Shown piece by piece: positions 1 to 64,000 of a DNA stretch of 64,000 nucleotides. Location of the stretch: contig CM120644.1 of NCBI GenBank assembly GCA_051362555.1, positions 9,680,954 through 9,744,953 on the forward strand. The letters are read 5' to 3'. This DNA comes from Lingula anatina (Eukaryota > Animalia > Brachiopoda). Both the position numbers and the translations under genes were made by a program. The notes beneath the pieces were generated by a model. That model saw nothing but the letters and a program-made list of their open reading frames with translations, was not told the origin of the DNA and ran no database searches. The stretch's first letter is position 1; each line of letters begins with the position of its first letter.

Positions 1-123
1 ATCAATTTTTCCCATTCATTCACAATTTATTTTTCATGTACAAAAGTGGGCACTCATCCTTATCAGACTAAGATGACCGGTATGTTGGGCAAAAAACAAC
101 CGCATTCATTAATTTCCCAAATT

Positions 124-127
<4 letters not shown>

Positions 128-194
<67 letters not shown>
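128..194. repeat. (AT)n microsatellite
   Basis: Perfect AT dinucleotide run. Confidence 0.95.
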
Positions 195-196
<2 letters not shown>

Positions 197-249
197 TACA
201 AACTGAAGGTGATGCTAAAATTTGCAAAAAGAATATATATCTTTCCTAC

Positions 250-3200
250 TGATCTTTGAGATGGACGTCCACATTTCGAATAAATCGAAGAAGTTCACAT
301 ATGGTAGACCTGTAGCCATTTTTCCTTGGTTTTGCAACTCCGTTATAAACAGCTTGATCGAGCATGTCCTTCTGAAAAACGTCGTTATAAAACTCGCTAT
401 ATTTATCTCGTTAGTACAGTACACAGATTTTAAAACACAAATCCATATCCCCTCGTATTGTGGTGGTAAAAATAAATCGTTCCTGAAGAGACGAACCGAT
501 AAAATTTTATTTTCTATACATTATTATTTATGACTATATTTATGTTCTACATATTAGATATGTACCGATCTCTGCATAACAAAAGGTCAAAATCACACTG
601 CAATTGTTCTTTAAAAATTATTTAATCGAAAAAAATGTTATTAGAAAGTTGAAATTTGCCTTTGAGTAATATTCCAGATGTTCTGTGCATACTATAACGT
701 ACATGCGCTGTAGGCAATTTGCATCCTCAATTAATCAAAGATGGGAGATGAAATGAACGGTGATTTATTATGTGACAGAAACAATTTGTACAATGATGTA
801 GGGGAAAGGGATGCCGTATACAAATATGCCTTAATTTTGACAACAGATCTGATTTCATTTCATCATAATGCCCAGTGCATGATGAAAAATTATACACAAT
901 TTTAAAGTACGATGCAAATGGAATTTGTGTCATTTTATTCAGTTTTTGGAAGGCAATGATATTGGTACTAGGAAAAAGGGTCGCCTCCATAAACTTTTAT
1001 CCTCCCCCTCTCTTCCACCACTCTGAATTTCCTTATGTAGTCTTTATATTCAAGATAAGATAAGATAAGATAAGAGTTTATTCAGCCATTAATATATAAA
1101 TATAAAATTCATATAAAACGGAAATTGGACTGCTATTCAGGTTACAAATTATAAATAAATAAATTATAAATTTCCATTTTTGTTGTTAAAATGAAACACA
1201 GCAGATGGGTAAAAACTCTTTAAAAACCTTTTAGATCCCTTAAAAGTTAAAAGTCTGCAGTTGCTCGGTAAAAATTTAAAAAGCCCATGTGCGGGGTGGG
1301 TATAGTCAGACATGATTTTCTCTGTTTTTGTTACTGATCTGTTAGTATAGATGGCACCTAGAGAGGGGAGTTCCAGACCGATGATTTTGCCGCACGTTGA
1401 TGTGACCATAACTAGACGCTTGCGCTCTTCTACAGTGGCCCGCCCATACCATACTATGATTGCAAATGTTAATATACTTTCTATAACACATTTGTAAAAG
1501 TTAGCTAAAATCATTTCATTTGAAGTAAAATCCTTCAACTTTCTTAAAAAATATACCCTTTGCCTCGCTTTTTTTTAACTGTTTGTCTATGTGGTCCTTC
1601 CATATGTAAGTGAGCTATTGAATTCTACCTCCAGTAGTCTAAAATTGGCTACTTGCTTTACTGCAGTGCCACTGATATGAATGGGTTCTTTCACATTTCT
1701 ATTCTTTCTGAAGTCAACAATCATTTCCTTAGTCTTCCCTACATTCAGTAACAAATCGTTGTCTTTACACCATTGTACAACTGAGTTGACATCGTTTCTA
1801 TACCAGGTCTCATCATTATCACTTATTAAGCCAATTAAAGTGGTGTCGTCGGCAAACTTCAAGATGCAATTACTCAATGTACGCCAGTAACCCAATGATA
1901 TAATACACATTTTAATACACAAAAAAGCAAAATTGATGATAAACATCCAACAGGACCTACCCAGTGCGGTACTGTGTTAAACACGGATACCGTCAACCTG
2001 TCCAGTGTCAACGTTACGGAATGTGGCTGCTGTTTCCAACTGAAATAAATCGAAAATTAAATATCACAATAAAAGTCGGTTGTTCTTATAGTTCACGTAA
2101 TATAGTATTATTAAACTGCTCGCATTAACTATACTGCTGATATTGCATTCTCTTTTTTCTTCAATGCATGTATGTCTACCTAAAAGATTAATCGCAGAAG
2201 ACTACCAAATGTTTTTTCAATAGAGCCATCTTTTAAAAAAGCTATGAGACAATTTAAGAAACCTTTATATTAAAGTCCATGGATAAAACATAACACAATC
2301 TGGAAAGTAAAGGACATAAGATATATGTAACAGAAAGTAAAATACTGCTGACGTTGCATTTCCACATCCTGACGTCTCAACTTATTTTTTCATTTAACGT
2401 GTAAAAATTAGGAATATCTCTCTGCTTTAAGTGTACCTTTCTTTCACTTCTTTCTCGTCCCCCAACGCACCAAGAAAACAATACCTCATATCCACATTCC
2501 AAAAGAACGGGTGCCTGTTAATAAGAGGTATATCCTTATTTACTGTACACTTACATGTGTAACCTCCTGCACCTTAATTTTTATTAGCGCATTTACACAT
2601 TTTATAAATATATACTTGACAGTATGTGTTTAGTACTTTCATAAGTATGATGTGATTTTTTTTCTTCAGTCAACAGCTAATATTGAGATAGGTTTTACCT
2701 CCAATATTTCGATGTCTCAGTATTAGCTGTTGACTGAATAAAAAAATCAAATCATTCTTATAACTTAACACAGCTGATGAAATTCTTCTCTGAATTAGTA
2801 CTTTCATGTTTTCGGACAACATTACACACATCTAACCAACAATGGAAAGTGCGTGCCTTTAATTTCGTAGTGCGTAAGTAGCTTTAGTTGCTTCAAATTT
2901 AGTTTTTGCCAACGAAATCTTTTTAAGAAGGGGAAAGAGGAAACATAAAGATAACTTACGCCAGTGCTTCCTCAATGGTCGGCCTCAGCTCAGGGTCTGG
3001 CTGCAGCATCCAGGCCACTAAATGTTTTCCAACGATGTCGTCCAAGGCTGAAAGGTCATGTTTTCCATCTTGCACGTTCTTGTTACACAGAAACACGTCG
3101 GCCTCGCCACTGGGCATAAATGGGTGTATGCCACCTGTTAGTGTGTAGTAGACTAACATCCCGGCCACCTGCAAGGGCAACAGAATAATAAACGCTTTTT

Positions 3201-6200
3201 TTAATCAAAACTTAACGCACATACATTATACCTAAGTTATATATAATCATTGATGTACGGCTCGACAAAGCTATACCCCGGTACAAAATAGTGATATTAA
3301 TCACATACATGTATTTCCGATTACGTATTTATCAAAAGGAAATTAAAAAATATCATGCTGATGACTCTTTATAAATCTTCGTCAATAATACACGTGTACG
3401 CGTGTCCATGACATCATCATTGAGTTTTTGACAAGTTTATGTAGTTAACTGTAATTTTACCTGAATATCGGCATTTTTCTTGTATTTGGTTTTCCCAGTG
3501 GCGCTATCCAATATCTCCTTTGCCACCCAATGGTATGTTCCTGAAGATGCACCAGATATATAACAACGACAGTAAGGGAATAATGAATTAAATACATGTT
3601 CCATCAAAGCCTTTTAAAAAGCTTTAAATTGGCAATGAGTAATATAAAACTAAATATAAATATAATATAAATTGGAGCTTTTTATAGTACCTCTACTATA
3701 TCCTTGTAAATAACCATGTGGCCAAAATTTTAATATCATTAGGCAGACAGACAGATGGATAGATATACAAATGAGCGTAGAGAAATTGTAATATACCTTT
3801 AGCAGTAGTGTAGAAAGTACTCTGGTTATCCGGGAGGACCACACTAATGCCAAAATCTGATAACTTTGCTCGATTGCTGATATCTATAAGAACGTTGTGG
3901 GGCTGGAATTGGTGGGTATTATTTAATGTACTACATTTGTATAATCCATTATTATAAGACGGATTTATACTTTTCTGCATACTAACCATCAGTCACTAAC
4001 ATAAAAAATTTCGCACACAAGTTTCATTTTCAAGTAAAGAATGAGTGTCAACGTTTTAAGAATAATATTTGGTAAAGGCCAAAATGATATTATTGCGATG
4101 AACTGTTGACAGGAGCAAAAATAAATACCCCCAGCATACCAAAATTCACTGACTGCTGAATGAGGGTGTCTACCTTGATATCCATATGAATCACGTTGTG
4201 CCCAGTGTGTAGGGTTCTGAGGCTCTCTAAGATATGCCCTACGAGATCTCGGGAGATGCTGCCCTGGTTTTGTTTGTACTCATCTGTAGATATAAATTCA
4301 TTGAGAGTAAACTCCCCGAGCTCAAGAATCAAGTACAGAAACTCGTCATCCATGGCAATATCAAGATACCGGATGATATTTGGGGAATCCAATGTAGTTA
4401 ACAAGCCTTTCTCGTTCTTAAAGTACTGTGACATGGACCTTGGGAATCTTTTTACGGCGACCTCTCTGCCATCATGCCGAATACCCAGAAGCACCTCAGT
4501 TTTGTTGCCGCTGAAGAAAATATAGTAATCTAATTTGAGTAATCTGAAACTTTAACTACGATCAATAACTCTTGCCCCGGTTAAAAGAATAAATGAAAAA
4601 CGTGTGGCAGAAATTTGACCTTGACTATTTATACTAGTAAGTCAGTAATAAAATTACTATGACAGACAACATTAGCTATGACAAACTAAAGCACACAACA
4701 CACAAACTTTAGCTAAGTATTTCATTGCAATTTCATTAATTGTTCATGATCAAGTCAATGGGAAAGCGTCTATAAACATAACAAAAACTATTTACAAAAA
4801 AACACCACTAGAACCTGCCCTCAGTGTCAGGGTCACTGTGAAGCTACATGTACCTTGCTAACTATTCAAACGTTTTAATGGAACAGCTTAACAGTTTTCC
4901 TGATATGGGTTATATACGAAATCAAGATCGAGCTGGCAAAACTGAATCTAGAACCTAGGGTACCAGAACCCGATTTGGAGAATGACAGTTTTTAAATTGA
5001 TCCCATAATCAAACTGAAAAATTATATAAAACTGAATAAATAAAGCACACCTCACTATACTTACGATCCAATTTTAAACCTGTCGATCTTTGTGCTGAAA
5101 CATACGTTGTTCACTTCCTTCAAGTTCCCGTCGCTGACCTGCAGAAGTTCTTCAAATAAAGACCTCCATCTGGCACTGACAGGTGTCCAGTTTGCTGAAT
5201 ACTTTAGGGCAATCTGTTCCTTCAGATAGATTACATTACTGGACGTTACTATAGAATCACAGAGCAGTCCATCATCGGCTAAATCGTTTTGACCAATTTG
5301 TAGGATCTGGCGTGAAACAGGAATGTCTGCGTCTGCCTCTATTTGTTTTTTTCAAAAACGCCACATTGTTATTTGGTGAAACTTGATAGTCTATCAAAGT
5401 ACCGGTAGGGAGCAGCACTGGTACTCTCCAGGGCTGACTGGTAAGAATGATGACCATTTTCCTTTCCATTTTGGAGGTCAGGTATTCGGCAAACATCTTA
5501 TCGTCACTAAGAACGTTACCATTGAAACTAAGGTGTTGTTCAAATAGATGAATGTCGGTATCCACCGCCAGAATCTGCTTAAGTGTGCCGACGACCTTGC
5601 TTGCAAACAAAGAGTATTTATAGATTTGACCGCCACGTGTTACATAAACCTTTACTGACCAGTCAAGAGTCACAACCGACCCTTCTTGGAGACCATAATC
5701 CTTCAACTTTTTGTCGCTTCCGAGTTGTGTCCCTTCGTAAATGAAAATAACTGCCCTCACAAAATTCTTAGCCAGTGCGTCCACTGTATCCGTTGGAAAT
5801 ACTTTAGCCGATTTTTGGGTGTTCTGTCCTATAATCTTAAACACCACTTGGAATGAAACAGACACCTTGATTTTATGTAGACGATACAGAGGAGTCTTCT
5901 TGTCGGATTCGACCAATGTCCGGAGTGTATCTCTTCCTTTGCGCTGGGCTTTGATTAGAATCATATCCTTATGTGCTGCTTGTAATTTAAGATAAATCAT
6001 ATTCACTAAATCTTCGACGGTAAGTAGGGGATTCCAAAACTGTTCTTCGTGGCTGTCATCGGCAAATTGAACAAGAATTTTATGCAAGCCATACGTGACC
6101 GTGAACACGCTGTCTGTTCCAAAGTAAATGCCATAATCCATGAAAGTTCTGTCTTCGTCAAGACTGTCCGACTCACTCGGGATAAGACCATGATATACAT

Positions 6201-9200
6201 TCAAGTAACAAAGGGGCAAATTTACGATGTTATTGACTTTGGTCTTTATAACTCGTACTTTATCCGTGCCCTTTACGGACATGCGCACACTCTGTCCGTC
6301 TGGCAGATGAACAGATATAACATAAACTGGTTCTGATTGAACACATGCAACCATGAGTGTGGCTTCGGCATCGCATTTGCATACGCACCTCTGAAAGGAA
6401 AATAAGCATTCAGTATTATATGTATGATATGCATTGATTGATGAATACAAATTCTCCAACGGTAAGAAACGGGTCGCAGGATTTTTCTGCAGGGCTGTCA
6501 TCGGCAAATTGAACGAGAACACTATGTGAGGCATAGGTGACCGTGAACACTTGGTCTGTTCCGAAGCAACTGCCACAGTCCGTGAAAGTTATGTCTTCGT
6601 CAAGACTATCCGAAGCCCCCGGGGTAAGACCTCGATAAACATTCTCGTTCAAGTTTACTGACTTTGGTCGTTATAACTCGGACTTTATCCACAGGTAACT
6701 TTCGTCCATCTGGCAGATGAATAGATAAAAGAAGACCAGGTCTACGTTTCAGTTTTTGCAACCGTGGTTGTGACTTCGGAATCTGATTTGCATACGCACC
6801 TCTGAATTATATACAGACTTGACATTTAATTTGGAATATTTCAGTTTCGAAGGTATGCCTAGGTAAAAATTCGTTCTTTTTTCAAAAAAACTCCGATCTC
6901 ATATAAGATTTGTGAATGGAGAAGTGTGTAGTCAGGTGTGTCGCTACCAATTAACTGACTTCCATGTCTGTTGCGCTGCTACATTATGTAATATGCGGTG
7001 ATTTGGATAGTGTACCTTTGGGCTGGTCAATGCTTGGCTCAGGCAAATCTTGGTTCTGTCAAAAAAGTATCCGTATGTCGGCAACTATTACATAGAAAAA
7101 TTTGAAATTTTGCATGCAAGCGGTCAGTTTTGCAGTTCGTAAAATGAGCTAAGTAGTGCTTTACAAGTTTGTTAATTTGTGGCAGAATGGCGCGAAAAAG
7201 ACAGACATTACCAGACAGATTACAGCGCCAAACGGAACGGTCCGCACAGTATTATAGAGTAATGCCCTGACTAATGTAACTTCACAGAGGTCACACCCAA
7301 TGCATCGAAATCTTATCTCCAGGGTACAGGACGCACTATCTTTCGGGATACGCTGCTGCAACTAAACAAAAGCCACCCAGTCCGTTCAGAACGAGGGGTA
7401 AATTGCCACCAAAATGCGTTTTTCAAGGCCCTTAACGAACACCAAACTGGTTTTAGCAGGTTAGAATACCAGACGACCTCCGAGGTACCCACCGTAAACA
7501 ACAAAACATCGTCGTCTGTTTCTCTAATGAATTGGGGGCCATGACCGTTTCTGGGTAGAACACTGAAACCGCGTGGCTTTCTTTATTGAGGTCAGGTTTC
7601 ACCTGTACCGCCCAGCTAGTCAAAACAGTTTACAGACATCCAGAAGAGGCCTACGACGAAGCATGTGCCGCGTCTAAAGTGACATGGGTCATTGACAGCG
7701 TCAGTATTTGGAGTGGATACCACATTGGTGCCAAAACACCAATGGTAGTCATTGACGAAAACCTGAACCAGATCAAATAAAGGAATAATCTGGGAACCAC
7801 TTGACTATCATTTGATAGGGGGGACCTTAGGAACAATTTTAGGTTGCACGGTCAGATAACCGCTTCACACAGAGCACTTTTAATAGCAGATAACTTATAG
7901 AACCAAGGGAATGAGCAGCTACCCTGGTCATCAAAATCGCCACATTTGAACCGCATAGACAATATGTGGGTAAGCCATTACTAGCCAAATCAACTGCTTA
8001 CATGCCCTACATCAAAACTGGACCAAATTGGACAATTTTGGACCGATGCCTGGAATAAAATTCCAGATTGAACTCTAAAAACCCAACCCAAGGAATGCCT
8101 TGCCGCTTGAGAGCCCTGGTTACAGACAGAAGAGGGCAGGCGTAACAGCGACCGTTACTGTGACTAGGCACTGACATGAGGGTCCTTTGTGTAGCGTATA
8201 ACTCTTTTACAGACGTTAACTTGGAAAATATAGAGAACCAAAATATCTCTTTTAATGGATGTCGTATGACATAGAATAGGCAATGCATTTCTGTTTGCTT
8301 CACTGTCGAATTCAACCAATGAGCTGATGTCACCATGACATCAAAGAGATAATTTAAAGTTATTAAAACACGATTTTAATCCTTATTTTCATTTATCAGT
8401 CAGCAAAATAGGAAAAAACTGATGAAAAATGACTTGGAAAAAAATATTCCATATTAAATGTCAAGTCTGTATATACATGTATATATATCGTATTTTCTTG
8501 ACTGATAATTGAAAATAAGCATTAAAATCGTGTTTCCGTAACTTTACATACATGTGATCTCGCCAGTGAAGCAAATACATTCCATATTCAAGTCATATGT
8601 CAACCTTTTAAGCGATATTTTGGACCTACCCACATATTATTTATGTGGTTCAATTATTTTGATGACCAATGCAGCTGCTTATTTGATTGGTTCAGTAATT
8701 TTCTACTATTAAATGTGCACACACACAGACTGGACATTTGACATTGTTGATATGCTTTAGTTGATGAAATATTTGGTCCAAATTGAAGAAAAATATTAGA
8801 ATATTTACAGCATTTCAATATATTTCTTTCTTTGGATAGTTAATCTGCATTGCTTCACTTATTCATTTATTCATTTTACTCATTAACCATATACTTATGA
8901 TATTCAATATAATTTGCACTTTTTGGCATCATTTTCATATCATTGATTTTTCTTTACAACAAAAATAACTGATGTAAGTATTTGAAAGTAGAATGTTTTT
9001 GTAATCTTAATTGGAAACCACGACTGCAGGTGAAGACAATAATGGATAGAAAAAAAAGCAATGAACAGAAAAAAATTACCGAGAAACAGTTTTCGCAACA
9101 ATCAGAAAACCGATCTCTACATCCCTCTCGACCTTCCTCGCAGTCGTCGTATTCCCCGCAACAATAACATAGACAGCAACACACAAGCAGTCCCACAAAG

Positions 9201-9457
9201 AAGAAACATGTCAAGGAGATCTGCAGGGCAATGATTAAAATCACTTGTTCACGAGTGAGCTCCTCGGTGGTTGTGGGCGTGGTCTCTGTAACAGGCGTGG
9301 TCTCGGTGGTGTTATGTCTCTGGGAGGCCGATCCATTTCCGATAAAGAGCTTTGCTGACGTCGCAATTCTCATGTTATTGGTATCAGAGGATGTGACGTG
9401 GGGTGTTAAAACTAACAAAATGGCGGTCATACTGCACAAACCCCGGCACATATCCAT
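250..9457 (-). CDS. Paralogue A of the TM-Ubl-kinase-KEN gene (exons 1-9; last exon off-window; 1-nt frameshift in exon 2, possible pseudogene)
   Basis: Exons 9457-9080, 6390-5065, 4510-4174, 3902-3797, 3540-3461, 3168-2960, 2514-2437, 2039-1961, 371-250. Exons 3-9 have the same lengths and phases as copy B. The T7 run at 5346-5352 is one base too long for the frame; the rest is open. Confidence 0.82.
1052..1875 (-). mobile_element. 5'-truncated non-LTR retrotransposon (Rex1/Babar- or CR1-like RT 3' end) in intron 8 of copy A
   Basis: KFADDTTLIGLIS..LLLNVGKTKEMIVDFRK and NFYKCVIESILTFAIIVWYG..HPAHGLF. (TCTTA)n 3' tail at about 1052-1075. Absent from the same intron in B and C. Confidence 0.85.
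6440..6801 (-). pseudogene. Degenerate partial duplicate of the start of exon 2 (first Ubl) in copy A
   Basis: RCVCKSDSEVTTTVAKTET* followed by frameshifted SDSLDEDITF..FGTDQVFTVTY..VLVQFADDS, repeating the start of the exon at 6390. Confidence 0.75.
6814..8469 (+). mobile_element. Degenerate Tc1/mariner DNA transposon
   Basis: ~30-bp TIRs CAGACTTGACATTTAAT(T/A)TGGAATATTTT, TA on both flanks, transposase remnant PWSSKSPHLNRIDNMW at about 7920-7970 (cf. Tc1 WPSxSPDLNPIENxW). Confidence 0.85.
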
Positions 9458-10799
9458 CGGTTTAGATTAATCTGAAATTACGAAAACATAATACACTTCT
9501 GTAAATTTACCAAGTTTGCACTGTGCACTTCAAATGGATACCATTTTAATTTGTTTTGGGAGAGACGTTTCAATGCATCATATCTATCATACGTATTGTA
9601 TCAACACAACAATACCAGTAAATTAACCATAAACAAAGGAATCAAGTCATGCCAGTCTTGGATTTCTGACAGCTGTACTGTCAATAAGGTCACTGTCAAG
9701 CTGTAACGGTGGTTGTTTTAATCGTTGCCCGACTTTGCATTTTTTTAAATTCCATTTTTCTTGAAATAACTGTTAAAAAAAAACATTATAGAATATACTT
9801 TTAAGTTTTAACGACTGATGAATTATATTCATATGAACCATATTTTTACAATGGTTAAATGTTTCATGTGAAAATGTCTTAATTAGGTTAATTAATTATA
9901 CCTTTTACGAAGAAGTCATCTACAAAACAGTTAATTAAAAAAGCAATGCGCAAATAATTTCATGCTCTCAAAACATTTTTCATAATTTCAAAAGAATATG
10001 CATTAAAAAACTTCTTGTATACGTTTAACAGGCCTCTTAAATATGATTTTGTTGCTGTAACTGAAGCCCATCGTTCATAATTGAGTTCCAGTATCCACCA
10101 TTTTATGTTTACCAAGATACTATTGTCATTTTTTATTCAATTGTTCATATTTTTGATATAAGTGATGAAGAACGACAACCCGAGCTTTCGAACGTTTATT
10201 CGCCGATTTTATCTTCATACAAATTCAAAATTATTTATACTCTGTTTCTCCGTACTGATCAAGCATTTACTTGTTTTCTTTTCATGTATTTGTGTGGTAA
10301 CAAGGACTTTTCCATTCTCATGTTGCAAACCACCATGCAACAATTCCTTATTAGGTAATCTCTAAGAGACTTGTTTTCAATTTAGAATATTTGAAATATG
10401 ATTTGAGCTACTCATGCTTAGGCCATGTCCATCCTTAGTTTGCATGTGTTTAACACGTGTCGGAAACGTGCAAATCTATAGAGAAATTCACCAATCAAAT
10501 CGAACTTTATGTGACTTTGACATGTTCCATCTTTTCCTACTACAAAAACAATTTCTACACTCGTTGACTCTTAAAGAAGTTTATCTTACACTCAGTAACT
10601 CCCTATCTATATACTCGTTTGATTCCGTTATAATTATCATCTGCAATTAGTGAAAGTGTAAGTCATTATCTTTACTACCTTACTATGCGCATGTCGTGGT
10701 TCTGAAAATAATATATATATAAAAGGCAGATAAATCTATTGGCTCAGGCAAGGCTACGCATATTATAAACGACCAAAACTTGAAACGTTGGATACGGGT

Positions 10800-11744
10800 C
10801 AAGATGGCGGCACAACGTAAGCTGCTCGTAGCTCCTTGCTAATGTCAGTTTTGTGTCTGTCTGTGTAGACTTTGATTAAAATGCCAGGTGACAGGAAAAA
10901 TCAACTCAATCAACAATCGACCAATACAAGAATCAGAAAAAAGCGTCTGCTGAAAAGCCATCAAAAAAGATAAAATGGAGTCACTCCGACGTGGCAGAAG
11001 AGAGCATGGAGGGGGCGGACCTTTACTCTCAACTACCCAGCATCCATGGTGACCTGGCCGGCATAAAAGAGGTATTCAGTTCTCTAGTCACTAAAGGTGA
11101 AATAACTGACATTGTAGCAACAATAACCGATCAAATGCTAGAAAAACAATATGAACTCATACAAAGTGAGATGAAATTAAGAATTGCCGAGGCCACGGGT
11201 AAAATTTTGGAGTAATGATTTTTGTTATATGATTATATAATGTATATTGTTAGGTCATAGTCATTGTAAAAAATGTACTTGAACCGCAATAAATAATAAT
11301 AAATAATAAAAAATGCAAGACAAAATAGACTCACTATTGCTGGAAAATGAAAACATTAAAGAGAAACTGAATGAGAAAGAAAAAAATTAAAAGATCTGGA
11401 GGAAAGGGTCGTTCAAAATCATACTAGATCAACTGAAGCAATCAAACAAAGTAACTACAACGAGCAATACTCGAGAAAATTAAGTGTAATTAAGAGTCCT
11501 AAACTTCCCCCCTCACAATAAAGAAAATTTAAGAAGTGACTTCCCTGAATTTTTCAAGAAAGAAATCAACATTGAACTGGGCCCCCATGATATAACTGCA
11601 ATTCATAGAATCCCAGGCAGAGAGGTACAACATCAACCAGTCATTGTAAAATTGAGAAATAATTACATAAAAAGATCAATTATGACCAAGAAAAAGGAAA
11701 TAAAATCAAGTGTGAGGCTGTACGATGATATTACCCAAAGAAAC
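10800..11744 (+). mobile_element. L1/Tx1-clade LINE 5' region and decayed ORF1
   Basis: Coiled-coil-like ORF pieces followed by NEQYSRK, AIHRIPGR and PVIVKLRN motifs typical of LINE ORF1p; CAAGATGGCG at the 5' end. Confidence 0.65.
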
Positions 11745-14700
11745 CCCGTATGCACAAAAAATCCTTATCTTAAATGAAAAATTCTCCTTTACTTCATAAG
11801 AAAATTCTTAGCCGAGGAAACCCTTAAGTGGTATGCACAAAGTACCTTAAGAATTTCCTAAGCCAAGAATTTTCTCAAATAATAGGAATTTCCTCAACTC
11901 TGTAGGATTTCTCTTATGTGTTGAGCTATGTTTAGCCTGTACATTGACCAATAGAATTACCTGTTACAATAGCTCACACTGGGGAATTTCTGGGGATTCC
12001 TGAAGGAATCCTTTACTTGGATATGAGCAAGCACATTGGTGCGTATTAAACTTATACACTGTGTTGTATGTGCTTTAAACAAGGCAGATAAGAAAAAAGG
12101 GCCCAGTTGGAATTGTGAGGAGAAAGAGGTACTTGTTGAGGAAATTGTAAAGCAGTAACATATACTCAGGGGACGATTCTCTACTAAGATCACAGCACAA
12201 GCCAAAAAAGATGCATGGGCCAAAGCAATGAATGGTGTAAACCAGCACAATCCTGATATGAAGAGAGACATTGAAAGTGTCAAATAGAAGTGGGACAACC
12301 TCCTTTCAAGTGCAAAAAAGGACATCATCGATTACAAAAAGGAACTGAGGAAAACCGGTGAGTGAAATTTCAATGCTTTATTTGTCCACATTATAGCCTA
12401 CATTTGCTAAAAGCCTATACTAGTAGGCCTATCATTTATTATTAGAAGAGTTGAGATATCAATCGTGTAGGCCAAGAAGTTGTAACTTCTTGTGTAGGCC
12501 TAGTATTCTTCATACTCTGACAGAAAAAGAGGCATGTCATCCAATCCCCAGACCCAACACTAATTATAATAATCGAGTACGTGACATAATTACATTTTAA
12601 TCAAAAGGGTTTATCTCTATTGGCTGATACATGTGCACCCATCTCCCCTATCGGCGGTAATTCTGTAAAAAGGCCTCATAAAAAATATTAGTTTATCATC
12701 ATTGACACCTACAAGAAGTGATTCAGTAGGGCGTATTTTTTGCTCATACAAAAACGCATTGAATTTAACCAACGATGCCCTACGGACCGTCATTACATAA
12801 ACTAAAACATGGAACGTGCCATGAGCAAAGCTAGTAGTAACATAAATTGCAGTGAGAGGCACTCTTAGTACAGGGAGAGTCTGTTTTTGCGCATGAGGTG
12901 CACATTTGATGGGGGAAATTTACATTATAATTCTTTCATGTGAGCAGAAAAAGTAATGCGGCCGGGGATGATAAAGTAACATTTCATGGGCCCTAAAAAA
13001 GAAATCGACCCAGCATATACTTATTTCATGACTATGGCCATTTACATGTCATCGACTTACATATTTTAAGTGTTATCTGTGATGAAAAAGTGCGGCATGT
13101 TATTCATAACATTAATATTAATTTTAATTATTAAATTCACTATTGACCCCACGTATGCACATATTAAATACCTATGTTAATTGTATAAGCATTGATGCGT
13201 GAGATTACGTGTTATCAGGTGGTTTTCGGGGATTTCATAAGAAACATGTCATAAAAAGTGCCCATTCAAAAATTTTCACTTTAGATATCCCTTAACAGAA
13301 CGACAAATTACAAATGTATTTGGTTGGAGACCCATGCAAATATTCGCTTTCATTTCAGGAGGTGGTCCACCACCACGTGAACTGCCTGCTCTCACAAAAA
13401 GAGAGAAGACTCACCATCATTGGGAGGACAAGAATTTGGAACAGACATTCTGAAACGGTCATGACCGGGAAAATTTGTCTGGACCGGTAAAAATTGGACT
13501 TGGTCGGTCCAAAGGACCGACAAGAGTTTTAAGAGCTGCAATTTTGAATTTACAGTCATCAATCGACATCTGTCACTAATAAAGTTATATAAAACCCAAA
13601 GCGTTCTTTCCCTTCCATTTCAAACCTACATTCACAAACAAAGTAAGCTACGCTAATCGCGCTGGTACATGTACCTGTAGTATCTGTCTCAAACGAATAG
13701 AGTGATTTTCGGTCCGACAAAAATCCATTCGGTCCGGCAAATTTTTCATTACTGCCGGTCCAAATGTCCGGGCATTCTGAAATGTTTTCAGCGAGTCTGG
13801 ATTAGAAATAGAAATGGCTCCTGCAATACATAAGCCAGCAAATGCTGATGAGAAAGTTGAAAGCAGCTTCCTGATTCCAGCTGATTCTGATGAAAATATG
13901 TCATGGTATGGATATCAATATCGAAAAATTTTCCAAGAGTAATTGAAATACAACTTGTCATGGAAATGATGTTAATTATGATGAAATGAATTACAATCTA
14001 CTCAATATGATGGCCAAGGGCTAACAGTTGTGACAAGTTAAAGCTGTTTATGGATCTCTTTTGATTTGACTGAAGTTTTCTACATTTAGTTTTAAAATTC
14101 CCACATAAGTCCTTCTCTCAAAATTGAACCACCACATTTGATACATTAATAATATACACATTAATAAGGTATTTACAAAACACGATACACATTTTGGCCT
14201 AAAAACAACTGATGAAAAATTTACTATAATTATGAAATGTCAAGAAAAAGAAACCATTATTGCACTAGCTCAGTTTCTCTCCTCCGCTTTTGCTAGGAGG
14301 GATCTACAAGACAGTGCTGCACTCATCGGCAATTGAGTAATGGTAGTAATAGTAATTTTTTTAAAATAGTAAATAAGTAAATATTCTTACTCATTGTGAT
14401 TGTTTAATAACATATTCACAAAAATTGTATTCATATTGTCATTTTCATCCACACAAGTGGATGCATATGTTACAGTGAAATAAATTTTAAACATTTGATA
14501 ATTACTTTATGTTTCAGGCATAGAACCTTCGGGTAATGAAAACCTGTAGTAAGGCACTAATTGCGTGACTTCTGTTAGTGGGTGGTTCAATATCATCTGC
14601 CAGAAGATCCGTAATGAAAAGTATCCCCGCTCTATCAAAACGAAATCGCTGGTAAATCTCATGATCTGGGTAAAAATCCAAAGGATTTTCGCGGTCCCGA

Positions 14701-14815
14701 AACATTCTTGGTCTTGCGACTGCCCTTTCCAGTTCATCCACTTCTTCACGATAAACAGCAATGAGAAATAATGTTGCTGCACAGCTTTGACTAGCACAAA
14801 TGAATGCCACTGTTT
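11745..14815. mobile_element. PIF/Harbinger transposon remnant (Myb/SANT gene on +, transposase N-terminus on -), nested in the LINE
   Basis: Terminus CCCCGTATGCACAAAA. Plus strand 12091-12357: RKKGPSWNCEEKEVLVEEI..AKKDAW..KWDNL..RKTG|GGPPP with stops. Minus strand 14514-14810: RPRMFRDRENPLD..YQRFRFDR..PPTNRSHAIS..FYA, a HARBI1-type N-terminus. Confidence 0.8.
13442..13799. mobile_element. Small MITE-like insertion inside the Harbinger copy
   Basis: Imperfect TIRs CAGACATTCTGAAA / TTTCAGCGAGTCTG and inverted GGACCG/CGGTCC subterminal motifs. Confidence 0.5.
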
Positions 14816-14819
14816 TGTA

Positions 14820-17025
14820 CAGAATGGGGTTAAAAGCATATTTTAATTTCTTTTCTACTAACTCTCGGGGTGTTGCAATTTTAATAAATAATAATTTTGA
14901 ATTCGAGTACCTTAAGGAATTTAAAACAAACGACGATAATCTTTTAGCTCTTGATGAAAATATAGAAAAAATAGATTCACACTTATCAACATTTATGGCC
15001 CGAACATGGATACTCCAGATTTTTATGAACAGGTGCGAGATATAATAATAGACTTTAATAATGAAAATTTCTTGATCTGTGGTGACTTTAACCTTACCTT
15101 AAACCCTGATATAGACACAGAAAATTATGCAAATGTGAACAACCCTAGAGCTATAGGCAAAAACTACTTGAAGTTATGAATATAATTGACTATTTCAGAC
15201 TTCTCTACCCTGACGAGAGGAGATTCACATGGAGAAGAAGGAATCCCAGAAGGCAGGCTAGACTAGATTTCTTTTTGATTGCGGATAACCTTCAAAATTC
15301 AGTTTCTAATATTTTCTTTAATGCATCATACCGATCTGATCATTCACCCGTAATTTTAGAATTAAAGCTTAATAAATTTATGACAATTACCCATTCCTCT
15401 TTCAAGAAAGAAACAAAGGGACAGGCAAGAATTAGAACTAGAAAGAGAAATTAATGTAATGGAAATGAATCACCCAAATGAGAATTCTTTGGACGAACTT
15501 GTGGCTAAAAGGGATGCGTTGAAAAATATCAGACGAGAAACTAAAAGGAGTCCTCGTCCGAGCAAAATGCAGATGGATTGAGGAAGGAGAGAAGCCTACG
15601 AAATATTTTTGTTCACTTGAATTCAGAAATTATGTCAATAAAACTATTCAGAATTTAGAACTAGACGGAACAACAATATTTGATCAAAAACCTTTACTTA
15701 ATGAAGCAAAGTTCTTTTATAAACGCCTTTACATGTCAAAAGCTAATCAATTAGAAGAGGTAGACCTAGAATTAATTTTTGCAAATTTAGATGTCCCCAA
15801 ATTAAGCGAGCCTGATAAGGAATATTTACAAACCGAAATTACCTCAAAGGAACTTTTGAGGGTGCTGCAAAAAATGAAAAATAACAAATTGCCTGGATCT
15901 GATGGCTTTACTGCAGAGTTTTATAATTTTTTTTGGAATGATTTACATAGTTTTATATTTAGAACAGTTAATGAAATTTTAATCAATGACAAAATGATGA
16001 CGAGTCAAAATCTTGGGATTATAACCTGTATTCCAAAAGCCGATATAATCAGAAAATTTATAAAAAATTGGAGGCCTGCAACCCTTTTAAATGTTATTTA
16101 CAAAATGATCTCGGGCTGTATAGCGGAAAGAATGAAACTCTGTCTTGATAAAATTATTTCTAATTCTCAGTCCGGGTTTATTGTCGGAAGATATATTGGG
16201 GAAAATACAAGATTAATTTATGATCTAATGCATATCGCAGAAAAGAAAAATATGCCTGCTTTACTCATTCTTATCGATTTTGAAAAGGCCTTTGATTCTG
16301 TAGATTGGGGCTTTATTGATAAAAGTTTTATACTTTTTTTAAATTTTGGGGAAACTATAAAAAGGTGGTTTCATATCCTTAATTACGATAGCAAGGTCTC
16401 TATTACATAAAACGGCCACTTGTCGGAGCCTTTCAAAATTTCGAGAGGCTGTTGTCAAGGGGACCCCTTGTCTCCCTATATCTTTCTCCTTTGTGCTGAG
16501 ATTCTCGTAATCGTGATAAAGAATAATGGTCACTTTACACTTTGATAAACAAATTCCGAAGATAGAGGGTATGCTTCGGTATTGGAATAGAAGAATACTT
16601 ACCCCTATTGGTGGAACTACTATCTTAAAACCCTTATCACCCCAATGCTGAACCATCTTTTCATTTCTCTTCCAAATCCAGATCCAGTATTCATCAAAAA
16701 AATTAACGTATATAACACTATTCTACAGAGCACCTTTGCTTTACAATCTATTTGGAATATTTTTGACTATGGAAATTATTATTTACATATACTCTTACGC
16801 AATTACAATAAAAGTTTTTGGAGAGATGTCATTATCTCCTGGAAATATTTAACTTACGGTATAGAAGATATGAATAGCAATATCGCTCTTGAACCTCTGT
16901 GGTATAATAGTAAAGTAACATCGGGCGGGGTATTAATATTTGATAAAGAATGGTACAATAAAGGTAAAAGAATAATTTGCGAATTTTTGGCCGGGGGGGG
17001 GGGGGGTGCAAATGTATTGTGTTAA
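14820..17025 (+). mobile_element. L1/Tx1-clade LINE ORF2 (APE endonuclease and reverse transcriptase), frameshifted
   Basis: SRGVAILI, GDFN, FTW..ARLDFFLI, SDHSPV; KLPGSDGFTAEFY, NWRPATLLNVIYK, QSGFIVGR, IDFEKAFDSVDW, RGCCQGDPLSPISF. Confidence 0.9.
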
Positions 17026-17351
17026 TTTTTAGAGAAAAAAACGTGTAAACCCAACAAAAAAGTTTTATTGCATTAGTTGGGGGTTTTGAGTGGAAGCCAA
17101 TTTAACACAGATGAATAATATGTATGAGTGTACGCACATTAAATGTAACAGGACCTTCAATGATTAGGGCATGATAGTGGGAAACACCACAATCTGTGGT
17201 GCTCTGACTTTCATGTGATTTTTGTTTATCATAACTGTTATGGATTAAGTATAAATAGTACAGTTTAAAGTAAAGTTGGGTTTTAAATAGTGCTGTTTAA
17301 GATAAAGATTGATTGTTACAGTTTACCTATTACATTGTACAAAGATTGCAA

Positions 17352-17407
17352 TTTATTATTATTATTATTACTATTATTATTATTATTGTCATTATTATTA
17401 TTATTAT
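17352..17407. repeat. (TTA)n microsatellite
   Basis: Near-perfect TTA run. Confidence 0.9.
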
Positions 17408-19353
17408 ATTTGTGTGAGGCTGTGATAAATGTAGTTAGAAATTATTTTAATGATATTCTATTGAAAACTCTATGAATTTTTTTTTAGGCTAGAATAGCAT
17501 AATTGCATGGAACCAGGATTACTCCTTTACCGTCCCTTGACCCGCAGTTATCATAACAAAAGCACCCATCATTTCCAAATTCTGTGTGGCAATGAACACT
17601 ACAACCTCTGCGATACTTCTAAGGGAAGAAAGAATATATTATTGAGCTGTGCTGTTGCTAATATTGATAGTTATTGATTATCAGTATATAGAAATTCAGT
17701 TTGTGAAATCATTTTAGGTTTTGACCATATGAAGTTATTTAAAAGTGTAAGGTATATGCAACTAAACAATAGATTGTTTTATTTTTACTGTGCAAGCTAA
17801 GTTTTTTTATATGTGGCTTATAGATAAAATCTACTTATCAAAATAAAATAAGTTTATTCAAATACAAATATGGATTTGTACCTGGTATCAGTGAAAGAAA
17901 ATCTGCCAACTCTGAGAAAATTTATGAAATTATATTATTTGTGAAAATTGAAGTGGTCTACTTTATAAACGGGAATCGTGTTTTAGTTGGTTTAAAACAT
18001 AGAAATGTGTACCAATCAAGTAAGGTAGCATTAAATTATCACCTACTGGGTAATTACTGTACAATATAATGTAAAATAATAATTATTGCATCATACATGT
18101 AACCCTGGTATATATATTTGCACAGTTTTAATAACTGATGGGTGTAACAATCTTGACATTCTGTAAGTGATAACATGTTTCAGACTAGTTGAAATGTTTC
18201 AGAGTAGTTGAAATGTAAAAAATAAAATAAAAGTAACAATGTGATTAAATATAAATTGTCTTTCAATTGTTATTTTTCATATTTTAATGAAAGGAATACC
18301 CTCATCAGTTGGCCTCATGTAATAAAAAAATTATATTTTCAAGAAAAATATTAAAATTTATTTATATTAGCACCATGGTAAGTGCCAAGAAAAATTATTT
18401 TCATTGTCCCCAATTCTTAGTGACCTATGTAAGTAATACTGTGTGGTGTAAAAAACTAAAACGAGGCAGAAGCGCTTGAGAAAGCACTTAGTCACAGCGA
18501 GGCTAATATACGGATATTGTAAGTTCAAGTTTTCAGGCTTACACGGTCGTGAATTGATTTGTGCCATTCACAGCTTAAGGCAAAGTTTTTCACATGCTTA
18601 CATTGACAGAAAGCTGAATAAATTTGCCACAACTTACTAGTAATTAAAAGTTGTTCGGAGGCACTATAGATACAAAGATCAGAGTTAATGATAGCTTTCG
18701 TAAATTTTCGATTTCAAACTAATTTTAACACCAAATAGACTCCACATCAACTCGTGGTGTATCTCACATTATTGGAAATTTAATTCTCATTATGTCAATG
18801 TACATAATGTTACCCTGAGTACTTTCATATCCAAGATATTACACCGTTTCTGACACCCTATAAATCTCCAAAATTTTAGCTGATTCAGAAGTGTAAGACT
18901 TCCGGTTTGTCTAAAAGCCACCTAGCGACAGACCGGTGGCTTCCGGGCTGTATAGAACCATTGACGACTGGAACACCACAATTATCATGTCCAGTCAGAT
19001 ATACACAGTAAGAGCCTCAAGTTTATTTTCCACAATTAAGCAAGCACTCTGTTCAAGAGACCACAAATAATCTCACCCGAATCAACTTACGTTAAGTATG
19101 AAAAATGCAGTTATGACAGGGGAATACAGAAGGTACACCTGGTATACCTGGTTCATGAAGGGATTGGTTTAAAACACTTCTTTCATGAAGTCAATGGGGA
19201 CGGTACATGTAGAATGCTGCGGATGGACGTATAAAATAACAGAACGGTGGTCATTTAGAGAAGCAAATCATTTTTTAACGATCACTTAAAATTCTGCCAA
19301 CTCTGGGACATCGTATCATGCCCTTTAACTGAATTAATATGATGTTGGTTTGG

Positions 19354-22300
19354 TAAATGTGCTACTTACATGTATAATATCTTTTTGCATAGTGATTTGT
19401 AGGCAAATGATAGTACGTGGGAAGCGGGAATTTATAAAGGTAGGCCCACCTATTTTGCCATGTTTCTATACAGCTGATCTTGATACGTCATATTTACATT
19501 AGTGTTCACAGGACCGGAGCCAGCAAATTCAAAAGGGGGGGTTCTTTTTCTGAAAATGTGGATCTTTTACCTTGAAACTTGTGTGTACCTAGATAAAATT
19601 TTACCCAAAATGGACCTTTTTCCTGACAAAAGGGGCGGTTCTTTCGAACCCCCTGACCCCCCACCCCCACCCTCCCCCTGGCTACGGGCCTGGCCCCGTA
19701 TGCACAAAACATCTTAAGTGTATTTTTTAAAGAATTTCCCTATGAATTCCCTTAAGTGATCATCCTTAACATAAGTGGTATGCACAAAGCATCTTAAGAT
19801 GAGAATTTCCCCAAATATCTCCTTAACTTTAAGGTACCTCATTGGGTCTCTTAAGTGGAAATTTTGTCCTTAGATTCAGTGACAGTACAACACAGTGGCA
19901 TTCATTTGTGCTAATCAAAGCTGTGCAGCACCATTATTTCTCTATCGCTCTTATTATTGCTGCTTATCGTGAAGAAGTGGATGAACTGGAATGGGCAGTC
20001 GCAAGACCAAGAATATTTCGGGACCGCAAAAATCCTTTGGATTTTTACCCAGATCATGAGATTTACCAGCGATTTCATTTTGATAGAGCGGGGATACTTT
20101 TCATTACGGATCTTCTGGCAGTTACATCTGTAATTTGTCGTTCTGTTCAGGGATATCTAAAGTGAACAATTTTGAGTGGGCACTTTTTATGACATGTTGC
20201 TTATGCGCATTTAATGCTTTTCACATTGTAACGTATGCATCTACATGGATAGATGAAAATGTACAAAAGTAATGCAAATATAAATAAATATGAATTAAGT
20301 TAAATAGTGATATTGTACGACTCCTTGTATGAAAAATACAAAACATATTTGGCAGAGCCCAAATGGCTCTACCTACTAAATGTGCTACTTACATGTATAA
20401 TATCTTTTTGCATGGTGATTTGTAGGCAAATGATAGTACGTGGGAAGCGGGAATTTATAAAGGTAGGCCCACCTATTTTGCCATGTTTCTATACAGCTGA
20501 TCTTGATACGTCATATTTACATTAGTGTTCACAGGACCGGAGCCAGCAAATTCAAAAGGGGGGGTTCTTTTTCTGAAAATGTGGATCTTTTACCTTGAAA
20601 CTTGTGTGTACCTAGATAAAATTTTACCCAAAATGGACCTTTTTCCTGACAAAAGGGGCGGTTCTTTCGAACCCCCTGACCCCCCACCCCCACCCTCCCC
20701 CTGGCTACGGGCCTGGCCCCGTATGCACAAAACATCTTAAGTGTATTTTTTAAAGAATTTCCCTATGAATTCCCTTAAGTGATCATCCTTAACATAAGTG
20801 GTATGCACAAAGCATCTTAAGATGAGAATTTCCCCAAATATCTCCTTAACTTTAAGGTACCTCATTGGGTCTCTTAAGTGGAAATTTTGTCCTTAGATTC
20901 AGTGACTGTACAACACAGTGGCATTCATTTGTGCTAATCAAAGCTGTGCAGCACCATTATTTCTCTATCGCTCTTATTATTGCTGCTTATCGTGAAGAAG
21001 TGGATGAACTGGAATGGGCAGTCGCAAGACCAAGAATATTTCGGGACCGCAAAAATCCTTTGGATTTTTACCCAGATCATGAGATTTACCAGCGATTTCA
21101 TTTTGATAGAGCGGGGATACTTTTCATTACGGATCTTCTGGCAGTTACATCTGTAATTTGTCGTTCTGTTCAGGGATATCTAAAGTGAACAATTTTGAGT
21201 GGGCACTTTTTATGACATGTTGCTTATGCGCATTTAATGCTTTTCACATTGTAACGTATGCATCTACATGGATAGATGAAAATGTACAAAAGTAATGCAA
21301 ATATAAATAAATATGAATTAAGTTAAATAGTGATATTGTACGACTCCTTGTATGAAAAATACAAAACATATTTGGCAGAGTCCAAATGGCTCTACCTACT
21401 AAATGTGCTACTTACATGTATAATATCTTTTTGCATGGTGATTTGTAGGCAAATGATAGTACGTGGGAAGCGGGAATTCATAAAGGTAGGCCCACCTATT
21501 TTGCCATGTTTCTATACAGCTGATCTTGATACGTCATATTTACATTAGTGTTCACAGGACCGGAGCCAGCAAATTCAAAAGGGGGGGTTCTTTTTCTGAA
21601 AATGTGGATCTTTTACCTTGAAACTTGTGTGTACCTAGATAAAATTTTACCCAAAATAGACCTTTTTCCTGACAAAAGGGGCGGTTCTTTCGAACCCCCT
21701 GACCCCCCACCCCCACCCTCCCCCTGGCTACGGGCCTGGCCCCGTATGCACAAAACATCTTAAGTGTATTTTTTAAAGAATTTCCCTATGAATTCCCTTA
21801 AGTGATCATCCTTAACATAAGTGGTATGCACAAAGCATCTTAAGATGAGAATTTCCCCAAATATCTCCTTAACTTTAAGGTACCTCATTGGGTCTCTTAA
21901 GTGGAAATTTTGTCCTTAGATTCAGTGACTGTACAACACAGTGGCATTCATTTGTGCTAATCAAAGCTGTGCAGCACCATTATTTCTCTATCGCTCTTAT
22001 TATTGCTGCTTATCGTGAAGAAGTGGATGAACTGGAATGGGCAGTCGCAAGACCAAGAATATTTCGGGACCGCAAAAATCCTTTGGATTTTTACCCAGAT
22101 CATGAGATTTACCAGCGATTTCATTTTGATAGAGCGGGGATACTTTTCATTACGGATCTTCTGGCAGTTACATCTGTAATTTGTCGTTCTGTTCAGGGAT
22201 ATCTAAAGTGAACAATTTTGAGTGGGCACTTTTTATGACATGTTGCTTATGCGCATTTAATGCTTTTCACATTGTAACGTATGCATCTACATGGATAGAT

Positions 22301-22910
22301 GAAAATGTACAAAAGTAATGCAAATATAAATAAATATGAATTAAGTTAAATAGTGATATTGTACGACTCCTTGTATGAAAAATACAAAACATATTTGGCA
22401 GAGCCCAAATGGCTCTACCTACTAAATGTGCTACTTACATGTATAATATCTTTTTGCATGGTGATTTGTAGGCAAATGATAGTACGTGGGAAGCGGGAAT
22501 TTATAAAGGTAGGCCCACCTATTTTGCCATGTTTCTATACAGCTGATCTTGATACGTCATATTTACATTAGTGTTCACGGGACCGGAGCCAGCAAATTCA
22601 AAAGGGGGGTTCTTTTTCTGAAAATGTGGATCTTTTACCCTGAAACATGTGTGTACCTAGATAAAATTTGTCGTTCTGTTCAGGGATATCTAAAGTGAAC
22701 AATTTTGAGTGGGCACTTTTTATGACATGTTGCTTATGCGCATTTAATGCTTTTCACATTGTAACGTATGCATCTACATGGATAGATGAAAATGTACAAA
22801 AGTAATGCAAATATAAATAAATATGAATTAAGTTAAATAGTGATATTGTACGACTCCTTGTATGAAAAATACAAAACATATTTGGCAGAGCCCAAATGGC
22901 TCTACCTACT
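19354..22910. repeat. 1023-bp tandem array (three near-identical units plus a fourth with an internal deletion)
   Basis: Near-identical ORFs recur at 19502/20525/21548 and 19842/20865/21888. Deletion junction at about 22667. Confidence 0.95.
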
Positions 22911-24410
22911 CAGCTGGTAATGGGTGCAGCACAGTCCCTTTTTTGGAAGGCTAACCATTAATAATTGGCAAGAGCAATAATATGTTCATTAACCTTACCA
23001 GTCATTAGTGTTTTAAATTTATCCATTCTGGTAAGATGCTCAAAGTTACTATGTTGTTATTTGTATTCTGAATAAAGATCATAACGGAGAGGGCATGACA
23101 ATCCCCGAAAACCACCTGATAACACGGAATCTCACGCATCAATACTTTTACAATTAACATAGGTATTTAATATGTGCATACGTGGGGTCAATAGTGAAAT
23201 TAATAATTAAAATTAATATTAATATTATGAATTACATGCCACAGTTTTTCATCACAGATAACACTTAAAACATATAAGTCGATGACATGTAAATGGCCAT
23301 AGTCATGAAATAAATATATGCTGGGCTTATTTCTTTTCTAGGGCCCATGAAAAAATATTACTTTATCATCCCCGGCCGCATAACTTTTTCTGCTCATATA
23401 AAAAATTATAATGTAAAATTTCCCCATCAAATGTGCACCTCATGCACAAAAACAGACTCTCCCTGTACTAAGAGTGCCTCTCACAGCAATTTATGTTACT
23501 ACTAGCTTTGCTCATGGCACGTTCCCTATTTTAGTGTATGTAATGACGGTCCGGCGGGCATCGTTGTTTAAATTCAATGTGTTTTTGTATTAGCAAAAAT
23601 ACGCCCTACTGAATCACTTCTTGTAGGTGACAATGACCCCATTTCCAGATATTAGATCGATCTACTTTAGATCGATCTAACTCCCTGGGGGTTCACGCTA
23701 AATAGCAGTCAGCCGAGCGGACACGAAAGTTAATTACCCCCTTACAGCTTTTAGTAGGCGGGACTGACATTTAAGCCGGATTATCTGACAGTAAACTAGT
23801 GAGACTCCCCGCGGGGATAGATCGATCTAAAAGCTCTGGGAATACAGCCAATGATGGTAAACTAATATTTTTTATGGGGCCTTTTTACAGAATTATCACT
23901 GATAGGGGAGTTTGGTGCACATGTATCAGCCAACAGCCTTTTGATTAAAATGTAATTATGTCACTGGATTATTATTATTATTAGTGTTGGGTCTGGGGAT
24001 TGGATGACATGCCTCTTTTTCTGTCAGAGTATGAAGAATACTAGGCCTTCACAAGAAGTTACAACTTCTTGGCCTACACGATTGATATTTCAACTCTTCT
24101 CATAATAACTAATAGGCTTATCATATCCAAGTAAAGGATTTCTTCAAACATGGATTCCCCAGGAATTCCCCAGTGTGGGCTATTGTAACAGGTAATTCTA
24201 TTGGTCAATGCACAGGCTAAACATAGCTCAACACATAAGAGAAATCCTACAGAGTTGAGGAAATTCCTATTATTTGAGAAAATTCTTGGCTTAGGAAATT
24301 CTTAAGGCACTTTGTGCACACCACTTAAGGGGTTTCCTCAGCTAAGAATTTTCTTATAAAGTTAAGGAGAATTTTTCACTTAAGATAAGAGTTTTTTGTG
24401 CATACGGGGC
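19693..24410. mobile_element. Non-autonomous PIF/Harbinger copy, inverted relative to 11745-14815, with its left end amplified in the tandem array
   Basis: TIR GCCCCGTATGCACAAAA..TTTTGTGCATACGGGGC, 3-bp TSD CTG, empty site at 36571. About 23100-24410 is the reverse complement of about 11745-13235. Confidence 0.85.
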
Positions 24411-26954
24411 CTGGTTCATAGCCTATATAGATAGTAATTATTTGGGCAAATCTGTGGGTAAAATAAACGCGCTTATATCTTAGATGTGAAATACTCGTGG
24501 AAAATAATTTATTTTTATTTACTAGTAATTATTCAATAGCGCATGAACACATCATTGAAAACGTCAGCCTGGCCATGGGTTGAAAAAAAACTATGAAGGC
24601 AACTCTAGAATAAAGTTGATGGTAACTATAAAAAAATCAGAGGCTGTCAAAAGCTAGAAAATAAGTTGCAACACTCTCTGAAACATAAATGTGCTATAAA
24701 TCCACAATGTTTTGTAGTCAATAACTTGTTTCGATTCGTTTCAATGAAGTATTCGCTCCTTGTGTGCACGCAGGAGTACGTGAGGGGAAGAGATCATATG
24801 AAGAAGTGACCTTCTTGGTGTTTACTTTATGGGATGTCTCATTTACGATATGTTAAAGTCATTTTTGTTTATTTTGACGTAAATTTATAATTGATCCTGG
24901 TTTGAAGGAAAATACATGTATGACTATTCTTTACACTGTACGTGATTATAGAATTAAAAATCAATTCAGCAAGGCATTATCTTGACATCGAAGTAGGCCG
25001 ATAGCACTCGGTTTAACATCAAATAAAGGTCGTCGTTTGAAACCCAATATTACACATTCAACTCGAATAATTTCCTGATAGCAGAATTAAACAACTTTGC
25101 TTACCTTATTGACTTAAAGCAGGACAATTAAGATATGATGTTGGGATCACAGGCTTACTCTCTCATCTGCAGAAACATTTGACCTTCTGTTACATAAAAT
25201 TAGTACCTTCCTTATGATACGAAAATGATGACGAAAATTAAATAAAACGAGCCTTAGCCTCAGCGAATGAGTAAATATTTATATAATGTTTATCATGTGC
25301 AGTGATAGGAGTCAGCTACTATATATATAAGGATGCACAACAGAGATCGAGACATGTGGGGATGAGTTATTCTTCTCCTCACCTTCATTTTAACAAATTA
25401 ATCTGTAAGGCTAAATGATACATTTTAAAACGAGATAGTGGGAGTAATTTGTTCCATTTTATGCATGTATTTTTACGCATCAACGATAAATAAAATGCGT
25501 TGTGCATTATTGAAATGTTAAGGAAGAGTGAGATTACACAGTTTTGTCTGATTCATTCATCAACGATAAAAACAGGCCTTAGCTATTGCCACATTTAGGT
25601 TTCTCGAAAACTTATCAATCGGGGACATCAGAAGTAGGTCTACATTGCAGCATATTAAGGTGTTTCAAGCATAATAATCAAAACGAAAGGCTAAAATCGA
25701 CCACAAAAACATCTCAGAAAATACAAAAATAAAATATTCCCTTCCAAAACAAACTTTCCACCACAATCTAAACTTAAGCTAAATATTCGACTGAAACAGA
25801 ATAAAATATCATGACGTTAGTCACTTTAGTAAAATTGAGGGAAGAGATCTGTTGCCGACACGGCAGAAATTATATGCGTAGTTCTCAAAATTTATTTTTA
25901 TTTCCACGATGTTCTTATGTTTATTTATATTGTGTTAGAGAAGAAACTACTAACACTGCTCAATTAAGTAACATCTGTTCATTTAGTCATGTGGTCAACT
26001 GTATAAAAGCCGATGTTGCAAGTACTCTGCGCGGTCATTTATTACTTATGGCAGAGTGGAGGTTTGTTATAATATTACGTGTAGCTTGTGTAAAATGTAT
26101 GTATTTAACCAAGTGTAATTCACTTATATAGAGGTTTTTTGTGTAGTTTACATAAGTTTACATAAGTTTTTCATAATTATAATCAGTAACATAATTAGTT
26201 ATGAGCATCGTGTTTATTAAAGTCTATGTTGGTATGGGTGTAGCATTTTCATGAACAACACGTACATGTATATTTATGTTATCAAATGAAATTACAGTAC
26301 CAGCTCAGATTGTCATGGCCGTCTCTGAGCAGCCAGTTAGCAGCGGAAAAAACGAGTCTGGATATTGTTTTAGTGTAAGTGTTTAAAATTTAAAAAAAAA
26401 AAGAATAATTAGTGCAGTTAACTTACACGTATGTAAAGATCGATTTTTTTTTTTTTTTTTTTTTTGTTAAGATCACATGAATTAAGTTATTTAGTATATT
26501 TAGTTTATTATCTCGATATTTCACTTTATTGTTTTTTTTTTTCGTGTCTTTTTATAGTTTTTACCAGTTTCTGTTCAGTTCTGTGCACACTGCGTGAATG
26601 AACAGCAGTCTTAGCCAACGGTGTTTCTTCATTTACTCGTGGTCCGCTACAAGATCAAAATATTCGAATATTGAGCAGATTGGCTAACGGTGCAATGCTA
26701 ATCGTCGCAGGGAATAAAATTTCAGGTCCAGTCACAATTGACTGTTACCATGACCGGTTAATGAAACTACGAAATACATAAACATCTATAGAATACCTTA
26801 TTTGTGTATTAAGCCATCTGTCACGGGCGACAGTCGAGCGTGTTAGACGTGTGACTTTATCGACTTTATCGCTTGTAAGAAATCTCTCCAACATGCAATA
26901 TTATATTTCGCCCTCGACTTGTGAAGATTCTTTTGTCTATATCTACATATATGC

Positions 26955-28714
26955 TACCCTCTACCAGGGTGACTGATAGATTTTTACGGATATTCACAGA
27001 TATGTCTCTAGCTAGATAGATTGTCATTTTAAGCTCAAGTCACCCTGTACAGAAATGCCATCTGAAAGCAATTATCTTTGCCCGCGCGCAGAGGGCTTTA
27101 TTCTCGCTCTGCTTGAGCTTCGCTTCGCGACGATATGCTAACTGCACGTTACGCAACCTGTCTAGGCTCTGCTGTCTGCAAAAACCAGTCACGTGGTTGG
27201 AAGGGGTTTCCCGAAGTGAGCCGTATCCCACAATTCCGTACTGCAGCTTTAAAAAATGGCGGCTATCACTCCCGGTGTTTCCTCACATACCTTGAAGTAT
27301 TAAATAAACGTACCGGTCGGTACGTCAATTAATTTTTCAAATTTCTTCCCATCGGTACGCTCCATTTCCACCCAGTACGCTTATTAATTTTTCAAAAATC
27401 TACCACCCGGTATGTTTATTAAATACCTATCGTACCGGTGGGAAAATATACAAGTACAAGTCAAGTTTTTTATTTTCCTAAATTTAAGTATAATGAGAAG
27501 AAATATCGGTGCAGCTACTGTTCGACATACGCACTGGAAAGTAGGTCAAGCTGAAGTCGCTCTCTGAACACTACGATACATGCGTCATCTGATTTCAGTT
27601 CCTATAAATAGACGTACTTTCTCCTCAACAGTGACAACTACTCATGTATATCGATCGAATGATGTAATGTCGCGAGGTGATAGGATCATATTTATAGCTA
27701 AGAAGGTCATTTCAAGTGCAGCAAAGAAGTGTCTCTTTTCAAACGTCAATTATTTCATGCCGATTTATGATATAAACGATGTTAAATCACACTTCTATGT
27801 AAGTTTAACCCTTAGGAGTTTACACGTATGCAAAACAAACCTTATATCTGATAATAAATTTACTTCGAATAACGTCTCCGTATGACTATCGGAGGCGGCT
27901 TAGGTGCGATATATCTGGGTCTTCGGACCCTGGCGATTATTAAATTTAACTCACGGCAATTTTTTTTATTTTTTGAAAATAAATTAGATATCCTGTTTTT
28001 AAGATAAATAAATTATAATACTGAGTGAATTTTACCTGGTGAAATTTTTTTTTTTAACACTGATAAATAGCTAGTTTTTTTTTTTTTCTTTCTCTTCTTT
28101 ATTTTTATTTATTTTTCATTTTTTTTTTTTTTTGGGGGGGGGGGGGAGGAGTGGTGTGAAGGTTTTTTTCAGGGCAGTACTTTTATTCCATCCAGTACTT
28201 TTATTAAATTTCGAGATTTTTTTTCCACCCAGTACATTTTATTCCAACATACACGTCCTTCCCTCTGACTGCAGCACTCACCGCTTCAAATTGATATTCT
28301 GTCAGCCCTTGGAAATTCCAAAATTTGCTTACTATCCGATCTGCTTCTTCACGCTCCATACCGTAACAATGCTTTCAGGCTGCTACTGCACCAGTATTTA
28401 TACCTCTGCAACTACTTCAGGGGATTCCACAGTTAGCTGAAGTAATAAGCTATTCACTGGGGGCTATTTTTATCTGTGTCAGAAGAGCAAGTGATTAAGG
28501 TCAGAGCAATTAACTGTCTTGATTGCTGTCACTCAGACTTGGACTGGACCTGCCAAGTGGCAGTGCCTGAGCAGTTATGCAAACAATTACCAGCCATGTA
28601 ATCAACCTTGAGATTTCTGTACAGGGTGACTTGAGCTTAAAATTACACTCTATCTAGCTAGAGACATATCTGTGAATATCCGTAAAAATCTATCAGTCGC
28701 CCTGGTAGAGGGTA
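26955..28714. mobile_element. Non-autonomous Mutator/MULE-like element
   Basis: ~100-bp TIRs TACCCTCTACCAGGG(T/C)GACTGATAGATTTTTACGG, 9-bp TSD CATATATGC, empty site at about 35317-35325. Confidence 0.85.
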
Positions 28715-28813
28715 CATATATGCCATGTTGAAGTACGTAAAATAAAATAGATACAAAAGCCTAGCGAAGTTTTGAACATACTGTACTTTATTTGTTTTTT
28801 AAAAGAAGATTTC

Positions 28814-28816
<3 letters not shown>

Positions 28817-28866
<50 letters not shown>
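28817..28866. repeat. (AT)n microsatellite
   Basis: Perfect AT run. Confidence 0.9.
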
Positions 28867-28870
<4 letters not shown>

Positions 28871-30648
28871 TGTCCTAATCGCTGCCTGGACATGTAAAAT
28901 TACAACACAAACGTGATCAAATCGGTTTATCAAACAATGTTTAAAATCTACAGAAAGTTGCATAGTTAACTAGCCGGCAAATTGTCACATTGCAGCACAC
29001 CCCAATCAGCTGCAAGTCAAAACGAGTGATCTATTTTCAAGAAATTTTAAATTGGAGACAATAACGTCACTGGCTGGTTAGAAAAATTATCTACCTCCAT
29101 ATTGATGCCTGCGGGACCAGACATAAAATCTCAGCAGAGATGATGAAACATCTGTCCTGATATTTAATTTTTATCCCTAAGGCCATAACATTTAATGCAG
29201 GCAACAATTTGCTACATTGTTATTATTGTTAAAATTATTAGGATAGTGAGTTTATATAATGAAAAGCGGCCTTGTTTGGCCAAATCACGAACAACCGATA
29301 GTCTTTGTTGCCTTCTCTTTTGTAATGAATGGGACTATGCAAGTTTGTGGTGCACTGGGATGGAGGAGACATAAATACAGTTATGACAGGGGAATACGGA
29401 AGGTGATTTGCATGGTGATTTGTAGGCAAATGATAGTTCGTGGGAAGCGGGACTTTATAAATGTAGGCCTACCTATTTTGCCCTGTTTCTATACAGCTGA
29501 CCTTGATACGTCTGGCATATTACCACTTCATGGAATAAATGCTCTGATTTTACTGTCAAATCGACTTCATAGGATAAATTGCGACTTTATCTCCACAAAA
29601 GATATTGCCTGCGACTTCATGGGATAAAATGAAATAGTAGAAAACGTTTTTGAAATATAATGTTTTTGTACTGTAAATATTATCCAAAATAGGCAAACTG
29701 TACGTTTTAATTCACTTGTATGACTGAATAGGGTTTCTTTAGTGGTATTGGATGCATATTTTGAGTAATTTTAAAATACACAGGCGTATGTAGGTGAGGA
29801 TTCAGTATTTCTAAAAATCAGTACATTATGGGACATTATGGTCAGCATTGAAGAAAAGGGGGTCCAGACCCCCTGGGCCCTCCCTTCCCAGATCCGCTTG
29901 ATGCATAAAACTAATGGATCAGGTAAACCAGGCTATGAAAACATAATTTACGCGTAGGTTACTGGATTAAAAGACTAATTTTTCCATGAGGAAAGACACG
30001 CGCAAGTGTAATGATTTACGTCTGTCCCTTGGTTTCCGAGATGCTCTGTTCTGGTCCTACACCTGTGAATGTCCATCATGATGTGATCAATGGTGTCCCC
30101 GAAATGTGCCCTTGGCTGGCTCTCATTTGACCCGAAAGTATCTGCGGCACAGTCTGCATTTGGAAACCTGTTAATTAGGCGTTCGGAGGGGGGGGGGGGC
30201 ACTTGTTGTTTAGCAGCCTAAGTAACGTAGTTGATCTGCGAGATCAACAGGCTTGTAGATTGATATTTATTCAGAATTGTGATTGATTGTTATTGTGGTT
30301 GATTGTAATTTTTACATCGTAATTTCTGCTATCTACCCGTAGACCTTTAGTAGTGACTTTGCAGTCATTTGGGGGGTATATATTTTTTATATCGTTGTTA
30401 CTGGTATCCTCTATCCATTAAAGTGAGGAACATGAGACGTTGGGGATATTTAAACTTGCCATTAGGGATGTGCACGTGTCCTTCGGATTTTTGGTGACTT
30501 TGGTGACCTAGGGGTGGTTGATTATTATCTTTAAATTGTATTTTTTTCTGCTATACAACATTGGTCAAAAAGGTTGTCCCACCCCCATTTCCATGTACTT
30601 TTATTTACAAATGATCACCTCACAGCTGTCAACTGTTAGAAATAGTAC

Positions 30649-31227
30649 TGTTGCGTTTTTATCAGTTTCAATTTAAAGTGTGCACTAAATGTGCGTCTCA
30701 TTGTCACCTTTGATTAACAGAGCTTTTCGCACTGGAATGACCAGAGCAACGTGCCCCTCTTGTCAGCTTTAATTAACGAACGCCTTTTTCCGAGCGCCCT
30801 TTTGGTCAAGGGAGCTCCGAGCGCCTTTTGCACTGGACTGCCCTAAAGCGGGAGCCCTTTCTGTCAGTTCTAATTAAGGAGCGCCTTTTCCGGGATCCGG
30901 GATCCCTAGAACTTTTTTTGGAGCTCCTCCGGCCCGTACCGCTGGAGCACTATAAAAGGGTTGTAGTTCGTAGCTAAAGAACAATTACAGTTACATTGCA
31001 TTAGAGATTAGAGATTGGATTAGATTAGATTGGAGTACAGAGCGTAGCACAAAACAGAGGAGAGATTATTGATTTGAACACATGTAGAGACGGTCAAGAT
31101 AACCGAAAGTTGTGACTTTTGAACTTAATTTAGTTGAATAAACCTCATAGTTTTATTTTCAACTGGTGGCAGCGTTTTTTTTGGAATTCTACCAATCGCG
31201 TTCTGAAAAAGAAGTAAGAACGTGACA
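30649..31227 (+). mobile_element. Solo LTR (probably Gypsy-type)
   Basis: TGTTGCG...CGTGACA ends, 4-bp TSD GTAC, internal TATAAAA (~30951) and AATAAA (~31137). Confidence 0.7.
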
Positions 31228-34204
31228 GTACTTTTTATTACGGATACCGTGTCTAACATGATTTATGGTTAAAAAAATTCAAAATAGTGGTGAAAATATA
31301 CACATTTTATACCATTTAGTAAAATTTATAAGAGGTATCCCCTCAAATCGACTGTTTCACTGTGACTTCTACAGACGTAAAGAAATGTCTATAAAATTGA
31401 AAAGACGCCATCAAATGTCATTAAATTCACAAACAATTAGCATTAGTGTGTGCTCGTGAAAGGTCACGTGCCTAACAGCGTGTGCGTCTACCGGGTACTG
31501 CAATTATCTCCTGTAGACAGCGCGACAAGCCTTCAACACGGGTTACAATTCTGTTTTGTGGGATATTGTCCCATTCATCCTAAAGAACGTGGCGGAATTG
31601 GTCAAAATTATTTATGATATTAACTTTTAAAATGATTGATTTTATGAACAGATTGTGTACAGAGTTGCATTTTACTTTTGATATGAGAAAGGGATAAAGG
31701 AAAGCACCTTATTTTTCTATGCCTTTATTTTTTATGTTCACTGAATTGTTGCACAAATTACAGTAGAATGAAAAAAATCCTTCTACTAAGTGACTTGCAT
31801 ATTACAGGTCTTATGAATGTTTGGTCAGTAAACTGATACTCGTGATAATTTTGTTTTATATCTGTCATTTCTGTTTTGATATGTACAATAGCTTACTGCA
31901 AAAATAAAATATTTGAAAATGTATGAACACTAAAATAACCATAAGGACTGGATTTCACACCATCAAATTTAAATAATTATAATAATAATAATAATAATAA
32001 ATTGAATAAATTTACTTTGGAAATAAAAAGGAATATGAATGGTGTTTGTGTATTGTGAGAAACTTAGAATTTATCTTTTCAATAAATATTTAATTAGTTT
32101 TATACCTCTTCTGTGAGTTACTGAATTCTCATTTCATGTTCTTGGGTCAATCCTCCTTATCTCACACTTCTTCCAAGCCTTGTACTACTGGACCTAGAAG
32201 TGCTATGTATCACTGCTAACTCTTCTAAACCTTTATACAGGGCTTTTTTTCTAATGAGGCTGACATCACAAGATAGTATGCTGTAAAATTATAATAAAAC
32301 TAATTATAATTATAATAATAATTGGTACTGATTTAATTGCATGCTAGTTATAATGTTGTGAACTGTTCAAAATGAGTTTCATTTTAATTAACCATTGTCC
32401 TGCACTCAAGTGTATCAATTGTTAATCCCTTAACTATAAGTTTTTTGTATGTGTGGATTATTACACGTGAATTTAGGTGAGGGTATGGTGGGTCCTCCAC
32501 ATTACTGTCAAAACTAAGGAATGTGCCAGATTAACTGAAAGGCCAGTATTATTTAAAAATAACAGAAAACTCTTTACCACAGGGAGCTCTTCATATAATC
32601 TCTAGTTCTGGACTGCTCTGACTGCTTGCCTCATCAACAATAGGCCTACTCTCGATCTGAAAGGTATAAAAACAAATCGACTAGAAAAGCAAGGTAAGAT
32701 ACGTGTGTGCGTAGCACAAAATTCACCCACTCCTATTGACGATTTTGACATCTGCACGATGCTCACCACTACTGCCAATAAGTATCAAAATCGTCTGGAA
32801 CGCATTTGTAGTCCGTGCTACGTTGTGCGTGCAAATCACGTTGTCAAAATTGCGGCTCAGAAAGCATAGCAAACAACAAAAAAAGTACCAGTCGTTTATA
32901 AATATCCAACCGAAACGGGCTGGTTAAATTGACCCGATAAATATCACTGTCTGTAATCATGTCACCGGTATATTTCCTGGTACAAGTTACTCATTCGGTG
33001 AATCGGCATTGAGAATTACGGCATCAAGCACTGTTGACATAATAGCTAGGCTACACTCCGTCGTAAATATTTCCAAGCCATTCGTTGATTTTTGGACTAT
33101 TTTAACCGACGAGAAGTTAAATGAATTCTTTTAATGTTTAAGTGCACAACCCTGTTCACGAACAATGAAGGGAAAGAGTTGTAACTAACGTGCATCTGTA
33201 AACGACTTACTTCGAACTCCACCGCGCCATATTTGTTTCTCCTTGTGTACAAGTGCTATTTTAGGCAACGCACTCTGATTGGCTAAAACGTTGCGGTAGA
33301 CATCTTCTCTTTTTGGGGGGAGAGGACGTTCTCCAATACAGACTCGAATTTGAAAAAATTAATTATTTTAATTGTAGTCTACCTCGAAGGCGAATTTTGC
33401 TTTAGATCGTGACCTACATACGTAAGAAAAAGTTTGGGATATGTTTCATTTTTTCATTTCCCCTTTAAATAGGCCAGGAGGTCAATCTTTATTAAAACCT
33501 CTCTGCCTAGTAGAGTTCTTTACCTAAAATGGAAAGACATATTATAAATTCTTGCTGCTGTGTACTAGCCACATCTATAAACTTGTGCCGTCAATCAAAT
33601 CACACTTGGTCAGCTTTATGTCCTAGTTTAAAGGCAGGCAATGTGTTAATTGATAGACTTCGTTTGTCTTATACATGTAGTGCCTTAGACCCGCCATGAA
33701 TCAACGTCCAAATATTATCAGTTTTTAATCGTCCTGAAATCTGAAAAATCTCAAAACTAAATGGGTAAAACCAAAAACTTGCTTTATGCTTTCCGTCACA
33801 GGACCGGAGCTCTTGAAATAAAGTACATTATTTATAGAAGTTAATCTCACGGGTTTCTACGAGAACATCTGAAAATAACAGCTTCATTAAACTCCAACGA
33901 GATAAAATAAGCACTATCGTGTGAGTGAGTAATGTTACTCCACCCCTCCCCCCCCATCCCATTGCAAATACACGTGTCATTTTCGAAATCATGGTTTAGA
34001 ATGAAACATCATATTGACCTTTACGCCTAATTTCCACATCCAACCAGAACTGAAACATGTTTTGACACAATGTCCCATGAAGTGGTAATATACTATGAAG
34101 TCTCCTAAGGGTCCTTATTTTTTAACCAATGAAGTCGCCTTCTATCATGAAGTAGTAATTCTTATCCTATGAAGTGGTAATATACCATGAAGTATCTTAA
34201 CAGT

Positions 34205-37200
34205 TGTCATTTGAAACCCAATATTACACATTCAACTCGAATAATTTCCTGATAGCAGAATTAACCAACTTTGCTTACCTTGTTGACTTAAAGCAGGACA
34301 ATTAAGCTATGGTGTTGGGATCACAGGCTTACTCTCTCAACTACAGAAATATTTGACCTTCTGTTACATAAAATTAGTACCTCCCTTATGATACGAAAAT
34401 GATGACGAAAAATAAATAAAACGAGCCTTAGCCTCAGCAAAAGAATAAATATTTATATAATGTTTATCATGTGCAGTGATAGGAGTCAGCTATCATATAT
34501 AAGGAGGCACAACAGAGATCGAGACATGTGGTGATAAGTTATTCTTCTCCTCACCTTCATTTTAACAAATCAATCTGTAAGGCTAACTGATACATCTTAA
34601 AACGAGTAGTGGGAGTAATTTGATCCATTTTATGCATGTATTTTTACGCATCAACGATAAATGAAATGCGTTGTGCATTATTGAAATGTTAAGGAAGCGT
34701 GAGATTACACAGTTTTGTGTGATTCATTCATCAACGATAATAGCAGGCCTTACCTATTGCCACCTTTAGGTCTCTCGAAAACTTATCATTCGGGGACATC
34801 AGAAGTAGGTTTACATTGCAGGCATATTAAGGTGTTTCAAGCAAAATAATCAAAACGAAAGGCTAAAATCGACCACAAAAACATCTCAGGAAAAACAAAA
34901 ACAAAATATTCCCTTCCAAAAGCAAAATTTCCACCACAATCTAAACTTAAGCTAAATATTCGACTGAAACAGAATAAAATATCATGACGTACGTTAGTCA
35001 CTTTAGTAAAATTGAGGGAACAGTTCAAAATATTCGAATACTGAGCAGATTGGCCAACGGTGCAATGCTACTCATCGGCGAGGAATAAAATTTCAGGTCC
35101 AGTCATAATTGACTGTTACCTAGACCGGTTAATGAAACTACGAAATACATAAACATTTTTAGAATACCTTATTTGTGTATTAAGCCATCTGTCACGGGCG
35201 ATAGTCGAGCGTGTTAGACGTGTGACTTTATCGACTTTATCGCTAGTAAGAAATCTCTCCAACATGCAATATGATATTTCGCCCTCGACTTGTGAAGATT
35301 ATTTTGTCTATATCTACATATATGCCATGATGAAGTACGTAAAATAAAATAGAGACAAAAGCCTAGCGTAGTTTTAAACTTACTGTACTTAATTTGTTTT
35401 TTAAAAATAGATTTCATTATGTCGATAAGTAAACAAGCTGGGTATACTCAGCATTTAGTACATGGCTTATTCATATTTATTTGTCCTAATCGCTGCCTGG
35501 ACATAAAAAATTACAACACAAACGTGATCAAATCAGTTTATCAAACAATGTTTAAAATCTACAGAAAGTTACATAGTTAACTTGCCGACAAATTGTCACA
35601 TTACAGCACACCCCAATCAGCTGCAAGTCAAAACGAGTGATCTATTTTCAAGAAATTTTAGATTGGAGACAACAACATCACTGGCTGGTTAGAAAAATTA
35701 TCTACCTCCATATTGATGCCTGCGGGACCAGACATAAACTCTCAGCAGAGATGATGAAACATCTGTCCTGATATTTAATTTTTATCCCTAAGGCCATAAC
35801 ATTTAATGCAGGCAACAATTTGCTACATTGTTATTATTGTTAAAATTATTAGGATAGTGAGTTTATATAATGAAAAGCGCCTTGTTTGGCCAAATCACGA
35901 ACAACCGATAGTCTTTGTTGCCTTCTCTTTTTAATGAATGGGACTATGCAAGTTTGAGGTGCACTGGGATGGAGGAGACATAAATACTGCAGTTATGACA
36001 GGGGAATACGGAAGGTATATCTGGTTTATGAAGGGATCGGTTTAAAACACTTCTTTCATGAAGTCAATAGGGGTGGTACATGTATAAAATGCTGCAGATG
36101 GCCAAATAAAATAACAGCAATTTATAGAAGCGAATCATTTTTTTTTTTTTTTTTTTTTGAACGATCACTTTAAATTCTGCCAACTCTGGGTTATCGTATC
36201 ATGCCCTTTAACTTAATTAATATGATGTTGGTTTGGTAAATGTGCCACTTACATGTATAATATCTTTTTGCATGGTAATTTGTAGGCAAATGATAGTTCG
36301 TGGGAAGCGGGACTTTATAAAGGTAGGCCTACCTATTTTGCCCTGTTTCTATACAGCTGACCTTGATACGTCATATTTATAATAGTGTTCACAGGCCCGT
36401 AGCCAGCAAATTCAAAAGGGGGGGGGGGTTCTTTTTCTGAAACTGTGGACCTGTTACAATGAAACTTGTGTGTACCTTGATAAAATTTTACCCCAAATGG
36501 ACCTTTTCCTGAGAAAAGGGGCGGTTCTTTCGAACCCCCTGCCCCCCCCCCCCTCCCCCTGGCTACGGGCCTGGTTCATAGCCTATAAAATAGTAATTCT
36601 TTGGGCAGATCTGTGGGTAAAATAAACGCGCTTATATCTTAAATGTGAAACACTGGTGGAAAATAATTTATTTTTATTTACTAGTAATTATTCAATAGCG
36701 CACGAACACATTATTGAAAACGCCAGCCTGGCCATGGATTGAAAAAAAAAAAAAACACTATGAAAGCAACTCTAGAATAAGTTTGATGATAACTATAGAA
36801 AAATCACAGTCTGTCCAAAGCTAGAAAATAAGTTGCAACACTCTCTGAAACATAAATGTGCTATAAATCCACAATGTTTTGTAGTCAATAACTTTTTTCA
36901 ATTCGCTTCAATAAAGTATTCGCTCTTGTGTGCACGCGGGAGTACGTGAGGTGAAGAGATCATATGATGAAGTGACCTTCTTGGTGTTTACTTTATGGGA
37001 TGTCTCATTTACGATATGTTTAAGTTATTTTTGTTTATTTTGACGTAAATTTATAATCGATCCTTGTTTGTACAGAAAATACATGTATGACTATGCCTTA
37101 CAATGCACGTGGTTATAGAATTCAAAATCAATTCAGCAAGGCATTATCTTGACATCGAAGTAGGCCGATAGCACTCGGTTTTACATCAAATGAAGGTCGT

Positions 37201-37830
37201 CGTTTGAAACCCAATATTACACATTCAACTCGAATAATTTCCTGATAGCAGAATTAACCAACTTTGCTTACCTTGTTGACTTAAAGCAGGACAATTAAGC
37301 TATGGTGTTGGGATCACAGGCTTACTCTCTCATCTACAGAAATATTTGACCTTCTGTTACATAAAACTAGTACCTTCCTTATCAACGAAATTGATGACGA
37401 GAATAAATAAAACGAGCCCCAGCCTCAGCGAAAGAATAAATATTTATATAATGTTTATCATGTGCAGTGATAGGAGTCAGCTATCATATATAAGGAGGCA
37501 CAACAGAGATCGAGACATGTGGTGATAAGTTATTCTTCTCCTCACCTTCATTTTAACAAATTAATCTTTAAGGCTAACTGATACATTTTAAAACGAGATA
37601 GTGGGAGTAAATTGTTCCATTTTATGCATGTATTTTTACGCATCAACGATAAATGAAATACGCTGTGCGTTAACGTAAACAAAGTGTGGGATTACTCAGT
37701 TTTGTCTGAGTCATTCATCAACGATAAGAGGAGATCAGCCGTAGCTATTGCCACCTTAAGGTCTCTTGAAAACTTTCGGGGACATCAGAAGAGGGTCTGC
37801 GTTGCAGCCGCAATTAAGGTGTATCATTTT
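34205..37830. repeat. ~3.0-kb tandemly duplicated intergenic unit; an interrupted copy also spans 19100-29510
   Basis: TTGAAACCCAATATTACACATTCAACTCG recurs at about 25037, 34211 and 37204, and the surrounding blocks are colinear. Confidence 0.85.
36392..36573. mobile_element. Short MITE (also present at about 19509-19692 and in each tandem unit)
   Basis: TIR CAGGCCCGTAGCCAG..CTGGCTACGGGCCTG with GTTCA duplicated on both flanks. Confidence 0.7.
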
Positions 37831-37837
37831 ATAAGCA

Positions 37838-37921
37838 TTATGCTGTAAAATATTGCTTCAATGGTCCTCTAACCGTCCAGTCATCATCAGAAGATCGGGT
37901 GTCTTTCACCGTTTTGTAAAT
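37838..37921 (-). other. Isolated duplicate of the last 28 codons of the KEN exon (alternative terminal exon or paralogue remnant)
   Basis: ttatttag|ATT TAC AAA ACG GTG...ACA GCA TAA = IYKTVKDTRSSDDDWTVRGPLKQYFTA*, colinear with the C-termini of B and C. Confidence 0.7.
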
Positions 37922-39921
37922 CTAAATAAGCCATTTATGTAGCTAAATTTCCACAAACACAATGAAGCTCTGTTTTAGCTCAAAGGTAAATAAGATAAAG
38001 TCCATATGACTGAAAATCGCATTTATTAATGACGAAAATAATAAGATACAGAGTTACAAAAATGGGGGATAATCATACATCCCCATACTAAATAACTGTC
38101 ATTATATAAATTAAATAAAGTGGGTTAATGAGTGCAGCCAAGATAAATGAAGAAAATGTGTGAAACAGCAACAGCTATTGAAGCCAAAAGTTGGCATAAA
38201 TGAAAAATTAATGAAAGGACATAGGATATGAGAGAAGCTCATATTCTCATCAACCGAGGAGTACTTGGCTAGTAAAACAGAATATTATCCTAAGAATATG
38301 AAGTCACCAAGTAAAAAGATGAACGATTGTCTTCAAATAATAAAAACTACCAAAATGTCCACATAAAATTATGTAACAAAGTAAGTAATCTTCCAATGTA
38401 GCTGCTAAAACTGCACTAGGGCACAATACGGGTAAATATCACCGCAGCTAAAAAAACTAATCAGGTAGCTGATAAAATAGCTGCTAAAAACATTGATCGT
38501 AACAATTAAATGTGTGTGCCTAGATACACAGCGGTTGAGTCATTTCAGTTCCACGGACATCTGTTATCACCCTGCCTTGATTAACTACTTTAAAGTTAAA
38601 TGTGCAAAGACAAACCCCAAAATAAGACTATTTCCTATAAACATATTGTTGATGTATATATAAACACAAGTGAAACCACCACAAAAACAAATCATTTCCT
38701 ACATATACACAATTATTTGTAATTATCTAAAATCCCCTTCCAATAACGCAATTTTCGCTGCAATCTAAATTTCAGGGAAATTTAGCGATTAAACTATCAT
38801 TACGCTTATAATTTTATAACAAAAAAGTGAAAGAGGCAAAACAATAATTCCATTTTTTAGCAGTAGGGCCCACCTTAAAAGGAACACGGTGCCTAGTCAG
38901 TAAGCGATTTATTTTCAGATACATTCACGTTCGGCCGTCTCCCCTAAGTTAGCTTATCAACCTTAAAGCACTGAAATGACTTAAGTATTCTTCATTTTGT
39001 ACCAAAAATGAAAACAAAAATTAAAGAGCACAAAATTGTAGTCATAAAGAATGCTGCAATTGCTGTTTCAAAAATATTGTTTCATTAAAGATAAACATAT
39101 TGTTGATTCATTTTTTTAGCTATAAAAATATTTTCTAACATCTATTTGCTTACGAATTTTCTAGTATAGTACATGTAGCTTTAAAACTGTGAACACATAT
39201 CACAACCCACCTACACAGCTGTGACGTCACTCCACCCCGTACTGCTCTCCAGCGTCAACGGTCTACGTGCAGTTGTAAATGAAATTTTATGAAGATAAGT
39301 GACTTGAAAATCGCTATGTAAAAATCACAATTCCTGTGCACCATTTTACATGGTAATATCTTATCCTGGCCCTCGTTTAACAAAAAAAATTAATTAATAA
39401 AAAATAAAAAGAAACTGAAGTCGGGTTCCTACGTCACTATGTCTCGTATCTCGAGAATCTAAAAGGCCGCTTACGTCTTTTTTTCTCAGCTGCTTGTCGA
39501 CGAAGCCTAGCCTCCTCGGGAGGAAACTTAATTCATCAAGCTCAGTTAAAACATGGTAAATTAGTGCATAACCAACAAAAATTTCGAAAGTACATGCATG
39601 TACCTGCTTCAAAATATTGTTTTATAGTACATGTATATTTCAATGTTAATGACATTTATTGATTTTGAAAAAAAAATAAAATGCAGCCCCACTCAGCTCT
39701 ATGTGAAACGGGGGGGAGGGGGGGGGGGAAGGGGGGGGGTCCCTGATGAGGCCAATCTTCAATAAATGACTTTAACGACTTATCCTAATAACATAGTCTT
39801 CGTATGGTATAGCCGTCCTTCTTCACAAGATACATTTCCATACATTCCCAAATAGCTGTTGTTTTTAATGTAATAAAAGACACTCATCATGACATCGTCT
39901 TTTTCAGGGATTTGATTAACA

Positions 39922-42900
39922 TTATGCCGGAAAATATTCCTTCAGTGACCCCCTAACAGTCCAGTCATCAGCAGACAATCTGGTTTCTCTCACAGTTTGG
40001 TAAACCTTCAGGAACAGCTCGTCAAAAGGCAGTCTGGCGGTGAAGTACGTCATGGGATTACCAACACTGGCTTGTATAGCGGGCGGCCTGGAAATAGATT
40101 CGTTAAATGTATAAGACCCCCATTTTTTCTTTAAAAGACATATTTACAAAGATACGGCATAACAACTGGAAATTTCCTCTCAAGTAAAAGAGGAAAAAAG
40201 CACACTGCATACAGTTCTCACTTAGATTTTTGAACAGTTTCATTAGTTTGATACCTAACAGCAATAAAATTCTCTTTTGTTACAAACTAAAAATAACATT
40301 TTATGAAACGCGCTAAAATATTGTGATGGACAAAAGGGTAATTATATTGAAACATGCAGTTCTCATTTTTGTAGATTTACATTTTAAAAACTGGTCTGGA
40401 TATTTTAATAAAACTTAATCTTTTAAGATAAAACGCTGGTAAAATTCTATTTGATACAGTATTTTCTGAATTAGCTATTATTATACTGCAAGTCATAAGG
40501 TTTTCTGTCTCTTCATAACTCTGATATGTTACTATAAACATATTGGTTGGATCAATCGTGTTTTACAACCTTTTTTCCAAACCTTGAACATAAGGTTAAC
40601 CCCCTAAAGTGTCCGCAATGCTGAGCTAAATCCATCTCATTCGTAAATTTTCCAAATATGCATGAGCATACTGACTGCCAAACACTGAAAGTGATGTTAA
40701 TATTTGAAAAATTAAGAATATAACATTCTTACTGATCTTTCAGATGGACGTCAACATTTCGTATGAATCGAAGAAGTCCACATATGGTAGACCTGTAGCC
40801 ATTTCTCATTGGTTTTGCAACTTCGTCATAGACAGTTTGGTCGAGCAGGTCCTTCTGTAAAATATTATTACAATGAACTCGGTATATTTGTCTCGTTGGT
40901 ACAATACCCAGATGGTGAAATAAATTTCCCATTTCCCCTTGTGTTGTGATGGTTAAATAATAAATCGTTAATGAAAAGACGAAACGTCACATAATATTAA
41001 TAAAATTTTATTTTCTTTACATTAATTATTATTTATGACTATATTTTTGTTCCACATATATGATATGGACCGAACTCTGCAAAACAAACCATTGAAATCA
41101 CATTGAAATTGTTTTTTTTTTTTTATTTTTTTATGAAATTATTTCATTGAAATAAAATGTTTAAAATATTGAAATTACGGACTTTGCCTTCTCTGTGCCA
41201 ATATTTAAGAGCTTCTATGCATACCACGTGCGTCTTCAATAAATCTAAGATTAAGATGCACTGTGATTCATTATTTCACGGGGACACTTTTTCGTGTACA
41301 CTCAGGCTGTTGTACAATAATGTAAGGGGATAGGAATTCCCTACACGAAAATACATTTTATTTGACAACTGGTTCGATTACATTTCATCAAAATGCTCAG
41401 TACAGGTTGAAAAATGAAAAAAAAATTAAAGTACTGGGCAATAGGGATTTGTGTCATTTTGGTCAGGTTTTGGAAGGCAATGATATTGGTACGGGAAAAA
41501 AGGGTCGCCTCCATAGACTTTCATCCTCCCCCTCCCTTCCACCACTCTGAATTACCTTATGTAATCTTAAGATTACATGTATACGCCAGTAAATCCATGA
41601 TAATGCACATTTAACTCACCCTGAGCTTCAGAGCTAACTTGACACTAACCTTTTCACTGTAGCCTATCTCCATCGTGTCAAGTAACCTCTGACCAGATTC
41701 GATTGCCTCCGCCGCCCGCCAATCAAATTTAAAAGCCCGCACTCAATGACTCATTAAACGATCTAGCCAATGAACGCGAACGAGTCAAAGCGCGCTTTGT
41801 TCAAATCCGGACCAATCAAAGATAAGGCTGAATATCAGGGTCTTGCCGTAACCTGTGGGCAGCACGCAAATAACATCGTCTCTCAGTAGATAATGATGCA
41901 GGGCATCATACTGCTCTGGTTTCAATTCCGATATACTCCATGCTTTCTTTGTGTACGGTTATGCACTCGGAACCACTCGGAACTACTCGGATGTCTCCGC
42001 ACTCGACAATAACTATGTTGTTAGTATGGAGCTTGCGGAATCAGCCGAGGATTGCCGATTGACGATCAACCAATCAGCGTTTTCACCAAACTTTGGTGAA
42101 AAATTTTGAAACATGGATTCGATTGGCTTATATAAAATAGGTCAAACTATTTTCGTCAGAGGTTACTTGACACGATGGAGATAGGCTACAGTGAAAAGGT
42201 TAGTGTCAAGTTAGCTCTGAAGCTCAGGGTGATTTAACTACAAAGACGCTTAATTGTTGATAAAAAGCCAAACGGACTTACCCAATGTGGTACTGTGTTA
42301 AACACGGATACCGTCAACCCGTCCAGTGTCAACGTTACGGAATGTGGCTGTTGTTTCCAACTGAAATAAATTCACTGGATTGACAATAATTTTATACAAA
42401 TTAAAGATTACAATGACAGTTGGTTGTTCTTATACATATCGTTAACATAATGTATTATTATTAAACTGCTCGCATTAAGTATACTGCTGATATTGCATTC
42501 TCTTTTTTCTTCAATATATTTACGGCACTAAAAGGGTTCAAAGCAGAAGAATATCACGATCTAAAAAGTTACAGAACCATTTCAAAAACGTTTAAATCTA
42601 AGTTAAAGATAAAGAATAATGCACTCTGGCACGTAAAGGACATAAGATTTATATAACATAAAGCAAAATACTGCTGATGTTGCATTTCCACATTCTGTCA
42701 CAGCTAATTCTTTCATTAAACGTATACAATTATTAACATCCTTCTGTTTTACCTTTCTTTCACTTCCTTCTCGTCCCCCAACATACCAAGAAAACGATAC
42801 CTCATATCTGCATTCCAAAAGAACGGGTGCCTGTTAATGAGAGGTATATCAATATTTATTGTATGTTTACAATGTAACTCCCTGTACCTTATTTCTTTAT

Positions 42901-45900
42901 CAGTGCATTAACACATTTTATACGTATTTAATTGACAATATGCGTTAAGTACTTTCGTCTTTTCGAACAACGTTACACACATCTAACTAACTATACATTA
43001 ATAGATATCATTTTTTCGCTTGTTGATAGTGAAAGTGATTCTTTACCTGAAAAGTGTGCAAGTAGCTGTAGTTATTTTCTGCCCAAAATTCTATTTAAAA
43101 AGGGGAAAGAGGAAACAGAGAAAACTCACGCCAGTGCCTCCTCAATGGTCGGCCTCAGCTCAGGGTCTGGCTGCAGCATCCAGTCCACTAAATGTTTTCC
43201 AACGATGTCGTCCAAGGCTGAAAGGTCATGTTTTCCGTCTTGAACGTTCTTGTTACACAGAAACACGTCGGCCTCGCCACTGGGCATAAATGGATGTATG
43301 CCACCTGTTAATGTGTAGTAGACTAACATCCCGGCCACCTTAAGGTAAAAAGGAACAAAATTTTCATTAACAAACAAAAAGAAAAGAAAAAAGAGCGGAT
43401 TGAAAAAGAAAAAATCTCGTCCTCGTCTGTATGCGCGTTTATCTATGTTATTGGACATATGAGCACATACAGTTCAGCTTGATAATAGCTACAAAAAAGC
43501 CAATTCTTTAATTACCCACTGTTAAAATGAAATCTTAATAAATCATGCTGCAGTTTTTCAACAAATAATCATCAATGATACGCTAGTTCGTACCTGATAT
43601 CATCATAATGCAAAACTATTACATAATGCCGTGTACAATAGAATCTTTCTTTGTTTTACCTGGATATCTGCGCATTTCTTGTATTTAACTTTCCCACTGG
43701 TGCCTTCCAGTATCTCTTTTGCCACCCAGTGGTATGTCCCTGAAGATACACCACAAATATGAAAATTACGGTTAGAGAATTATAAATAAGAATGCATGTT
43801 TGGTTTCATTATAAAAATTAAAAGTATGACTGTAATTTGATATTGAGTAAAATAAATCACGGGTTCAGTTCTTCTGCTGTAACTGAATACCCTCTCCACC
43901 AGAGATTTAACATTAATTAACTATATCCCACACATCTGTAAAGGTAGACAGACAGACACACTAACACATAAAGTGGGAGAAATATTATACCTTTAGCAGA
44001 AGTGTAGCAAGTGCTCTGGTTATCCGGGAGGACCACACTAATGCCAAAGTCTGATAATTTTGCCCGGTTTCTGACATCTATTAGAACATTCTGGGGCTGA
44101 AATTGAAGTATACCACATACTACTTATAAACTGTAATCCTTATAATGGATTATTTACTTAAACGTTTCTTGTTCACCTAGTGCTAATTATAAATAACATT
44201 AAAACTTTTGGTGTGTGTCACGAACTTACGAATTTCAACTGAATAAATGATATAATATTGTAAAGCTCCAACAATGAATGTAACTGAAACTAGAAAAGCA
44301 CTCAGAGAGCGCGGACCTCCGCCAAGGCAGCAAAGTCTCCATCCAATGCCGTTTCACCCCTAAATTTTCGATATTTTTGATTATTGATTATTAATCAGGA
44401 TCACCCCCAAAAATTAACCATCTGTTCCTTAGCCCACTTCTGACAGTTTCTTAAAATTCAGCAAAATAGGTCCACAACTTTTTGAGTTATGTTAATGACA
44501 GACAGACAAACCAACAAACAACCAGGGGTGAAAACATAACCTCGGAGGTAAAAATACACTGTGTATATAAGTATATCAGAATTCCACAAATAATCACCGA
44601 CAAATGACAAGTTATCTACCTTGATATCCATGTGAATAACGTTGTGCCCAGTATGTAAGGTTCTTAGACTCTCCAAGATTTGCTCTACGAGATCTCGGGA
44701 GATATTGGTCTGGTTTTGTTTGTACTCATCTGTAGATATGAATTCATTGAGAGTAAACTCTCCAAGCTCAAGAATCAGGTACAGAAACTCGTCATCCGTG
44801 GCAATATCAAGATACCGGATGATATTTGGGGAATCCAGTTTAGTTAACAGGCCTTTCTCATTCTTGAAGTTCTGTGACATGGACCTTGGGAATCTTTTCA
44901 CGGCGACCTCTCTGCCATCATGCCGAATTCCCAGAAATACCTCAGTCTTGTTCCCACTGCGAGGAAAGTATAATAATCTAATTTCAGGAATCTGAAACTC
45001 TACCGGCTATTGATAACTCTTGCCCCGGTCAAAAGAATCATTGAAAAATGTGTGGCAGAAATTTAACCTTGGCCATTTATACTAGTATGTAAGTACTTCA
45101 AATACTATGACAGAATTCATATTTCTATTTACAATATCAGCAATGACAAACACTACGGCACACAACAAACTTTTTCTAAGAATTTTATGTCAATTTCATT
45201 CGTTTTCGCATGTTCTAGTCAATGAGAAAGCGTCTATAATTGATTAAACAATAAAAAAACACCAGCAGAACCCGATTTGGAGCATAAAAATGATACCATA
45301 ATCAAACTGAAAAATTATATAAAACTGAATAATTACAGCACAGCACACTATACTTACGATCCAATTTTAAACCTGTCGATCTTTGTGCTGAAACAAACGT
45401 TGTTCACTTCTTTCAAATTTCCGTCGCTGACCTGCAGCTCTTCAAATAAAGACCTCCATCTGGTACTGACAGGTGTCCAGTTTGAGGAATACTTTAGGGC
45501 AATCTGTTCCTTCAGATAGATTACACTACTTGACGGTACTAAAGAATCACAGAGCAGTTCGTCGTCGGCTAAATCGATGTTTACTCCATCACTTCGAGTT
45601 TGTAAGATCTGACGTACAGCAGGAATGTTTTCATCTGCCTCTATTTGATCTTTCAAAAACGCCACGCTGTTATTTGGTGAAACTTGATAGTTTCTCAACG
45701 TACCGGTAGGGAGCAGCACTGATACTATCCAGTGTTTAATGGAAAGAATGATGTTTATTTCATCTTCCATTTCGGAGGTCAGGTATTCGGCTAATATCTT
45801 ATCGTCACTAAGAGCTTTGTTATTGAAAATAAGGTGTTGCTCAAAACGATGAATACCTGTTTCCACCGCAAGAGTCTGCTTTAATCCGCCGACGACACTG

Positions 45901-47588
45901 CTTGTCAACAAAGAGTATTTATAGCTTTGAGTGCCAAGTGCTACAGAAACCTCTACTGACCAGCCAACAGTCACAACTGAGCCTTCTTGGAGACCATAAT
46001 CCTTCAACTTTTTGTCGCTTCCGAGTTGTGTCCCTTCGTAAATGAAAATAACTGCCCTATCAAAATGCTTCGCCAGTGCGTCCACTGTATCCGTTGGAAA
46101 TACTTTAGCCGATTTTTGGGTGTTCTGCCCTATTATCTTTAACACGACTTGGAATGAAACAGACACCTTGATTTTACGTAGACGATATAGAGGAGTCTTC
46201 TTGTCGGATTCGACCAATTCTTGCTGTAAAGGTTTTCCTTCCCACTGGGCTTCTATTAGAAGCATATCCTTGCGTGCTGCTTGTGACTTAAGATCAATCA
46301 TATCCAAAAAATTTCCGACGGTAAGAAGGGGATCCCGATATGTTTCTTCAAGGCTGTCATCAGCAAATTGGACGAAAACACTATGAGAGAAAAAAGTGAC
46401 CGAAAACTTTTGGTCTGTTCCAAAGTAAATGTCATTACCCACGAAAGTTTTGTCTGGGTCAAGACTATTAGACTCCTCTGGGTTAGGGCCTTTATAAACA
46501 TTCACGTATTCAAGGGGTACATTTACAACTTCACTGACTCTGGTCTTTATGACTCGGACTTTATCCGTGCTCTTTACTCTCATAGCCAACTCTTGGTAGT
46601 CTGGCAGATAAATTAATATAAATTGAAAATGTTCTAAAATCTCTGTTTCAGTATCTGCAACTATTGGTGTGGCTTCGGGCTCTGATTTGCATTCGCACCT
46701 CTGAAAGGAAAATAAACCTTCACTATTACATGTAATGTTTAATATGCATTGGTTGATGAATACAAATTAGTCCAGATTAAAGAAATCTACTTCAAGAAAA
46801 TATTTATTTCTCCGTTTAGTACTGATTTTACCTGCATTACTTGACTAAATTATTTATTCGTTTTACCTATTGGTTTACCGTTTGATGATCAACATCACTT
46901 AATCGATGCATTTTGGCATCATTTAATTATCTATACATTTCCATCTTAACAACCATAGCTCATATAAGCATTTGATGGCTGCATATATCTGGAATTTTTA
47001 TTGGATGTCACCATTGCAGTAAAAGACAATTGTCGATCAAAGAAAAGCAGTAAACAAAAAACTTACGGAGAAACAGTATGCCCAACAATCTGAAAACCAA
47101 TCTCTACATCCCTCTCGACAATACTTCCAATTATAGTAACCCTTGCAACAGCAGCAAAGACAACGAGTTTCATTTTCCTGAGAGCAGAGATACACACAAA
47201 CAGCTCCAACACAGCACAGAATCAGCAGACAAGCAACACTGGTTGACACGGCAGTTGCTATGATCCATCCTTGAACTCCAGTAGTGGGCGTGGCACCGGT
47301 GGTTGTGGGCGTTATCGTGGTTTTGTTTGCGTAATCGACGTTGCTGTTGTTGTTCTTGTTGTTTAATTGGTTTACGCTGGATGCTGACGCAGTCCCTGTA
47401 ACAGTAGGGGCAATCTCAGTGGCTTTACCGCCGTAATCTCTCTGGGAGACAGTTCTATTTGCGATGGGGGGCGCTTCTGTTGTCGAGATCCTCGTGGAAT
47501 TGGTATCAGAGAATGAGATTGGTGTGACGTGCAGGGTTAAGAGTACCAAAGTGGCGGAGAAACAGTACACAACTTTGCATGTATCCAT
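39922..47588 (-). CDS. Paralogue B (complete): type I membrane protein with signal peptide, TM, Cys-rich stretch, ~5 Ubl domains, IRE1/RNase L-like kinase and KEN RNase; ~1013 aa
   Basis: GT-AG exons with consistent phases: 47588-47067, 46700-45358, 44956-44620, 44096-43991, 43739-43660, 43338-43130, 42830-42753, 42360-42282, 40854-40733, 40087-39922 (3042 nt, ends TAA). Motifs: IGSGNKTEVFLG..VAVKR, HMDIKPQN, DFG, GTYHWVAKE, DIQVAG, HPF, RPTIEEALAHPFFW, GYRSTICGLLRFIRNVDVH, VGNPMTYFTARLP. Confidence 0.9.
41617..42231. mobile_element. MITE with 8-bp TSD (hAT- or P-like) in intron 8 of copy B
   Basis: ~77-bp perfect TIRs CACCCTGAGCTTCAGAGCTAACTTGACAC..., TSD ATTTAACT. Confidence 0.9.
44288..44551. 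mobile_element. Helentron-associated (HINE/DINE-like) non-autonomous element in intron 3 of copy B
   Basis: AACTAGAAAAGCACTC..ACCTCCGCCAAGG 5' end, (GACA)n core, AAAACATAACCTCGGAGGTAA 3' end. Absent in copy A. Confidence 0.65.
45358..46700 (-). CDS. Paralogue B exon 2: tandem ubiquitin-like domains and start of the kinase N-lobe
   Basis: Ubl signatures VFPTDTVDALAK..FIYEGTQLGSDKKLKDYGLQEGSVVTV, LKQTLAVETGIHRFEQHLIFNNKALSDDKILAEY and VSPNNSVAFLKDQIEADENIPAVRQIL..LADDELL. Acceptor ttcctttcag, donor gtaagt. Confidence 0.85.
47067..47588 (-). CDS. Paralogue B coding exon 1: signal peptide, Thr/Ser/Asn-rich ectodomain, TM helix, Cys cluster
   Basis: ORF 47037-47588: hydrophobic N-terminus MDTCKVVYCFSATLVLLTLHV, TTITPTTTGATPTT, TM WIIATAVSTSVACLLILCCVGAVCVYL, then CLCCCC..CREGCRDWFSDC. 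Donor GTAAGT in phase 0. A TTTCAG acceptor just upstream of the ATG implies a further 5' exon. Confidence 0.8.
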
Positions 47589-48829
47589 TGGCTGAAATTA
47601 ATCTGAAAAACGAAGATACAATGCACACATGGAAGGAAAAATTACCATAGGTTGCCTTGTGCCAATTAAATGGTTTTGGTTTAAATTAGTTATGAGAGAG
47701 AGAGGCTTCGATCATTCTGTACCAACATATTTATGTCTGTATGTCAACCACACATATTACGTTTTGTGAATGTTGGGATTTCTGACAGTTGTACTGCCCT
47801 TGTTGGCCAACAGAGACGGGGAAGACACCAATTCTGACACACATGGAAAAGCACTTTTACTGAGACACTGGTGAATACCCTTAGCAAAATGAAAAGTTTG
47901 CAGCAAACTTGCAAAAAATTTGCAGCAAATTTGCTGCAAACCAAATAGTTTGCAAGAAACTGTTTGCAGGTTGTTGCAAGAAAAATCACAGTTGTTGCAA
48001 ATTTGCTGCAAATTTGTAGGAAGATTAAAAGTTTGCAGGTAGTTCGCAAGAAAACTATCATTTTCTAGCGAATTTGCTGCAAATTTGCAAGAAGACCCTC
48101 ATTTACATAAAAGTTTGCTGGAAGTTTGCAAGAAAGACTTAAAACTGTTGCAAATTTGCAGCAAATTTGCAAGAAACTGCTCATTTACATAAAAGCCTGA
48201 AGAAAGTTTGCAAGGATAAATATACCCTGTTGCAAATTTGCAGAAAATTTGCAAGAAAACCTTCATTTACATAACATTTTGCAGGAAGTTTGCAAGAAAG
48301 ACTAACATTGTTGCAAATGCAGTAAATTTGCAATAAACTCCTCATTTACATAAAGGTTTGCAAGAAACTCACCAAGTTAATTCATTTGCAAGAAATTGCA
48401 AAAAATTGTTTCATGTTTGCAGCAAATTTGCAAATTCTTTTTCATATAAAAGTCTGCCTGAGTTTTGCAAGAAAGTCCATACCTTTTTTTACTAACAAAC
48501 AGTTAAATTAATGATGTTTGCACTGAGCATGGGTGTCAGGAAGTGCCATTTTCAAGCCAAAATATTAGTATTAAGTTTAAAAAAAGAAAAAAAAAAGACC
48601 AAGTTAACTAACAGCTTATGAGATTTTTGCACGAAACTAAGAAATTTATAAACTTTAGTTTATGAGAAGTCTGAAGACACCTGAAGACACTTAAACATTT
48701 GTAAATAGTTTGGGAGAAGTTTGCAAGATGACATTTACTTAGTTTGCATAAAATTTGCGAGATACTCAGCAGTCTACTTACAGTTTGCAATAAGTTTGCA
48801 AGAAACTTGGACATAAACTTACAATTCAC

Positions 48830-49130
48830 AAGAAGTTTGCAAGAAACTTGAACAATTACTTACAGTTTGCAAAAAGTTTGCAAGAAACTTAGTCAAATAC
48901 TTACAGTTCGCCATAAGTTTGCAAGAAACTTAGACAATTACTTACAGTTCGCGATAACTTTGCAAGAAACTTAGACAATTACTTACAGTTCGCGACAAGT
49001 TTGCAAGAAATTTAGACAATTACTTACAGTTCGCGACAAGTTTGCAAGAAACTTAGACAATTACTTACAGTTCGCGACAAGTTTGCAAGAAACTTAGAAA
49101 TTAACTTACAGTTCACAAGAAGTTTGCAAA
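48830..49130. repeat. 41-bp minisatellite in the subterminal region of the transposon
   Basis: AAGTTTGCAAGAAACTTAGACAATTACTTACAGTTCGCGAC repeated about 7 times. Confidence 0.85.
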
Positions 49131-50612
49131 AAAAAAAGGGCTATTTGCTTACAGTTTGCAAAAAACTTATAAAAATAGAAATTAACTTTTTTTTTTTTTT
49201 TTTTTGAAATAATCAAGATTTAGGCATTTGAAAACTTCTTTTCCATTCTCGAATCCATCCTTACTCAAACTAACAAAATTGTACTAAAAAAAAAAAAAAA
49301 GACAAACAATTCATGTACAGTTATGGATTTTGCCCACTTTTTGGCCAAATTTATTTATTTACATAACCCCACATAAAAAAATAGTTCCAAAGGCTTATAT
49401 AAATGATTATTTATTCATTATAACATTTGTACTTGATATAATTTAAGTTCTTATGTATTATTATCAAATTAATACTTTGATTTACTGCTTATAAAACCGA
49501 GTAACCAGGATGATGTTAAGATTTCATAGGGTTTTCATGATTTAGGCAGATTTGGAGCAATACTGAATTATGATGTAACCCACCAACTATCAATGAACAT
49601 AAAAATCAACACTACACGGGATGACATTCCTTAGAAGTACTTCTTAAAAACAAATAAACTCTTTAGCCCAGGGTGAGTTTGCAAACCAGTGTATACTGAT
49701 GAGCATGTGAAGATCACTTAATTGACTCCCAGTAATTGCATGGGCAGACCACGGCATACAGAAAAATGAGCAAAATACTAAGGTGCACTGTCAAGTTATG
49801 ATCAGGGTAAATTGGTTTGTCACATGGGTCATCACAGGTATCTCCATTGAATCATCATCACTGTCACTATAATCTCCATCACAGTGGACTTCATTACTCA
49901 ACTCTTCTTCGCTATAAGAGAAGTTAGCACCACAGTTTTCTTTGCCATTGTCATTTTCACAAACTTCTTTTAGTTGTGTTATTGTGTCAGATATGTCACA
50001 TATAGCTGTTGCTTTAATATTCTGTACATCCAACTCTTTGGCATTCTCAGGATAAGGTCTTTATCTTTTGGGTCTCACTCTACCAAGTTGGTCAGCCATC
50101 TTGTCTAAAATAAATAAGAAAAAAAGAATTATGAAAAATATATGTCACAATAAGCCTAGATTGATCAAATTTATTATAACAGGACTCATGATTAAAAAAA
50201 GATGTACATTTTCAGTCCCCATTTACTATAGATTAGTAAGTAGCATTGTATTCAAAGCAGAAAGATTCTCATTTCATTATATAGCACCTACATAAACAAA
50301 CTGATTTCTATCTAAGCAAAGAACAGTGGTCCTTCAATTGAAATGCATACTAGTAAGGGTGGAACTTCAAATTCAGTGTCCTTGACACATCTGGTCTTTC
50401 AAATTTTCATGGATAATTACAGTGCAGCAGAATGGCTCTTTGGTTCTTTTATGGAAACTACACACCTGAGAGATAATTAACTAAGCAGACCAACATATTA
50501 CACACTGATTCTTATCTGAGAGGTCTTTCAATTCAATTTGTTAAATCTCTAAGCCCTGTGGTTCATCAGAATGAAACAATGAAAGAATTAAATGCAAATT
50601 ATTAAAACTTAA

Positions 50613-50654
<42 letters not shown>

Positions 50655-52938
50655 AGCAAACCCATGCTTATTAAGTTCAGTTGCATATATTCCTTTTTTC
50701 AATCATTTGTCCTTCTTGAAAAGTAATCATTTAACTTTGATTCTCGGTTTTCAGGATTTTCATCTTACATAATTAGTGAAGTATGAATAAAGTTTTATTT
50801 ACAGTTATTTGTGCATTGATTATTTAATTTTCCTCGACTTTAACACCCCCCCTCCCCAATCCGACATTCTTAATAGTAAAAATGTATTTCTGCTTAAGCA
50901 TGCTGTGGAACGGGCATTTAAGAATAAAACCCTAAATGTCACTCAAATCATGTAATTCACAGGCTCTTAAACTCTAATTAGTGCCTGAATACCTTTAAAT
51001 TTCTTCTGCTAGTTTGTACATTGATAGTCTTCATATAGTAATACATGTATATATTCCTTATGTCTGTGTTATTGGCTTGTTCGAATAGAATTGCACTGTA
51101 AAATTATCAAGTAAATGTTGATAGTCCTCAATGCTAGAAAATTATATTTTCCTTGGCACTTGTTATTATTTTCTGAATCTTTTCTTGTAGTTTTTTGTTC
51201 TTTTTTTTTTTTCACTTTTGACCTAATAACCTTTAAATTTTTGCAATGTATTAAACTTATTTTTTAAGAGACACCTGCCAGATTCCCCCACCATCCCCCC
51301 CATTCAAGTCTCTGACATGCTCATCTTGCAAGATGCTGAGAGAAAGGATGAAACCTGTTCACACCTGACTGTTAATAACTGATCTGTATCTAGGTAAAGA
51401 TCATGGACCTTAAAATTCCTACTTGCTAATTAGAGAAGCATTTAACAACAAACAAGTATCTACCCCTTAAGGTACATACTGTCTTTCAACAAGCTTAGCT
51501 GAACAATTCCACTTCAAAGAGTATTTACAGGTCATCAAAGCTTAATGTGACTACAACTCAATTTTAAATTCTATATTATCTGACAGATATTTTAGGACTA
51601 CCTAAGCTATTTAGCTTCACTGGATTATAAATGGATTCAATTAAAAGCATTTCACTTCCTGACAAATAACCCAAATGACTGTGGAAGGGGTTCTAATAAT
51701 GGAAAATTGCATTTTGTTATGCATATACCTAGAGACATCAAAATTTTATCAATTTTAGGATGCATAAATGGTAAATTTTTGCCACAAAAGCTCACCAATT
51801 GCCAGTAAAATTTTAAATAGTACTAAGGTAATTACCACAAGACATCATTTAATACTGCCCGAAAAATGATATTTGAACAATATTTTCTGCTAGCTTGCTA
51901 TGCCGATATAATCCAGGCAGATAAGTAAGATATGTACTTGTATGTTAAATTTTCAGCCAAAATTTAAAATAAGGAGCAGTTAAAAGCTCCTTTATGCTGA
52001 TCAAGTGATTTTTCCTTGTCATGTATAATAAATTATTCTAGTTGTATAACAAACTAGTAGAAGTAGTTAATAAGCATTTACTGGGAATCCATGTTTCACC
52101 ACACTCAGTTCAAAATGTACCTTTAACTATGGTAATATACACAGAAACCTACAGCTAATTTTATTAGATTTTGTTAAACTAGAATAAACTAAATAAGTAA
52201 TAACAGTAGACAAGGTTAATATTTTATACACAGTTAAGTATCAAACTGTCATGTCTTAAGAAACACTAAAGGGAATCCTCCTTCCAAAGTCTTAGTTGAC
52301 ACTCACTCTTAGAAAGGTGACAATTTTCAATTGGCCGACAACTATCTGAAATGCTCAGCCCACAAGATGTGCTGCTAGCAAGGAAGAGCCCTATTCACAC
52401 CTGACTGTTAATTACTATAGCACTGATCTGTATCAAAGATTCGGGGACTATTGTAAAGTGAATAATTATTTGTTGTTTAGGACAAGCAAGTCCCCATCTC
52501 CTAAGACTCAAACTGTCTCTTAATAAGCTTTCCTAAACAATTCCACTTTGAAGAATACAGCACAGCAGAGCCTAATCTAACTGTACCTCAAAAATTTAAT
52601 GTAACCTGACATATAAGTACATTTGGGCTATTTAACTTCACTGGATTGTTATAGACTTGATTTAAAATGTCATCATTATTTGACACAAGCTAAAATGTAA
52701 GCAGAAAAGATGCTTTTAATGTAAAAATGCATTTTATATGGCATTTATCAGTTTTAAGACATTAAAATTATTTAACTTTTATCAATGTCAATTCATAAAA
52801 AATACACAAACCAAATGGCCCTTTTAATAAAACAATGTAAAGATAATATGAATCTGATGGTAACTTAGGAATGCAAAGAAAAAAAGTAATATTTACTAAC
52901 ACTCACTATTTAAACAATGTATCAAACTGTTTCGTGCT

Positions 52939-52971
<33 letters not shown>

Positions 52972-53632
52972 CTGAAGAGACACCTGAGAGACCTCCTACA
53001 TTCAAGTCTCTGTTGACACCCACTCAAATATTGAGATGATAATTTTCAATCATCTGATAACTATCTTGCTAGATAAGCTGCTACGTACCTTTCACTGCAT
53101 GGTTTGCTAGTGTTGCTGGGATTCATCTTCCGCGAAATAAAGACACGCGCAGCCTTGACGACTTTTCGACAATTCCACCCCAGTAAACATTAGTTGGTCT
53201 GGATGCAGGAGCAGATCTGTAGTGGTGTTGGCAGAATCTACCTTTTCTAATCGATAGATCATATTCATGGTCCACATGTAGGGGAGCTCTCATGAACAGC
53301 GATTATCTGACAACCGGAAACGGTCATGAAAACGATTAATCGTGATAGGTTGATGCGCGATCTGATGCATCACGGGAAATTTTGAAGAAGAAGACGGTTT
53401 GAGATTTACCGGCAGCTGATTTTAAGTTGGTGTAACCAGTTAGAAATTATGATGCGTTGATTGCAAAGCCAGGTGAGTGCTAAGATTAATCAGAACGTTT
53501 GATTCAAGATAGGATTTTACTACACTCAGAGAATTCTCATCATGCCTGCGAGTAGAAGGTAGAAAGTAAACCGATTCTAAATACAGTTCTAGTATGGGGC
53601 GCTAGTATGGTACTTGTTGGGAAGGCCATCTC

Positions 53633-53710
53633 GTTCTCTCTCTCTCTTTCTCTTCTTATTTTCCTCTCTCTCTCTCTCTCTTCTTTTTTTCCTCTCTCTC
53701 TCTCTCTTCT

Positions 53711-53754
<44 letters not shown>
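53633..53754. repeat. (CT)n/pyrimidine microsatellite
   Basis: CT runs interrupted by T tracts. Confidence 0.9.
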
Positions 53755-53759
<5 letters not shown>

Positions 53760-53799
53760 CGGTGGAATAAGTGTGTAACTATATTCTTTTTAAATTATA

Positions 53800-55641
53800 G
53801 AGACGTGGATTACTATTGGTTTTGACAAGAATGGAGTTGTATCAGTGGAAGACGTTTCGAAGTTTGAGAGGGAGGAAGAGTAAGAAGGGGAAGTCCCTAC
53901 TGTTGGAGAGACACTCATGGCTCCTTGGGATGGTTGCATGTATTTGGCAAAAGTGATTTACATTTAGTGGTAAGTGTATTCTCAATTAGTATAGTTTGCT
54001 TAGGTGAAATAAATTCAAAGGGCAGAAGGGTTCATACAGCACTTAAGGTACATATTAACAGAGCATCGCTGTAACATGGATTTCCAGTAACACATATAAA
54101 CTACTTCTTCAAATTTCCTAATTACTCAAATAAATTTAACATGACAAGGGGTAAACTGAATAAGTCACCAGATTGGTCATTAAAGAGCTTTAGACTGCTC
54201 CTTTCTTTAAATTTTTGGCCAGAAATTTAGCCTATTTTTATGACCTATTATTATTATTATTTTTATTTATTATTATTATTATTTTTTTTTTTTTTTGCCC
54301 ATTGATATACAGCATAGAGTGCTAGCAGAAAAATCTGTTCAAATATTTTTTTTTCTTTTTTTTTTGGGGGGGGGGGTTAATTAAACTATGCCTTTTGGTA
54401 ATCCTCTAAGTTATACTACTTGAAACTATATGCTGGCATTTTGTTGGCTTATGTGCATGGCCAAAATTTACTTTATATGCACCTTTAAACTTAACCCCTT
54501 GAAATTACTTTTAATCTTGAAAAAAAAAAAAAAAAACTTGCACATTCAATCATATCTGTCACAGGAAAAATTTATAGTTTTAATAGTCTTGATGGTTTTA
54601 AAAGTCAGTTTTGGTCATTTCCACAGAAAGGAGAAGTATCAAAGTGCAAATACATGTGTTTTAAAAGAATGCTTTGAAAGCTATTCTCCTTTTATTTTAG
54701 ATTACAGAAATGCATGTCAGAAGGAAAAGAAGGTGAGCAAATGTATTTTTAGTGAGTGTCAAAGACTTCTGAACAAATCTAAGAATTTAAGTGTATCACC
54801 CTCATACTGACTTACCTCTTCTTTGTGAAACTAATATGTCTGATAATTCCATAATTATTGTTGGTTTTTTTTATATAGTAACACAGAATCCAAAATGTTT
54901 CAGTGTTGCCTTGCTTCTGAATAACAGGAACCCCACTTTTTGTTTTAGTTCAAACAACCATGCAACCTATGATGAACTGTTCATATATATCAATATATAT
55001 TCTTAATGCATCACTTTTTTGGTAGAATAACATTTTATGTTTTAACTTTTTTAGATAAAAAGGACAACCAGAGCAATGGTAGTAGTGTAAGTATATTGTT
55101 AATTGACCTGCAATTGCTGTTGCATATATTTTCCACTAAATGGTGAAAAAATTGTAATTTCCTCTTTCAAATAATAAGTACATTTTACACACTTAAATTC
55201 AAATTTAATAAAGCTTTCCCTATGTTATTCAAGGAAAAAAATCAGAGCCAGCTTGTAATGCAGCAGTTGAAGAAAGTGTTTCAGTGCCTCGTGCATCATC
55301 TGTTCCCCGTCTTACTCCCACCATCTCCAACTCTGTGCCCTCTATATCTCTCCCCACACCCTTACCATCTCCAACCCTGTGCCCTCCATATCTCCCCACA
55401 CCCATACCATATCCAACCCTGTGCCCTCTATATCTCCCCACACGCATACCCTGTGCCCTCCATATCCATCCCCCACCCATCTGTCTCATTAAGTTTTTTA
55501 AATGAAGTCATGCTTTCTTTATTTATTGTTTAAATTCTCTTTCTTTCAGTGTATGTTATTAACAACTTGAAAATGGATGGGCCAGCAATTAAGCACACTA
55601 TGAGTGCAAAAATTCACACTGCAAAGAGGGCCTTAAAAAAG
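53800..55641 (+). pseudogene. Decayed spliced accessory gene inside the EnSpm-like element (possibly BEN-domain type)
   Basis: AG/GT-bounded exon-like blocks: TWITIGFDKNGVVSV..VGETLMAPWDGCMYLAKVIYI (with stops), 54701-54732, and YVINNLKMDGPAIKHTMSAKIHTAKRALKK. The family assignment is inference. Confidence 0.4.
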
Positions 55642-55764
55642 GTAGGAAAAGTATATTTAACTGTGATTAGATTATACCATGCCTGCTAAATTTATTTTTG
55701 TTTTACTTAACAACATAAATCATATATATGTATATATATATATATATATAGGTGTATTTATTAA

Positions 55765-57330
55765 GGGGTCTAGGATATTAAAAATACGTCTAAAACTCGA
55801 TTTTTAGTTTTTATACGTTAGAAATAATCAATTTTGTATCTAATACTCAATTAAGTTATATTTGTGAAACACGGACTAAAAATATACATTTGGACGAGTT
55901 TTTCTACCTGTCCTGACTGGTACGGGTGGCAGGCTTAAGGCTCCGCCTCCGTTGTCAAGCACCGTTACTATGGGGGGCGGGGCAAGAATGGTTGTCTAAC
56001 TTCTTAAGCTGTTACGCGTGCCCTGGCAGCTCATAAGTCTTACGTCAGCTAAGCAGAACACATTTATATACACAGTCATGGGAAGAAAGAAAGTCGTGAG
56101 AAAACGGATGAGCGAGGAAAGCAAGAGAATTTTGAAAGAGAGTGCTTCTGGTGGATGGAGAAACCCCGCGGTAAAGACTCGAGATCACACTTGAACTGCT
56201 GAGTATTCGTACAACGTCTGGGGTTGTCAGAAAAAAATCGTTAGGCAATCATTTTATGCACAATAAAGATTGTAATAGCAAGCAAGTTTTAAAGTAATAT
56301 TGCCACCCAAAACATTTTCAAATTCGCATATTACGGTCTTGGCACTCTGTGGCATCATGGCATATACGTACCCACATTCGGCCATTTCTCGGAGTAAATC
56401 TTGCTTTACTTTCTCAATTTTCGCGTCTTGGTGTGTAGAGCGGCGTCCACGCACGACGGGTGGCATTGTCCTCTGCTGGCACACCATGTAATCCTCTTTT
56501 TGTTTGTAAGCGCTTCCTTAGACACTTCCTAGACAGTGCACAGACTCCAACTGCGTCAGGCACAATTATGATTAATTACGTCAGTGAAACGAGAGTAGGT
56601 AGACCTACTCAGCTGTCAATCATTTCCCAGGGAAGAGCGACTTTCGTGGTACGAATAAGTTTGCGTACAAAAGTAAGATTTTCTGGCATCTAGATAGAAA
56701 CAAACAACCCAATTTTAACACGTAATTGTGCATAGACCTTCCCGATCAACAAGATGATAACAGGTAAGGTGGAGGTGCAATTATTTTGCTTAAATAGCCC
56801 AATTACCTGAGCAAAATGGTTTAGGAGCGATTTCTCAGCTTTGAAGATTGATAACATAGTCTAAACTTCAATCCCCATATCTCATTCTGTAACTGTCAGA
56901 TTGACATGAAATTTGATGTGTCTATTTGAAAATCTAGTCGTCTGAGTCTTGGTTTTGGATTGACCTTTTATTTTTGAAGTTATTAATACTGAAATTGGAA
57001 GGTCCATATATATTTCGTAAAATTCACGTTTTATCAAAATAAAATCAAAAGTAAAAATAAAAAGAGAAAATCCTGACAGAGTTTAATGGAGTTTGTGCTA
57101 ACCTTTAGATAGCTATTTCAATCGTATTAATAGGGCTTTTTGTTTAAGAGAAATTCTTGATTAAAAAAAAGACAATTTTAGCCTCAAAACGCTGATATTA
57201 CGTCACTCGTGTTACACAGTGACTACAAACTTTGAAAAATTGTTTGGCTTGCTAGACCTTTTCTTTAAGTTAATAGGAAATTTCATTAGCTGCATTAGTT
57301 TTGGACTTTTTCGTTAATATCCAAGATCCC
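55765..57330. mobile_element. Kolobok-like element nested in the EnSpm-like element
   Basis: TTAA TSD and imperfect TIRs GGGGTCTAGGATATTAA / TTAATATCCAAGATCCC. Confidence 0.65.
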
Positions 57331-58226
57331 TTAAGGGAATCTACTAGAAGCTTACTTGACAAACTACCTGTGAGTGCAACAAATTTTACAAGAAATGTCA
57401 AGTTTTATTTTTCTTGTCTTTCAGATGTGATATGGTGCTTGTATCCCAGTCGACATTTGGTCCGACTTCTCTAGCGGGTGAAACAACAGCGGTGATATGT
57501 TTTTCCAGAGATCAACTACAACCTGCCTGATCTCTACGTTTATTTCTCTGGCTGACAGATTTGGAGTCTCCTAGGACAGCAGGGACTATCTAGCTATCGG
57601 TTCAACTGATCAAACTCACTCTGAGCTCTTATACTAAGTTCTACTCCTTATATACTTATACACACAAAATACATTACAGTGAATCATTAACAGGATTGAG
57701 ATATTGAAGCCAGTTAACAGAATTAAGACATATTACTAAGGACTCGATAATTAAACTCGGACTTCTTTAAACTTGGATGTAAATAAAGTTGTTGAACCCT
57801 CTTAAAAATTAAAGCATCCTTTATAGCTTGGTTACTGTTCTTTCCAATGAATAAAATGCATAAGCAGATTCACGTTGTATCATTATATCAGAGACATCTG
57901 AACAATTTTTACCAAATGTTGATTTAATTTGATTTAAATGTGCAAGTTTCTAAAATAAAATATTGAAAAATGTTTATGGTGTTTCTTACTGATATTCTGT
58001 GTGTGCTATTTTTTCATTCATTTTATAATTTTCTGTATGTGTTCTGCCAGCTGTACTATATGGCTAAAATACAGTAATAAAATTTTGCTACTCAATGATT
58101 TCAAATATGGCATACATGATTTAATTAAAAAAAAGAACTGGCATAAATAAAGCATAATCACTGGGTTAAATATTAGTTGTCAGTCTACTGCAATAGTGGT
58201 ACTGCAGAAGAATGTTTTTTCGATTT

Positions 58227-58266
<40 letters not shown>

Positions 58267-61200
58267 GGGGGGGGGGGGTTTCCGGAAAAATTCGCGAGAA
58301 CAGTTCTGGAGAGTTTGCAGCAAATTTGCAAGAAGGATTTCTTAAGAGTTTGCAGAGCGTTCGCAAGAACAGTTCTGGAGGGTTTGCAGCAAATTTGCAA
58401 GAACTTCTAGTGAATTTGCAGAAAATTCGCAAGAACAGTTCTGGAGAGTTTGCAGCAAATTCGCAAGAACTGTAGTGGAGAGTTTGCAGCAAATTCGCAT
58501 GAATGGTTCTTGAGAGTTTGCAGCAAATTTGCAAGAAACCTGTGACAGATTCCCTTTTGTCATGCTGATTAAGTTTGTGGGGAGTTTGCAGCAAATTTGC
58601 AAGAGACTTAATTTACATGGTAAATTCCCTCTTGCAAATTTGTTGCAAATTTGCAGCAACTGTTTGCAAGAAGCCTTAAATTTTGCTAAGGGTATATATA
58701 GTGCTCAACCTCATAGAAACCCATCACTGGGGACGGTCACGGTATAGTGATCAAAAGCTTTGTAAGCTACTGCTCAAGTAAGTGTAGAAAATGAAACGTT
58801 AATACTGAAAACTTAATACTTAACTATGCACAGTTCAACCAAAATGATTTGTTGCAAATCATATCCTTCTTTTCAGCTGGTAAGAATTATAGAAAAAAAA
58901 GTGAGAAGCGGTTCACGTACAAATTTGCAAATAAATGGACTCTAACAAAGCTGCACTTTTGCGGAACGTACGTCTCTCATGACATAGTGAAATGCAGACT
59001 AGAGTTGTTTTAACAAAAGGTGTGAAAAAAAGTTAAGTTCGATGCAATATGAAAACGTCATGAGGGCAAATGATTTTGACAAATACACCTATTTGCAAAA
59101 GAAACCCCAAGTGAGATATTTCCTAAGTTGTATGGTATCTGTGGGTCTTTATTGTGCAAGGTAAAGTTAAACAGCAGATAACTAGGAACTAGAAAGGATT
59201 TTTAAAAGCGTTTTACTAAATGGTAGACCGAACTAGTGGTTCAGAAAGATTACGAACTTACTCAGGCCTACCCAACTACCAGACTCGGCACCTACGGATC
59301 CAGAATAAACCGATATATCAGACCACACTACCCGTTTTCAAAGTGTGTGTTTTACGTCGTTGAAGAATATTCTACTTCTACTTAGTATATACACCACTTT
59401 AAATTCGGAGAAGATTCGGGGTATCGCTGTAGTATGATTTCAGTATGTCTGCTGCTTTTCTGTTACCACCTTCACTTACCTTGTCCATGAAATAGCGCAC
59501 ACAAATCTATGAAGCTATGGTGTTGAGGTCAGTATAACATTTCTTTCGTGTCTGCGAGAAGAGCTAGAGACCATCATAGTTCTTGCCGACGTTTATAAAC
59601 GCAGGACGATGCCAAAATCGAAAAAGAGCGACTTCTACCTTCAACAAAACATCACGTATGCAAAGCCATGGGGGACTTGATTTTCTTTACATCAATATAT
59701 TTACCCTGTGCGACAAAGCGCACAAAAACATTACGTCTATTCAGGCGCTACGTTTTTCACAAAATAAACTGGCCCAGTTTTTAGAAAAGGTTGCAGTTTA
59801 CTTGTAGGCCTACGCTTTGATTTGTTTGGGTGAAAGGTACAGCACGTTTGGGCGACACTTAAGCATTGAATATTACAGAATCTTGTAGATCAAGGAGCGT
59901 GCCATGCATATTTATATTTTTAAAGCTGTTAACGGTCTTCTTTCCAAAGAAAATGGTTCTTAAACCCCATTCCCGTTTGAAAGACACCATCGGTCTACGA
60001 AAATCGACCCAATTAACTCTTCAGGGACTTTTGCTGACTGCAATCAGCTTAACTGAATGACCTGAATCACCAACTTTTCTGAATTCAACTTAATTCCTGG
60101 AGGTGTGTCGTTCAGGTATACTGATTGCAAGTTAGATATATATATATATAGGCTTTAATCTTTGCCAACTATGTTATCATTTCTCATCATTCTGACTACT
60201 TTAAAACACAATTTTCTGAGGTCTTTTGCTCATGTTGTACTTGGGATTGTTATTTATACAGTAACCATACAATTATTAGTTATATCAATTTTACCTATCA
60301 TCAGTTGTAACTGTAATAATGACCAAAACATCCACAAATAAAAAATGAAAAAAAATCACATTGTGTGTTCTCATTCAAAAGATATAATTAGTGATGGATT
60401 CTCTCCGAGAATTTGGCTATGAGAAATTCAAAGAGAATTGGAGATAACATGCAAACCTCTTTAGGTCAGTTGTGTATTCAAAAGGTCAATGATGTCATAT
60501 GAGGTACTTACACTTGCCTTAACAAATCATATTGAATATTAAGGCTATACGACGTTTAATTATTTTCATTTTTATTTATTTTTCCTCTCACCCATGCCGT
60601 TGATTGAGTTTACTCGGAACTGACTGAATCAACTCATAGGTTCATAGGTTCTTGTTGATATTCTTTATATATGTAAACCGACAAAAAACAACAACTCGTT
60701 AAAAGAAAATGGGAAAATATTGATCGCATATTACAACTTAATCGACAAGCAACAAGCTAATGGTATACGTCTTAAAATTTCAATTGTAAGGTTAACAATA
60801 TGAATTGCCAATCTCTAATTTCTACCCGTTTATGCAATGCTGTAACTGTACAACCTTTTTTTTTTACTGACAGAGAAAGAGAGTCCAAGTATGTCAATGT
60901 GTGTGTGTGTGTGCGCGATTTAAAAACCAAAAACTGTAAGATTGTATATTTATTTGCTACTGAATAAAAAAAACTCATACGGTTCTTTTCACATTAAGCG
61001 ATAATTTTTAGTACCACAACAGCTTGACTGGATATATTTTAAAAAACTTCTTTTCAAATTTTTAATGTACAGATTAAAATTAATCCGGATTACTGGCTGT
61101 GTCGAGCACGTAGGTTTTCTTAGAATATGGTTTTCTCGTGTAAAAAGCTTGGCAATAAAGTTGTCCTGTGCTGCTCTGACGCTTCTTGCAAGTATATGTG

Positions 61201-61489
61201 CAGTTTTATACATTCATTTTACATGCGCCATTGATATTAAATACATTGTTGGACAAATACCGATGGAAGCCATGTTCCATATTATTATCAGCAAAGTCTT
61301 ATCCTAGACTGTCTTGCGAGACCAATCTTCAGCATATGATTGAAGCGGCTTCACTGCTGAAATCTCAGCTGGATATTGGGCGTGCCTTTATTTAGGCTTT
61401 TCCTCATTACAATATCATATTTATTATAATAAAAACTAGGCATTTATTAAGACAATCTTTGTCATAATAAGTATTGTTTGTTTTAAGCA

Positions 61490-63753
61490 TCATGCTGTAA
61501 AATATTCCTTCAGTGACCCCCTAACCGTCCAGTCATCAGCAGACGATCGGGTGTCTTTCACAGTTTTGTAAACCTTCAGGAACAGCTTGTCAAAAGGCAG
61601 TTTGGCGGTGAAGTACGTCATAGGATTACCAACACTGGCTTGTATAGCAGGCGGCCTGGAAAAATATTCATGAAACGTACAAAAAAAGCCTCATTCTTCT
61701 TTAAAATACACATATTTACTAAGACCCAGGAGAACGACAAGGATTTTCTTGTCGATTAAAGAAGGAAAAAACACAGCTCCCACGTAGATGTTTGAACAGT
61801 TTCACCTATTTTATACTTATAAGCAATAAAAATCATCTTTAAATTTGTAAAAAACAATAATAACATTTTATTAAACGCGTGGAATATTTCGATGGACAAG
61901 AGGGTAATTATATTGAAACACGCAGTTCTAATTTTCTTAAATCTACCTCTTTAAAATCTGTTTTAGAAGTACTTCATCTTAGCTCTAGAAATATTGTATT
62001 TGAATAATATAATTTTCTGAATAAGCTTTTTAACGATGCAAGTCATACAGCCTTGTCCCTCTCCCACCACTCTGAAAACGATAATATACACACTGTAAAC
62101 ATATATCTTAAAACTTTCTTCCCCAACTTTAACCTTAAAGTTATCCACTTAAGATGTCCGGTATGTTGAGCTAAAACCACCTCATTCAGAAATTCCCCAC
62201 ACCTGCATGAGCATATTTAATGCTACATGCTTAAAGAATTGATAATATTTACAAAAATAAGTAATCATTCTTACTGGTCTTTGAGATGGACGTCCACATT
62301 TCGTATAAATCGAAGAAGTCCGCATATGGTAGACCTGTAGCCATTCCTCATTGGTTTTGAAACTTCGTCATAAACAGCCTGATCGAGCAATTCTTTCTGC
62401 AAAACATTATTTTTTGAAACTCGGTATATTTATTTCGTCAGTACAATATACAGATGGTGAAACAGATTTTTCAATGCCACTTGTGCTGCAATGGTAAAAT
62501 AATAAATCGTTTCTGAAAAGAGGAAACGTCATACGTCATTAATAAAATACTATTTTCTTGACATAATTTATGACTAATTTTGTCACACAGATATAAACCG
62601 AACTCTACAAAAAACTGTTCAAATTACATTGAAATTATTCTTTATATAATTATTTTATTGAAATAAAGTGCTATATAAAATATTGAAATTAAAGATTTTG
62701 TCTTCGTGCCAAGATTTTAGAGGTTCTGTGCATGCCACGTGCGCTGTAAGTGCGTCCTCAACAAATCAAAGATGGAAGATGAGATAAACTGTGATTCGTT
62801 ATGTGCCTGGGGCACTTTTGCGTATACATTCAGGTTGTTGCACAATAATATAGAGTAATGCCCTACACGAAAATACATTAAATTTCACGACTGATTTGAT
62901 TACATTTCAAGCTCAGTACAGTTTGAAAGATGATAAAAATGCTGGGGATTTTACAGTACAGAGCTTATAGGACATGTGTCGTTTTTGGCCAGTTTTTGGT
63001 AGGCAGTGATATTGGTCTGAAAGAAGAGTTTAAGATCGCCCCATTGATTTTCTCCCTTTCCCTTCCTCCAATCTCTCCGGATGAGTTTACGTAGATTAAT
63101 TAGTCTAATATTACGTGTACGCCAGTAACACACTGGTTATCCGCATTCAAGTATATGCGGAAGCACATTCAAGTATATGTGGAAGCACATTCAAGTATAT
63201 GCAGAAGCAAAATCATCAATAATAATCCAAAAAGACCTACCCAATGTGCTACTGTGTTAAACACGGATACCGTCAACCCATCCAGTGTCAACGTTACGGA
63301 ATGTGGCTGCTGTCTCCAACTGCAATATATTCAGTGGATTAACATGGATTTTATACAAATCAAATATCACATAGATAACGGCTGTTCTTATTGTAAACAA
63401 AAAAATTATTATTAAACTGCTCGCATTAAGTATACTGCTGATATTCTATTCTCACATTTTCTTCAATCCATCTACGTCTACTACGTCTAAGACATTAAAA
63501 GAAATGCTTACATTATTTTGTTTAAGATAAAAAAAAATACAATCTGGAACGTAAAGGACATGAGATTTATGTAACACGAAGCAAAGTACTACTTGTTTGC
63601 ATTTCAACATTGTGTCAAAGCTAATTCTTTCATTTAATGTATAAAATGATTATATGTAGTATCCCTCTATTTTACCTTTCTTTCACTTCCTTCTCGTCCC
63701 CCAGCACACCAAGAAAACGATACCTCATATCCACATTCCAAAAGAACGGGTGC
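61490..63753 (-). CDS. Paralogue C, 3' part (exons 7-10: kinase C-terminus and KEN RNase); continues beyond the right edge of the window
   Basis: Exons 63753-63676 (HPFFWNVDMRYRFLGVLGDEKEVKE), 63319-63241, 62396-62275 (KELLDQ..GLLRFIRNVDVHLKDQ), 61655-61490 (ends YFTA-TGA). Exon sizes 78/79/122/166 nt are identical to copy B. Confidence 0.87.
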
Positions 63754-64000
63754 CTGTTAATGAGAGATATATCAATATTTACTGCACATTTACCACGTAA
63801 CTCCCTGTACCTAAATTCTTACCAGTGAAACATTTTTTTTTTAAATATTCCCTTGTCAGTATGCGTTTAAGTGCTTTCATGTATTTGGACAACATTACAC
63901 ACATCCAACTAACATACATTAATAGTTATTATTTTGTCACTTGTTGATAGTCAAAACGACCGTTAACTTTTTAAGTGCGTGTCTTTAATCTAATAGTGTG

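Follow-up and report, generated by a model that had tools for sequence, protein, structure and literature searches.

A predicted membrane-anchored kinase-KEN protein with an internal ubiquitin-like array in the brachiopod Lingula anatina, placed in a broad animal clade apart from IRE1

Kinase-KEN enzymes cleave RNA as back-to-back dimers. IRE1 (ERN1) has a signal peptide, a single transmembrane (TM) segment, an active-type kinase and a KEN domain in common with the Lingula anatina protein described here. It is also the best fold match (Z 39), and equivalents of its residues R594 and R627 are retained. However, its luminal domain is replaced in the Lingula protein by a 78-aa Ser/Thr stalk and, unlike IRE1, the latter carries an internal array of ubiquitin-like (Ubl) domains, a Cys cluster and HMD in place of HRD. 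RNase L (human 4oau/4oav, pig 4o1o) likewise combines a kinase fold with KEN. It is the nearest solved KEN match (44 and 37 bits, against 19-24 for IRE1), and the Lingula pre-kinase helix superimposes on its residues 332-350. No match to the ankyrin repeats with which RNase L binds 2-5A was found in the exons of the 64,000-nt stretch of DNA analysed (the window) or in the related proteins P0001-P0004. The Lingula protein is predicted to be membrane-anchored, unlike RNase L, and its kinase keeps the catalytic motifs, whereas RNase L is described as a pseudokinase (PMC4718504). RNase L proper is reported to be restricted to jawed vertebrates (PMC10400998).

The closest proteins outside Lingula are uncharacterised bony-fish kinase-KEN proteins with ANK, PYRIN or CARD domains, automatically named IRE1-like, ppk4-like or irl-like (116 of 120 among the matches listed, 36-48% identical). 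These relatives are cytosolic, carry ankyrin or death-fold modules where Lingula has TM plus Ubl, and mostly keep HRD. Tandem Ubls in an antiviral setting are known from OASL (PMC10400998) and ISG15. Matches of ISG15 to the Lingula Ubls are weak (about 18 bits); the Lingula protein has neither an OAS domain nor conjugatable di-Gly ends, and signs of direct descent are absent. A rice protein, KEN-UBI (gi:125543109), fuses KEN to a ubiquitin-like domain (PMC3710099); it is a plant protein, compared here by its description, in which neither TM nor Ubl array appears. No literature account of the combination of TM, Ubl array and kinase-KEN was found in a search largely confined to open-access papers.

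The Lingula gene, on the minus strand at 39922-47588, is real: a ten-exon chain with an open frame. All ten exons were confirmed in the letters and all nine introns are GT-AG. The spliced join yields 1013 aa with a single terminal stop, in line with the ten in-phase exons and ~1013 aa of the preliminary description. The features of the gene are as follows.

47067..47588, minus strand: exon 1 (aa 1-174), encoding a predicted signal peptide, the ectodomain, the TM (about aa 110-137) and most of the Cys cluster; layout also in P0002 and P0004
45358..46700, minus strand: exon 2 (aa 175-621), entire Ubl array, pre-kinase helix and kinase start
46413..46622, minus strand: Ubl 1 (aa 201-270), found with the Ubl profile
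46152..46412, minus strand: slot 2 (aa 271-357), likely degenerate Ubl; Atlas leads only, Ubl profile silent
45963..46151, minus strand: Ubl 3 (aa 358-420), Ubl profile
45747..45959, minus strand: Ubl 4 (aa 422-492), Ubl profile
45510..45728, minus strand: Ubl 5 (aa 499-571), Ubl profile
45432..45509, minus strand: pre-kinase helical segment, W582-x3-S-x2-W589, common to family members and aligned with RNase L
44620..44956, minus strand: exon 3, kinase N-lobe with K642, E655 and catalytic loop H730-M731-D732
43991..44096, minus strand: exon 4, DFG 750-752
43660..43739, minus strand: exon 5, AKE motif and D794
43130..43338, minus strand: exon 6, kinase C-lobe
42753..42830, minus strand: exon 7, KEN start
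42282..42360, minus strand: exon 8, KEN
40733..40854, minus strand: exon 9, KEN active site Y938, R950, N951, H955
39922..40087, minus strand: exon 10, KEN end and stop codon

The window harbours three tandem copies (A; the present gene, B; and C), a minimum number counted in the window only. Two NCBI paralogs of L. anatina with the same layout are 81% and 71% identical.

250..9457, minus strand: copy A, of the P0002 / LOC106150894 type, exons 1-9; exon 10 lies beyond the window
61490..63753, minus strand: copy C, last four exons; the remainder lies outside the window
37841..37921, minus strand: isolated 3' part of a last exon

The frame of copy A is broken in an A-run near 5350 in the GCA_051362555.1 assembly. 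The locus thus appears as a tandem expansion with a broken copy and fragments.

Introns 2-9 (eight of the nine) are spanned by RNA reads at the predicted positions. These reads are of paralog origin: 33 of 40 listed read differences match copy A, and indels of P0001/P0002 are present in them. In the seven sequencing runs used, of nine labelled as the same species, copy B exons 1-6 gave only trace matches at 95% likeness; among the runs listed, none from RNA was found to contain the stretch. The preliminary description had named two junctions for a check by RNA. The join between the Ubl and kinase exons (exon 2-exon 3, 45358/44956) was recovered in 17 paralog reads, whereas that between the TM and Ubl exons (intron 1, 47067/46700) was spanned by none. 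Read depth is near zero at the start of exon 2, so this join could not have shown in the reads. The donor and acceptor of intron 1 are conserved in copy A, and the NCBI models P0001 and P0002 join exons 1 and 2 at the same codon as the predicted gene. It is very probable that the full architecture is translated in at least one paralog.

The N-terminal part comprises a hydrophobic predicted signal peptide (aa 1-28) and a predicted single TM at about aa 105-139, both based on hydropathy and on conservation in three paralogs. The ectodomain of 78 aa is 32% Ser/Thr, with no Cys and four N-glycosylation sequons. It is short and unstructured, no ligand-binding fold was recognised in it, and it changes fast (dN/dS 0.85). 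Sixteen Cys fall within aa 120-178. Exon 1 gave no Pfam match, and the ER-luminal sensor domain of IRE1 is absent; with neither this domain nor ankyrin repeats present, the early claim that both known sensors are missing was borne out.

A Pfam ubiquitin match was obtained on the window exons. Four Ubls were detected, and the same four were found with a profile built without Lingula rows. A fifth, at aa 271-357, is likely: this 87-aa slot gave Atlas leads to ubiquitin clusters (0.85-0.89), with pLDDT below 50 over most of its length. The order originally proposed (signal peptide, ectodomain, TM, Cys cluster, about five Ubls, kinase, KEN) therefore stands, with a Ubl count of four detected and a fifth only likely. 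Self-BLAST of the Ubl region revealed no internal repeats, and single-sequence fold prediction of exon 2 had a pLDDT of 30.5. None of the Ubl units ends in di-Gly, the sole GG of the array being internal (at 445), which indicates that the units are not conjugatable. In the architecture search the combination of Ubl and kinase was found in Lingula only, in support of the earlier view of an unusual TM-Ubl-kinase-KEN architecture confined to one lineage.

The kinase fold, with a Pfam Pkinase match on the window exons, is directly followed by KEN, the feature defining membership of the kinase-KEN (IRE1/RNase L) superfamily. Ribonuc_2-5A scored below the Pfam cut-off on one 41-aa window exon and above it on whole paralogs. 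In the AlphaFold model of P0001 the kinase-KEN pLDDT is mostly above 85. Fold matches span both domains (Z 30-39), with Z 39 for IRE1 and Z 32 for RNase L. The kinase motifs K642, E655, D732 and DFG are intact. The kinase is of the non-RD type, HMD replacing HRD, a class linked to innate immune signalling (PMC8463890); HMD occurs in only 6 of 66 non-IRE1 rows, mostly Lingula (HRD: 51 of 66), so the non-RD state is no hallmark of the family. The HEPN motif Rx4-6H is present as R950-N951-x3-H955, in which H955 aligns with a His that the RNase-inactive Ire1 structure 3sdj carries as Asn. RNxxxH is kept in five of five Lingula kinase-KEN sequences. The IRE1 interface residues R594 and R627 (PMC4536996) correspond to R637 and R669, while D620 falls on L662, the neighbouring residue being D663. 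The module is probably an active RNase.

Phylogenetic analysis placed the gene inside an animal non-IRE1 clade with cnidarian, mollusc, amphioxus and bony-fish rows (SH-aLRT 98 with 46 rows; 95 with 35 rows and a mixture model). The IRE1 rows group in a clade of their own (SH-aLRT 99), whose identity was confirmed by its profile, which matches IRE1 at 620 bits and also the luminal domain. These trees were quick runs with SH-aLRT support, without bootstrap and without RNase L among the rows; a first FastTree tree had a weak backbone. RNase L matches the animal-clade profile at 208-225 bits and the IRE1 profile at below 140 bits. The bony-fish proteins appear as sister group (SH-aLRT 89-91, not starred), but a Lingula+mollusc clade was not rejected by the AU test (p 0.34), so that neither a sister relation to fish nor a gene transfer is supported. 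The strict pre-kinase motif W-x3-S-x2-W/H was counted in 27 of the 50 rows of the family, in 5 of the 8 of the ANK clade and in 0 of 24 IRE1 rows, with mis-anchored P0152, P0223, P0278 and P0237 scored as misses and six too-short rows dropped; a 47-aa pre-kinase query gave no PDB match. By its sequence the protein belongs to a third kinase-KEN clade, broad among animals and resembling RNase L, which possibly corresponds to clades C-E as given in PMC10400998. The unusual receptor of the IRE1/RNase L family in the preliminary description thus keeps its superfamily but moves to this third clade. An IRE1 with a lost sensor is improbable; the kinase-KEN module sits in the separate animal clade.

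Among 43 hand-picked relatives, 31 carry accessory domains (ANK 14, GT4-conflict 6, TPR 3, PYRIN 2, one of which also has caspase, CARD 2, LRR plus Ubl 2, from one gene, UEV 1 and HEPN_DZIP3 1), 11 have no accessory Pfam domain and one is an unrelated oomycete kinase. The ankyrin, PYRIN, CARD, caspase, TPR and GT4 partners of the wider family support a role as immune effector, which is rather likely for the Lingula protein. The idea of a lineage-specific stress or antiviral RNA-degrading effector hence retains its lineage restriction and gains support for an immune role.

Between copies B and A purifying selection acts on the kinase and on KEN, with dN/dS of 0.12 (bootstrap 0.07-0.21) and 0.27 (bootstrap 0.10-0.66), respectively; KEN values range over 0.18-0.27. 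The Ubl array has dN/dS 0.76 (0.54-1.03) at a dS similar to that of kinase-KEN, a contrast significant by Fisher test (p 1e-8), and fits relaxed constraint and an arms race equally well. Ubl 4 reaches 1.29 (0.66-3.1), with no Ubl unit significantly above 1, and Ubl 3 has 0.22 (0.05-0.83). Paralog P0004 retains signal peptide, TM, kinase and KEN and lacks the array; the array keeps its frame and fold in P0001, P0002, P0003 and the distant P0181/P0268 (27% identical to P0001). Because P0004 keeps the catalytic module and the array evolves near-neutrally, the array is unlikely to be a required dimerisation switch, contrary to one of the two controls of dimerisation first proposed, the Ubl array or membrane clustering.

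The reading preferred here, to which about an even chance is given, is a predicted single-pass membrane innate-immune RNase that is activated by clustering, with the Ubl array as bait or brake and not as required activator. The protein would be of type I topology, its stalk would be glycosylated, and the Cys cluster may be lipid-modified and promote clustering. Two molecules clustering in the membrane would switch on the RNase, whose cleavage of RNA would be dimer-dependent. The Ubls would engage pathogen or host ubiquitin-handling proteins, and this would lift the brake or cross-link receptors; a bait or sensor function of the Ubls is itself only tentatively proposed.

It is doubtful, although the least improbable of these alternatives, that the same membrane RNase is activated solely by partners of the ectodomain, TM and Cys cluster (a co-receptor), with the array as passive spacer. 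The loss of the array in P0004, a Ubl dN/dS interval that includes 1 and an ectodomain that also changes fast agree with this, but the array has stayed in frame and folded in the other paralogs and Ubl 3 is constrained. A derived IRE1, whose TM senses membrane or secretory-pathway stress and which degrades membrane-bound mRNA, is improbable. It would explain the type I layout and the best whole-module match (127 bits, with RNase L reaching 95, besides the higher Z), and a Lingula+IRE1 clade is only marginally rejected by the AU test (p 0.044). However, the luminal domain is absent, KEN alone is nearer to RNase L, and the trees place IRE1 and this gene in different clades; separation from IRE1 is held with high confidence on these sequence comparisons.

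Little probability is likewise given to kinase or scaffold signalling as main output with KEN a weak or vestigial RNase. The kinase is indeed the most constrained part, several relatives have no KEN match and RNxxxH is absent in 13 of 66 non-IRE1 rows; yet all five Lingula sequences keep this motif and KEN itself is constrained. Least probable is a chimeric model, exon 1 not being joined to exon 2, or a silent copy B. The unspanned intron 1, the paralog origin of the reads, the broken frame of copy A and the absence of an identical record in the protein search speak for it. Against it stand an open frame of more than 3 kb under purifying selection, splice sites conserved across the tandem copies, the join shared by two NCBI models, and a read depth at which the join was invisible anyway.

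Ray-finned fish lost RNase L. RNase L is described as having arisen from a pre-existing kinase-RNase protein by gain of ankyrin repeats (PMC10400998), and Lingula is listed with OAS and without RNase L (PMC6307210). With the Lingula gene a concrete family can be put forward as a candidate for this precursor; its enzymes are intact in invertebrates as well as in ray-finned fish. As a speculative extension, judged unlikely as a whole, a third animal kinase-RNase family ranging from corals to fish, sister to or source of RNase L, may freely swap immune sensors. Lingula would then have its 2-5A-independent cell-surface receptor form, in which the Ubl array is an integrated decoy and a pathogen enzyme targeting ubiquitin trips RNA destruction. 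A membrane-anchored non-RD member with a variable Ubl array would represent a third kinase-KEN trigger, besides unfolded proteins and 2-5A.

Joining the ten exons of copy B (the gene under study, 39922..47588, minus strand) in frame across nine GT-AG introns gives a protein of 1013 amino acids with one terminal stop. Domain analysis places a hydrophobic leader, a Ser/Thr stalk, a transmembrane (TM) segment, a Cys cluster, an array of ubiquitin-like (Ubl) domains, a kinase and a KEN RNase domain in this order, reproducing the exon structure and layout of the preliminary description. About five Ubl domains had been proposed; four were detected, also with a profile built solely from non-Lingula rows, and for the fifth slot the support consists of Atlas leads. 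No unit of the copy B array ends in di-Gly. Over nearly its full length the protein shares 81 % identity with P0001 (LOC106158774) and 71 % with P0002 (LOC106150894), both NCBI models of Lingula anatina. The minus strand of the window harbours a tandem cluster of such genes, with repeats nearby:

250-9457, minus strand: copy A, tandem paralog
39922-47588, minus strand: copy B
last four exons in the window, minus strand: copy C, tandem paralog
in the window, minus strand: orphan piece of a last exon, part of the tandem cluster
1164-1976, 14514-15098, 15523-17025 and 19354-22669: retroelement-like reading frames, transposase-like fragments and a tandem repeat (listed jointly)

Exon 1 of copy A is 100 % identical to residues 1-126 of P0002, and exons 3-9 of copy A and 7-9 of copy C equal those of copy B in length and splice sites. 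An A-run of copy A contains a frame break that P0002 does not have and that could reflect either allelic variation or an assembly error. Within its first intron (6446-6842) copy A also carries a degraded second version of the Ubl exon's beginning, complete with a separate acceptor site, which hints at how Ubl number changes. Intron 8 of copy B contains a 627-bp MITE-like element (41611-42237; 95-nt inverted ends, 94 %) with heavy RNA read cover continuing into other loci, and intron 3 a second interspersed repeat (44288-44543) with many reads from other loci. Transposase-like fragments and a tandem repeat of roughly 1023 bp lie between copies A and B; the reading frames listed with them appear retroelement-like by resemblance. 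A TGCAAA-rich satellite occurs upstream of copy B (47900-49200), and an array resembling it lies downstream of copy C (58166-58704).

RNA evidence came from seven of the nine listed runs. At 95 % likeness introns 7, 8 and 9 were spanned by 6, 4 and 3 reads, in run X7 only; at 80 % likeness introns 2-7 were spanned by 17, 10, 12, 12, 24 and 30 reads (four runs). The Ubl-to-kinase exon join (45358/44956), one of two junctions singled out earlier for checking, was exact in these reads. As 33 of the 40 listed read differences are copy A letters, the spanning reads do not derive from copy B; the Ubl-kinase-KEN chain is transcribed in a paralog. The other junction, intron 1 between the TM and Ubl exons (47067/46700), had no spanning read, but read depth at the start of exon 2 was close to zero; this join is predicted from the conservation of its splice sites and from two NCBI models.

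Of the best 120 of 214 matches in a search with the kinase-KEN region, 4 are from Lingula; among the other 116, those with a name come almost all from bony fish. A scan of 1.84 billion representatives extended the range to soft corals, molluscs, hemichordates, amphioxus and lungfish (names from 30 rows looked up; many cnidarian-like rows are labelled from grouping with Xenia). The phylogeny proposed in the preliminary description was run as a pair of quick maximum-likelihood trees, one of 46 and one of 35 rows picked from 91 (without RNase L). In both, the Lingula genes belong to a clade of animal sequences (SH-aLRT 98 and 95), with fish as their sister group (89-91), and IRE1 forms a clade of its own (99). 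A Lingula+IRE1 constraint was no more than marginally rejected (AU p 0.044).

The KEN domain of copy B alone scored 44 bits against pig and 37 bits against human RNase L, compared with 19-24 bits against IRE1. A 20-row family profile gave 225 and 208 bits for RNase L and 268-286 bits for IRE1, while a 20-row IRE1 profile gave RNase L less than 140 bits, beyond the top 60. A pre-kinase helix, W-x3-S-x2-W/H, was present in 27 of 50 family rows versus 0 of 24 IRE1 rows. In the model it superimposes from RNase L residue 332-336, whereas the match to IRE1 begins about 20 residues later, a contrast that is partly technical as IRE1 crystal chains start at 560-563. The whole module matches IRE1 better than RNase L in sequence and fold, as expected because RNase L is a diverged pseudokinase. 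RNase L, absent from the trees, may be sister to the animal clade that holds the Lingula genes. A mollusc clade (P0223, P0265, P0237, P0218, P0210; scallop, Solemya and abalone among named rows) has KEN and a kinase with no HxD match; three members carry ankyrin repeats, which gives them the arrangement of RNase L in animals other than jawed vertebrates, possibly by convergence.

Ubl and kinase occur together in 2 of 150 listed representatives (P0002, P0181), both from Lingula, which supports the proposed lineage specificity. P0004, a paralog, has leader, TM, kinase and KEN, the array being reduced to a remnant of the last Ubl. The distant gene P0181/P0268 (LOC106171780) combines a signal peptide, LRRs, a Ubl array and a truncated (half) kinase; its model shows no TM and may be faulty. 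The gene could be a version with a Toll-like ectodomain, or the model could be chimeric. ANK, GT4-conflict, TPR, PYRIN, CARD, caspase, UEV, HEPN or LRR-Ubl modules, all immune or conflict modules, accompany 31 of 43 hand-picked relatives. Fusions to PYRIN, CARD, caspase or UEV (P0143, P0177, P0128, P0131, P0154; two named as fish) suggest recruitment of kinase-RNases onto death-fold platforms. GT4-conflict glycosyltransferase fusions were seen in P0204, P0194 and four more, the two named ones from hemichordates.

Copy B has the catalytic residues of both kinase and RNase; H955 is the column mutated in an RNase-inactive Ire1 structure. For one copy pair (counting method), dN/dS was 0.12 for kinase, 0.27 for KEN, 0.76 for the Ubl array and 0.85 for the ectodomain, values pointing to purifying selection on kinase and KEN and not clearly so on array and ectodomain. 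Dimers are the RNA-cutting form of IRE1 and RNase L (PMC4536996). We infer that copy B is an RNase switched by clustering: tethered to the membrane, it would be off as a monomer and on when clustered. Its Cys-rich juxtamembrane segment is likely lipid-modified, given its resemblance to palmitoylated proteins. The array or membrane clustering had been proposed to control dimerisation; because one paralog lacks it and others vary, a bait or brake would fit better than a required switch. The main rival to a bait or brake is a passive spacer.

RNase homologs have been grouped as ten clades, and the wider kinase-KEN family of copy B may already be charted there, Lingula being unnamed in the portion of text concerned (PMC10400998). 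No description of a TM-Ubl-kinase-KEN protein was found in the literature searched, in keeping with the earlier statement that characterised proteins offer no match. The architecture of copy B is real, new and lineage-restricted, the kind of enzyme itself being known, and copy B belongs to a poorly described animal family resembling RNase L.
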